Positions 1-64,000 of a stretch of 64,000 nt of DNA are shown here, piece by piece. Within the stretch, counting starts at the first letter, position 1, and every line of letters starts with the position of its first letter. Source of the stretch: Malacoraja senta. Lineage: Eukaryota. Below the pieces are notes generated by a model. That model was not told where the DNA came from. It did no database searches and worked only from the letters and a program-made list of their open reading frames with translations. The position numbers were made by a program, and so were the translations under genes. The DNA lies in contig JAXLNO010002302.1 in NCBI GenBank assembly GCA_038087875.1, positions 1 to 64,000 on the forward strand. Direction: 5' to 3'.

Positions 1-522
1 CCTTCCCTCACCAGGTCAATGGGCTGAGGAAGCTGGTGAAGGCAAGCAGGATTTAGATTCTTATTGACCACCCTGGAGGTCCTACTTTTCAGCCGCCTTC
101 CGAGTTCTCTGAAGTCACGCTGTAGAATGTCTTTCCACTTCTTCCCGACGTCATTTGTGCCGACATGCACTACCACTTCCGGCTGCTCACCTTCACCCTT
201 GAGGATGCTCTGCAATCGGTCCATGGCGTCCTGGGTCCTGGCACCAGGGAGGCAACACACTATCCTTGACTCTCACCTGTTGCCGCAGAAACCCCTGTCT
301 GTCCCCAACTACCACGGCTCTGCCTGACGTCTGTCTCTTCTGTTATGCCTCAGCTTCACCTTTTGACTCGCAGACCTGTCCCTTGTCTCTTCGGGTATCT
401 TCGGTGTAACGATCTTACTGTAGGTCCTGTCCAGGATTTTCCCGGATGATCCTGAGGTCATCCAGCTGCTTCTCCAGTGCCCCAACACGGTCCTTCAGGA
501 GCTGAATCTGTACACATTTTGC
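1..522 (-). mobile_element. CR1 LINE ORF1 remnant (zinc finger/leucine zipper plus SGNH esterase region)
   Basis: The minus strand reads CQKCVQIQLLKDRVGALEKQLDDL and IVCCLPGARTQDAMDRLQSILKGEGEQPEVVVHVGTND, homologous to the CR1 ORF1 at 9846-10786. Confidence 0.8.
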
Positions 523-524
523 TA

Positions 525-664
525 GAGGCGGGTAACATGTTCCCGATGTTGGGGGAGTTCAGAACCAGGGGCCATAGTTTAAGAATAAGGGGTAAGCCAT
601 TTAGAACGGAGATGAGGAAACACTTTTTCACACAGGCAGTTGTTAGTCTGTAGCATTCTCTGCC
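525..664 (+). mobile_element. CR1 ORF2 C-terminal fragment
   Basis: Encodes a MFPMLGEFRTRGHSLRIRGKPFRTEMRKHFFTQ motif, shared with the CR1 at 18755-19190. Confidence 0.8.
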
Positions 665-1040
665 GGGACCAAATGGTTTTAGTAATGAATTTTATAAAAA
701 ATTTCATGAGATAACGACTCCTTATTTATTTAATTTATATACTCACGCTTTTAAAGAAAATAAACTACCTGAAACATTAGCAGAATCAACTATTACGCTT
801 ATTCCAAAAAAAGATAAAGATTTAGAGGATCCGGGCTCATACAGAGCTATATCACTTTTAAATACAAACCAGAATTTTTTTGCAAAGACTTTAGCAAGAA
901 GATTAAGCAAATATATTAGTAAATTGATAAACCCTGATCAAACGGGGTTTATACCCAAAAGATATTCATTTAATAATTTGAGACTCCTGTTTAATATAAT
1001 GTACTCACATAAACTGGAGGAAGAAGATATATCAATTATT
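665..1040 (+). mobile_element. L1 LINE ORF2, segment 1 of the host element that spans 665-19637
   Basis: Reads GPNGFSNEFYKKF...LPETLAESTITLIPKKDKDLEDPGSYRAISLLN...INPDQTGFIPKR, paralogous to 57535-58329. Confidence 0.85.
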
Positions 1041-1788
1041 CATGAGATTGATAATCCGACCTCCCCCTCTCCGACATCGAACGGTCTGTCCTCAGCAGAG
1101 GTCTTACCTTTGTCCCCCTCCGTCCCCATCTCAATGAGTTCCGTGCCCTCCATGACTTGGAACGCTTCTATCGTCGCCTCCGCCTCACAGCTCACTTCCC
1201 ATGGGAAGGAGTCCTCACTCCCCACTGATGACCCCTTTTCCCGTCTCCAACGCACCCCATCCTCATGGAACCCCCCTCGTAGCCTTCCGGCTTTAGAACT
1301 CTTTATTAAAAACTGCCGCCGTGACATCAACCGCCTCAACTTCACCACTCCCCTGTCTCACTCCAATCTCTCCCCCCCTGAACGCACTGCCATCGACTCA
1401 CTCCGCAACAACCTAGATTGGGTTATCAAACCCGCCGACAAGGGAGGTGCCGTGGTAGTCTGGCGCGTCGATCTCTACAAAGCTGAGGCCACGCGCCCAA
1501 CTCTCGGACACCTCCTCCTACTTACCCCTGGACCATGACCCCACTGACGAGCACCAGGCCACCATCTCCAGCACCATCACCGACTTCATCCACTCCCACG
1601 CCCTGCCCGACGAGCCTCCAACCTCATCGTTCCCCAGCCCCGCACAGCCCGCTTTTACCTTCTCCCCAAAATCCACAAACCTGACTGTCCCGGTAGACCC
1701 ATTGTCTCTGCCTGTTCTTGCCCCACCGAACTCATCTCCACCTAGCTCGACTCCATCCTAACCCCCTTGGTTAAATCCCTCCCTACCT

Positions 1789-3222
1789 ATGTTCAAAACA
1801 CCTGACACTCTCCGTCATCTCTGCGCATTCCACTCTCTAGGCCCTCACCCCCTCATCTTCACCATGGACGTCCAGTCACTGTACACCTCCATCCCCCACC
1901 AGGATGGTCTCGAAGCCCTCCGTTTTTTCCTCAACCGTAGAAGCAATCTATACCCGGCCACTGACACCCTCCTCCGCCTAGCGGAGCTGGTACTTACACT
2001 TAATAACTTTTCATTTGACTCCTCCCATTTCCTCCAAATACAAGGCGTAGCTATGGGCACACGCATGGGCCCCAGCTACGCTTGCCTCTTTGTCGGGTAC
2101 GTAGAACAATCCTTGTTCAATGCGTACCAGGGCCCCATCCCCGACCTCTACCTCCGCTACATCGATGATTGTTTTGGTGCCACATCCTGCACCCACACAC
2201 AACTGACTGACTTCATCCGCTTCACCACCAACTTCCATCCGGCACTCAAATACACCTGGACCATTTCCGACACTTCCCTACCATTCCTTGACCTCACTAT
2301 CTCCATCGCAGGTGATAGACTCCTTACCGACATCCACTACAAACCTACCGACTCCCATGGCTATCTGGACTACACTTCTTCCCACCCTGCTTCCTGTAAG
2401 GACTCCATCCCCCACTCCCAATTCCTCCGTCTACGCCGCATCTGCTCCCAGGATGAGGCGTTCCACACCAGGGCATCTGAAATGTCCTCATTCTTCAGGG
2501 AATGGGGGTTCCCCTCCTCCACCATAGATGAGGCTCGCACCAGGGTCTCTGCCATACCCCGCAACACTGCTCTCTCTCCCCATCCCCCCACTCACAACAA
2601 AGGCAGAGTCCCCCTAGTCCTCACCTTTCACCCCACCAGCCGTCACATACAACAAGTGATCCTCCGTCAGTTTCGCCACCTCCAACGTGACCCCACCACT
2701 CGCCACATCTTCCCATCTCCCCCCATGTCTGCCTTCCGCAAAGACCGCTCCCTCCGTAACTCCCTTGTCAATTCTTCCCTTCCCTCCCATACCACCCCCT
2801 CCCCTGGTACTTTCCCTTGCAACCGCAAGAGATGCAACACTTGTCCCTTCACCTCCCCCCTCCACTCCATTCAAGGACCCAAGCAGTCGTTCCAGCTGCG
2901 ACAGAGGTTCACCTGCATCTCCTCCAACCTCATCTATTGCATTCGCTGCTCTAGATGCCAGCTGATCTACATCGGTGAGACCAAGCGGAGGCTTGGCGAT
3001 CGTTTCACCGAACACCTCCGGTCGGTCCGCAATAACCAACCTGAACTCCCAGTGGCTCAGCACTTCAACTCCCCCTCCCATTCCGTATCTCACCTCTCTG
3101 TCCTGGGTCTCCTCCATGGCCACAGCGAGCAACACCGTAAATTGGAGGAAATGCACCTCATATTCCGCTTGAGCAGTCTACATCCTGGTGGCCTGAACAT
3201 TGAATTCTCCCAATTCTGCTAG
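1789..3222 (+). CDS. Penelope-like RT/GIY-YIG ORF, intact 477-aa C-terminal part; upstream part broken by a stop and frameshifts
   Basis: Motifs TMDVQSLYTSIP, QIQGVAMGTRMGPSYA, YLRYIDD (RT) and NLIYCIRCSRCQLIYIGETKRRLGDRFTEH (GIY-YIG). Confidence 0.85.
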   Translation: MFKTPDTLRHLCAFHSLGPHPLIFTMDVQSLYTSIPHQDGLEALRFFLNRRSNLYPATDTLLRLAELVLTLNNFSFDSSHFLQIQGVAMGTRMGPSYACLFVGYVEQSLFNAYQGPIPDLYLRYIDDCFGATSCTHTQLTDFIRFTTNFHPALKYTWTISDTSLPFLDLTISIAGDRLLTDIHYKPTDSHGYLDYTSSHPASCKDSIPHSQFLRLRRICSQDEAFHTRASEMSSFFREWGFPSSTIDEARTRVSAIPRNTALSPHPPTHNKGRVPLVLTFHPTSRHIQQVILRQFRHLQRDPTTRHIFPSPPMSAFRKDRSLRNSLVNSSLPSHTTPSPGTFPCNRKRCNTCPFTSPLHSIQGPKQSFQLRQRFTCISSNLIYCIRCSRCQLIYIGETKRRLGDRFTEHLRSVRNNQPELPVAQHFNSPSHSVSHLSVLGLLHGHSEQHRKLEEMHLIFRLSSLHPGGLNIEFSQFC

Positions 3223-3335
3223 CCCTTGCTGTCCCCTCCCCTTCATCAGCCATCTGGTTGTCTCCTCCCCTCCCCCAGCCCTCGGGCTCCTCCTCCGCCT
3301 TTTTCCTTTTTTCCTTTCTTCTCCCCACCCCCTAT

Positions 3336-3371
3336 CAGTCTGAAGAAGGGTTTCGGCCCGAAACGTTGACT
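3336..3371 (+). ncRNA. Minimal hammerhead-ribozyme-like motif in the Penelope pseudo-LTR
   Basis: CAGT-CTGAAGA-A-GGG tttcgg CCC-GAAAC-GTT-GACT matches the CUGANGA / stem II / GAAAC-GUH layout with a palindromic ACGU stem III. Activity is not demonstrated. Confidence 0.5.
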
Positions 3372-3432
3372 ATTTCCTTCGCTCCATAGATGCTGCTGCA
3401 CCCGCTGAGTTTCTCCAGCATTTTTGTGTACC

Positions 3433-4627
3433 TATCAATTATTTCTCTGGATGCAGAGAAATAAATTTGATCAGGTAGAGTGGCAGTACTTATACAAAGT
3501 ATTGCAAAAATTTAATATGGGTGAGAATTTTATTACATGGGTAAAATTATTATATGATAAACCGATGGCAAAAATATTGACTAATAATATGGTATCTCAA
3601 AAATTTCAATTATCAAGGGGTAATAGGCAGGGATGTGCGTTATCACCCTGCCTATTATGATAGAACCTTTCGCTGAAAGTATAAGAATGTATCCGAATAT
3701 TCAGGGCTATAATACTAGGGACCCAAATAATAAAATGTCATTATATGCAGACGATATACTTTTATATATTACAAAATCACAAACGAGCATACCAAATTTA
3801 TTAAACTTAATAGAGGAATTTGGGTCCTTTTCTGGATATAGAATAAATTGGAATAAAAGTGAAATCATGACGTTAAAACCTCAAGAATCTACACACTTAC
3901 TGAAGTTCCCCTTTAAAATAGCAACAGAAAATTTAAATATTTGGGTATTCAGATTACTAGAAAACATAAAGCATTATTCAATGCTAATTTTATACCTTTA
4001 TTAAACAAACTGAATATACTGATTAAATTTTGGAAACTTCCTTTATCATTAATAGGTAGAATAAATGCTATAAAATGATCTTTCTACCACAATTATTATA
4101 CCTATTTCAGTCTATACCAGTATATATACCAAAATACTTTTTTTTAAAAATTAGACTCTAATATTACTAATTTTATTTGGGATTATAAATCACATAGAAT
4201 TTAAAAAAAAAACTTATGTAAACCAAAAGATGTCGGGGGACTTTCACTTCCGAATTTTTTGTATTATTATTGGGCAGTGCATATTAAGAATATAATTTAT
4301 TGGTTGGACAGTTCTAGCCAACAGACAGAATGGATAAAAATGGAGAAAGAGGATTGTTTCCCTTGTAATATAGGAACGATCCTCTTCTCCCCGAAAAACC
4401 TGAACAATACAATATATAAGAACCCAATTATACATGATACAATAAGAATATGGAAACAAATAAAATTATCCTTAAAATTAAGAAATTTATCATTGTTAAT
4501 GCCAATAGCGAATAATCCTTTATTTAAACCATCTCTTATTGACAAAACATATAATCAATGGGAAAGTTTAGGAATTAATAGGATCGTGGATATGTATGAA
4601 ATGGGAAATCTATTATCATTCCAACAA
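3433..4627 (+). mobile_element. L1 ORF2, segment 2 (RT core, degraded)
   Basis: FDQVEWQYLYKVLQKF, RGNRQGCALSP, SLYADDILLY, GYRINWNKSE, YYYWAVHIK. Confidence 0.85.
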
Positions 4628-4822
4628 TCTATTAATATATTAAAACTCTGTGGCTGCCGGCTGCGTGCCGTCCGCCTCCTTGACTTGTGCCAGCAAGCCC
4701 CATTGATACCGCGCTACGCCCACACCGCACGCGGTGTGGGCGTAGTGCGGCGAAGCTCGTCATCACGTGTGTGGAATAGAGAAAGAGGATTGGGGGTGAT
4801 AGGGAAGGGGAATATATGGACT

Positions 4823-5868
4823 GTCCCTACCCTCCCCCTTCCACTCTCCCTCCCCACTATTTCCCCTCTCTCCCCCCCACCCCTCTCCACCTCCCTCCCC
4901 TTACCCATCTCCCTCCTCCCCTCCCCCCCTCTCCCCACACCTCTCTCCCTCCCCTCTCCCCCTCCCCATCCTCTCGCCTCCCCCTCTCCATCACCCTCTC
5001 CTCACGCTCTCCTCTCCTCCCATCCCTCTCTCCTCACCCCCTTCCTCCCCCACCCCCTTCCCTCTCCCAACCCTCCTTCCCTCCCCCACCCCCTTCCCTC
5101 CCCACCCCCTTCCCACTCTTCCCCCTCCATCCACACTCTTCCCCCTCTACCCCCCTTCCTCATCTCCCTCCTCGCCTCCCTCCCCCCTCCCCCACACCTC
5201 TCTCTGCCTCCCCTCTCTTCCCCAGCTTCCCCTACCCCTCTGCCCCTCTTCCACCACTCCCCCTTCCCTCTTCCACCACTCCCTCTACCCCTCTCCCCTT
5301 CCTCCCTCCCCACTCTTCCACTTCTCTTTCCCCCTCCCACTCCCACTCTCCCTCCCACTCTTTCCACTCTCTCCTCCCACCCCTCTCCCCTCCCTCCACA
5401 CTCTTCTCCTCCCTCCACTACCCCATCTCCCTCCTCCCCTCCCTCCCCCACACCTCTCTCCCCCTCCCCATCCCTCTCCCCTCCCCCTCTCCATCTCCCT
5501 CTCATCGCCCCTCTCCCTCTCTTCCCCTCCTCCTCCCACCCCCATCCCTCTCTCCCCACCCCCTTCTCCATCTACACTCTTCCCCCTCCCTCCACACTCT
5601 TCCCCCTCCCTCCCCAACCACATTCCCCTAATCCCCTCCCTCCTCATCCCTCCCCCCCTCCCCCACACCTCTCTCCCCTCCCCCATCCCTCTCTCCTCCC
5701 GTCCCCCTTCCCTCTCTCCCCCCACCCCCTACCCCCTACCCCTCTGTCCTTCATCCAACACTCCCCTTACACCTCCCTCCCCACTCTTCAACTTCTCTCC
5801 CCCTTACCCCACCCCTCTTTCTCTCCCCCTCCCTTCCCCTTCCCTCCCCTCTCTCCCCCCACCCCTTG
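4823..5868. repeat. Polypyrimidine (C/T) low-complexity tract followed by an inverted purine-rich copy
   Basis: About 1 kb that is nearly all C/T; 5869-5960 is the reverse complement of internal motifs such as 5390-5445. Confidence 0.9.
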
Positions 5869-5880
5869 GATGGGGGAGGG

Positions 5881-6230
5881 GGAGGGAGGAGATTAGGGAG
5901 ATGGGTAGGGGAGGGAGTAGGAAGAGTGTGGAGGGAGGCGGAAGAGTGTGGAGGGAGAAAGAGGAGAGACCAAAGAAGAAATAACTATATGTCGATGATC
6001 AACGAGAAAGAACACAAAACATGGAGCAAGAGACAACAAAAATGAACATAACTGAAGACATTTTATCGGAGGGAGGAGATTAGGGAGATGGGGTAGGGGA
6101 GGGGGAAGAGTGGAGGGAGAAAGAAGAGAGACCCAAGAAGAAATAACTGAACATGTCGAGGATCAACGAGAAAGAACACAAAACATGGAGCAAGAGACAC
6201 AACAAAAATGAACATAACTGAATACATTCT
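5881..6230. repeat. Tandem direct repeat, two copies of about 190 bp
   Basis: GGAGGGAGGAGATTAGGGAGATGG...AACGAGAAAGAACACAAAACATGGAGCAAGAGAC...AACATAACTGAA occurs at about 5881 and 6069. Confidence 0.85.
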
Positions 6231-6984
6231 ATCTTTACCATTTAAATTGTTGTATTTTAAGTTATTTACATTTTAAGATTTAATAAATCACTTTTCCACT
6301 TGCAGTGCCTGTCAGCCGCTATCTCTCTGCTCTCTCTCTCTTTGATCTTTATCTTTTTCTCTTCCCTCTCTCTCTCTTCCACTCTGTCTGTGCACACTCT
6401 CTCTGCTACAACCCCCCCGGCCCCCCCTCTAGACGCACCTGAGAGGTGAGGGCTATTCGTCAGTGGATAGGGTGGAGATGGGATAAAAGAAGCCAATTAA
6501 TAAAATTAAGATAATATCAAGGGGTGTAATGAGTGTGTGTGTTTGTGGGTGCCAGATTCCAACCCCGCAACCGTGCTTTGGAGGTACAGACCCAACGGGG
6601 GTGGTGGTTAGTGTGATGCCTCGGTAAAGATTTCGTTTTTCTTTACGAATAGCCGCTCCTGATTAAATTTCGTCGTGTTTATGTACACGTTTTTAATCAA
6701 ATACTTCTCCCCCCCCCCCCCACCCCCGAAATTTCAAAATGTTAAAAAAAAAACAGCGCTCAGCCATAGAATGTTAGTGAAGGTTCCGTCTTGTGATGTC
6801 ACAATGCCCAATGCTCACAGATGTCCAATCGGAATGGATCCATTTACATATGCCTTTGCAGTGGCACCAGCCCCAGTCCCTCCCCCCCACCCCCGCAGCC
6901 TGTGTCGAAGGGCGGCGTCACGTGTGTGGGAATAGAGAAAGAGGATTGGGGGTGATAGGGAATGGGGAACAGATGGACTGTCCC

Positions 6985-7435
6985 TACCCCTCCTACTTCC
7001 ACTCTCCCTCCCCTCTCTCCCTCCCCTCCCACCCCCTCTCTCCCCCTCCACCACCCCTCTTCACCCCCATCTCCCCCCCACCCCCTTCCCCTCTCTCTTG
7101 CACCACTCCCCGCTACCCCTCTGCCCCACTCTTCCCACTCTTCCCCTCTCCCTCCCCCACATCTCTCCCTCCCTCCTCCCTCTCTTCCCCCTACTCTCCC
7201 CTTCCCCTCATCCCCTCTCTCCATCTCTAACATCCTCTCCCCCCTTCCTGCCCTCCCCGCTCTCCTCCCACTCCCCACTCTCCTCCCCCTCCCTCTCCCC
7301 CACCCTGCTCTCTTCTCCCTCACCAATCTCTCCCCTTTCCTCCTCCCCCTCTCCCCTCCCTCCCCCTCTTCTCTCCCCACCCCGTCTCCCTCACCCCTCT
7401 TCTCTCCCCACCCCGTCTTCCTCTCCCCCCACCTG
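6985..7435. repeat. Second polypyrimidine tract
   Basis: C/T-rich and preceded by the same CACGTGTGTGG...ATGGACTGTCCCTACC module as at 4770. Confidence 0.85.
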
Positions 7436-7539
7436 TGTTTGGGGGGTGGTTAGTGTGAGTGTGATGCCGCAACCCACCCCCCCCCCCTCCCGCAAACGCG
7501 CGTTGGAGAAACAGACCGCAAACAGTCTCTCTGTCTTTA

Positions 7540-7750
7540 AGACAGAACTGCAGATGCTGGAAAATCAAAGGTACTCAATAAAAACTATATAACCTCAGCG
7601 GATGCAGCAGCATCTATGGATCGAAGGAAATAGTCAACGTTTCGGGACAAAACCCGTCTGAGGATGGGTTTCAGCCCAAAGCATTGCATGTTTCCTTCGC
7701 TCCATAGATGCTGCTGCACCCGCTGTGTTTCTCCGGCTTTTTTTTGTGTA
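7540..7750. mobile_element. Head-to-head pair of Penelope pseudo-LTR fragments
   Basis: A minus-strand copy (about 7540-7655) abuts a plus-strand copy (about 7655-7750); both match 3340-3430. Confidence 0.7.
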
Positions 7751-8192
7751 CCAGTCTCTCGGTCTCTACCCCCTCTCTCTCTCTCTCTGCCCTTCTCTCT
7801 TCACAGCCCGCGGCACGACTCATGCATGCCCGCTCCAACCCCCCCCCCCTCTTCACCTCCCCCATCCTCCTTCCTCTCTCCTCTCTCCCCCTCCTCTCTT
7901 CCCACCTTCCTGTCCTCCCCCTCCTCACAATTTTTTTTCAAACATTACATTTTCTATCTCTGCACCACCCCCCCTCGAGACGCACTTGAGAGGTGAGGGC
8001 TATTCGTCAGTGGATAGGGTGGAGATGGTATAAAAGAAGCCAATTAAAAAATTAAGATAATATCAAGCGGTGTGATGAGTGTGTGTGTTTGCGGGTGCCA
8101 GATTCCCACCCCGCAACCGTGCTTTGGAGGAACAGACCCAACGGTTGGGTGGTTAGTATGACGCCGCAGCCCCCCCCCCCCCCAAACGCACA

Positions 8193-8971
8193 TTACAATT
8201 AAAATTTAAATTGAAAACAACCATTATTTTAAATATCTTCAGATTTGCAATTTCATGAAGAAATACATATGAGGATATCAAAAAATAACTCCTGACTGAT
8301 TGGAAGAAGCAATGAATATTAAAGCTGACTCACAAAAATTAATATCATATTTATATAATAGTATTTTTAAATATAGACCTACCAGCGACAGAGGCACTTA
8401 GAGAAGAGTGGGAACGGGAATTAATGATAAAAATTACGAAGGTTACATGGGAAAAGTATTTGATATACATTCACAAATTTTCGATTAATGCAAGACATAA
8501 TCTAATTCATTTAAAAATTTTACATAGATTATATTATTCAAAAACAAGATTGAATGAATTCTATCCAAATATATCCCCCATTTGCGATAAGTGTTTAACC
8601 CAAAACGCAACTGTAACACACTCTTTTGTTTCCTGCATAAAACTTTATAAATTCTGGAGTGATATTTTTGAAATATTTACAAAATTATTTAAGATAAGAA
8701 TGGAACCTAATAATGATTTGATTATATTTGGAGTAATGGAAGATGGGAATAAATTGAATTCATCTCAAAATTTATTTTTTAATTGTGGTTTAATAATAGC
8801 AAAAAAATGAATACTTAAATTTTGGAAAAATGCACCAATACCAACGCTCAAAATGTGGATTGCAAGCATGTTGGACACCGCACAGCTTGAGGAAATGCGA
8901 TTCCTCCTAATAGATAAATCTGACCAATTCATAACGAATTGGTCTCCATTTGTCGTCTTTTTGGAATCATA
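8193..8971 (+). mobile_element. L1 ORF2, segment 3 (C-terminal cysteine-rich region)
   Basis: KILHRLYYSK...CDKCLTQNATVTHSFVSC, ending VVFLES at the CR1 junction. Confidence 0.85.
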
Positions 8972-8974
8972 CAG

Positions 8975-9590
8975 AGGCCCGGGGAGCCGTTGGTGAGAGG
9001 AGGAGTTACCTGGGCCCGGGGAGCCGTTGGTGAGAGGAGCAGGAGTTACCTGGGCCCGGGGAGCCGTTGGTGAGAGGAGGAGGAGTTACCTGGGCCCGGG
9101 GAGCCGTTGATGAGAGGAGCAGGAGTTACCTGGGCCCGGGGAGCCGTTGGTGAGAGGAGGAGGAGTTACTTGGGCCCAGGGAGCCGTTGGTGAGAGGAGG
9201 AGTTACCTGGGCCCAGGGAGCCGTTGGTGAGAGGAGGAGTTACCTGGGCCCGGGGAGCCGTTGGTGAGAGGAGGAGTTACCTGGGCCCAGGGAGCCGTTG
9301 GTGAGAGGTGGAGGAGTTACCTGGGCCCGGGGAGCCGTTGGCGAGAGGAGGAGTTACCTGGGCCCAGGGAGCCGTTGGTGAGAGGTGGAGGAGTTACCTG
9401 GGCCCGGGGAGCCGTTGGTGAGAGGAGGAGTTACCTGGGCCCGGGGAGCCGTTGGTGCGAGGAGGAGGAGTTACCTGGGCCCGGGGAGCCGTTGGTGAGA
9501 GGAGGTGGAGTTACCTGGGCCCGGGGAGCCGTTGGTGAGAGGAGGAGGAGTTACCTGGGCCCGGGGAGCCGTTGGTGAGAGGAGGAGGAA
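8975..9590 (+). repeat. Minisatellite of about 15 units of 36-42 bp, forming the CR1 5' region
   Basis: Unit GGGCCCGGGGAGCCGTTGGTGAGAGGAG(GAG)nTTACCT, directly upstream of CR1 ORF1. Confidence 0.9.
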
Positions 9591-9845
9591 CCAAAATCTG
9601 CAGCGTTCCATCTCACTTCCAGAGAAGAGTCTGGTGGAAGAGGACCAGAGGAAGCAGCTGATTGGGTGCAACCCCGGGTTTACATTTTTACATTTCTGCT
9701 TTCAGGTTAAGGGTTCTGGGAGTTAAGGATTCTGGGAATTAAGGGTACAGTATTTATTAGTAAAGGTACAGTTTTAAGGATAAAGTTGTTTTTGTGTTGC
9801 TTAAAAAAAAATTTAATATAGAGTTAATTTTGGGATTAAGCTATG

Positions 9846-10786
9846 TCAGTGGAGATTGGCCCCGTGGTTTGCTCGGCCTGCAACATGTGGGAGATCAGGG
9901 ATATGGTCGGTGTCCCTGGTGACTACGTTTGCAGGAAGTGTGTCCAGCTGCAGCTCCTGGCAGACCCGCATTGAACGATTGGAGCTGCTGCTGGATTCAT
10001 ACTGGAGCATCCACGATGCTGAGAAAGTCGTGAATAGCACTACAGCGAGTTGGTCACACCGCAGGTAAAAGGTAAGAGGACAGAAAGGGAACGGGTGGCC
10101 AATAGCCAGCAAAGCAGTAGGCAGGTAGTGCAGGAGTCCCCTGCGTTCATCTCCCTCCTAAACAGGTATACCATTTTGGATACTGTTGGGGGAGATGGCT
10201 CATCAGGGGAAGGCAGCAGCAGCCAAGTTCATGGCACCATGGGTGGCTCTGCGGCACAGGGGGGGGGGGGAAGAGTGGAAGGGCAATAGTAATAGGGGAT
10301 TCAATTGTAAGGGGAATAGATAGGCGTTTCTGCGGCCGCAAACGAGACTCCAGGATGGTATGTTGCCTCCCTGGTGCAAGGGTCATGGATGTCACTGAAC
10401 GGCTGCAGAACATTCTGGAGGGGGAGGGTGAACAGCCAGTTGTCGTGGTGCATATTGGCACCAACGATATGGGTAAAAAAAGGGATGAGGTCCTACAAGG
10501 CGAATTTAGGGAGCTAGGAGATAAACTTAAAAGTAGGACCTCAAAGGTAGTAATCTCTGGATTACTACCAGTACCACGGGCCAGTCAGAGTAGAAATAGG
10601 AGGATATTGCAGATGAATACGTGCTTGAAAAATGGTGCAAGGGGGAGGGATTCAAATGTTAGGGCATTGGAACCAGTTCTGGGGGAGGTGGGACCAGTAC
10701 AAACAGGCGGTCTGCACCTGGGCTGGAATGGAACCAATGTCCTTGGGGGAGTGTTTGCTAGTGCTGTCGGGGAGGATTTAAACTAA
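9846..10786 (+). pseudogene. CR1 ORF1 (zinc finger/leucine zipper plus SGNH esterase), frameshifted
   Basis: VCCLPGARVMDVTERLQNILEGEGEQPVVVVHIGTND...GLHL, and an upstream CxxC region. Confidence 0.85.
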
Positions 10787-11204
10787 TGTGGCAGGGGGAT
10801 GGGTGCAAGAGCAGAGAGGCAGGGGGGTGTAAAATGAGGGTAGAAGCAATAGGTAGCAAGGTGAAAAGTAAAAGTGGCAGGCAGACAAAACCAGGGCAAA
10901 AATCAAAAAGGGCCAATTTTCAACATAATTGTATAAGGGGTAAGAGTGTTGTAAAGACAAGCCTGAAGGCTTTGTATATTAATGCAAGGAGCATTTGTAA
11001 TAAGGTGGATGACTTGAATGTGCAGATAGTTATTAATGAATATGATATAGTTGGGATCACGGAGACATGGCTCCAGGGTGACCAAGGCTGGGAGCTGAAC
11101 ATTCAGGGATATTCAATATTCAGGAGGGATAGACAGAAAGGAAAAGGAGGCGGGGTAGCATTGCTGGTTAGAGAGGAGATTAATGCAATAGAAAAGAAGG
11201 ACAT
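10786..11204 (+). pseudogene. CR1 ORF2 APE endonuclease, N-terminal part
   Basis: LKALYINARSICNK, DIVGITETW, RRDRQKGKGGGVALLV. Confidence 0.9.
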
Positions 11205-11997
11205 TGATAAAGCTGAATTATGTTAAAAATATAAGAAAAGCTTACAGCTTATATTTAGTCTCAAATCAGGCTTTTCTCCAGTAGAATGATACAGAAAGGC
11301 AAGTTAAGTTGCCTCGGGTTTTGGGGTATTGAGATAATAAATACCATAACATTGTCTCCCAAGTGAGGAAGTGACAGAGAAAGAAACAGCTAGTCACATC
11401 TTTGAAGTAAGATGCCATGAACCAAATGACCAATGTTTATGGGGGAGGAGGCAATAAAGGAAGAGAGAAACAGCTAGTCACATCTTTGAAGTAAGATGCC
11501 GTAAACCAAATGACCAATGTTTAGGAGGGGCGAAGTGATGAGAGAGGATCCAGGGAAGTGGAAAGATAAGATGCCATAAAACAAATGGCCTATGGTTATG
11601 AAGGACCAAGTGACAGAGAGGAAACAGCGAAAGAACTAGGGTGATCTCTTTGAAGATAAAATGAATTAAAACAAATGGCCAATGTTTTTAGTATATCATA
11701 ACCTGTAAACAAAAGGCCTTTGATGTGATGCCTTTTCCTGTACCTCTGACCATGACTAATGTCTGTGGAATGTGCTAATGTGACAAAGAAACACTATATA
11801 ATGCGATGTAATTCTGTTGTTCAGAGAAGGGGACCGAGGACAGTCGAGTGTCTACATTGGTCACTTAGCTGGAATTCTCGCTCCCTTCCATCGGCCGATG
11901 TTAAGTAAAGTTTTGAACTGGTCTACCAAACAGTTTGTGTGGTGTCTGTTTATTAAGAAGCGAACCTGGTTTAGTAGTTATAAAAGTAACTTTTTCA
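11205..11997 (+). repeat. ERV 5' LTR (793 bp)
   Basis: Near-identical to 15904-16696; TATA-like CTATATAA at about 11793 and AGTAAA at about 11905. Confidence 0.95.
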
Positions 11998-11998
11998 T

Positions 11999-12015
11999 TG
12001 GCGTAGTTATGCAGG
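11999..12015 (+). promoter_or_regulatory. Primer-binding site, probably for tRNA-Ser
   Basis: TGGCGTAGTTATGCAGG compared with TGGCGTAGTCGGCAGG, the complement of the vertebrate tRNA-Ser 3' end; it lies directly after the LTR. Confidence 0.65.
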
Positions 12016-12200
12016 CCTCGCTGGGACCACATCAACGGCTGACTGTGCAAGAGGTTGCAGAGGTTGCCGGGATTGGAAGGGAGATAACTGAGCTCTATCG
12101 GCCCCCTTGTAAGACCGACTCCCTAGAAACTCCCGGGAACGTCTGTGATCCTTCATCAGAGGTTGATCCAGGTTCCCTGCCGAGGTTCTTAGAAACAGAC

Positions 12201-12210
12201 CAAGGTAAGA
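12201..12210 (+). promoter_or_regulatory. Putative retroviral major splice donor
   Basis: CAAG|GTAAGA in the leader between the PBS and gag. Confidence 0.5.
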
Positions 12211-12725
12211 CCAGTTGGGCTTTATAGGGTTTTTTTTTAAGAAGGGATTGTGTATGTATTTTTAAGACAGAATTGTGCATGTATTTTTAAGAAGGGCTTG
12301 TGTATATTGTTAAGAAGGACGTGAGTGGTTTCTCTTTCTCTCTCTCTGTCTATCTCTCTTTGTTTTTTTCTTTTCTCTCTACTAAGGGCTTATCGGCCTC
12401 GTTGAGACATCCGTGTTTTGTCGGGTTGAGATACGGGAGTTGAGGTGTGCGTCTGGCTTATGGAGACATCCGAAGAGTTGTCGGATTGAGAAATAAGTGG
12501 CGTTGTATATTAAAGAGTAAGAAGTCTGCCAGGTTGAGAAACGGGGGTCTCGGTTAGCGGGTCTGCTTCGTTGAGACACTTGGGTCGTATATCAAAGAGG
12601 TAAAAAAAAAAGTCAGCCAAATTGAGAAACTGGGGTCTCGAGTCGCGAGTCGGCCTGGTTGATATATTTGGAACGATTCGGAATTAAGAAGTCTGCTTTC
12701 TCTTTCTCTTTCTCTCTATCTATCT

Positions 12726-13300
12726 ATGGGGAATGCTCTGGATAACAGTGAGGGGGGAACCCCCGTCCAACATATGTGTTATTTGAATCCTAAGTATAAT
12801 AAGAAATTTAGAATGTTAAGTTACAAGTTGACCAAACGGTTGGGGGATGAAGCCTGGCCAGTAGGGGGCACATGGAATGTCGAGACAATTAAAAAAGCAG
12901 AAATGTTGATATGGGAAAGGAAGGCAGGAAAGAAATGGAAGAAGGGAATTAAGACGTGGAAAGCAGAAGCAGAGAAGAAGCATGAGGAGAGAGTAGAGAT
13001 CGAAGTTGGATGGATACTGCGTGTAAACAAGGGATAGAGTTACGAAATAAGGATGGCACTATGAAAGAATGGAAAGTATTGCAACTAGAATGCCAGTGGG
13101 CGGAGGAACAAGAGAAAATAATTAAGAGACAGGCAGGAGGTGAGAAACAGGTGATGGTTAGTAAAAATAACCTCAGTACTGGTAAATCCTCTGGAGGAGA
13201 CTTCATGTCTGGCACGACGACCCTGTTTGGTAGTGAAGATGAGGAGTTAGATAATCCTGGGAGATGTCCACCTCCCTACGTCCTACCAGTAGCGATGGCA
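12726..13300 (+). pseudogene. ERV gag N-terminal (matrix) remnant
   Basis: Begins MGNALD (myristoylation-type MG start) and contains WPVGGTW and a PPPY motif; frameshifted, with most of gag and all of RT missing. Confidence 0.7.
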
Positions 13301-13399
13301 TACTTACCTGTGGCAGCTCCGTCAGTAATATCCCTATACCTTGAAGTTCTGACCTTACAAAGCTCCCCAGGATTGGGAGCACGGGAATGCCTTTCTGTG

Positions 13400-14278
13400 C
13401 GTTATTTGCTTAAGGCATTGATGATACCAGAACAGCGGACCATTATTAAATGTGCTGCACACACTGGTGCTGGGGACCCTATAACAAAAGGCAATGCATT
13501 TGCCGATAGTGTAGCCAAACAAGCAGCCTATGCATACAAATGCTTAGTGACAGCAGGTAAACAGATGCTAGCAAATAGAACGGTCCTGCCAAACATGAGG
13601 GAGGTATGTACATTACAGAGGGACGCCTCTGATAACCCAAAACAACTATGGAAACAAGAGGGCTGTGCCATTGATTCGGCTCACCCCGCTTGGACAAGTT
13701 GGTGTATCTGATGCATTTTTACCTGTTTTACTAACATATATTCACTCTCTTACCCATGCTGGTAAGGAGGGAATGATAAGGATGACAAAGGAAACGTGGT
13801 GGCACCTAAAAATCCGGCAAGAGGCACTGAAGCAGGCCTCTGAATGTAAAATTTGCCAACGAAATAATCCAGGCAAACCAATTAGGATACCCTCAGGGGT
13901 GACACCAATGCCATCACGACCGTTTGAATGCATACAGATTGATTTTATTGAAATGCCAAGGGCCCAGTGTTATAAATATTGCTTAGTGATTTTAGATTAT
14001 TTAGAAGGTGGATTGAAGCTCTACCAACCACTAATGATACTGCTGAGACTACAGTAACATTGGTGTTAAGGGAAGTTATTCCCAGGTTTGGCCTACCTAC
14101 TGTCATAAGCTTGGACAATGGTCCCCATTTTATTGCCACTATTAATAAGGAAATATGTACACATTTTTATATCCGACAGCAATTTCACTGTGTACATCAC
14201 CCACAGGCATCTGGGATGGTGGAAAGAGCCTATGGGGCATTGCAAAACAAAATTACCCCGGGGGAATCCTTTTTCTGA
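13400..14278 (+). pseudogene. ERV pol remnant: RNase H C-terminus and integrase HHCC/core
   Basis: IIKCAAHT...GNAFADSVAKQAA; HSLTHAG...CKICQ; QIDFIEM; VIPRFGLPTVISLDNGPHF. Confidence 0.9.
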
Positions 14279-15152
14279 CAAGCAACTATGTTATAGAAAA
14301 ATTGGGGATGAAGACAAATTCGGTGGAGAAATGAGGATAGGATAGGGAGACTGAAAAGTCACGGGGAGTCTGAATAATCATGATCTGGATCAAAGTATAA
14401 TTAGGGTTAGGTAACCAGGATTCTGGTAAACAGAAGTCTTGTCAGAAAAAGGGAAAGTAAATTACAAAGAGACGTCTTTGAAGATGAAATATTATATACT
14501 GCTGGTAAAACAATTTTTTTGTGTGTATGTACTGCTTGTAAAACAATGTTTTTTCTATGTGGAATGTGTGAAATTTGAAGCAATGAGCAAAAGTGTGAGT
14601 CCCTTTAAGAACAGTTTGTCCTTTAAAATGCAAATGAACAGGCAGGTTATGGTGTGTTCCTTTAAGACACTGCCATGAATGGGGGGTGGAGTTATACTCA
14701 AATGATAAAATGTGTTGGAGCAAATGATAAAATGTGTTGGTTGTTATAAATCTTTTGAGCCGAGTTCAAAAAGAGACTCATCCCAATTAAAGTGTTAAAT
14801 GAGATTGGAAATGTCAAAATTACAGAGAAAAAGAAAATGTATTATTGATTACTGATTCTGAGTGAGTTCTTTTGGGATTGTTTTGATGTGATAACAGAGG
14901 TTGTCCTTGAAGCAAGATTATGGTCTGCAGACGAACAAAGGTGTTGAAGCATGTGCTGTGTAAGGGAAATGAATGTACATGTAAAATTGTCTTATGGCTT
15001 ACAAAAGGGGGTTTGAGGGATCTCATAATGAGGGATAAAAGGTGAGAAGATAAGTAAATTGGGGAAGAGAACATATTTGGAGAATTTAATATTTAGGTGG
15101 GGAGAGCCTCTTCAGATATAATCGGATTAAAGAATAAGTTCACAGAGAAGTG

Positions 15153-15290
15153 TTTAAGAAGGAACTGCAGATGCTGGAAAATCAAAGGTAGACAAAAGTG
15201 CTGGAGAAACTCAGGGGATGAAGCAGCATCAAAGGAGCGAAGGAAATAGGCATCATTTTGGGCCGAAGCCCTTCTTCAGAGTAGATTGGG
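15153..15290 (-). mobile_element. Penelope pseudo-LTR fragment inside the ERV
   Basis: Reverse complement of CTGAAGAAGGGCTTCGGCCC...TTCCTTCGCTCC...GATGCTGC...GAGTTTCTCCAGCAC. Confidence 0.75.
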
Positions 15291-15299
15291 GTCATTCAA

Positions 15300-15650
15300 C
15301 TGCAGCTAGAGAAACAGAATTTACAACTTTTTTATTGATACAGGAAAGGCTGCTGTGCCCACCCCCTGGAGAGTGGGGGGAAGCCACCTACAGGCCCTGG
15401 GCAATTAACTAATTATGTATGGACAGCAATTAACCCAGGTCTTGCCAGATCTGCATTCCCAGGTTAGAGGAGCTGTGAGCACAGGGACGATTCCATAAAG
15501 GCTGCAAAATGACTATGTGCTGGGACAAGAAGAAATTGAGATTGTGTTGAAAGGAACAACCAAGTGCTATCAACAACATAAACTGCTGTGAAGATTGAAG
15601 ATCATCGTCGTTGGATACATTTGATTGACTGTGAACGGTTTGTGGAGCTA
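15300..15650 (+). pseudogene. ERV integrase C-terminal remnant
   Basis: NQVLSTT*TAVKIEDHRRWIHLIDC resembles the GPY/F-adjacent region of class I integrases. Confidence 0.6.
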
Positions 15651-15891
15651 TTGACCCTCTTTTATTCTGGGGTGGCCCACATGGACTGGACTTTCTTCAA
15701 AATGGCAAACTTGCAGACTAACCCACATTTAAAGGATGGTACACACATCCTTTTAAACAAGATTGGAGTCAAACATGACAAATGCAGCAAAGATACCCTG
15801 ACTACAGACAGTGAGATAATTTGCCTGATGAGATGCTTATGGTCTTTCGTATGTACTCGGCAAGGACTGTGGTTATTATCAAGATTTTGAT

Positions 15892-15903
15892 AAAAGGATG
15901 GAA
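15892..15903 (+). promoter_or_regulatory. Polypurine tract
   Basis: AAAAGGATGGAA immediately before the 3' LTR. Confidence 0.7.
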
Positions 15904-16696
15904 TGATAAAGCTGAATTATGTTAAAAATATAAGAAAAGCTTACAGCTTATATTTAGTCTCAAATCAGGCTTTTCTCCAGTAGAATGATACAGAAAGGCA
16001 AGTTAAGTTGCCTCGGGTTTTGGGGTATTGAGATAATAAATACCATAACATTGTCTCCCAAGTGAGGAAGTGACAGAGAAAGAAACAGCTAGTCACATCT
16101 TTGAAGTAAGATGCCATGAACCAAATGACCAATGTTTATGGGGGAGGAGGCAATAAAGGAAGAGAGAAACAGCTAGTCACATCTTTGAAGTAAGATGCCG
16201 TAAACCAAATGACCAATGTTTAGGAGGGGCGAAGTGATGAGAGAGGATCCAGGGAAGTGGAAAGATAAGATGCCATAAAACAAATGGCCTATGGTTATGA
16301 AGGACCAAGTGACAGAGAGGAAACAGCGAAAGAACTAGGGTGATCTCTTTGAAGATAAAATGACCTAAAACAAATGGCCAATGTTTTTAGTATATCATAA
16401 CCTGTAAACAAAAGGCCTTTGATGTGATGCCTTTTCCTGTACCTCTGACCATGACTAATGTCTGTGGAATGTGCTAATGTGACAAAGAAACACTATATAA
16501 TGCGATGTAATTCTGTTGTTCAGAGAAGGGGACCGAGGACAGTCGAGTGTCTACATTGGTCACTTAGCTGGAATTCTCGCTCCCTTCCATCGGCCGATGT
16601 TAAGTAAAGTTTTGAACTGGTCTACCAAACAGTTTGTGTGGTGTCTGTTTATTAAGAAGCGAACCTGGTTTAGTAGTTATAAAAGTAACTTTTTCA
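15904..16696 (+). repeat. ERV 3' LTR (793 bp)
   Basis: Same length as the 5' LTR; the only difference seen by eye is GAATTAAA versus GACCTAAA. Confidence 0.95.
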
Positions 16697-19190
16697 ACAT
16701 TAGCCTGGAGGATGTGGAATCGATATGGGTAGAGCGGCGAAACACTAAGGGGCAGAAAACGTTAGTGGGAGTGGTGTACCGGCCACCTAACAGTAGTAGT
16801 GGAGATGGGGATGGCATCAAACAGGAAATTAGAAACGCGTGCAAGAAAGGTAAAACCATTATAATGGGTGACTTCAATCTACATATAGATTGGGTGAATC
16901 AAATTGGCAGGGGTGCTGAGGAAGAGGATTTCTTGGAATGTATGCGGGATAGTTTTCTAAACCAACATGTATAAGAACCAACGAGAGAGCAGGCTATTCT
17001 AGACTGGGTATTGAGTAATGAGGAAGGGTTAGTTAGCAATCTTGTTGTGCGTGGTCCCTTGGGCAAGAGTGACCATAATATGGTTGAGTTCTTCATTAGG
17101 ATGGAGAGTGACATTGTTAATTCAGAAACAAAGGTCCTGAACTTAAAGAAAGGTGACTTTGAGGGTATGAGACGTGAATTGGCCAAGATAGACTGGCCAA
17201 TGATTCTTAAAGGGTTGACGGTGGATATGCAATGGAAGGCATTTAAAAACTGCATGGATGAACTACAACAAGTGTTCATCCCAGTTTGGCAAAAGAATAA
17301 ATCAGGGAAGGTAGTGCATCCGTGGATAACAAGGGAAATCAGGAATAGTATCAAAACAAAAGAGGAAGCCTACAACTTAGCCAGAACAAGCAGCCTACCA
17401 GAGGACTGGGAGAAATTCAGAGTCCTGCAGAGGAGGACAAAAGGCTTAATTAGGAAAGGGAAAATAGATTATGAAAGAAAACTGGCAGGGAACATAAAAA
17501 CTGACTGCAAAAGGTTTTATAGATATGTCAAGAGGAAAAGATTAGTTAAAACAAATGTAGGTTCCTTGCAGTCAGAAACAGGCGAATTGATCATGGGGAA
17601 CAAGGACATGGCAGACCAATTGAATAATTACTTTGGTTCTGTCTTCACTAAGGAAGACATAAATAATCTGCCGGAAATAGCAAGGGACCGGGGGTTAAAT
17701 GAGATGGAGGAACTGAGTAAAATCTAGGTTAGCCGGGAAGTGGTGTTAGGTAAATTGAATGGATTAAAGGCCGATAAATCCCCAGGGCCGGATATGTTGC
17801 ATCCCAGAGTACTTAAGGAAGTAGCCGCAGAAATAGTGGATGCATTAGTGATAATTTTTCAAAACTCTTTAGATTCTGGAGTAGTTCCTGAGGACTGGAG
17901 GGTAGCTAATGTAACCCCACTTTTTAAAAAGGGAGGGAGAGAGAAAACGTGGAATTACAGACCAATTAGTGTAACATCGGTGGTGGGGAAAATTCTGGAG
18001 TCAGTTATTAAAGATGGGATAGCAGCACATTTGGAAAGTGGTGAGTTCATTGGACAAAGTCAGCATGGATTTATGAAAGGTAAATCATGTCTGACGAATC
18101 TTATAGAATTTTTCGAGGATGTAACTAGTAGAGTGGATAAGGGAGAACCAGTGGATGTGTTATATCTGGACTTTCAGAAGGCTTTCGAGAAGGTCCCACA
18201 TAAGAGATTAGCACATGGTATTGGGGGTTCAGTATTGATGTGGATAGAGAACTGGCTGGCAGACAGGAAGCAAAGAGTAGGAGTAAACGGGTCCTTTTCA
18301 GAATGGCAGGCAGTGACAAGTGGGGTACCGCAAGGCTCAGTGCTGGGACCCCAGCTATTTACAATATATATTAATGAACTGGATGAGGGAATTGAATGCA
18401 ACATCTCCAAGTTTGCGGATGACACGAAGCTGTGGGGCAGTGTTAGCTGTGAGTAGGATGCTAGGAGGCTGCAAGGTGACTTGGATAGGTTGGGTGAGTG
18501 GGCAATGGCATGGCAGATGCCGTATAATGTGGATCAATGTGAGGTTATCCACTTTGGTGGCAAAAACAGGAAAGTAGACTTATCTGAATGGTGGCCGATT
18601 AGGAAAAGGGGAGATGCAACGAGACCTGGGTGTCATGGTACACCAGTCATTGAAAGTAGGAATGCAGGTGCAGCAGGCAGTGAAGAAAGCAAATGGTATG
18701 TTAGCATTCATAGCAAAATGATTTGAGTATAAGAGCAGGGAGGTTCTACTGCAGTTGTACAGGGTCTTGGTGAGACCACACCTGGAGTATTGCGTACAGT
18801 TTTGGTCTCCTACTCTGAGGAAATACATTCTTGCCATTGAGGGAGTACAGAGAAGGTTCACCAGACTGATTCCTGGGATGGCAGGACTTTCATATGAGGA
18901 AAGACTGGATAGACTCGGCTTGTACACGTTGGAATTCAGAAGACTGAGGGGGGATCTTATAAAAACTTACAAAATTCTTAAGGGGTTGGACAGGCTAGAT
19001 GCAGGAAGATTATTCCTGATGTTGGGGAAGTCCAGAACTAGGGGTCACAGTTTAAGGATAAGAGGGAAGACTTTTAGGACCGAGATGAGGAAATCATTTT
19101 TTACACAGGTGAATCTGTGGAATTCTCTGCCACAGAAGGTAGTTGAGGCCAGTTCATTGGCTATATTTAAGAGGGAGTTAGATGTGGGGG
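16697..19190 (+). pseudogene. CR1 ORF2 remainder (endonuclease end and RT), with stops and frameshifts
   Basis: [70 protein letters not shown]. Confidence 0.92.
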
Positions 19191-19310
19191 TATGGAGAGA
19201 AGGCAGGGATGGGATACTGAGTTGGATGATCAGCCATGATCATATCAAATGGCGGTGCAGGCTCGAAGGGCCGAATGGCCTACTCCAGCACCTATTTTCT
19301 ATCTTTCTAT

Positions 19311-19637
19311 ATGGTGCAACACAATTGTAAAAGCTAACTGTCTCGGGACTGGGCGAGGGATGGTCAAGTTTATAAATAATGTTCTCCTTACTTCTTTTTT
19401 TTTTTTTTTTTTCTCTCTTTTTCCTATTTTCTACTCTTTAACTTTCTTCTTTCATTCTCTTTTCTTCTTCACACACTATATATCCCACGTTTTTCTATAC
19501 TTTATTATCTAATTTCATTTTCTTATTCTTCTTTACTATAATAAAAAAATAAGAAGCTGTACATAAAATGAATTATGAAAATATGATTCTATACAATTGT
19601 ACTTCTAATAAAATAAAAAAAATTAAAAATAAAAAAA
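19311..19637 (+). mobile_element. L1 segment 4: last codons, 3' UTR and poly(A)
   Basis: Continues the L1 frame from 8971 (FLES|YGATQL*), then an AT-rich UTR, AATAAA and an A-tail. Confidence 0.75.
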
Positions 19638-19644
19638 GCGTTCT

Positions 19645-19850
19645 ATGCCTCAGGAGGAGGAGGCCGGTTCTCTGGATACTTTCAAGAGAGAGCTAGATAG
19701 AGCTCTTAAAGATAGCAGAGCCAGGGGATATGGGGAGAAGGCAGGAACGGGGTACTGTTTGTGGATGATCAGACGTAATCATATAGGATGGCGGTGTTGG
19801 CTCGAAGGGCTGAATGGCCTACTCCTGCACCTATTGTCTATGTTTCTATG
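19645..19850 (+). mobile_element. CR1 3'-end fragment
   Basis: EAGSLDTFKRELD...GGATATGGGGAGAAGGCAGGAACGGGGTACTG...CTATGTTTCTATGT tail. Confidence 0.8.
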
Positions 19851-19894
19851 TAAAAGCTTTTCACTCCACATCACCGTCTACATCTCTCCTGCGA

Positions 19895-19990
19895 CTCTTA
19901 GTCTGAGGAAGGGTCTCGACCTGGAAACGTCGCCCATTCCTTCTCTCCAGAGATGCTGCCCGTCCCGCTGAGTTACTGCAGCATTTTGTA
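19895..19990 (+). mobile_element. Penelope pseudo-LTR fragment with hammerhead-like core
   Basis: CTGAGGAAGGGTCTCGACCTGGAAACGTC...GATGCTGCCCGTCCCGCTGAG. Confidence 0.7.
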
Positions 19991-20029
19991 GTCTGGCCCC
20001 CCTTGAGGTTTTGTCTCCGGTTTGCAGCC

Positions 20030-20660
20030 TCTGCAGCTGCTGTGATTGTTGTGATTGTTTCCGCACGTGGTGTAGGAGCCTCGGGGCCGGGGCGGCCACG
20101 CCGTAGCAACCGTTGTTAGGGCGGGATGGGCGGCTCCAATTGGCAGAGGGCGATGTCCGTCCGAGCGGCGGGGCCGCGGCTCAGATTGGTTGGTCGCAAG
20201 GAGGGGGCTGGAACTGGTCCTTTGTGACGTGCGACGAAGAGGCGGGGCCTCCGCTCACCGCCGGGAGCTCAGGTGGGAACAGCCGCCGCCGCCGCTCGGC
20301 CCCGCGTCCTTTCCCCACCCCCTCCTCCATCCCCGAGGGCGATCCTGCGGCCGGTGACCCGAGGAGCTGGAGCCGGAGGCGTGCGGGTGGAGGGGGATGT
20401 CAGTGAGTGAGTCTGGGCGTCCTCTGGTCCTCCGACCGCAGCGTTAACCTGGCGGCGGGAGGCCGTGGTGTAACCTATCCACGTTCCCCACAAACGCTGG
20501 CGGTGCCGGCTACCCCACCGTGACTTCAAGGCGCCGGTCGTGTGGGGCGGGGTATGTCACGGCGCAGGGTGGGGGTACTCACGGGGCAGGGGTACATCAC
20601 GGGGCAGGGGTACGTCATGGCGCAGGGCGGGGGTACGTCACGGGGCAGGGCCGCACCCCT
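20030..20660 (+). promoter_or_regulatory. CpG-island promoter
   Basis: CpG-rich; CCAAT boxes at 20136 and 20185, GC boxes at about 20119 and 20241, RFX-like GTAGCAAC at 20103, CRE-like TGACGT at 20225, and donor-like sites at 20273 and 20403/20407. Confidence 0.65.
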
Positions 20661-21029
20661 TCTTCCTCACCCCGCCCCCTCCCTTCTCCCACGAACACTC
20701 TCCCACCCCCCTCTCCCCTCACTCTTCTCCCCTTCCCCTCACTTCCACTGTCCTCATTCCCTTACCCCACTGGCCTCCTCACCACCTCTGCACTCCTTCC
20801 CCCCCTCACCCCCTCCTCTCCATCCCCCTTCACCCCCCGTCACCCCCTCCCTGTTGGCGGCAGGCTGCGAAGCACCGTGTCTGGCCCTCCGACTGCAGCG
20901 CACCCTCCTTCATCCCTGTTCCCCTCCCCTCACACCCCCACCCCCCCCCCCTTCAAGCACTGACAATGTTCGCGCGTTTGTAATGTCCAGTTAGCCAGCT
21001 TGTTGACCCTCTGTGTTCCCATCCGTCAG

Positions 21030-21099
21030 GGTTTAGGAGCCGTTGCTGTGGAGGGAGAGACGGGGACGTGAGCTGACATTGAGGGAGGCCAGGGTGCCG
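21030..21099 (+). other. Candidate non-coding (5' UTR) exon
   Basis: Bounded by CTCTGTGTTCCCATCCGTCAG| and CCG|GTGAGC; no ATG-led ORF. Confidence 0.35.
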
Positions 21100-21612
21100 G
21101 TGAGCTCCCACATCTGCTTGGTGTGAGGGCTGAGCTTCGAGTGGCTGAGCTACGGTGGAGGACCACATGGCGGGACACAACAAGGAGAAGAGTTATGTGT
21201 GCGACGTGTGTGGTGGTGGTGGTCATTGTGGGGGGATGATTTTAGTGTGCTGTGCCTGTTAGTCTGTGTGCAAGATGGCGGTCGGAGGGGAGAGTGGACG
21301 CTGGCGCGAATTGGTCGCCGCTGCTCTCTCCTCAAATTGTGTTTCTTATTTTCTTTTTCTGCTTTTGTACTTGAATTCTGTCCTTGATTTGTGTACTGTG
21401 GTGTTTTTATATTTAATTTACTCCGATTATGTGTTTTGTATTTTTGTGATTCTATGCCTTGTAAGGTGTCCTTCGGTTTTAGAAAGGTGCCAGTAAATAA
21501 AATGAATTATTATTATTATTATTATTAAATTTGCTGGAGGTGCTGTCACTCTGATGAGGCATTTAGCTGACCTGCTGCTCTGCTCTCGCAAGCCTGCTCT
21601 CTCTCTTCAGTG

Positions 21613-21860
21613 TGGCACGGTGGTGCAGCGGTTAGCTGCTGCCTCACAGCGCCAGAGACCCGGGTTCGATCCTCACTACGGGTGCTGTCTGTGTGGAATT
21701 TGAACGTTCTCCCTGTGACCTCGTGGGTTTCCTCCAAGTGATCCGGTTTCCTCCCACATCCCTAATACATGTGAGTTTGTAGGTTAAATACCTCTGCAAG
21801 ATTGTCGCAAATGTGTAGGGAATGGATGAGAAAGTGGGATAACAGAAGTAGTGTGTACAG
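21613..21860 (+). mobile_element. tRNA-derived HE1/V-SINE-like SINE
   Basis: A-box GGTGGTGCAGCGG, B-box GGTTCGATCC, V-domain GGAATTTGAACGTTCTCCCTGTG. Confidence 0.8.
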
Positions 21861-23177
21861 GTAGACAAAAATGCGGGAGAAACTCAGTGATTTTGTCCAC
21901 ATTCGCTTTTCCAGCATCGGGAGTTCCTTCTTAAACATAGTGTGTACAGGTGATCAATGGTCGGCCTAATTCTACTCTTATCACTAATGGCCTTATGTCA
22001 AAAATTCAGCCATCTTTTATTACATTGGATTATTTTAATCATTATTCAATGTGCAGGGTTTTACACAACAATTCAATTGGTAGTAAAGTTAAAAGTTCAC
22101 ATTCGGGAGAGCCAGGTGGAGTTCTAGTCTACGTACTGCTGTCTTTTGGGCGAATGTCAGGATGTACAGACGTGTCTGCAAACATAGGTACAGAATTCGG
22201 CCATTTGCTCCATCGAGTCTACTCCGCCATTCAATCATGGATGATCTATCTTTCCCACTCAATCCCATTCTCCTGCCTTCTTCCCACAACTTTTGACACC
22301 CTGAGTAAACCTGTCAATCTCCAATTTAAAAATATCCATTGACTTGGCCTCCACAGCCGTCTGTGGCAATGAATTCCACAGATTCATCACCCTGTGACTA
22401 AAGAAATTGCTCCTCAAGCGGTCAAGTTAGAAAGGACATTGGTGGGGTGTGGTGATGCTGTAGGGTCAAGGTGATGAGATTTGTACATCTCCAACTGGTG
22501 AACACCCTATCTGGCCCTGAAAAGCTAAACAATGATTATTGGGCGTCATTCCATCAGAATAACAATATTGATATAACGATTATCCTAAATTTTTATATTA
22601 TCCTTCTACCGCGTGTCCACAGTTCAATACTTGTAATCATTTAACTGTTTTTATATCCCCATTGCTCAATGGTTCAATGGTACTTCATTGTCTCATGTAC
22701 ATGGGTACAGTGACATTTCCTTTGCATACAATTCAGTAAAAATCTTACTTTATCTTACTTTATATAAGCACAGCCGAAGCTAAGAACAAGAGTATTAACA
22801 GCAGATTATATGATACAGTACACAAGAGTTGCCAGATTTCTGGCAGTATCTTATATTCTTAAAGATCAAATTGGTAAAAAAAGTAGTCTTATTTTGGGCT
22901 TAAAGGCCCGCTGTCGTGGAGACGGGACTGGGTGGGAGTTGCAGGGTTCGGCCTGGCCTGGCGATGTTGTCGATGCCTCCACCGCCGCTCTGTGCCGCTA
23001 CAGGACGTGTCCGATCCGCGCGCTCGTCCCCGACCTCTGTGGGGCCTCCAGCGGAACCCGATCCACCGGCTGCTGCTGGGCCTCCAGCAGCCCACTCGCA
23101 CTCCGCCCACACCTCGACCAACCAACCCTCGCCTCCCACGGCCGTCTCCATGCGAGGTGAGGCCCCACCCAGCCAGC

Positions 23178-23247
23178 TCATCGGCACTGTTCCTCTCCTC
23201 CCTCCACCGCTGCCGACCCCATCTCCAAGGTCTCGGCTGTTTTTTTC
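23178..23247 (-). CDS. Terminal (cytoplasmic tail) exon, minus-strand receptor copy
   Basis: TTATTCAAG|G then KKTAETLEMGSAAVEGGEEQCR*, with the same phase and stop position as 61900-61969. Confidence 0.55.
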
Positions 23248-23313
23248 CTTGAATAACAATTAAAACACAATTTATAATCTCTTCCATCAAATTTTATCCC
23301 AGGAAATGTCCCA

Positions 23314-23590
23314 GGGTGGCACAGTGGCGCAGCGGTAGAGTTGCTGCCTTACAGCGCCAGAGACCAGGGTTTGATCATGACTACGGGTGCTGTCTGTACG
23401 GAGTTTGTATGTTCTGTCTGTGACACCGTTGGTTTTCTCCAGGTGCTTCGGTTTCCTCCCACAATCCAAAGACGTTTAGTTTTGTAGGTTAATTGGCCTC
23501 TGTATAATTGTAAATTGTCCCTCGTGTGTAGGATAGTGCGAGTGTACGGGGTGATCATTGGTCGGCACGGACTTGGTTGGCTGTAGGGCC
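23314..23590 (+). mobile_element. HE1/V-SINE-like SINE
   Basis: GGTGGCACAGTGGCGCAGCGGTAGAGTTGCTGCC head; mirrored at 61565-61838. Confidence 0.8.
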
Positions 23591-23592
23591 TA

Positions 23593-25181
23593 CATTGCCC
23601 TCCATAATGTTTGGGACAAAGACCCATCATTTATTTTATTTGCCCCTGTACCCCACAATTTGAGATTTGTAATAGAAAAAAATCACATGTGGTTAATGTG
23701 CACATTGTCAGATTTTAGGAAAGGCCATGTTTATATATTTTGGTTTCACCATGTAGAAATTATAGCAGTGTTTATACATAGTACCCCCATTTCAGGGCAC
23801 CATAATGTTTGGGACACAGCAATGTCATGTAAATGAAAGTAGTCATGTTTAGTATTTTGTTGCATATCCTTTGCATGCAATGACTGCTTGAAGTCTGCGA
23901 TTCATGGACATCATCAGTTGCTGGGTGTCTTCTCTGGTGATGCTCTGCCAGGCTTGTATTGCAGCCATCTTTAGATTATGCTTGTTTTGGGGGAGAGTCA
24001 CCTTCAGTTTTCTCTTCAGCATCTTAACGGCATGCTCAATTGGGTTCAGAATGACTTGGCCACTCAAGAATTGACCATATTTTAGCTTTGACAAATTCCT
24101 TTGTTGCTTTTGCAATATGTTTGGAATCATTGTCTTGCTGCAGAATGAACTGTCGGCCTATGGGTTTTGATGCATTTGACGGTACTGACACACTTATCAA
24201 TGAAGATAAGTGAGTCAGTACCTTCAGCAGCCATACATGCCCAGGCCATAACACCCCCACCACCGTGTTTCACAGATGAGGTGGTATGCTTTGGATCTTG
24301 GGCAGTTCCTCCTCTTCTCCATACTTTGCTCATGCCATTAATCTGATATAAGTTAATCTTCGTCTCATCTGTCCACAAGATCGTTTTCCATAACTGTGGT
24401 TGCTCTATTAAGTACTTTGTGGCAAACTGTAACCGGGCCATCCTATTTTTGTGGCCAACCAGTGGTTTGCATCTTGCAGTGGAGCCTCTGTATTTCTGTT
24501 CATGAAGTTTTCTGTGGACAGTGGTCATTGACAAATCCACACCTGACTCCTGAAGAGTGTTTCTGATCTGTCGGACAGGCGTTTGTTTTTTTTCTCTATT
24601 ATAGAGAGAATTCTTCTGTCATCAGCTGTGGGGGTCTTCCTTGGCCTGCCACTCCCTTTGCGATTAGCAAGCTCACCAGTACTATCTTTCTTCATAATGA
24701 TGTTCCAATCAGTTGATTTTGGTAAGCCTAATGTTTGGCTGACGTTTCTCACAGTTTTATTCTTGTTTCTCAGTCTCATAATGGCTTCTTTGACTTTCAT
24801 TGGCACAACTTTGGTCCTCATGTTGATAAACAGCAATAAAAGTTTCCAAAGGTGATGGAAAGACTGGAGGAAAGACTAGGTGCTCAGAGCTTTCTTATAC
24901 CTGCATTAAGGAGGCAATTAAACACACCTGAGCAATTACAAGCGCCTGTGAAGCCATGTGTCCCAAACATTACGGTGCCCTGAAATGGGAGTCTATGTAT
25001 AAACACAGCTGTAATTTCTACATGGTGAAACCAAGATGTATAAAAATACCCTTTAATAAAATCTGACAATGTGCACTTTAACCACATGTGATTTTTTTTC
25101 TATTACAAATCTCAAATTGTGGAATACAGAGGCAAATAAATAAATGAAGGGTCTTTGTCCCAAACATTATGGAGGGCACTG
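23593..25181 (-). mobile_element. Tc1/mariner IR/DR-type transposon with a decayed transposase
   Basis: TA flanks; about 230-bp TIRs CAGTGCCCTCCATAATGTTTGGGAC with inner direct repeats; ORF pieces WTDETK, KHGGGGVMAWACM, QQDND, LNPIEH. Confidence 0.9.
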
Positions 25182-25279
25182 TATGTCCACACTTTATCAC
25201 CATAATTCTAAAGTAAATTCCCATCATTTCCAATTGAATTTAATGTGAACACCAGAGTGAAGAGATTGCAAACATTTAC

Positions 25280-25387
25280 CTTTTAAAAGTTGTCACACAG
25301 CTGATGGAAACTGGGAAGAGAAGCAGAACTCCAAAGAGTACCCAGCGTAACACACCCCAAACACGGCGAACATTCAACACGATGTCC
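25280..25387 (-). CDS. Transmembrane exon, minus-strand receptor copy
   Basis: TTTCCAG|G...AAAAG|GTAAA, 108 nt, reading RDIVLNVRRVWGVLRWVLFGVLLLFPVSISCVTTFK. Confidence 0.8.
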
Positions 25388-26393
25388 CTGGAAATCCAAG
25401 GAAATATTATTACTTCCACACAGAGTTATCACAGATCAACGCTGGGAATTTTTTTTCATCATATTGCACATGGAATCATTCAGTGTGATCCAAGGTTGTG
25501 GCGTAGACATTGGTGAGATGTTTATATCGCAACATGCACCCATTCCTTGGAGGTGTTCCATGACTACATACTTTAACAACTTAGATGTTCATGTTGGTGG
25601 TCAGACATAGAGCACGAAAGCATGTCCTTTGACCCAATTACACCACGCCGACCAAGATGCCTTTATCTACACGTCCCATCTGCCGGCCTTAGATGTTAAT
25701 GTTGGAAGTATGATTAACGAGTTTACAGATTACACCAAAATTTTATCATTTTGGATAGTACGATAATCATAGACCACAGAGGGATAAGAACCAACTGGTA
25801 TGTTGGGCAGAGCAATGCCAGCAGGTATTGAACCGTGATAAGTGTGAAGTTATTTGTTTTTGGTATGAAATAAGGGTAGACATTCACAATGGTAGGGCCA
25901 CTGGGTGTACTAAGGACAGAGTGACTTTAGTCAAGGCCAAGGAGTATTATCAATGGACTGGAATGTGATCAGCCATGCTTTCTCAAAGTACTGGGACTGA
26001 TTTTACAGACAACAGGATACGTTTCCCCTCTACTGAAACTTTCACAACTGAGAAAGGTGGTGGATAGTCACAAAATGCTAGAGTAACTCAGCGGGTCAGG
26101 CAGCAGGAATGCTGCCTTGTCCCGATGTAGCAAAGGCCACCTGGTCTGTACTCTTCCAGGACAGCACCAGGAGAGGAAGATCAGGCTGTGGAGATTCGAA
26201 CAAAGATGATATTTGACCAATGTGTGAGGTAGGGAATATCTGCTGTGATATAGTAAGTAACAATAACCCACGGCGATCGCCAGTAAACTCGCTGATTGTA
26301 TTTATCCTTCTTGTTAATCATGGGCTGCTTGCTTCAGCCGTTAACACTGTGGTGAAGCTGTGCAAGGCTGTGTTGGTATTTTGAGTCACTGAC

Positions 26394-26468
26394 CTGTATC
26401 GAGGCGATGAGCCCGGAATCTCAGTGGATTTTGCTTCCCTGGTGGTCGATGCTTCCGGAGGCAGAGTG
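26394..26468 (-). pseudogene. 3' half of the stalk exon, split by a CR1 (5' half at about 28582-28634)
   Basis: TLPPEASTTREAKSTEIPGSSPRY-AG|GTCAGT; the 5' half reads MITTTSGTLRTRDSTT. Confidence 0.65.
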
Positions 26469-26470
26469 TT

Positions 26471-28581
26471 TAGAAACATAGAAACATAGAAACATGGAAA
26501 ATTGGTGCATGCGGTGGCCATTTGGCCCTTTGAGCCAGCACCGCTATTCATTGTGATCATGGCTGATTGTCCCCAATCAATAATCAGTGCCTGCCTTCTC
26601 CCCATATCCCTTGATTCCACTAGCCCCTAGAACTCTATCTAACTCTCTTAAATCCATCCAGTAATTGGCCTCCACTGCCCTCTGTGGCAGGGAATTCCAC
26701 AAATTCACAACTCTCTGGGTGAAAAAGTTTTTTCTCACAGTCTTAAATGGCCTCCCCTTTATTCTAAGACTGTGGCCCCTGGTTCTGGACTCACCCATCA
26801 TTGGGAACATTTTTCCTTCATCTACCTTGTCCAGTCCTTTTATAATGTTATATGTTTCTATAAGATCCCCCCTCATCCTTCTAAACTCCAGTGAATACAA
26901 GCCTAGTCTTTTCAATCTTTCCTCATATGACAGTCCCGCCATCCTAGGGATCAATCTTGCGAACCTACGCTGCACTGCCTCAATCACAAGGATGTCCTTC
27001 CTCAAATTAGGAGACCAAAACTGTACGCAATACTCCAGATGTGGTCTTACCAGAGCCTTATACAACTGCAGAAGAACCTCTCTACTCCTATACTGAAATC
27101 CTCTTGTTATAAAGGCCAACATTCCATTAGCATTCTTCACTGCCTGCTGTACCTATACGCCAACTTTCAGAGACCGGTGTCCCCCTTACCTAGCCTAACC
27201 CCATTGAGATAATAATCTGCCCCCTTGTTTTTGCCACCAAAGTGGATAACCTCAAATGTATCTATATTATACTGCATCTGCCACGCATCTGCCCACTCAT
27301 TCAACCTATCCAGGTCACCCTGCAACCTCCTAACATCCTCTTCACAGTTCACACTGCCACCCAGCTTTGTGTCATCAGCAAACTTGCTAGTGTTGCTCCT
27401 AATTCCCTCTTCCAATCATTAATATATTTTCGTAAACAGTTGCGGCCCCAACATCGAGCCTTGCGGCACCACTCGCCACTGCCTGCCATTCTGAAAAGGA
27501 CCCGTTCACTCCTACTCTTTGCTTCCTGTCTGTCAACCAATTTTCTATCCACGTCAACACCCTACCCCCAATAGCATTTGCTCCAATTTTAGTCACCAGT
27601 CTCCCGTGCGGGACCTTATCAAAGGCTTTCTGAAAGTCTAGATACACTACATCCACTGGCTCTCCTTCATCCATTTTATTTGTCCCACCCTCAAAAAATC
27701 CCAGAAGATTAGTCAAGCATGATTTTCCTTTCATAAATCCATGCTGACTTGGACTAATCCTTTTACTGCTATACAAATGCCCCATTATTACATCTTTAAT
27801 AATTGACTCCAGCATCTTTCCCACCACCAAAGTCAGGCTAACTGGTCTGTAATTCCCCGTTTTCTCTCACGCTCCTTTCTTCAAAAGTGGGATAGCATTA
27901 GCTATCCTCCAATCCACAGGAACTGATCCTGAATCTATTGAACAGTGGAAAATGGTCACCAATGCGTCCACTATTTCTAGAGCCACCTCCCTGAGGACCC
28001 TGGGATGCAGTCCATCAGGCCCAGGGGATTTATCATCCTTCAGTCCCACTAGCCTACCGAATAATATTTCTCGCCGAATGAAAACTTCTCTCAGTTCCTC
28101 GACCCCCATTACATCCTCTGTCCTCCAGTATTCTGGGAGAATGTTTGTGTCTTCCTTAAGCAGATCCGAAATACCTGTTCAACTCTTCTGCCATTTCCTT
28201 GTTCCCCATAATAATTTCTCACGTGTCTGCCTTCACGGGAGCCACATTTGACTTTGCTATTCATTTTCCCTTAACCTATCAGGAGAAGCTTTTACTGTCC
28301 TTCTTTATATTCCTGGCCAGCTTCCGTTCGTACTTCATCTTTTCAGCCCGTATTGCCCGTTTTGTTTCCTTCTATTGTCGTACGAAACTTGTTTCCCAAT
28401 CCTCTAGCTTCCAGCTACTCTTTGCTGTGTTACACATCTTTTCTTTTAGTTTTATTCTATCCCTAACTTCTCTTGTCAGCCATGGTTGCCTCCTACTCCC
28501 CTTAGAATCTTTCTTCCTTTTTGGAATGAAATGATCCTGAGTCTTCCGGATTATGCTTAGAAATTCCTGCCATTGCTATTT
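26471..28581 (-). mobile_element. 5'-truncated CR1 LINE inserted in the stalk exon
   Basis: Minus-strand ORF pieces [23 protein letters not shown] and VRPHLEYCVQFWSP, with a (CTATGTTT)n tail at 26471. Confidence 0.9.
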
Positions 28582-28989
28582 GGTTGTGGTGGAATCCCTT
28601 GTTCTTAATGTTCCTGAGGTGGTGGTGATCATATTTTAATTTACTATAGTTTAGTTTTGAGATATTGACACACACGTGACGCGCAAATGACACCCAAGTG
28701 GGACAGGCCCTTTACGTACCTGTACATCTTTGGAGTGTGTGAGGATAGATTTCAGAGAAAACCAACGCGGTCACGGGGATAACGTACAGCACCCGTAATC
28801 GGGATCGAACCCGTATCTCCGGCGCTACTAGCGCTGTAAGGCAGCAACTTTACCGCTGCACCGACGTGGACGCCCCCCCCCCCCCCCGTCAAATTGGTGA
28901 GGATATCTGGGCGGCATGTTTGAGACCCTTGTGAAGATAAAGTGAATGATGATAAATCCCCTGGGCCAGATGGTCGCAAGCATTTCTAG

Positions 28990-29620
28990 GTTTCATTCGT
29001 GCCGTTCAGAGACCCACAGGTTGTGTTGCTTGCCTGATGCCAGAATTAAGTATGTCCCTTCTGGGCTGCAGAAGAACCTGGAGTAGGAGGGTGATCTCCC
29101 ATGGTCCACATCAGTTCCAACCACACAGGTCGGACAGGGAAGGACATTTTGCTGGAGGATTATGAGGAGCTCGGGGCAAGGCATAACCACAAGAATGATA
29201 ATCGCCAGATTGTTACCTGAGCCTTGTGCAAATTGCTAAAAAATAAATAGAAGCAGAGAGGTCAAGCAGTGCTCAAAGCATCACGTGATATACATGGATT
29301 CCAATTCCTGGGACAACACACATCAATGCAGGAGATGTAGGAGAAGGTTAAATTGAAGAATAGGGCACACAAAGTGACGAGGATTACACAACAGGCAAGT
29401 ATTGAGGATCTAGCAGCGAAAGATTAAAAAAGCCCATAAAGGGGACGATTGGTTTTACGAGAAAAATTGAGTGTCACATCTAAGGAGAGAGTGGGATGTT
29501 CTTTGGATATATAAATGGGAAGAAGTCGGCTAAGATATGCGTGGGTCCTCCAGAGAATGATGCTGATGCATTTATATCAAGAAAGAAGGAGAAGACAGAT
29601 ATGTTAACTCAATTGCAGAA
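28990..29620 (+). mobile_element. Old CR1 ORF1/ORF2 remnant (duplicated at about 31950-32560)
   Basis: LCCLPDARIKYV resembles VCCLPGARV, and FFGYINGKKSAKICVGP resembles FYRYVKRKR...VG. Confidence 0.55.
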
Positions 29621-30484
29621 ACAAAGATGGGTACAAAGTGCTGGAGTAAGTCAAAGGGTCAGGCAGCATCTCTGGAGAACATGGACAGACACAAAGTGCT
29701 GGAGTAACTCAGCGGACCAGGCAGAATCGCTGGAGAAAATGGATAGGTGAACTTTTCCGGTCGGGACCCTTCTCGGTCTCTCGGTTGCCAACCCTGTCCA
29801 TGTCCCTTCCCATTCACACACTGACCTTTCTGTCCTGGGCCTCCTCCATTGTCAGAGCGAGGCCACACGCAAAGGAGGAACTGCACCTCATATTACGCTC
29901 AGGTAGTTTGCAACCCAACGTTTTAAACTTTGAATTCTCTAATTTTAAGTATCTTCTACTAACCTGCCCCCTCCACTGCCCCCCTAGGCCCATTTCTCGG
30001 CCCTGGTGGGTGAGGGGCCGATTTACCCCCACCTGCCCCAGTGAGGGGGCGGCAGAGGTTTTAGTCACGGGGCGATCGTCTTTGTGGAAATGAGCCTCAG
30101 CAGCAGAACCGCTGGTGTTTGCTCGCAGAAATCTGTGATGTATGACTGCTTATCAGTACATTGACCTGTTTGTATGTTGAGCCACGCCAAAGAAGATTTT
30201 CTGTTACGACAGACAATAAAGTTTTCTGAATCTGAATCTGAATCTGAATCTAGCTGGGACCTTCCGTGGGGCTGGTGTCTGACAGCCCCCCCCCCCCCCA
30301 TACTGCTACCGGGACAGGGGGCTCTTGGTGTGGCCCCACGGGCCTGGACCCCAGTGAAGGAGGTTGCCCCCCCCCAACACCCCGACCCCGGGGATGTGGC
30401 ACCGATTCCACGTCAGGCCCGAGGCCGGAATTCCCAGGCTGGAATGTTCACATCTGGGAGAGTGGGGAGAGATCGTCAACGTAC

Positions 30485-30808
30485 CTTCAGAAACCTTCAA
30501 TGAGATGGGGGCCGATTCAATGGGTGAATATTTTTCCGTTACTATCAACCACCAGTAGCGTCCTTCATCATTCTTCTCCAGGTTGTCGATGGTTACTGAA
30601 ACTATCCGTTGTGTTTTGTTATCAGTTATCGATGTTCTCCCTTGTCGTGGGAGATCAGTAGAAACCACAGTATAAGATGTCGAGTAATCATAACCCTTAC
30701 TCCAACGTTTCCTGTAGTCACTGTATTCCCGACCATACCGACATTCCACAGTGACCGACTGCCCCAACTCTCCCCTCACCTCCTCGGCTCCAGTTATTCC
30801 CCTAGACC
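30485..30808 (-). pseudogene. V-type Ig exon (CD300/pIgR-like), copy B, probably non-functional
   Basis: 324 nt, phase 1-1, reading GELGQSVTVECRY...DEGRYWWLIV. The F-strand Cys is replaced by Trp and the acceptor is CACGG rather than CACAG. Confidence 0.8.
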
Positions 30809-32811
30809 CCGTGGGAACATTAATGATGAAAGATCACTCACACTGCAGCAAAACAAGCTCAGTTTTAACAATAAAAAAACATGTAATTTGTGCTGTTCAG
30901 ACAGGTTCATGGTTTCGCATAGATCATGTGCAGCAAGGAACTGCAGGTGCTGGTTTACACCAAAGACAGGCAGCATTCCTGGAGAAACCATCGGGTGACA
31001 TTCCCTCACCCATTCCTTCTCTCCAGAGATGCTGCCCGTCCCGCTGAGTTACTCCAGCATTTTGTGTCTCTCTTCATTTGCATAGATCCTGTTGCACTTT
31101 AATGCTTTTCCCGCTGGTGTTAATTCCCATTTCGCCGGGATTGTTGCCCAAGTTCCAGTGAAAGCAGAACTGCTTCTGAATCTATCTGGCGCTCAGATCC
31201 TCCTTCCCTGTGGGCGTGGCTCCACGTCCCACCGCCATGTCTCGTTTATTCTATCCCTAACTTCTCATGTCAGCCACGGTTGCCTCCTACTCCCCTTAGA
31301 TTCTTTCTTCCTTTTTGGAATGAAATGATCCTGAGTCTTCCGGATTATGCCCACAAATTCCTGCCATTGCTGTTCGGTTGTGGTGGAATCCCTTGTTCGT
31401 ATTGTTCCTGAGGTGGTGGTGATCATATTTTACTTTACTTTAGTTTAGATTTGAGAGATTGACACATACGTGTCGCGCAAATGACACCCAAGTGGGACAG
31501 GCCCTTAACGTACCTGTACATCTTTGGAGTGTTTGAGGAAACCAAAGATTTCAGATCACGGGGATAACGTACAGCACCCGTGGTCGGGATCGAACCCGGA
31601 TCTCCGGCGCTACCAGTGCTGTAAGGCAGCAACTTTACCGCTGCCCCCCCCCCCCACCACCACATGGGTGGCATGTTTGAGACCCTTGTGAAGATAAAGT
31701 GAATGGTCTTTGAACATTAAATGTTTAAATGCACGTTCTGTGCCACTTTAGTGATGTGTGGGAGATGCTTCAGTTGGGAGCGCTCTTGCTCTGTGTTGGG
31801 AGATTCTTGTTTCGAATCCCAATGCAGAGATTTGAGCAAGAATCTTTCCGAGGCCACCATAGATGTACCAATCCACTTGATCTAGACAAGAGGCTCGCCC
31901 ATTGAGATGCCGGCAGATGGTCGCTAGCACTTCTTGGTTTCTTTAATGCCGTTCAGAGTCCCACAGGTTGTGTTGCTTGCCTGATGCCAGCATTAAGTAT
32001 GTCCGTTCTAGGCTGCAGAAGAACCTAGGGTAGGAGGGTGATCTCCCATGGTCCACATCAGTTCCAACCACACAGGTCGGACAGGGAAGGACATTTTGCT
32101 GGAGGATTATGAGGAACTCGGGGCAAGGCAGAACCACAAGAATGAGAATCGCCAGATTGTTAACCGAGCTTTGTGCAAATTGCTAAAAAGTAAATAGAAG
32201 CAGAGAGGTTAAGCAGTGCTCAAAGCATCTCGTGATATACCTGGATTCCTATTCCTGGGACAACCTCGTCAATGCAGGAGATGTAGGAGAAGGTTACATT
32301 GAAGAATAGGGCACGTAAAGTGACGAGGATTACACCACTGGCAAGTATTGAGGATTTAGCAGCGAAAGATTAAAAAACCCATAAAGGGGACGATTGGTTT
32401 TGAGAGAAAAATTGAGTGTCACGTCTAAGGAAAGAGTGGGATGTTGTTTGGATATATAAATGGGAAGAAAACGGCTAAGATATGCGCGGGTCGTCCAGAG
32501 AATGACGCTGGTGCATTTATATCAAGAAAGAAGAAGACAGATATGATAACACAATTGTAGAAACAAAGATGGGCACAAGGTGCTGGAGTAACTCAAAGGG
32601 TCAGGCAGAATCGCTGGAGAAAATGGATAGGTGTCCTTTTCGGGTCGGGACCCTTCTTGATCTCCCGGTTGCCAACCCTGTCCACGTCCCTTCCCATTCC
32701 CTCAAGGTCCTTTCTGTCCTGGGCCTCCTCCATTGCCAGAGTGAAGCCACACGCAAATTGGAGGAACTGCACCTCATATTACGCTCAGGTAGTTTACAAC
32801 CCAACGGTTTA

Positions 32812-33363
32812 GAAACATAGAAACATAGAAAATAGGTGCAGGAGTAGGCCATTCGGCCCCGAGCCTGCACCGCCATTCAATATGATCATGGCTGATCATC
32901 CAACTCAGTATCCTGTACCTGCCTTCTCTCCATACCACCTGATCCCTTTAGCCACAAGGGCCACTTCTAACTCCCTCTTAAATATAGCCAATGAACTGGC
33001 CTCAACTACCTTCTGTGGCAGTGAATTCCAGAGATACACCACACTCTGTGTGAAAAATGTTTTTCTCATCTCGGTCCTAAAAGATTTCCCCCTTATCCTT
33101 AAACTGTGACCCCTTGTCCTGGACTTCCCCAACATCGGGAACAATCTTCCTGCATCTAGCCTGTCCAACCCCTTAAGAATTGTGTACGGTTCTATAAGAT
33201 CCCCCCTCAGTGTTCTAAATTCTAGCGAGTACAAGCCGAGTCTATCCAGTCTTTCTTCAGATGAAAGTCCTGACATCCCAGGAATCAGTCTGGTGAACCT
33301 TCTCTGTACTCCCTCTATGGCAAGAATGTCTTTCCTCAGATTTGGAGACCAAAACTGTACGCA
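32812..33363 (-). mobile_element. CR1 3' fragment present in only one tandem unit
   Basis: ORF 32905-33276 and an (AGAAACAT)n tail; it interrupts a Penelope fragment that is continuous at about 29900. Confidence 0.85.
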
Positions 33364-33751
33364 GTTTAAACTTTGAATTCTCTAGTTTTAAGTATCTTCT
33401 CCTAACCTGCCCACTCCCCTCCCCCCTTGACTCCTTTCTCCACCCTGGTGGGCGAGGGGCCGGTTTCCCCCCACCTGCCCCAGTGAGGGGGCGGCAGAGG
33501 TTCTGGTCCCGGAGCGACCGTCTTTGGGGAAATAAGCCGTCAGCAGCCGAACCGCCGGTAGCAGCGACCTTCCGTGGGGCTGGTGTCTGACAGTCCCCCC
33601 CCCCACCCACGGGCTGGGACCCCAGTAAATGAGCCCCCCCCTCACCCCGACCCCCGGGGATGTGGCACCGAGTCACCGTCAAGACCGAGGCCGGACATTT
33701 CCAGTTTGGAATTTTCACATCTGGGAGAGTGAGGAGAGATCGTCAACGTAC

Positions 33752-34071
33752 CTTCAGAAACCTTCAATAAGATGGGGGTCGATTCAATGGGTAAATGTTT
33801 TCCCTTTTCTATCTGACACCAGTATCTTCGTCACTCTTCTCCAGGTTGTCGATGGTTACTGAAACTATCCGTTGTATTTTGTTATCAGTCATCGATGTTC
33901 TCCCTTGTCGTGGGCGATCAGTAGAAGCCACGGTCTCAGGTGACCATAAATCATAACCTTTAAGCCATCGTTTCCTGTTGTCACTGTCTTCCCGACCATA
34001 CGGACATTCCAAAATGACCGACTGCCCCAACTCTCCCCTCACCTCCTCGGCTCCAGTTATTCCCCTTGACC
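33752..34071 (-). pseudogene. V-type Ig exon (CD300/pIgR-like), copy A, 4-bp deletion frameshift
   Basis: 320 nt against 324 nt; GAAGATACTGGTGT against GAAGGATACTACTGGTGT; splice sites intact. Confidence 0.85.
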
Positions 34072-34936
34072 CTGTTGGCACATTAATGATGAAAGATCAC
34101 TCACACTGCAGCAACACAAGCTGAGGTTTAACAATAAAAAACATGTCATTTGTGCTGTTCAGACAGGTTCATGGTTTCGCATAGATCATGTGTAGCAAGG
34201 AACTGCAGGTGCTGGTTTACACCAAAGATAGACACAAAGAGCTGGAGTAACTCAGCGGGACAGGCAGCATCTCTGGAGAAACTGATGAGTGATGTTTCCT
34301 CACCCATTCCTTTTCTCCAGAAATGCTGCCTGTCCCGCTGAGTTACTCCAGCATTTTGATTCTCTCTGTTCTTTTGCATAGATCCTGTTGCACTTTCATG
34401 CTTTTCCCGCTGGTGTTAATTCCCATTTCACCGGGATTGTTCCCCAAGTTCCAGTGAAAGTAGAAGTGCTTCTGAATCTCCCTGGCGCCCAGATCCTCCT
34501 TCCCTGCGGGCGTGGTTTGACCTGAGTGGTGGTCATGTGACAGGAAGCCAACCTGTCACTCACACTGACCCACCCTGAGTTCAATCTCACTACAACCCAC
34601 TTCCCCATTGAACTGATAGAAACAAGGAACTGCAGATGCTGGTTAATACATAAAAGGACACAAAGTGCTGGAGTAACTCAACGGGTCAGGAGCTATCTCT
34701 GGAGAAAGTGGAACTCTGTGGGTGAAAAGGTTTTTCCTCATCTGAGTCCTAAATGGCCTACCCCTTATTCAGGTCTCAACCATAAACGTCACCTATCCAT
34801 GTTCTCCAGAGATGCTGCCTGATCTCCTGATTTACTCCAGCACTTTGTGCTTTACTAAAGCTGAATAGCCTGTGATGGCTCAGCAGGTCAGGCAACATCG
34901 CTGGAGAACTTGGATATGTAATGTTACAGGTAGAGA

Positions 34937-35230
34937 CATGGTGGCACAGCGGTAGAGTTGCTGCCTTACAGCGCCAGAGACCCATGTTTCATCCTGACCT
35001 CGGGTGCTGTCTGTAAGGAGTTTGCACGTTCTCCCCGTGACAGCGTGGGCTTTCTCCAGGTGCTCCAGATTCCTCCCACACTCCAAAGATGTGCAGGTTT
35101 GTATGTTAATTGGCTTTAGTTAAAATTGTAATTTGTTCGACGTGTGTTGGATAGTGTTACTGTGCCGTGTGATCGCTGGTCGGTGTGGACTTGATGGGCC
35201 AATGGGTCTGTTTCCGTGCTGTATCTCTAA
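34937..35230 (+). mobile_element. HE1/V-SINE-like SINE
   Basis: tRNA-like head plus V-domain; mirrored at 50010-50310. Confidence 0.8.
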
Positions 35231-36294
35231 AGTCACTAAAGGAAAGTCACCAAGAGATGCAACTTGACCTGCAGTGTTACTCCAGCACTTTGTGTTTTAC
35301 TAAAGCTGAATAGCCAGTTGCCTGTGGTGACTCAGCAGGTCAGGCAGCATCTGTGGAGAACATGGATAGGTGACGTTTCAAGTCAAGATCATGAGATACT
35401 GCCTGACCTACTGAGTTACGCCAGCACTTTGTGCCCCATTGAACTAAACTTCCCGGCATGTGGAGGAAGCTGGATCTGCCACTGATGTTTCAAACTCCAC
35501 GTCCACCTGGAACAATCACGAGGTGTCTTTTTCACACAAAGACTGATGGGTGTATGGAGTGTTGCTGAGACATGTTGGCCGGTGTGGGCAAGTTGGGCCT
35601 AAGGGCCTGTTTCCACACTGTATCACTCTATGTCTCTAACACATGTGAAACTCTGCAGATTCAGCTGGGGTGGAGACACATCATCAGATCAGTTCAGGTC
35701 CGCTCACAGGCCACAAGACAAATACCTTGGAGGAGAACTCAGAGGCTGGGGAAAGCACGGTGTGAAGAACAGCTCGAGCAGCAGAGCCTGTTGTTAGGCA
35801 GCTGTTTTTTCTCAGAAGGGAGAGATTACCACAACTTCTCCACATGCTAAATTGGACAGTCACTCTGGTGCTACTTCATTTGAGATGCCCGCCTGTTCCC
35901 AATGGCTGGATTTCACAGGTTTTTTCTTTGAATATGCTTAGGTTTAGGTTCAACATTTCCCATTGCAGTGCGTGGAGGGAGTGCCTAGTGGAAACATCCT
36001 CACCCCATCCACTCTGTCCAGGATTTTCACTACTTGGTAAGTTTCAATGAGGTCCACAAGGCCAGGCAAGCTGTAGGTAGTTATCTCCCTTCTCCGCAGG
36101 GAGCTAGCTGGGTGCGATTTGGATGCACACAACGCAACAACAACCACTGATGGAAGTCTCTACAGGAACTAACGAGTGTTGAGCAATTTATCATCAGTTC
36201 CCCACACAATACAGAGAGGTTCTTGGTTACAAATAATTCAAGGCGCTAGTAAATAATTCTAAAGAACTGAGCATTTTGTAAAACAATGATTTAC

Positions 36295-36391
36295 CTGATG
36301 TGAGACCAACAGCGACAAGAACCAGCAGAGCGACTGTTCCCCTGGATCTGGGCCGTTTCTGGTGGGTGAATTCTCCCTGTCCCACCGCCAT
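36295..36391 (-). CDS. Leader (signal peptide) exon, minus-strand receptor copy
   Basis: MAVGQGEFTHQKRPRSRGTVALLVLVAVGLTS-G|GTAAAT, 97 nt, phase 1. Confidence 0.75.
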
Positions 36392-36939
36392 GTCTCGGCT
36401 ACGTTGGATCGGTTTGGTCCCTGCACTGCGTTTGAGTTGTCCTCTTCCTCATTCACAACAGAAGTCAAACAGTCAATTTCAGTTTACTCAGGAAACGACT
36501 TTGCAGTTGTTCGAGACTAACTTGGTGACTCACTTGCCACCTCCCCCAGCCTCCTCACCACGGACAATGCACCTATCAAGAGTGCGCTGCAACGCTCTCC
36601 AGTTGCCTGGATTGGAGCATCTCCTCGAAGCTCTGCTTCATCCTGGTGACGTTTGCCCACTTGACTGGCGCTCTGTCCACCAACGCAAACATTCCCTTGC
36701 CCACCCCCTCCCCCAAATGCAGGCACACTGTGTCTGAACTTGTATGGGATTAGGAGGCAGAGATCAGCCATGTTTGAATGGCGGAGTAGACTCGATGGGC
36801 TGAATGGCCACATTCTACTCATGGAACGTGTGAACTTGTGATCTGTTTACCCACCTCAAAATGCGCGTCACTAATTTATCCAGCCTTCCTCAGCTTCTCA
36901 TGTGTTGAAACGTTACCCAGGAGAAATAAGACACCAATG

Positions 36940-37200
36940 GAACGGAGATGAGGAAAAACTTTTTCTCACAGAGAGTTGTAAGTCTGTGGAATTCTCTGCC
37001 TCAGAGAGCGGTGGAGGCCGGTTCTCTGGATACTTTCAAGAGAGAGCTAGATAGTGCTCTTAAAGATAGCGGAGTCAGGGGATATGGGGAGAAGGCAGGA
37101 ACGGGGTACTGATTGTGGATGATCAGCCATGATCACATTGAATGGTGGTGCTGACTCGAAGGGCCGAATGGCCCACTCCTGCACCTATTGTCTATAGTCT
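36940..37200 (+). mobile_element. CR1 3'-end fragment
   Basis: EMRKNFFSQRVVSLWNSLPQ...CTATTGTCTAT tail. Confidence 0.8.
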
Positions 37201-37409
37201 ATTGCCAAACGCGATCAGATAAGTCAATTCATGTCACCAGACAAACTCCTTGAAGGACAATTCAAATACTTGAGCATCGGAGACTGGGTAAAGTTTAGTT
37301 TGAGGATGGGATTCATAAAATCATAGAGTGATACAGCACGGAAACAACTTGCCCTATGCCGATCAATGTGTTCCATGTGCGCTAGTCCCTTTTTAGTTTA
37401 GTTTAGTTT

Positions 37410-37690
37410 AGAGATACAGTGTGGAAACAGGCCCTCCGGCCCACCGTGTCCGCACCATCCAGTGATCCCCGCACTTTAACACAAATGTTTACATTTACAC
37501 CAACCCAATTAACCTACAAACCTGTACCATTTTGGAGTGTGGGTGGAAACTGAAGTTCTCGGAGAAAACCCAGGCAAGTCACTGGGAGAAAGTACAGACT
37601 ATGTACAGACAAGCACATGTAGCCAGGATCGAACCCGGGTATCTGGCGCTGTAATACAATGTAAGGCAGCAACTCTACGACTGCGCCACC
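37410..37690 (-). mobile_element. HE1/V-SINE-like SINE
   Basis: Reverse-complement head and (TTTAG)n tail. Confidence 0.75.
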
Positions 37691-37939
37691 GTAAAAACCA
37701 GGCCTGCATTTGACCCCTGTCCCTACAAACCTTTCGTATCCACGTACCATGTCCTAATGCTTTTAAATGTTGTTAATAGTACCTGTCTCCACTACTTCCT
37801 CTGGCTGCTCCTTCTGTGAGATAACATTGTTCCGGTAGGATTAGGGTTGTGTGAGGGAGAAGACAAAGGAGATTGCATATAATAGAATCTGGAACAATAG
37901 GCAGAACACCTGAAAAACTCAATATAAGAGGAGATGGGT

Positions 37940-39480
37940 CAAACGCGGACAAGTGGGACTAGTGGACTAGGGCGGCTCGGTGGCGCAGTGGTAGAGCTGC
38001 TGCCTTACAGCGCTTACAGTCGGGTTTGATCCCGACTACGGGTGCTGTCTGTATGGAGTTTGTATGTTCTCCCCGTGACCGCCTGGGTTTTCTCCGAGAT
38101 TTCAGTTTCCTCCAAAACTCCAAAAACGTGTAGGCTAGTAGGTTAGTTGGCTTGGAACAGGTGTAAATAGTCCCTAGTGCGTGTAGGATAGTGTTAATGC
38201 GTGGGGATTGCCGTTTGGTGTGGGCTGAAGGGCCAGTTTCCACGCTGTATCTCTAAACTAAACTAGTGTAGGTAAGCAGTTTGGTCAGCATAGTCAAGTT
38301 GGGAAGAAGGGCCTGTTTCTGTGCTATATGACTCTATGAATTTAACTCTGGTGCCAGTGCCCCGCCCTGCTCCACTCACCCTTCACCCTGGCACTGTGAC
38401 ATGTGGGTGGATTTGGACTTGCCTATGGTTCTCCACACCTCACAGATCTGATAACCCACCCTGCATAGTCATAACAACCCTAACCCGTAGAACCAATATT
38501 TGGTTTCAAAATATTTACACTGTTGTTCAAATCTTCTTACCAACCTCACAACTTCCTATTTCTCAAAAACAATCATATAATGCTGGAGTAAATGGGCCAG
38601 GCAGTATCTCCAGAGAACATGGATAGGTGACGTTTTGGGTTTGGACCCTTCTTCAGGCTGATTGTAGTAGGGGGGAGAAAGCTGGGAGAGAGGTGGGGGA
38701 AGGATGAAGCCTGGCAAGTGATAGGTGGATACAGGTGAGGGAGAGATGGTTATTGGCTGATGGGTGGACGAAGGCCAGAGATGGAAAGAAGCTAAAAGGC
38801 TGTGAGATGGAGAGAAGAGGCATGAAATGTGAAGCTGGAAGAAAGGATATATATATATATATATATGTGGAAAGGGACGGAGGTTAGGGGAAAGGATTGT
38901 TGTGGGTTAGTTACTTAAAACTAGAAAATTCAATGTTCCCACCATTGGGTTGCAATCTACCCGAGCGGACTATCAGATATTACTGCAACTGTACTTCCTT
39001 GTGTCTTCCTGTTTCTCAACCTATTTTGACATGAGTTGCTTGCATTGTGTTGTAACACTGCTACATGGAGAGGCTGGTGTAACACTGCTACATGTAACAC
39101 TGGTGATGGAGAGGCTTGTTCTGGGTGATATTTGTGGGGTTGCGTTTGCTGTAGGTGGAACTGCAACCACCCCCAGAGACCCAGGTTTGATTCTGACCTC
39201 CGGCGCTATCAGAGTGGAGTTTGCACGTTCTCCACGTTCTCCATGTGACAGCATGGGTCTCCTCTGGGTGCCCCGGTTTCCTCCCACATCCCAAAGACAT
39301 ATGGCTTTGTAGGTTAATTGGCCCTCTTTTCGAATTGCACTCAATGTGTAGGGAGTGCATGCAAAAGTGGTGTAATTTGGGACTAGTGTGAACGGGTGAT
39401 CGATGGTCAGCGTGGACTCGGTGGGCTGAATGGTCAGTTTCCATGCTGTATCTAACCAGCACGTGATTCAATGCGAAATT
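37940..39480 (+). repeat. Direct segmental duplication, copy 1 (copy 2 at 43705-46360)
   Basis: SINE, unique sequence, Penelope fragment, unique sequence and SINE occur in the same order in both copies. Confidence 0.8.
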
Positions 39481-40564
39481 CTAACTGACAATGATGCTGT
39501 GAAGAACCTTGAGACTTTTCCATCACCTTTAAGGTACTGTTGAAATGCAAGTTGCTGTTGCATTATTGCAAAGAATTACTCAATAAACCTTTACTCAGAG
39601 GGTGATGAATCGGTGGAATTCAATAGACAATAGACGATAGGTGCAGGAGGTAGGCAATTCGGCCCCTCGAGCCAGCACTACCATTCTATGTTATCATGGC
39701 TGATCATCCCCAATCAGTACCCCGTTCCTGCCTTCTCCCCAGATCCCCTGGCTCCGCTATCTTTAAGAGCCCTATCTAGCTCTCTCTTGAAAGTATCCAG
39801 AGAATGCCAGTGGATATTTTTAAGGCAGAGAAAGATAGGTTCTTAATTAGTTCAGGTGTAAGAGGTTATGGGGAGAAGGCAGGAGGATGGGGTTTGGAGG
39901 GAGAGATAGATCAGCCATGATTGAATGGTGTCATCTATGACCTTATGACAAAATTCAGCATCTTCATATACATTGGATTATTTTAATCATAATTCAATGT
40001 GCAGAGTTTTACACAGCAATTCTGGAGTGCCAGCTTTGAGTTCTAGTCTATGTACTGCTGTCTTTTGGGTGAATGTCAGGATGTACAGAAGTGTCTGCAA
40101 ACATTGATGCCTTTTTGAGACAGCGACTCCGATAAATAAAAAGTTTGGAGCTGAGTTCCAGAGGTCACCCCTCACCCTGCCACTATGTCCTACAGTGGTA
40201 TAGGAGAGGCAGCACACCCTCCCCACTGAAGATCAAGGAGCCTCTGTGTGGAGATAGATGATCAGATCTAGGTCATGTTCATAAATTATAAGATCAGAAT
40301 TAGGACATTCGGCCCATCAAGTCCACTCCGCCATTCAATCAATCATGGCTGATCTATCTTTCCCTCTCGACCCCATTCTCCTGCCTTCTCCCCATATCCC
40401 CTGACACCAGTACTAATCAAGAATCTATCAATCTCCGCCAAAAATGTCCTTTGACTTGGCCTCCACATGTTTCTGTCGCAATGATTTCCACAGCTTCACC
40501 ACCCTCTGACTAAAGAAATTCCTTCTCATCTCCTTTCTCAAACTATGTCCTTTTATTCTGAGGC

Positions 40565-40900
40565 TAGGGCACAGATTCATCGCCCTTCTCTCTAGAGGGT
40601 GTCTTGGGTGACTTTCCCAGGATAACTGAGCCACACCAAGGGCCAGCGTAGACATCCAGCGAAAGGTCAGTCTGTGGCAGGGGGTGGTGGAGATGCCCCT
40701 CAAAGTAAGGGACGCTGGGACGGTATTCCACGCCAGTGGGCCACATGAGTGGCAAGGGTGTGGGGTTCATTTGTGTAATTTGTGTAAACAGTATTGAATG
40801 TATGTCTAGCCTCCGAGAATGTCGGATGGAGTTTTGTAAGGATCATGTATTGTATATATTTATTTTTCAAATAAATTATATTTTGAAATTAAAAAAAAAA
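40565..40900 (+). mobile_element. Probable L1/Tx1-type LINE 3' end
   Basis: Ends in a T/A-rich UTR, AATAAA and poly(A) at about 40890; family assignment is uncertain. Confidence 0.35.
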
Positions 40901-41014
40901 CTGAGTCAGAGTATTGTGGGTTCAACTCCCACTCCAGATGCTGTCACTCGGATGAGGCATTTAGCTGGCCTGCTGCTCTGCTGTCTGATCTCGCAAGCCT
41001 GCTATCTCTCTTCA

Positions 41015-41335
41015 GTGCAGCACGGAGGTGCAGCGGTTAGCTGCTGCCTCACAGTGCCAGAGATCCGGGTTCGATCCTCACTACGGGTGCTGTCTGTGTG
41101 GAGTTTGAACGTTCTCCCTGTGACCTCGTGGGTTTCCTCCAGGTGTTCCGGTGTCCTCCCACATCCCTAATTCATGCGAGTTTGTAGGTTAAATACCTCT
41201 GCAAGATTGTCGCAAATGTGTAGGGAATGGATGAGAAAAGTGGGATAACAGAACTAGTGTGTACAGGTGATCAATGGTCGGCGTGGACTCGGTGGGCCAA
41301 TGGGCCTGTTTCCATGCGGTATCTCTAAACCAAAC
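41015..41335 (+). mobile_element. HE1/V-SINE-like SINE; with its flank a direct copy of 21540-21960
   Basis: Shared unique flank TGCTGTCACTC(T/G)GATGAGGCATTTAGCTG. Confidence 0.75.
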
Positions 41336-41529
41336 TAATCTTTCTAATAGCCTACATGTTATCCTGGCCTGTTCCTACATCAAAACTAGCACTGATCTGC
41401 AATAAGTAGCTACATTAACCATATTACCTGATACAGCACCCCAAGTATTGTATAAGCTTTGTATAATCACTTGCTTTTAGGAAAGAATTATGCCAAACAG
41501 CGGAACTGGTTTCGTTTAAAAGGCTGTTT

Positions 41530-42850
41530 ATTAACAAACATATTTTATCCCATAGTTAATAACCCTTCGTTTAATCCCTCTACTATAGATAAATCTTTCA
41601 CACATTGGGATAGACTAGGAATTAAAACGTTCGGTGACTTATATGAAACTGGAAAATTACTTTCATTTCAACAACTACAAATAAAATATAAACTCGGAAA
41701 TAATCAATATTTTAAATATTTTCAAATATGCGACTATTTGAAAAAATATACAAAAGATCATTATAATAGCCCAGCAGATGTATTGGATGATGCAATGCAG
41801 ATAAAAGCTGAATCAGCAAACTTAATATCATATTTGTATAATATTATCTTAAATGTAGAAATACCATCTACGGAGGGTATCAGAAGAGACTGGGAACAAG
41901 AGTTAGCTATTAAAATTTCAAAGGAAAGGCGGAATGAACACTTATTAAACGTGCATAAATGTTCGATTAATGTAAGACACACTTTAATACAAATTAAAAT
42001 TGTATATAGATTATATTATACCAAAACTAAAATCCATAAAATTTTCCCAAATGTATCATCCATTTGTGATAAATGTCAATCCCAAGAAGCTACTATAGCG
42101 CACTCATTTGTTTTCTGTACAAAAATTCAAAAATTTTGGATTGAAATTTTCGAAATCTTTACAAAATTATTTAAAATAAAACTGATACCCAAAGCAGAAT
42201 GGATTATCGTCGGAATAACGGAAGATGGTCCAGAACTAAATGTGTTTTAAAAGAAACTAATAGACTACGGGTTAATAACCGGAAAAAAGCTAATCCTAAA
42301 ATTTTGGAAGAAGGCTCCAATACCAACTATAAACATGTGGATTTCAAATATGTTCGAAACATTACACCTAGAAGAGATAAGACTCCTCCTGGCAGGTAAA
42401 CCAGATCACTTCCACCTGACGTGGTCTGTATTTATAGAATTATTACAAAACTAGGGTGCAAAGGTACTTAAAAAAAAACTGAGGTCAGGTAAGGGGGGAT
42501 GAAAGTTGGAGAGTTGGTATGTCCCATTTGCGTAATGCTCATAAAAACTATTTGTTTTTCTCTTTTCCCTCTTTCTCCTTTTCCTTCTTTTCTAGGGTCT
42601 ATTTCTGAACTCTTTTTCTTTTGTTTTTAATTTTGTTCTTATAGGGTCTTCGTTCTTTCTTGTTGTCACATTTTCTACACTTTCACTTTTTCCTTCACTT
42701 TCTTCTTTCTCTCAATCTCATCCTTTCCCTTTTCTAGTGTAAAAAACAAACGGAGTACATTAATTGTAAGAAGATATAAGTGACGAGTACTAATGTATGT
42801 GGTTGTAATGTAATGTACTGCTAATAAATAAAAAAATAAATAAATAAAAA
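41530..42850 (+). mobile_element. 5'-truncated L1 (ORF2 C-terminus, 3' UTR, poly(A))
   Basis: ORF 41459-42250 with HRLYYTK...CDKCQSQEATIAHSFVFC; A-rich tail at about 42825-42850. Confidence 0.88.
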
Positions 42851-42939
42851 CCTAAGCTGCTCTTGTCATTAAAGGTGAGAACAGTAATTAGTGATCAATT
42901 GATATAATAACCAGATGGGTCTTTCAAAAGCATCATGTT

Positions 42940-43440
42940 ATAGGAAAGATGTTGTCTAGCTGGAAAGGGTACAGAGAAGATTTACGAGGATGTTGCCAGG
43001 ATTACATGGTCTGAGCTATAGAGAGAGGTTGAGTAGGCTGGGATTCTATTCCTTGGAGCGCAGGTGGATGAGGGGTGATCTTATAGAGATGTATAAAATT
43101 ACGAGAGTAATAGATCGGGTAGATGCACAGTGTCTCTTGCCCAGCGCAGGTGAATCGAGGACCAGAGGACATAGATGTAATGTGAAGGACAAAAGATTCA
43201 ATCGGAATCTGAGGGGTAACTTTTTCACACAAAGGTGGTGGGTGTATGGAACAAACTGCCAGAGGGAGTAGTGAGGCAGGGACTATCCCAACGTTTAAGA
43301 AACAGTTAGATATGGTACTTGGATAGGATAGGTTTGGGGGGATATGGGGCAAACGCGGGCAGGTGGAACTAGTGTAGCTGGCCTGGGACAAGTTGGCTGG
43401 TGTAGGCAAGTTGGGCTGAAGGGCCTATTTCCACACTGTC
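42940..43440 (+). mobile_element. CR1-type 3' fragment
   Basis: LSYRERLSRLGFYSLERRWMRGDLIEMYKI, with a CACTCTATGACTCTATG tail. Confidence 0.8.
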
Positions 43441-44034
43441 TCACTCTATGACTCTATGTGTATGGCAATTATTTTGGAAAAGAACTTCATTAAAGCATTT
43501 GAAGGGATTTCCACTGGTAAACCAAGGTAATGGGTCTGTGTCTGAGGGTGAATCGGGAAGTTAACCCTCACTCTTGTTTAGCGCAGAGAGTTACCCCTTC
43601 TACTCTAGTAGCGTCACAGTACACTAATGTGAGGCATTTATCATTGCAACACTGACATTAGGATGGCATAGTAGCGCAGCGGTCGAGTTGCTGCCTCACA
43701 ACACCAGGTCAAACGCGGGCAAGTGGGACTAGTTGACTAGGGCGGCACGGTAGAGCAGTGGTAGAACTGCTGCCTTACAGCGTTTACAGTCGGGTTCGAC
43801 CCTGACTATGGGTGCTGTCTCCATGGAGTTTGTACGTTATCCCCGTGACCGCCTGGGTTGTCTCTGAGATCTTCAGTTTCCACCCACACTCCAAAACCGT
43901 ATAGGTTAGTAGGTTAGTTGGCTTGGTATAAGTGTAAATAGTCCCTGGTGGGTGGAGGATAGTGTTAATGCATGGGGATCGCTGTTCGGTGCGGACTCGG
44001 TGGGCTGAAGAGCCAGTTTCCACACTGTATCTCT

Positions 44035-44890
44035 TTTTTTTAAATTTTTATTATTTTTATTAGAAGTACGGTAAATTACAGTAATACACATCACTTATAT
44101 CTTAATACATTTTTTATACCGCTTCATTTTTTTGAGCTTTAAGAGAAAGATAGAAGTAAGAAAAGTAAAGAAAGTGCGCAAGAGTCGTGAGGTGCAAGAG
44201 AGTGTTGTGAAAAGAAAGCCCCTTAGAAAAAAAGTTAGAGAAGGAAGTAAAGTAAGAAAGTAGATCCTAGAAAAGAAAGAAAAAGAAAGTAGGAACAATC
44301 GCAGAAAGGGAACCACCGACCAAGTCTGTTTTTATTGTTTTACCTCCCATTACCAGGTCCTGATACCATTTATTTATTTATTTATTTATTAAATTACTAT
44401 TGCATCTCATGCTTGTAATAGGTCCAGAAACGTAGACCACGTCTTTTGGAATTGGTCTGCTTTCCCTGCTAAGAGGAATCTCATCTCTTCCAGATGTAAT
44501 GTTTCCAACATATTTGATGTCCACATTTTTATTGTTGGTGTGGGCGCATTTTTCCAGAATTTAAGTATGAGCCTTTTTCCCATTATTAGCCCGTAATTGA
44601 ATAAGTTCTTCTGATACACGTTTCATTCAGGGATACCTTCCGATATTCCAAAAATGATCCATTCTGGTTTTGGTACCAGTTTTATTTTAATTAATTTTGA
44701 GAAAATATCAAATATTTCATACCAGAATTTTTGGATTTTTGTACAAAAAACAAAAGAATGCGCTATGGTAGCTTCTTGGCATAGACATTTATCACAGATT
44801 GGTGAAACATTAGGAAAGATTTTATTTAATTTAGTTTTTGAATAATATAGTCTATGTAGTGTTTTGAATTGGATGAGCGTATGTCGTACG
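44035..44890 (-). mobile_element. 5'-truncated L1 inserted in a SINE tail
   Basis: 17-bp TSD TTCCACACTGTATCTCT (44018-44034 and 44891-44907); poly(T) at 44034; ORF HRLYYSK...CDKCLCQ. Confidence 0.9.
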
Positions 44891-44929
44891 TTCCACACTG
44901 TATCTCTAAACTAAACTAAACTAGTGTAG

Positions 44930-45200
44930 GATTAAGAAAGAACTGCAGATGCTGGGAAAATCGAAGGTAGACACAAATGCTTGAGAAACTCAGCCTGTGG
45001 AGGCAGCATCTATGGAGTGAAGGAATAGGTGATGTTTCGGGTCGAGACCCTTCTTCAGACTGATGTGGAGGTGGGGAGGGCGGGAAGAAGAAAGGAAGAG
45101 GCGGAGACAGTGGGCTGTGGGAGAGCTGGGAAGGGGAGGGGAAGGAGGGAGAAAGGAAGGACTACCTGAAATTGCAGAAGTCAATGTTCATACCGCTACG
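44930..45200 (-). mobile_element. Penelope 3' fragment with a hammerhead-like core
   Basis: The minus strand reads CAGTCTGAAGAAGGGTCTCGACCCGAAACATC. Confidence 0.7.
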
Positions 45201-46419
45201 GTACACTACATATAGTAACTACACTACTACTAGTGTAGGTGGGCAGTTTGGTCAGCATGGTCAAGTTGGGAAGAAGGGCCTGATTCATAGTCATATGCTA
45301 TATGACTATGAATTTAACTGTGCTGCCAGTGCCCCGCCCTGCTCTGCCCCACTCAACCTTCACCCTGGCACTGTGACATGTGGGTGGATTTGGACTTGAC
45401 CATGGTTCTCCATACCTCACAGATCTGATTACCCACCCTGCATACTGTCGTAACCACCCTAACCCGTACAATCATTGACCTGGTTTCAAAATATTTACAC
45501 TGGTGTTCAAATCTTCTTATCAATTTCACAACTTCCTATTTCACAAAAACAGACATGTAATGCTGGAGTAAATGGGGCAGGCAGCATCTCCAGAGAACAT
45601 GGATACGTGACGTTTTGGGTTGGGACCCTACTTCAGGCTGATTGTAGTAGGGGGGAGAAAGCTGGGAGAGAGGTGAGGGAAGGATGAAACCTGGCAAGTG
45701 ATAGGTGGATACAGGTGAGGGAGAGATGGTTATTGGCTGATGGGTGGACGAAGGCCAGAGATGGAAAGAAGATAAAAGGCTGTGAGATATGGAGAGAAGA
45801 GGCATGAAATGTGAAGCTGGAAGAAACAATATATATATGTGGATAGGGACGGAGGTTAGGGGGAAAGGATTGTTGTGGGTTAGTTACTTAAAACTAGAAA
45901 ATTCAATGTTCCCACCATTGGGTTGCAATCTACTCGAGCGGACTATCAGATATTACTGCATCTGTACTTCCTTGTGTCTTCCTGTTTCTCAACCTATTTT
46001 GACGTGAGTTGCTAGCATTGTGTTGTCACACTGCTACACTGGTGATGGAGAGGCTTGTTCTGGGTGATATTTGTGGGGTTGGGTTTGCTGTAGGTGGAAC
46101 TGCAACCACCCCGAGACCCGGTTTGATTCTGACCTCCGGCGCTATCAGTGTGGAGTTTGCACGTTCTTCCTGTGACAGCGTGGGTCTCCTCTTGGTGCTC
46201 CGGTTTCCTCCCACATCCCAAAGACGTGTGGCTTTGTAGGTTTATTGGCCCTCTTGTCGAATTGCTCTCAATGTGTAGGGAGTGCATGCAAAAGTGGTGT
46301 AATGTGGGACTAGTGTGAACGGGTGATTGATGGTCAGCGTGGACTCGTTGGGCCGAACGGTCGGCCGAATAGAATCAGAATCACACTTTATTCGCCAAGT
46401 ATGTTTTCCAAAATAAGGC

Positions 46420-47485
46420 TCTACTTTTTTTTTTACCAATTTCATGTTTAAGAATATAAAATACCGTCAGAAATGTGGCAACTCTTGTGTACTGTATCAT
46501 ATAATCTGCTATTAATACACTCTTGTCCTTTGCTTCAGCTGTGCTTATATAAAGTAAGATTTTTACTGAATTCTATGCAATAGAAATTTCACTGTACCCA
46601 TGTGCATGCGATAATAAAATACCATTGAACCATTGAGCAATGGGGATATAAAAACAGTTAAATGATTACAACTACGGACACGCGTTAGAAGAATAAGATA
46701 AAAATTGAGGGTAAGCGTTATATCAATATTGTTATTCTGATGGAATGACGCCCAATTATCATCGTTTAGCATTTCAGAGCCAGAGAGGGTGTTCACCAGT
46801 TGGAGATGTACAAATCTCATCACCTTGACCCTACAGCATCACCACACCCCACCTATGTCCAATCTAACTTGAACACTTGAGGAGGAATTTCTTTAGCCAG
46901 AGGGTGATGAATCGGTGGAATTCATTGCCACAGACAGCTGTGGAGGCCAAGTCAATGGAGATTGACAGATTTATTCGGGGTGTCAAACGTTGTGGAGAGA
47001 TGGCAGGAAAATGGGATGGAGGGGGAAAGATAGATCATCCATGATTGAACGGCGGAGTAGACTCGATGGAGCAAATGGCCGAATTCTGCACCTATGTTTG
47101 CAGACACTTCTGTACATCCTGACATTCACCAAAAAGACAGCAGTACATAGACTAGAACTCAAAGCTGGCTCTCCAGAATGTGAACTTTTAACTTTACTAC
47201 CAATTAAAGATGGCTGGATTTTTGTCATAAGGTCATAAGTGATAAGAGTAGAATTAGGCCATTCTGCCCATCAAGTCTACTCCACCATTCAATCATGGCT
47301 GACCTATCTCTTCCTCCCAACCCCATTCTCCTGTCTTCTCCCCATAACCTCTGACCTCTATGAACTAATTAAGAATCTATCTGGTGTATATCTGGTGACA
47401 TGAGTAGAATTACCTGATCACGTTTGGCGTTGTCTCATTTCTCCTGGGTAACGTTTCAACACATGAGAAGCTTAGGAAGGCTGGA
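46420..47485 (+). repeat. About 1.1-kb boundary module upstream of the plus-strand receptor gene
   Basis: Direct repeat of 62270-63379; inverted copies at 21960-22880 and, in part, 39920-40110. Confidence 0.85.
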
Positions 47486-47869
47486 CAAGTTAGTGACGCG
47501 CATTTGGAGGTGGGTAAACAGATCAAAAGTTTACACGTTCCAGGAGTAGAATTTGGCCATTTGGCCCGTCGAGGCTATTCCGCCATTCAAACATGGCTGA
47601 TCTCTGCCTCCTAATCCCATACATGTTCAGACACAGAGTGCTCGCATTTGGGGGAGGGGGTTGAGGGGGTGGGCAAGGGAATGTTTGCGGTGGTGGACAG
47701 AGCGCCAGTCAAGTGGGCAAATGTCACCAGGATGAAGCAAAACTTCGAGGAGATGCTCCAATCCAGGCAACAGGAGAGCGTTGCAGCGCAGTCCTCATAG
47801 GTGCATTGTCCATGGTGAGGAGGCTGGGGGAGGTGGCAAGTGAGTCACCAAGTTAGTGTCGAACCACTG

Positions 47870-47975
47870 CAAAGTCGTTTCCTGAGTAAACGGAAATTGA
47901 CTGACATGTTGTGAATGAGGAAGAGGACAACTCAAACGCAGTGCAGGGATCAAACCGATCCAACACAGCCGAGAC
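47870..47975 (+). promoter_or_regulatory. Candidate proximal promoter with ETS/PU.1-like sites
   Basis: TTTCCTG and GAGGAAG about 50-100 nt upstream of the ATG, conserved in the inverted copy at 36440-36500. Confidence 0.35.
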
Positions 47976-48072
47976 ATGGCTGTGGGACAGGGAGAATTCA
48001 CCAACCAGAAACGTCCCAGATCCAGGGGAACAGTCGCTCTGCTGGTTGTTGTCGCTGTTGGTCTCACATCAG
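47976..48072 (+). CDS. Exon 1 (signal peptide) of a CD300/pIgR-like receptor
   Basis: MAVGQGEFTNQKRPRSRGTVALLVVVAVGLTS-G|GTAAAT: basic n-region, hydrophobic h-region, phase 1. Confidence 0.75.
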
Positions 48073-48319
48073 GTAAATCGTTGTTTTACTAAATGCTCTG
48101 TTCTTTAGAATTATTTACTGGCACCTTGAATTATTTGTAACCAAGGACTTCTCAGTACTGTGTGGGGGGCTGATGATAAATTGCTCAACACTCGTTAGTT
48201 CCTGTAGAGACTTCCATCAGCGGTTGTTGTCGTGATGTGTGCAGCCAAATTGTACACAGCTAGCTCCCTGTGGAGAAGGGAGATAACTACGTACAGCTTG
48301 CCTGGCCTTGTGGACCTCA

Positions 48320-48700
48320 TTGAAACTTACCAAATAGTGAAAGGCCTGGATAGAGTGGATAGGCCTGGGGTGAGGATGTTTCCACTAGTCGGATAGTCTA
48401 GGACCAGAGGTCGCAGCCTCAGAATTAAAGGACATTCCTTTAGGAAGGAGATGAGGAGGAATTTCTTTAGTCAGAAGGTGGTGAAACTGTGGAATTCATT
48501 GCCGCAGAAGGCTGTGGAGGCTGTCAATAGATATTTCTAAGGCAGAGATAGATAGATTCTTGATTAGGACTGGTGAAAGGAGTCCTGGGGAAAAGGCAGG
48601 AGGATTTAGTTGAGAGGGAAAGGTAGATCAGCCATGATTGAATGGAGGAGAGTAGACTTGATGGGCCAAATGACCTAATTCTGCTCCTAGTATTAATGAA
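48320..48700 (+). mobile_element. CR1 3' fragment
   Basis: RTRGRSLRIKGHSFRKEMRRNFFSQKVVKLWNSLPQK. Confidence 0.75.
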
Positions 48701-51142
48701 CTTATGATCTGTTCTTCAGAATTATTTACTAGCACCTTGAATTATTTTGAGCCACAGAGCAGACTACAGGGCTACGAACTGCTAAAGATAAAGTGCTTGC
48801 AGACTTGTTCTTTCCTGCACTAATGAATGTTGTGATGCTGTGCACAGCCAAATTGCACACAGCTAACTCCCTGTAGAAAATGACCCGACAGCTGGCCTTG
48901 TTGATTATGGGTGTAGGGGTAACTCTTGCCCCCAGAACAGAGAGTTTGCTCCACTATTCTGGTGCAAAAGTATCTCCAGGTGAACTTTCTCAGTCACTTG
49001 ACAGCAGATCAGCTAAATGCTTTACCCCTGGCATACATCTTGACTTCCTCCCTCCCTGACTGTTGGTCTGAAGAAGGGTCTCGACCCGAAAAGTCACCCA
49101 TTCCTTCTCTCCAGAGATGCCGCCTGACCCGCTGCGTTACTCCAGCATTTAGTCTATCAAAGACACACGGCACTCCCTCCACACACTGCAATGGGAAATG
49201 TTAAACCTAAACCTTAGCACATTCAAAGAAAAAACCTGTGAAAGCCAGCCATTGGGAACAGGCGGGCATCTCAAATGAGGAAGCACCAGAGAGACTGTCC
49301 AATTTAGCATTTGGAGAAATTGTGGTAATCTCTCCCTTCTGAGAAAAACCAGCTGCCTTACAACAGACTCTGCTGCTCGAGCTGTTCTTCACACCGTGCT
49401 TTCCCTAGCCTCTGAGATCTCCTTCAAGGCATTTGTCTTGTGGCTTGTGAGCGGACCTGGACTGATCTGATGATGTGTCTCCACCCCAGCTCCTGAATCA
49501 GAGTCATAGAGTGGTACAGTGTAGAAACAGGCCCTTCAGCCCAACTTGCCCACACCGGCCAACATGTCTCAGCAACACTAGTCCCACCTGTCCATGTTTG
49601 GTCCATGTCCCTTCAAACCTGTCCTACCCATGTACCTGTCTAACTGTTTCTTAAATGATGGGATAGTCCCTGCCTCAACTACCTCATCTGGCAGCTTGTT
49701 CCATACACCCACCACCCTTTGTGTGAAAAAGACACCTCAGGATTATTCCAGGTGGACGTGGATTTTGAAACATCAGTGGCAGATCCAGCTTCCTACACAG
49801 GCCGGGAAGTTTAGTTCAATTGGGCACAAAGTGCTGGCGTAACTCAGTAGGTCAGGCAGTATCTCATGGTCTTGACTTGGAACGTCACCTATCCATGTTC
49901 TCCACAGATGCTGCCTGACCTACTGAGTCACCACAGGCAACTGGCAATTCAGCTTTAGTAAAACACAAAGTGCTGGAGTAACACTGCAGGTCAAGCTGCA
50001 TCACTTGGTGACTTTAGAGATACAGCACGGAAACTGGCCCTTTGGCCCATCAAGTCCACGCCGACCATCTATCACACGGCATACGAACACTATCCTACTC
50101 ACTAGGAGCTATTTACAATTTTTACTAAAGTCAATTAACCTACAAACCTGCACGTCTTTGGAGTGTGGGAGGAAACTGGAGCAGCTGGAGAAAACCCACG
50201 CTGTCACGGGGAGAATGTACAAACTCCGTAAAGACAGCACCCGAGGTCAGGATGAAACATGGGTCTCTGGCGCTGTAAAGCAGCAATTCTACCCCTGTGC
50301 CACTGTGTCACCATGTCTCTACCCGTAACATTACCTATCCATGTTCCCGAGCGATGTTGCCTGACCCGCTGAGCCATCACAAGCAGCTAGCTATTCAGCT
50401 TTAGTAAAGCACAAAGTGCTGGAGTAAATCAGCAGGACAGACAGCATCTCTGGAGATCATGGATAGGTGACGTTTAGGTTGAGACCTGAATGAGGGGTAG
50501 GCCATTGAGGACTCAGATGAGGAAAAACCTTTTCACCCAGAGAGTTCCACTTTCTCCAGAGATAGTTCCTGTCCCGTTGAGTTCCTTGTTTCTACTAGTT
50601 CAATGGGGAAGTAAGTGGGTAGTAGTGAGATTGAACACAGGGTGGGTCAGAGTGAGAGACAGGTTGGCTTCCTGTCACATGACCACCACTCAGGTCAAGC
50701 CACGCCCACAGGGAAGGAGGATCTGGGCGCCAGGTAGATTCAGAAGCACTTCTGCTTTCACTGGAACTTGGGGAACAATCCCGGTGAAATAGGAATTAAC
50801 ACCAGCGGGGAAAGCATTAAAGTGCAACAGGATCTATGCAAAAGAAGAGAGACACAAAATGCTGGAGCAACTCAGCGGGACGGGCAGCATTTCTGGAGAG
50901 AAGGAATGGGTGAGGGAACATCACCCGTCGGTTTCTCCAGAGATGCTGCCTGTCCCGCTGAGTTACTCCAGCTCTTTGCGTCTATCTTTGGTGCAAACCA
51001 GCACCTGCAGTTCCTTGCTACACATGAACTATGCGAATCCATGAACCTGTCTGAACAGCACAAATGACATGTTTTTTTATTGTTAAACCTCAGCTTGTGT
51101 TGCTGCACTGTGAGTGATCTTTCATCATTAATGTGCCCACAG

Positions 51143-51466
51143 GGTCAAGGGGAATAACTGGACCCAAGGAGATGAGGGGAGAGTTGGGGCAGTCGGTCAC
51201 TGTGGAATGTCAGTATGATCGGGAATACAGTGACAACAGGAAGCTATGGAGTAAAGGTGATTATTTCCTGAGATCTTCTATTGTGGTTTCTACTGATCAC
51301 CCACGACAAGCGAGAACATCGATAACTGATAACAAAACACAACTGATCGTTTCAGTAACCATCATCAACCTGGTGAAGAGTGATGAAGGATACTACTGGT
51401 GTGTGATAGTAAAGGGAATATTTTCAAACAATGAAAGGACCTCCATCTCATTGAAGGTTTCTGAAG
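51143..51466 (+). CDS. Exon 2, intact V-type Ig domain (CD300/CMRF35/pIgR-like)
   Basis: CCCACAG|...GAAG|GTACG, 324 nt, reading GELGQSVTVECQY...KLW...SVTIINLVKSDEGYYWC...ISLKVSE. Confidence 0.9.
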
Positions 51467-52795
51467 GTACGTTGACGATCTCTCCTCACTCTCTCAGATG
51501 TGAAAATTCCAGCCTGGGAATTCCCGGCCTTGGTCCTGATAGGGACTCGGTGCCGCTTCCCCGGTTATCCGTGGGGGGGGGGTGAGGAGGCTTGGGGCAG
51601 GTGAGAGGGGAGTAGGGGGGATGCGCAGCAAGGGGCCACACCAAGAGCCCACTGTCCCCGGAGCAGTGTGTGTGTGTGTGTGTGGGAGGGGGGGAGCTCA
51701 TCAACGGGGACCGGCGGTTCTGCTGCTGACGGCTCATTTCCCCAAAGTCGATCTCTCCGGGACAAGAACCTCTGGTGCCCCCTCACTGGGGCAGGGGTGG
51801 GACCGCCCCCTCACCCTCTCCCCCTGCCCATCACTGTCACACCCACCACACACACAACATCTGAAGAAGGGTCCCAACCCAATACATCGTCTATTCATTC
51901 CTTCCACAGATGCTGCCTAACCTGCTGAGTTACTCCAGCACTTTGTGTTTTGCTCAAGATTCCAGCACCTGCAGTTCATTGTGTCTCACAAACTTTGGTG
52001 ATTCATGAGCTCAGTTAATGTTGTCGTTTGTACCGACGTACAGGGAAAAGCTTTTACCATGTTTCCAATGAGGGCCAAATCATTGGCTATTTTTAAGGTG
52101 GAGATTGACAGGTTCTCCATTAGTACGGGTGTCAAGATGTATGGGGAGAAGGCAGAATGGGGTTGAGAGGGAGAGATAGTTCAGCCATGATTGAATGGCA
52201 GAGTAGACTCAATGGGCCAAATGGCGTAAGTCTGTCCCTATCACATGAACATGAACGAAGAATCCTTGTGAGATGAGCGATATAGACTTTAGACTAAGTT
52301 ACACAAACTGTACAAGATGAAATACTCAACGGGTCGTGCACTATCTGTGGAGAGTGAACGAGAGTTAATGTTTCAGGTAGATACCTCCAACCAGATTGCA
52401 TTATTTCCAATTCAGTCCGTAATGCAAATAGTCCATGGATCCTCCCGCTCCCAAGTTGTTCTCCAACATAGAAGAAATGTGCCTAACTCTAGCAGCAGGC
52501 AGATAACACAGCCTGTGGGACTCTGAAGGGCATGAAAGGAGTCCCTGAATGGTTGCGACCATCCTGTGGCATCTTAATGCGTGAGCCTCCTGTCTAGACC
52601 AAGGGCTTGGTCCATCTATGGTGGCCTCAGAAGGAACCTTGCTCAAATCTCTGGATTGGGATTTGAACCCAGGAATCTCCCACACAGAGCAAGAGCGCTC
52701 CCAACTGAAGCATCTCCCACACCTCACTAAAGTGGCACAGAATGTGCTTTCAGACATTTAATGTTCAAAAACTTCATTCACTTTATCTCGACAAG

Positions 52796-52937
52796 TTTCT
52801 CAAACACGCCGCCCGGATATGGTCATCACCACCTTTGCAACAATAAGCACAAGGGCGCTGACCACCCTGCCTCAAGATGCACCAACCACCGAGGCAGCAA
52901 GTTTCACTGAGGCTTCTGGTTCAATACTTCCAAACAG
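52796..52937 (+). CDS. Exon 3, Thr/Ser-rich stalk
   Basis: VSQTRRPDMVITTFATISTRALTTLPQDAPTTEAASFTEASGSILPN-AG|GTTAGT. The paralogous acceptor at 52815-52816 is GG; an in-frame AG lies at 52794-52795. Confidence 0.6.
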
Positions 52938-52994
52938 GTTAGTAACTCAAAGAGCCAACTCAGCCTCACCTGAGAACAAATTAATTAAGTTCAA

Positions 52995-53270
52995 TTCAGC
53001 TCAGTTAAAAGATACAGCGCGGAAATGGACCCTTTGGCCTACCGAGTCCGCTCTGAGCAGCGATCTCCCCATACACCAGTTCTGTTCTACATACTGGGGG
53101 CAATTTACTACAAACCCGCGCATCTTTGGAATATGGGAGGACACTGGAGAACCCAGAGTAAACTCTTGCAATCACAGGGAGAATGTACAAACTCTGCACT
53201 GACAGCACCGGTAGTCAGGATCGAACCCGCGTCTCCTGCGCTGTGAGGCAGCAACTCTACCGCTGTGCCG
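52995..53270 (-). mobile_element. HE1/V-SINE-like SINE
   Basis: Reverse-complement tRNA-like head at about 53270. Confidence 0.75.
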
Positions 53271-53549
53271 ACATCTCAATGGGCGAGCCTCATGTCTAGA
53301 TCAAGGGGCTTGGCCCATCTATGGTCGCCTAGGAAGGATCCTTGTTCAAATCTCTGGATTGGGATTCGAACCAGGATTCTCCCCACACAGAGCAAGAGCT
53401 CTCCCAACTGCAGCATATCCCACACATCACTAAAGTGGCACAGAACGTGCTTTTAAACATTTAATGTTCAAAGACTTCATTCGCTTTATCTTCACAAGGG
53501 TCTCAAACATGTCACCCAGATATCCTCACCACTTTGGTGCGGGTGGGGG

Positions 53550-54015
53550 CATGGTGGTGCAGCGGTAGAGTTGCTGCCTTACAACGCTTGTAGCAGGGTG
53601 GGAGATTGCAACCTTCACGTGGTCCGCCCTGTTTCGACAAATGCATTCAACCCAGTGTGCAGAATTAAATCAGATCAAATAGAACAATTTGTCCAACAAC
53701 TTTAGGCTGTGCATGCCATACGCAAGAAGAGGAAGAATGCTTGTAGCGCCGGAGACCCAGGTTCGATCCCGACTACGGGTGCTGCCTGTACGGAGTTTGT
53801 ACGTTATCCCCGTGATCGTGTGGGTTTTCTCAGAGATCTTTGGTTTCCTCCAACGCTCCAAAGACGTACAGGTTTGTAAGTAGATTGGCTTGGCGTATGT
53901 GTCAATTGCCCCTAGTGTGTGTAGGCTCGTGTTAGTGTGCGTGGATTGCTGGTCGGTGCGGACTTCATGGGCCGTAGGGCCAGTTTCCGCGTTATATCTC
54001 AAAACTAAACTAAAC
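53550..54015 (+). mobile_element. HE1/V-SINE-like SINE interrupted by a 144-bp retroposon (53595-53738)
   Basis: 9-bp TSD GCTTGTAGC (53586-53594 and 53739-53747); the insert ends in a GAAGA-like tail. Confidence 0.75.
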
Positions 54016-54024
54016 TGAATTAAA

Positions 54025-54114
54025 ATATGGTCACCACCACCTCAGGAACCACCACACCCACTCTGCCTCCGGAAGCATCGACCACCAGGGTCTCCTGGTT
54101 CATCGCCTCGACAC
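54025..54114 (+). pseudogene. Second, disabled stalk-exon paralog
   Basis: MVTTTSGTTTPTLPPEASTTR...CAG|GTCAGT; the acceptor is displaced by a SINE and there is a 17-nt deletion relative to 26394-26468. Confidence 0.55.
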
Positions 54115-55130
54115 AGGTCAGTGACTCAAAGGACCAACTCAGCCTTGCACAGCTTCACCACAGTGTCAACGGCTGAAGTGAGCAGCCCATGATTAACAAG
54201 AAGGATAAATACAATCAGCGAGTTTACTGGCGATCGCCGTGGGTTATTATTACTTGCTATATAACATCAGATATACCCTCCCTCACACATTGTTCAAAAA
54301 TCATCTTTGTTCCAATCTCCACAGCCTGATCTTCCTCTCCTGCACTGTCCTGGAAGAGTACAGACCAGGTGGACTTTGCTACATCGGGAGAGGGCAGCAT
54401 TCCTGCTGCCTGACCCGCTGAGTTACTCCAGCATTTTGTGACCATCTACAACCTTTCTCAGTTGTGAAAGTTTGAGTAGAGGGGAAACGTATCCTGTTGT
54501 CGGTAAAATCAGTCCCCATACTTCGAGAAAGCGTGGCTGATCACATTCCAGTCCATTGATAAATACTCCTTGGCCCTGACTAAAGTCCCTCTGTCCTTAG
54601 TACACACAGTGGCCCTACCATTGCGAATGTCTACCCTTATTTGATACCAAAAACAAATAACTTCACACTTATCACGGTTCAATACCTGCTGGCATTGCTC
54701 TGCCCCACATACCAGTTGCTTCTTTTCCCTCTGTGGTCTATGATTATCGTACTATCCAAAATGATACGATTTTGGTGTAATCTGTAAACTCGTTAATCAT
54801 ACTTCCAACATTAACATCTAAGGCCGGCAAATGGGACTAGTGTAGATAAGGGCATCTTGGTCGGCGTGGGGAAATTGGGTCCAAGGACATGTTTTCGTGC
54901 TCTATGTCTGACCACCAACATGAACATCTAAGTTGTTAATGTATGTAGTCATGGAACACCTCCAAGGAATGGGTGCATGTTGCGATATAAACATCTCACC
55001 AATGTCTACGCCACAACCTTGGATCACACTGAATGATCCCGTGTGCAATATGATGGGGGGGGGGGGGAAATCCCACCGTTGATCTGTGATAACTCTGTGT
55101 GGAAGTAATAATATTTCCTTGGATTTCCAG

Positions 55131-55238
55131 GGACGTCGTGTTGAATGTTCGCCGTGTTTTGGGTGTGTTACGCTGGGTACTCTTTGGAGTTCTGCTTCTC
55201 TTCCCGGTTTCCATCAGCTGTGTGACAACTTTTAAAAG
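55131..55238 (+). CDS. Exon 4, transmembrane segment with an Arg
   Basis: TTTCCAG|G...AAAAG|GTAAAA, 108 nt, phase 2-2, reading RDVVLNVRRVLGVLRWVLFGVLLLFPVSISCVTTFK. Confidence 0.85.
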
Positions 55239-56205
55239 GTAAAAGTTTGCAATCTCTTCACTCTGGTGTTCACATTAAATTCAATTGGAAATGATGGGAA
55301 TTTACTTTAGAATTATGGAGATAAAGTGTGGACATACAGTGCCCTCCATAATGTTTGGGACAAAGACCCTTCATTTATTTATTTGCCTCTGTATTCCACA
55401 ATTTGAGATTTGTAATAGAAAAAAATCAGATGTGGTGAAAGTGCACATGGACAGATTTTATTAAAGGGTATTTTTATACATTTTGGTTTCAGCATGTAGA
55501 AATTACAGCTGTGTTTATACACAGTCCCCCCCATTTCAGGGCACCATAATGTTTTGAACTCATTGCTTCACAGGTGTATGTAATTGCTCAGGTGTGCTTA
55601 ATTGCCTCCTTAATGCAGGGATAAGAAAGCTCTCAGCACCTAGTCTTTCCTCCGGTCTTTCCATCACCTTTGGAAACTTTCATTGCTGTTTATCAACATG
55701 AGGACCAAAGTTGTGCCAATGAAAGTCAAAGAAGCCATTATGAGACTGAGAAACAAGAATAAAACTGTTAGAAACATCAGCCAAACATTAGGCTTACGAA
55801 AATCAACTGTTTGGAACATCATTAAGCAGTACGAGAGCACTGGTGAGCTTACTAATCGCAAAGGGACTGGCAGGCCAAGGTAGACCTCCACAGCTGATGA
55901 CAGAAGAATTGTCTCTATAATAAAGAAGAAAAAAAAAACACCTGTCCGACAGATCAGAAACACTCTTCAGGAGTCAGGTGTGGATTTGTCAATGACCACT
56001 GTACACAGAAGACTTCATGAACAGAAATACAGAGGCTACACTGCAAGATGCAAACCACTGGTTAGCCACAACAAATAGGATGGCCAGGTTACAGTTTGCC
56101 ACAAAGTACTTAACAGAGCAACCACAGTTCTGGAAAAGGATCTTGTGGACAGATGAGACAAAGATTAACATATCAGATTAATGGCAATTGCAAAGTATGG
56201 AGAAG

Positions 56206-56876
56206 TCACAAGTCAAGTCAAGTCACATTTATTTATATAGCACATTTAAAAAACAACTCTCGTTGGCCATAGTGCTTTACATTTGTTATACGAATAGTAT
56301 AAACAAACAAACTACATACATATATATATATATATATAGCCCTCGCTCAGAGGATGTCAAGAAAGGCTTCGGAGTACAGATACGTTTTTAGTCTTGACTT
56401 AAAGGAGTCGATGGAGGGGACAGTTCTGATGGGAAGAGGGATGCTGTTCCACAGTCTAGGAGCTGCAACCGCAAAGGCGCGGTTGCCCCTGAGCTTATGC
56501 ATAGACCGCGGGATATTCAGCCACCCCAAGTCGGCCGATCTGAGGGACCTGGAGGTGGAGTGGTGGGTGAGAAGACTTTTAATGTAGGCGGGGGCAAGCC
56601 CATTGAGGGCTTTGTAGGCATAGAGGAGGATCTTGAAATTTATACGGAACCGCACAGGGAGCCAGTGGAGAGAGGCCTGGATCGGGGTGATGTGGTTCCC
56701 TTTTCGGGTGCCCGTCAGGATTCTCGCTGCGCCGTTTTGGACCAGTTGCAGGCAGGACAGGGAAGATTGGCTGATGCCAGTGTAAAGGGAGTTGCAGTAA
56801 TCTTGGCGGGAGGAGATAAATGTGTGGATGATCTTTTCGAGGTCATCAAACTGGAGGAATTGTTTTATTTTAGCTT
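56206..56876 (-). mobile_element. 5'-truncated L2 LINE
   Basis: FRINFKILLYAYKALNGLAPAYI...RAFAVAAPRLWNSIP...FKSRLKTYLY; (TTGAC)n tail; probable TSD AGAAG. Confidence 0.85.
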
Positions 56877-58298
56877 AGAAGAGAAGGAACTGCCCAAGAT
56901 CCAAAGCTTTCCACCTCATCTGTGAAACACGGTGGTGGGGGTGTTATGGCCTGGGCATGTATGGCTGCTGAAGGTACTGACTCACTTATCTTCATTGATG
57001 ATACAACAGCTGATGGTAGTAGCAAAATGAATTCTGAAATGTATAGACACATCCTATCTGCTCAAGTTCAAACAAATGCCTCAAAACCCATAGGCCGGCA
57101 GTTCATTCTACAGCAAGACAATGATTCCAAACATATTGAAAAAGCAACAAAGGAATTTTTCAAAGCTAAAAAATGGTCAATTCTCACCAACTTTACTATG
57201 GGAATCATTCAAAGCATTTATTAGAGGATCTATAATCTCATACCAAGCTTTTCTAAATAAAAAGAATAAGAAAGAACAAAGGCAGTTAGAAGAACGAATT
57301 AGAGAATTGGAATTAGATAATGCTAAAGAGCCAACTATAGATAAACATAATAAAATAACAATAATGAAATTTAAATTAAACAAAATATTATCAGCAAATT
57401 TCATTAGATTATTCCAAATTACAAAAGAGGAAAATTTTGAATTTGGTGATAAACCACACAAACCTTTGGCTCGACAACTGAAAAAACGGGAAAAGGATCA
57501 CACGATTTAAAAGATTAAATCAGACAAAGGGGAATTGTTAACACTACCTAAGGATATTAATAAAAGATTTGTTCAATTTTATCAAAACTTATACACATCT
57601 AAAGCGTTAGCAGATAATACCAAAGTTATAGAGTTCCTGGATAATTGTAATCTGCCAAAACTCAATTTGATCGAACAAGAGGAATTAGGTGCACAAATCT
57701 CAACTAAGGAAATAGAAGAAACAATAAATACATTAAAGAATGGAAAAACACCAGGACCAGATGGTTTTAGTAATGAATTTTATAAAAGATTCTACGAGAT
57801 AATTACACCATGGCTACATAAAATGTATACATATGCTTTTAATGAACATACACTTCCAGAAACATTAGCGGAATCAACGATTACACTTATACCTAAAAAA
57901 GGTAAAGATTTAGAAGACCCGGGTTCTTATAGAGCTATTGCGCTGTTAAATACAGATCAAAAAATATTTGTGAAAACATTAGGTATAAGATTAAGTAATT
58001 ATGTTAGTAAATTAATAAATCCGGATCAAACAGGATTTATACCCAAGCGATACTCATGCAATAATCTGAGACGTCTGTTTAATATAATGCACTCACATAA
58101 AACCGAAGAACAAGACTTATCAATTATTTCACTGGACGCAGAAAAAGCATTCGATCAAGTGGAATGGGATTACCTTGTCAAAGTATTGCAAAAATTTCAA
58201 ATGGGAGAGAATTTTATCGCTTGGGTAAAATTATTATATGATAGGCCTACTGCCAGAATATTAACTAATAATATTTTGTCCCCGAAATTTCAATTTTC

Positions 58299-58705
58299 TT
58301 TTTTTTTTTTTTTAATTTTTATTTATTAGAAGTACATTACATCACAGCCACATACATTAATACTCGTCATTTATATCTTCTTACAATTAATGTACTCCCT
58401 TTATTTATTTTTTTACACTAAAGAAAGAAAAGATTGAAAGAGAGAAGAAAGTGAAGGAAAAAGTGCAAGTGTAGAAAAGTGTAGAAAATGTAACAACAAA
58501 AAAGGACGAAGACCCTATGAGAGCGAAATTAAAAACAAAAAGAAAAAGAGTTAAGAAATAGGCCCTAAGAAAAGAAAAGAGAAAGAGAAAAAAAGAAAAA
58601 CAAATGTTTTTTTTTGAGCATCACGTAAATAGGACATACCAACTCTTCAACTATCATCCCCCCTTACCCGACCTCAATTTTTTATTTTTTTAAAGTACTT
58701 TTGCA
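58299..58705 (-). mobile_element. Antisense L1 3'-UTR fragment inside the L1
   Basis: Perfect 18-bp TSD CCCGAAATTTCAATTTTC (58281-58298 and 58706-58723); matches the reverse complement of 42500-42850. Confidence 0.88.
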
Positions 58706-60744
58706 CCCGAAATTTCAATTTTCAAGGGGAAATAGACAGGGATGTTCATTATCACCTCTGCTATTTGCTCTTGTAATAGAACCGTTAGCGGAAAGTAGTA
58801 GAATACATCCGAACATCCATGGTTATAATACAAAATACTCAAATAATAAAATATCATTATATGCAGATGATGTACTACTATATATCACAAAATCACAAAT
58901 CAGTATACCAAATATATTAAATTTAATAGAGGAATTTGGATCCTTTTTAGGATATAGAATAAATTGGAATAAAAGTGAAATTATGACGATTAAACCGCAA
59001 GAACCAACACACTTGTTAAAATTCCCTTTTAAAATCGCTTCAGAAAAATTTAAATATTTGGGAATTAAAATTACTTGAAAATATAAATCTTTATTTAATG
59101 CAAACTATATGCCCTTACTCAATAAACTAAACATACTGATTAAATTCTGGAAAACTCTCCCGATGTCTCTTATAGGCCGAATAAATGCTATAAAAATGAT
59201 CTTTTTAGCACAAATTTTATATCTATTCCAGTCAATACCGATATACTTACCAACATTTTTTTTTAAATTGGATGCTGATATTACAAACTTTATATGGGAC
59301 TATAAATCCCACAGAATCCAAAGAAAACATTTGTGCAAACCTAAAGAATCTGGCAGATTGTCACTCCCTAATTTTTTATATTATTACTGGGCCACAAATG
59401 TCAAAAATATGATTCACCTGTTGGACAATTCGGCCCAGCAGGTGGATTGTATAGTAATGGAGAGAGGGTTGTTCCCCTTTTAACATAGGAGCGATCCTTC
59501 ACTCACCAACAAAAATGAAGAATACAATATAAAGTAAAAACCCAATTATTCATAGTACAATTAGAATTTGGAAACAAATAAAATTAACTTTAAAATTAAG
59601 AAATCTATCGCTTCTCCCACCTATAATGAATAACCCTTCTTTTAAACCTTCTGATAGATACATCTTTTACAAATTGGGATAGATTAGGAATTAAAACGTT
59701 TGGAGATATGTATGATAATGGAAGTTTTTTTAACATTTCACCAACTACAACTTAAATACAACTTGAGTAGTAATCAATATTTTAAATATTTTCAAATACG
59801 TGACTATTTGAAAAAATATACACGAGAATATCAAAATATGTCTCCAGACCTATTCGATGAGATAATGAATATAAAAGCGGAATCAGCTAATTTAATATCA
59901 TACCTGTATAATACCATTCTAAACAGAAATTCCATCATCTGATAGGATTAGAAGAGACTAGGAACAAGAACTAGCTATAAAAATCTCGAAAGAGAGTTGG
60001 GATAAACACCTGTTATATGTGCATAAATGCTCGATTAACGTAAGACATACTCTAATTCAATTTAACATTTTACATAGATTATACTATTCAAAAGCTAAAT
60101 TAAGTAAATTTTACCCAAATACCTCTTCTATCTGTGATAAATGTCTAACCCAAGAAGCAACTAGAGCACCTTCTTTTGTTTTTTGTATAAAAATCCAAAA
60201 TTTTGGAATGAAATTTTTGAAATTTTCTCGAAATTATTTAAAATAAAACTGAAACCGAATGCAGAACTGATTATTTTTGGAACAATAGAAGCAAGTTTGG
60301 AGCTGACTTCGTTTCAAAGGAGCCTTCTTAATTATGGCTTAATAACGGCAAAAAAAGTATACTGAAATTTTGGAAAAATGCTCCCACGCCAACAACAAAA
60401 ATTTGGATTTCTAATATGTTGGAATTGTTACACCTAGAAGATATGAGATTCCTCTTAGCAGCTAAACCAGACCAATTCCAAAAGATTTGGTCTCCATTTA
60501 TCGACTTATTACAAACATAGGGTGCAACAAAATGTTGATAATAAATGGTTTCAGGGCCTGGCGAGGGGAGAGTAAAGATATGAAGTAGGTACATCCCTTT
60601 CATATTGTCCTATCTTATCTTATTTTTTCTTTTTTCTTTTTCCTGCTTTTGGTTTTCCCCTTTTTAAAAACTATTTCTTGTGGTTTACGTCCATATGGGT
60701 GTTCCTGGACCACTCTTTCAATCACTCACTTACTATCTTTACTA

Positions 60745-60990
60745 GGTACACAAAAATGCTGGAGAAACTCAGCGGGTGCAGCAGCATCTATGGAGCGAAG
60801 GAAATAGGTAACGTTTCGGGCCGAAACCCTTCTTCAGACTGATAGGGGGTGGGGAGAAGAAAGGAAAAAAGGAAAAGCAGGAGGAGGAGCCCGAGGGCTG
60901 GGGGAGGGGCGGAGACAACCAGATGGCTGATGAAGGGGAGGGGACAGCCAGGGCTAGCAGAATTGGGAGAATTCAACGTTCAGGCCACCA
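60745..60990 (-). mobile_element. 5'-truncated Penelope copy (pseudo-LTR with hammerhead-like core)
   Basis: Reverse complement of about 3190-3432; 13-bp TSD ACTATC(T/A)TTACTA (60732-60744 and 60991-61003). Confidence 0.85.
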
Positions 60991-61899
60991 ACTATCATTA
61001 CTAACTCTTTCTATCCTTTCTCTTATTAAAGTTTAAAATAAGAAGTGGTACAAGAAAAGTATAACCTTACGTTTATTGGAGATCACTGTAATGTACAATA
61101 CTTCTAATTTAAAAAAAAATTAAAAAAAAATAAACAACAAAAAAAAGGTCAAATCTTGAGTGGCCAAGTCATTCTGAACCCAATTGAGCATGCCTTTTAC
61201 CTGCTGAAGAGAAAACTGAAGGGGACTCGCCCCCAAAACAAGCGTAAGCTAAAGATGGCTGCAATACAGGCCTGGCAGAGCATCACCAGAGAAGACACCC
61301 AGCAACTGGTGATGTCCATGAATCGCAGACTTCAAGCAGTGTCCCAAACATTATGGTGCCCTGAAATGGGGGGGACTATGTATAAATACTGCTGTAATTT
61401 CTACATGGTGAAACCAAAATGTATAAAAATGGTCTTTATTAATATTTGACAATGAGCACTTTAACCACATGTGCTTTTTTTCTATTTCAAATCTCAAATT
61501 GTGGAGTACAGAGGCAAATAAATAAATGATGGGTCTTTGTCCCAAACATTATGGTGGGCACTGTGGCCAACCAAGTCCGCGACGTCCAATGATCACCCCG
61601 TACACTCGCACTATCCTACACACGAGGGACAATTTACAATTATACAGAAGCCAATTAACCTACTAAACTACACGTCTTTGGATTGTGGTAAGAAACCGGA
61701 GCACCCGGATAAAACCCACGCTGTCACAGGCAGAACATACAAACTCCGTACAGACAGCACCCGTAGTCATGATCAAACCCGGGTCTCTGGCGCTGTAAGG
61801 CAGCAACTCTACCGCTGTGCCACTGTGCCGCCCTGGGTCATTTCCTCGGGTAAAATTTGATGGTAGAGATTATAAAGTGCATTTTAATTATTATTCAAG

Positions 61900-61969
61900 G
61901 AAAAAACCAGCCGAGACCTTGAAGATGAGGTCGGCAGTGGTGGAGGAAGGAGAGGAACAGCGCCGGTGA
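61900..61969 (+). CDS. Exon 5, short cytoplasmic tail without tyrosine
   Basis: TTATTCAAG|G then KKPAETLKMRSAVVEEGEEQRR*; phase 2 fits exon 4; frame and stop are conserved in the inverted copy. Confidence 0.55.
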
Positions 61970-62269
61970 GCTGCCTGGGTGGGGCCTCACCTCGCAAGGA
62001 GACGGCCGTGGGAGGCGAGGGGAAAAGGGTGCGTTGGTGGGTCGAGGTGTGGGCGGAGTGCGAGTGGGCTGCTGGAGGCCCTGCAGCAGCCAGTGCATCG
62101 GGTGCCGCTGGAGGTCCCACAGAGGTCGTGGACGAGCGCGCGGATCGGACACGGCCTGTAGCGGCACGGAGCGGCGGTGGAGGCATCGACAACATCGCCA
62201 GGCCAGGCCGAACCCTGCAACTCCCACCCAGTGCCGTTCCGACGACAACGGGCCTTTAAGCCCAAAATA

Positions 62270-63379
62270 AGACTCTGCTTTTTTACCAATTTGATGTTTA
62301 AGAATATAAAATACTGCCAAAAATGTGGCAACTCTTGTGTACTGTATCATATAATCTGCTATTAATACACTCTTGTCCTTAGCTTCAGCTGTGCCTATAT
62401 CAAGTAAGCTTTTTACTGAATTCTATGCAAAAGAAATTTCACTGTACTCATGTGCATGAGACAATAAAGTACCATTGAACCATTGAGCAATGGGGACATA
62501 AAAGCGGTTAAATGATTACAAGTATTGAACTGTGGACACGCGTTAGAAGAATAAGATAAAAATTTAGGGTAATCGTTATATCAACATTGTTATTCTGATG
62601 GAATGACGCCCAATAATCATCGTTTAGCTTTTCAGGGCCAGAGAGGGTGTTCACCAGTTGGAGATGTACAAATCTCATCACCTTGACCCTACAGCATCAC
62701 CACACCCCACCTATGTCCAATCTAACATGGCCGCTTGAGGAGGAATTTCTTTAGCCAGACGGCTGTGGAGGCCAAATCAATGGATATTTTCAAATTGGAG
62801 ATTGACAGGTTTACTCAGGGTGTCAAAGGTTGAGGGGAGGAGGCAGGAGAATGGGATGGAGGGGGAAAGATAGATCATCCATGATTGAATGGCAGAGTAG
62901 ACTCGATGGAGCAAATGGCCGAATTCTGCACCTATCTTTACAGACACGTCTGTACATTCTGACATTCACCCAAAAGACAGCAGTACATAGACTAGAACTC
63001 AAAGCCAACTCTCCAGAATGTGAACTTTTAACTTTATTACCAAATGAATTGTTGTGTAAAACCCTGCACAATTAATAATGTTTAAAATAATCCAATGTAA
63101 TAAAAGATGCTGAATTATTGTCATAAGGCCATTAGTGATAACAGTAGAATTAGGTCATTCAGCCCATCAAGTCTACTCCGCCATTCAATCATGACTGACC
63201 TATCTCTTCCTCCCAACCCCATTCTCCTGCTTTCTCCCCATAACATCTGACACATGTACTAATTAAGAATCTATCTGGCGTTTATCTGGTGACGTGAGTA
63301 GACTTACCTGATCACGTTTGGCTTTGTCTTATTTCTCCTGGGTAACGTTTCAACACATGAGAAACTGAGGAAGGCTGGA
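62270..63379 (+). repeat. Boundary module, direct repeat of 46420-47485
   Basis: Matches through ...GGAAGGCTGGA, then switches abruptly to zinc-finger sequence. Confidence 0.85.
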
Positions 63380-64000
63380 GCCCGAGAAAGCTGGAGATCC
63401 ACCGGCAGGTTCACACGGGCGAGAAGCCCTATGGCTGCTCCACCTGTGGCAAGAGATGTACCCAGTTGTCGGGGCTGCGGGAGCACCAGCGGGTGCACAG
63501 CAGTGAGCGGCCCTTCACCTGCTCCGACTGCGTTAAAGGTTTCAAGTCGTCCACGAACCTAAAGGTGCACAGGCGCCTGCATACTGGGGAGCGGTCCTAC
63601 ACCTGCAGTGACTGTGGCATGGACTTCACCCAGTCCAGCGGCCTGCTGAAGCACAAGCGCACCACACTGGCGACCGTCCCTACACCTGTGCCCAGTGCGG
63701 CAAGGGCTTCATCCACTCCAGCAACCTGCAGGAGCACCAGCGCACCCAGACCAGCGAGCGCCCCTACATCTGTGCCCAGTGCGGCAAGGGCTTCACCCTA
63801 TACGGCTACCTGCTGAAGCACCAGCGCACCCACACCGGCGAGCGCCCCTACACCTGTGCCCAGTGCGGCAAGGGTTTCACCCAATACGGCCACCTGCAGA
63901 CGCACCAGCATACCCACAACGGCGAGCGCCCCTATACCTGTGCCCAATGCCGCAAGAGCTTCATCAGATCCAGCAGCCTTCTGGAGCACCAGCGCACCCT
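63380..64000 (+). pseudogene. C2H2 zinc-finger array, 5'-truncated, with a 1-bp frameshift; runs off the window
   Basis: HTGEKPYGCSTCGK, SERPFTCSDC, TGERPYTCAQCGKGF repeats; frameshift at about 63663; in-frame TGA at about 63357 and no ATG. Confidence 0.85.

Follow-up and report, generated by a model that had tools for sequence, protein, structure and literature searches.

A predicted five-exon CD300-type receptor gene and its decayed inverted neighbour in Malacoraja senta

The five-exon gene and its surroundings

The window, the whole 64-kb stretch of Malacoraja senta DNA analysed here (contig JAXLNO010002302.1), holds two receptor units that stand head to head, a gene with an open frame and a decayed inverted copy; the rest consists of transposon remains and one C2H2 zinc-finger exon. 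The features are as follows.

47976..48072, + strand: exon 1, with the start codon, a charged N-terminal stretch and the hydrophobic signal core VALLVVVAVGL; ends in phase 1
51143..51466, + strand: exon 2, a complete V-set Ig domain; its copy-specific bases include the codons for Ile-Ile-Asn-Leu-Val
52796..52937, + strand: exon 3, a Thr/Ser/Pro-rich stalk of 48 aa (40% S+T+P); phase 1 in, phase 2 out
55131..55238, + strand: exon 4, with a juxtamembrane RR, the transmembrane (TM) helix with Arg202 (GVLRWVLFGVLLLFPVSISCV) and the beginning of the KRKK stop-transfer
55471..61565, no strand assigned: an insertion of about 6.1 kb in intron 4, derived from transposons
57511-58326, within the intron 4 insertion: reverse-transcriptase ORF (RVT_1, E 1.5e-16)
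61900..61969, + strand: exon 5, the remainder of the 24-aa cytoplasmic tail, with the acidic end EEGEEQRR, no tyrosine and a TGA stop
21963..36933, - strand: inverted paralogous unit, a pseudogene, with 87-93% nucleotide identity
36391-36295, - strand: exon 1 of the inverted unit, which appears intact
34071-33752, - strand: V exon of the inverted unit, with a 4-bp deletion that leads to a stop
30808-30485, - strand: V exon of the inverted unit, which has GG in place of the acceptor AG and Trp instead of the second canonical Cys
25387-25280, - strand: TM exon of the inverted unit, present
23247-23178, - strand: tail exon of the inverted unit, present

Five exons of 97, 324, 142, 108 and 70 nt join in phases 1, 1, 2 and 2 into a coding sequence of 741 nt (246 aa plus stop) with no internal stops, and the positions, phases and length given in the original prediction were all confirmed on the sequence. 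Its wording of the splice sites as canonical or near-canonical was right in the first term and too modest in the second, as every donor has GT and every acceptor AG. An Amblyraja radiata protein annotated as 'CMRF35-like molecule 3' (P0154, 246 aa) is identical to the predicted protein at 198 of 246 positions (80.5%), end to end and with zero gaps. Its gene (CM021389.1, about 34.50 Mb) has exons of the same sizes, phases and splice contexts, including the weaker-looking acceptors acaag of exon 3 and ttcaag of exon 5, and the flanks of exon 1 match as well. Identity between both genes is 93.8% in exon 1, 88% in exon 3, 96.3% in exon 4 and 92.9% in exon 5. Since exon 2 also matches the Pfam V-set profile (E 3.9e-13), this gap-free identity to an independently annotated skate protein with identical exon sizes and splice-site contexts indicates that the exon model is not due to chance. 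In this sense, what had been described as a hidden 5-exon gene is, as judged from its sequence, an intact gene whose product is a small CD300-type immune receptor of the cell surface.

The term hidden holds for the raw window only. The exact model protein was absent from the protein collection searched, which leaves this copy without independent annotation; as a kind of gene it is not hidden, as genes of the same structure carry the annotation 'CMRF35-like molecule 3' or 'pIgR-like' in A. radiata, Leucoraja erinacea and Rhinoraja longicauda. These skate relatives also bear out the supposed chondrichthyan origin of the DNA. Between exon 1 and the stalk there is a single V exon, with no second one found within 47.4-63.2 kb, and no ITIM-type exons were found in the 64-kb window. 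The possibility that exon 3 was a false exon derived from a transposon was rejected, as this exon is used in the annotated A. radiata gene. Its 5' part does recur at 53272-53532, but as an old local duplication common to A. radiata.

The last intron is long, with exons 4 and 5 lying 6.7 kb apart, because of the insertion of about 6.1 kb, which neither the A. radiata units nor the inverted copy contain; positions 18332 and 18337 of one A. radiata locus (L001) align to window positions 55470 and 61566, respectively. No intact stalk exon was found in the inverted unit.

The V domain and the membrane layout

Exon 2 keeps the canonical Cys22 and Cys86, the Trp and the DEGYYWC motif, and every invariant residue of the family is present. 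The affinity to the CD300/CMRF35/pIgR/TREM group, proposed from such a pattern in the original prediction, is supported by the V-set match, by sequence comparison with the PDB and by Foldseek, the closest matches being CD300f/CD300lf and then pIgR domains. Per single domain, the best PDB sequence match was CD300f with 55.8 bits, and pIgR D5 reached 35.4 bits. The AF2 model of the V domain has a pLDDT of 96.1, and the Foldseek top 10 for this predicted fold consisted of CD300lf/CD300f throughout (TM about 0.9, rmsd 1.6-1.9). Teleost pIgR (5f1s) also matches the predicted fold with a TM of 0.86, and human pIgR D1 and D5 are among the matches as well.

By its sequence, the model is without the second (C-C') disulfide that is typical of CD300/pIgR/TREM domains. 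At the two columns of this cysteine pair, where 83 and 73 of 97 family domains have Cys, it carries Ser/Ser. The aligned skate relatives share this trait: Ser/Ser is also found in six of the seven skate domains aligned, and A. radiata P0154 retains the first Cys only.

Hydropathy has its maximum at residues 197-222 and denotes a single TM segment besides the signal core. Together with the composition of the stalk and the V-set match, it agrees with the domain order first proposed, that is leader, V-type Ig domain, Thr-rich stalk, TM and short tail. The 246-aa product would be a type I membrane protein with a stalk of O-glycosylation type. The TM core reads LRWVLFG, where Leu replaces the leading Trp of a W-x3-RW-x-LF motif (VRRVLGVLRWVLFG). 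The full motif is present in P0002 of L. erinacea, in P0154 of A. radiata and in P0157, and activating forms from skates, stingrays, an electric ray, sharks and sturgeons conserve it. In other members of the family the TM is uncharged and the tail bears ITIM-like tyrosine motifs (VxYSxV); the number of V domains per protein varies from 1 to 5, and the 3' ends vary too. The Arg lies near the outer leaflet, which we take to be closer to FcR-gamma-coupled receptors than to the Lys/Glu of CD300 TMs. With one V domain, an arginine in the TM and a tail of 24 aa that has no tyrosine, the predicted protein has the layout of an activating CD300-type form and not of a transcytosis receptor such as pIgR.

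The lowest whole-chain E-values in the PDB belong to pIgR, and NCBI calls several of the relatives 'polymeric immunoglobulin receptor-like', some of which carry three to five tandem V domains. These observations could point to a cartilaginous-fish pIgR or a piece of one, that is a transcytosis receptor for polymeric IgM. However, the pIgR E-value is low because it is summed over five domains, and its best single domain gives 35 bits versus 56 bits for CD300f. Every one of the ten best structural matches is CD300f/lf, the gene has a single V exon between exon 1 and the stalk, its TM carries an arginine and its tail of 24 aa without tyrosine is far below the long cytoplasmic tail of pIgR type. 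On single-domain score, structure, domain count, TM and tail we reject a pIgR, which seems extremely improbable. The likeness to pIgR in the original prediction stands at the level of the domain, but not for the architecture or for the best single-domain match, which is CD300f.

Relatives, transcripts and divergence of the V exons

P0154 has the leader, the stalk, the RW transmembrane motif and the EEG.EQRR tail in common with the window protein; the V domain differs most, above all in the BC, C'C'' and FG loops. L. erinacea P0002 has stalk, TM and tail as in the window protein. The A. radiata loci compared match the window at 96% at most. They also differ in arrangement: the A. radiata stretch has tandem and convergent copies, whereas the window copy stands head to head with a dead one and carries the insertion in intron 4. 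The L. erinacea (XP_055510911.1) and R. longicauda 'pIgR-like' models have several V domains, whereas the window gene has one.

The read runs compared came from species other than the source and none is recorded as RNA, some being putative RNA. Among four runs compared with 47900-53100, one contig from a related species joins exon 1 directly to exon 2; exon 3 had no cover in the putative RNA runs compared with this region. For the TM-tail stretch of the paralogue (22900-26600), three putative RNA runs gave unspliced contigs only, and all contigs over its TM and tail exons are unspliced or genomic. Junctions 2-3, 3-4 and 4-5 turned up in none of the runs and the exon 1-2 junction only in the contig of a related species, so that expression of the window gene itself is putative. 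This contig extends 482 nt upstream of the exon-1 region, which may mean a long or spliced 5' UTR.

These upstream nucleotides, the variation of V-domain number and 3' ends among relatives, and stalk-sequence relics at 53272-53532 and 54024-54120 would also be consistent with a larger or otherwise spliced gene, with extra V or stalk exons or another last exon, as in the 226-aa isoform-like P0155 of A. radiata. We regard this as quite unlikely. A second V exon is absent from 47.4-63.2 kb, the stalk relics are without acceptor or with stops, and P0154 has precisely this five-exon form.

Among 11 V exons of the family, we found that identity is 85.8% in the exons and 95.9% in the flanking introns, the exon being lower in 55 of 55 pairs. 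The mean pairwise difference is 14.2% in V exons versus 4.1% in flanking introns, so the exons diverge about three times faster. Family V exons have a dN of 0.173 and a dS of 0.086 (dN/dS about 2; bootstrap 95% interval of dN-dS 0.032-0.144), in a set of intact V exons only and with the reservation that mixed relaxed constraint would also inflate dN/dS above 1. V exons that change faster than introns, with dN above dS, constitute the pattern expected of receptors in an arms race.

The neighbouring pseudogene and the transposon insertion of 6.1 kb imply that the intact frame could be that of a recently silenced copy. The gene would then be a silent or recently dead member of a decaying receptor array, its frame kept by youth and not by selection. 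In agreement, there is no doubt that the adjoining inverted copy is dead, transposon fragments are dense across the window, no RNA support for the window copy itself was found, and the paralogues are only 5-13% apart in nucleotides, so little time has elapsed. Nevertheless, none of the eight splice sites has been lost, and the start, the stop, the two canonical cysteines and the full set of invariant family residues are retained, while the neighbour of similar age has at least three lesions. In the TM exon, identity to the annotated A. radiata gene is 96%, and the AF2 fold is confident. On balance, a silent copy appears unlikely, though less so than a larger gene.

Interpretation and comparison with known receptors

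The gene is probably an intact, single-copy-looking member of a batoid CD300-like multigene family ('CMRF35-like molecule' or 'pIgR-like') that encodes a predicted receptor of activating type. By analogy with mammalian CD300b/c/d/e, TREM, NKp44, Fc-alpha-RI, NKp46 and similar receptors, it may be displayed on the leucocyte surface and bind its ligand through the variable BC, C'C'' and FG loops, the ligand possibly being a lipid or a pathogen or self surface molecule caught in an arms race. The buried Arg would pair with the acidic residue of an ITAM adaptor dimer (FcR-gamma, CD3-zeta or DAP12 type) and thereby give an activating signal, which ITIM-bearing members of the family encoded elsewhere in the genome might counterbalance. 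Adaptor partner and ligand are here pure inference. The idea of an FcR-gamma-type adaptor has to be weighed against Akula et al. 2014 (PMC4016189), who, on the data of that time, reported that homologues of pIgR, FcR and FcR-gamma were not found in cartilaginous fish.

To a family with annotated members in several skates, rays and sharks, such a gene contributes a further intact activating receptor together with a dead neighbouring copy. As a real yet ordinary member of a known fast-evolving family, it changes little alone and its value is comparative: it documents the loss, in skate members, of the second disulfide of the CD300/pIgR fold, and an activating RW transmembrane module common to sharks through sturgeons. 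It also bears on the rise of paired innate Ig receptors before bony fish. A bolder proposal, which we put forward tentatively and consider rather unlikely, is that a skate CD300-like branch dropped the stabilising C-C' disulfide and turned to germline-diversified recognition. Its V exons would be hypervariable in three CDR-like loops, with introns and frameworks homogenised by exchange between copies, and would be shuffled into receptors of one to five domains on one conserved stem of FcR-gamma type. If so, the gene would be a single cassette within an innate array of 'variable receptor' type, in a lineage that is said to be without pIgR and classical FcRs, and the multi-V members could then be the receptors for Ig or pathogens that cartilaginous fish are missing.

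Regarding known systems, pIgR has V domains of the same subtype as the window protein. It differs in having two to five tandem V-like domains, an uncharged TM and a long tail with sorting and transcytosis signals, whereas the window protein has one V domain, a TM Arg and 24 aa of tail. According to PMC3031540, the modular domain immune-type receptors (MDIR) of Cannon et al. 2006 constitute, in the clearnose skate, an activating and inhibitory multigene family whose Ig domains resemble CD300, TREM/TLT and pIgR; MDIR2-4 are GenBank ABC86796.1, ABC86797.1 and ABC86799.1. No MDIR-named proteins were present among the family relatives retrieved from the protein collection. The family of the window gene is probably MDIR-type, as far as the description of MDIR1-4 in that source allows the comparison, and the modular domain use it describes fits the variants with one to five V exons of the skate relatives.

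The CD300f/CD300lf structures (PDB 2nms, 1zox and 5ffl) have the same V fold, with a TM of 0.9 and 32% identity to the window V domain; the C-C' disulfide typical of CD300/pIgR/TREM domains is the point at which the window protein departs from them. The likeness to CD300 is one of sequence, fold and layout, and does not imply orthology of the locus to the mammalian CD300 cluster. Mammalian activating CD300 receptors (CD300b/c/d/e) combine, as here, a V-set domain, a mucin-like stalk, a charged TM residue and a short tail without signalling motif, and mammalian CD300, like the skate relatives, is a paired family of activating and inhibitory receptors.

Gene model and encoded protein

The five exons of the original prediction were recovered in the sequence with phases 1, 1, 2 and 2. 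The splice sites, claimed to be canonical or near-canonical, have GT at all donors and AG at all acceptors, and the joined coding sequence of 741 nt comprises 246 codons plus TGA without an internal stop. In the sequence around the start codon, positions -3 and +4 are both G.

Exons of the receptor gene, with identity to the corresponding exon of the gene of P0154 (Amblyraja radiata 'CMRF35-like molecule 3')
47976-48072, +: exon 1, 97 nt, signal core VALLVVVAVGL; 93.8%
51143-51466, +: exon 2, 324 nt, V-set Ig domain; 88.9%
52796-52937, +: exon 3, 142 nt, stalk; 88.0%
55131-55238, +: exon 4, 108 nt, TM with Arg202; 96.3%
61900-61969, +: exon 5, 70 nt, tail and TGA; 92.9%

P0154, found in the second protein search, also has 246 aa and is identical to the model at 198 of 246 positions with zero gaps. 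When the exon borders of its gene (CM021389.1, locus L001) were solved against its protein, the exons measured 97, 324, 142, 108 and 70 nt as in the window, and the splice-site contexts matched almost base for base, the weak-looking acceptors 'acaag' (exon 3) and 'ttcaag' (exon 5) being kept in both. Also, the Leucoraja erinacea protein P0002 carries three V domains followed by a stalk, TM and tail that match the model. This shared exon structure, together with the stalk, TM and tail match, shows by homology that the five-exon model is correct. The exact 246-aa protein was absent from the protein collection searched, and identity between the window and the compared A. radiata stretches was 96% at most, so the window comes either from a different section of the array or from a different skate.

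The proposed order of leader, V-type Ig domain, Thr-rich stalk, TM and short tail is upheld by hydropathy, composition and domain search. Exon 2 matches Pfam PF07686 (V-set) with E 3.9e-13 over profile positions 1-108 of 109, the stalk has 48 residues (Ser+Thr+Pro 40%), and a single hydrophobic segment, residues 197-222, includes Arg202. The cytoplasmic tail of 24 residues, KRKKPAETLKMRSAVVEEGEEQRR, is tyrosine-free.

Regarding transcripts, a search of sequencing runs yielded none from the source species and none labelled as RNA. From a related species, an 844-nt contig of a putative RNA run covers 47907-48069 and resumes directly at 51140-51338 with ~90% identity, fitting the 48072/51143 junction because the three-base offset corresponds to a shared CAG. 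In the same contig the exon-1 region is preceded by 482 nt, and therefore either the 5' UTR is long or an upstream non-coding exon lies outside the five-exon model. Exon 3 had zero cover in the putative RNA runs, and contigs over the TM and tail exons of the inverted paralogue extend into introns and are thus genomic or unspliced. Junctions 2-3, 3-4 and 4-5 are predicted from annotated relatives, their one source of support. Expression of the window gene is unproven, with one exon 1-2 junction contig from a related species.

Inverted duplication and surrounding sequence

The gene belongs to an inverted segmental duplication: it makes up the plus-strand arm (47.4-63.2 kb), and the minus-strand arm (36.9-22.0 kb) is dead. 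The two arms are 87-93% identical, introns included.

Other features of the locus
21963-36933, -: inverted paralogue, a pseudogene with two V exons, both with lesions
34071-33752, -: its first V exon; 4 bp deleted immediately ahead of the YWC motif, stop soon after
30808-30485, -: its second V exon; acceptor AG changed to GG, second canonical Cys to Trp
55471-61565: transposon-rich insertion of 6.1 kb in intron 4; reverse-transcriptase ORF 57511-58326, Tc1-like remains
53272-53532: stalk-exon relic in intron 3, duplicating the intron 2/exon 3 boundary, 86% to 52570-52829
54024-54120: stalk-exon relic in intron 3, shortened exon 3' part; GT donor, stop upstream
46408-47485, 62262-63379, 22072-22897: receptor-unit 3' flank repeats, 84-88% identity
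63361-64000, +: beginning of a C2H2 zinc-finger array, 4.6 copies of an 84-nt period, 82%; Pfam zf-C2H2 and zf-H2C2_2; continues past the window end

No intact stalk exon is left in the pseudogene, which alone would break its frame; exon 1 and the TM and tail exons are still recognisable and well kept. Neither the paralogue nor the A. radiata units have the intron 4 insertion, and this intron is 6.1 kb longer in the live copy because transposon DNA was inserted. The relic at 53272-53532 is also found in A. radiata and is therefore old. A second copy of the 3' flank lies just upstream of the promoter region, as would be expected had the unit once sat head-to-tail in a tandem array, as in A. radiata.

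The remainder of the window consists of transposon debris and, at the 3' end, the zinc-finger array, probably an exon of a KZNF-type gene adjoining the receptor unit. Retroelement remains at 654-3219 give a weak reverse-transcriptase match (below the Pfam cut-off) and then a faint GIY-YIG match, the domain pair of Penelope-like elements. A minisatellite of 40-nt (or 77-nt) units occupies 8976-9589 (~16 copies, 92% identity), beside long C/T-rich low-complexity tracts (4830-5745 and 6987-7430).

Evolution of the V exons

The gene itself offers little new; the most interesting by-product is the family-level pattern of V-exon evolution. At least eight family V exons lie within ~180 kb of A. radiata CM021389.1 (34.49-34.67 Mb), in units of ~10.7 kb, and the introns beside them resemble one another much more closely (~96%) than the exons do (~86%). 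Eleven V exons, taken from the window and from three A. radiata loci, were compared in pairs: identity averaged 85.8% in the V exon versus 95.9% in 247 nt of adjoining intron, and in 55 of 55 pairs the exon was the less conserved. For the nine intact V exons, the Nei-Gojobori method gave a mean dN of 0.173 and dS of 0.086 (ratio 2.0), with a codon-bootstrap 95% interval for dN-dS of 0.032-0.144; the difference was zero or negative in 0.3% of replicates. Changes concentrate in the BC, C'C'' and FG loops. As dS is raised in the loops too (0.25 versus 0.03 in the framework), the pattern suggests retention of old loop variants on frameworks that were homogenised, no less than new mutation.

Family relatives and comparison with known receptors

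With the V domain as query, 1.84 billion representative proteins yielded 1598 matches at E <= 0.001. The best were cartilaginous-fish NCBI models annotated as 'polymeric immunoglobulin receptor-like' or 'CMRF35-like molecule N', from Leucoraja erinacea, Narcine bancroftii, Hemitrygon akajei, Pristis pectinata, Heterodontus francisci and Scyliorhinus canicula. The relatives are of two types: activating, with a common TM motif W-x3-RW-x-LF and a short tail, and inhibitory, with an uncharged TM and tails bearing VxYSxV-type motifs. No inhibitory-type exon (uncharged TM, ITIM tail) was found in the 64-kb window. Skates, stingrays, an electric ray, several sharks and sturgeons all have the activating motif, which is therefore old and constrained. 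Two sturgeon (Acipenser) 'pIgR-like' proteins, P0028 and P0106, carry it as the shark and skate receptors do, so the signalling module is older than the divergence between cartilaginous and bony fish.

The protein has the layout of an activating paired receptor, and by analogy it probably works like an activating CD300/TREM-type receptor. FcR-gamma-coupled receptors such as Fc-alpha-RI, NKp46, GPVI and OSCAR typically have an 'L-R-hydrophobic' arrangement close to the outer leaflet. As in mammalian systems, Arg202, six residues into the helix from outside, would pair with an aspartate in a dimeric ITAM adaptor, and the variable loops would bind ligand. According to the titles of PDB structures matched by Foldseek, ligands of CD300/TIM relatives are phospholipids and ceramide, and that of CD300lf also norovirus capsid. 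No PIGR, FcR-gamma, FcRL or classical FcR homologues were reported for cartilaginous fish in 2014-era data (Akula et al. 2014, PMC4016189).

The predicted affinity to the CD300/CMRF35/pIgR/TREM group held in both PDB sequence matches and Foldseek, with CD300f closest. In the whole-chain sequence search pIgR has the lowest E (1e-25), a sum over five domains; its best single domain (D5) scores 35.4 bits versus 55.8 bits (E 4e-14) for single-domain CD300f/CLM-1 chains, which are followed by CD300c, CD300a, NKp44, TIM and TREM. Foldseek, run against the PDB with a very confident AlphaFold2 V-domain model (mean pLDDT 96.1, alignment of 97 family domains), placed only mouse CD300lf and human CD300f among its ten best matches (TM 0.88-0.92, rmsd 1.6-1.9, identity 29-33%); teleost pIgR, pIgR D1, CD300a, CD300c and TREM rank lower. 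In sum, the original observation is confirmed and its interpretation supported.

A pIgR identity was rejected, since pIgR differs in V-domain number, TM and tail; the gene is a further member of an already annotated batoid CD300-like family. It has in common with mammalian CD300 the fold, layout and paired activating/inhibitory logic, but misses the hallmark second disulfide: both C-C' positions are Ser, as in 6 of 7 skate domains shown in the alignment (P0154 retains the first Cys only), whereas across the 97 domains the Cys after the conserved Trp is present in 83 and its C' strand partner in 73. The closest described skate family is that of the modular domain immune-type receptors (MDIR) of the clearnose skate, and from their description (PMC3031540) the window gene likely belongs to it.
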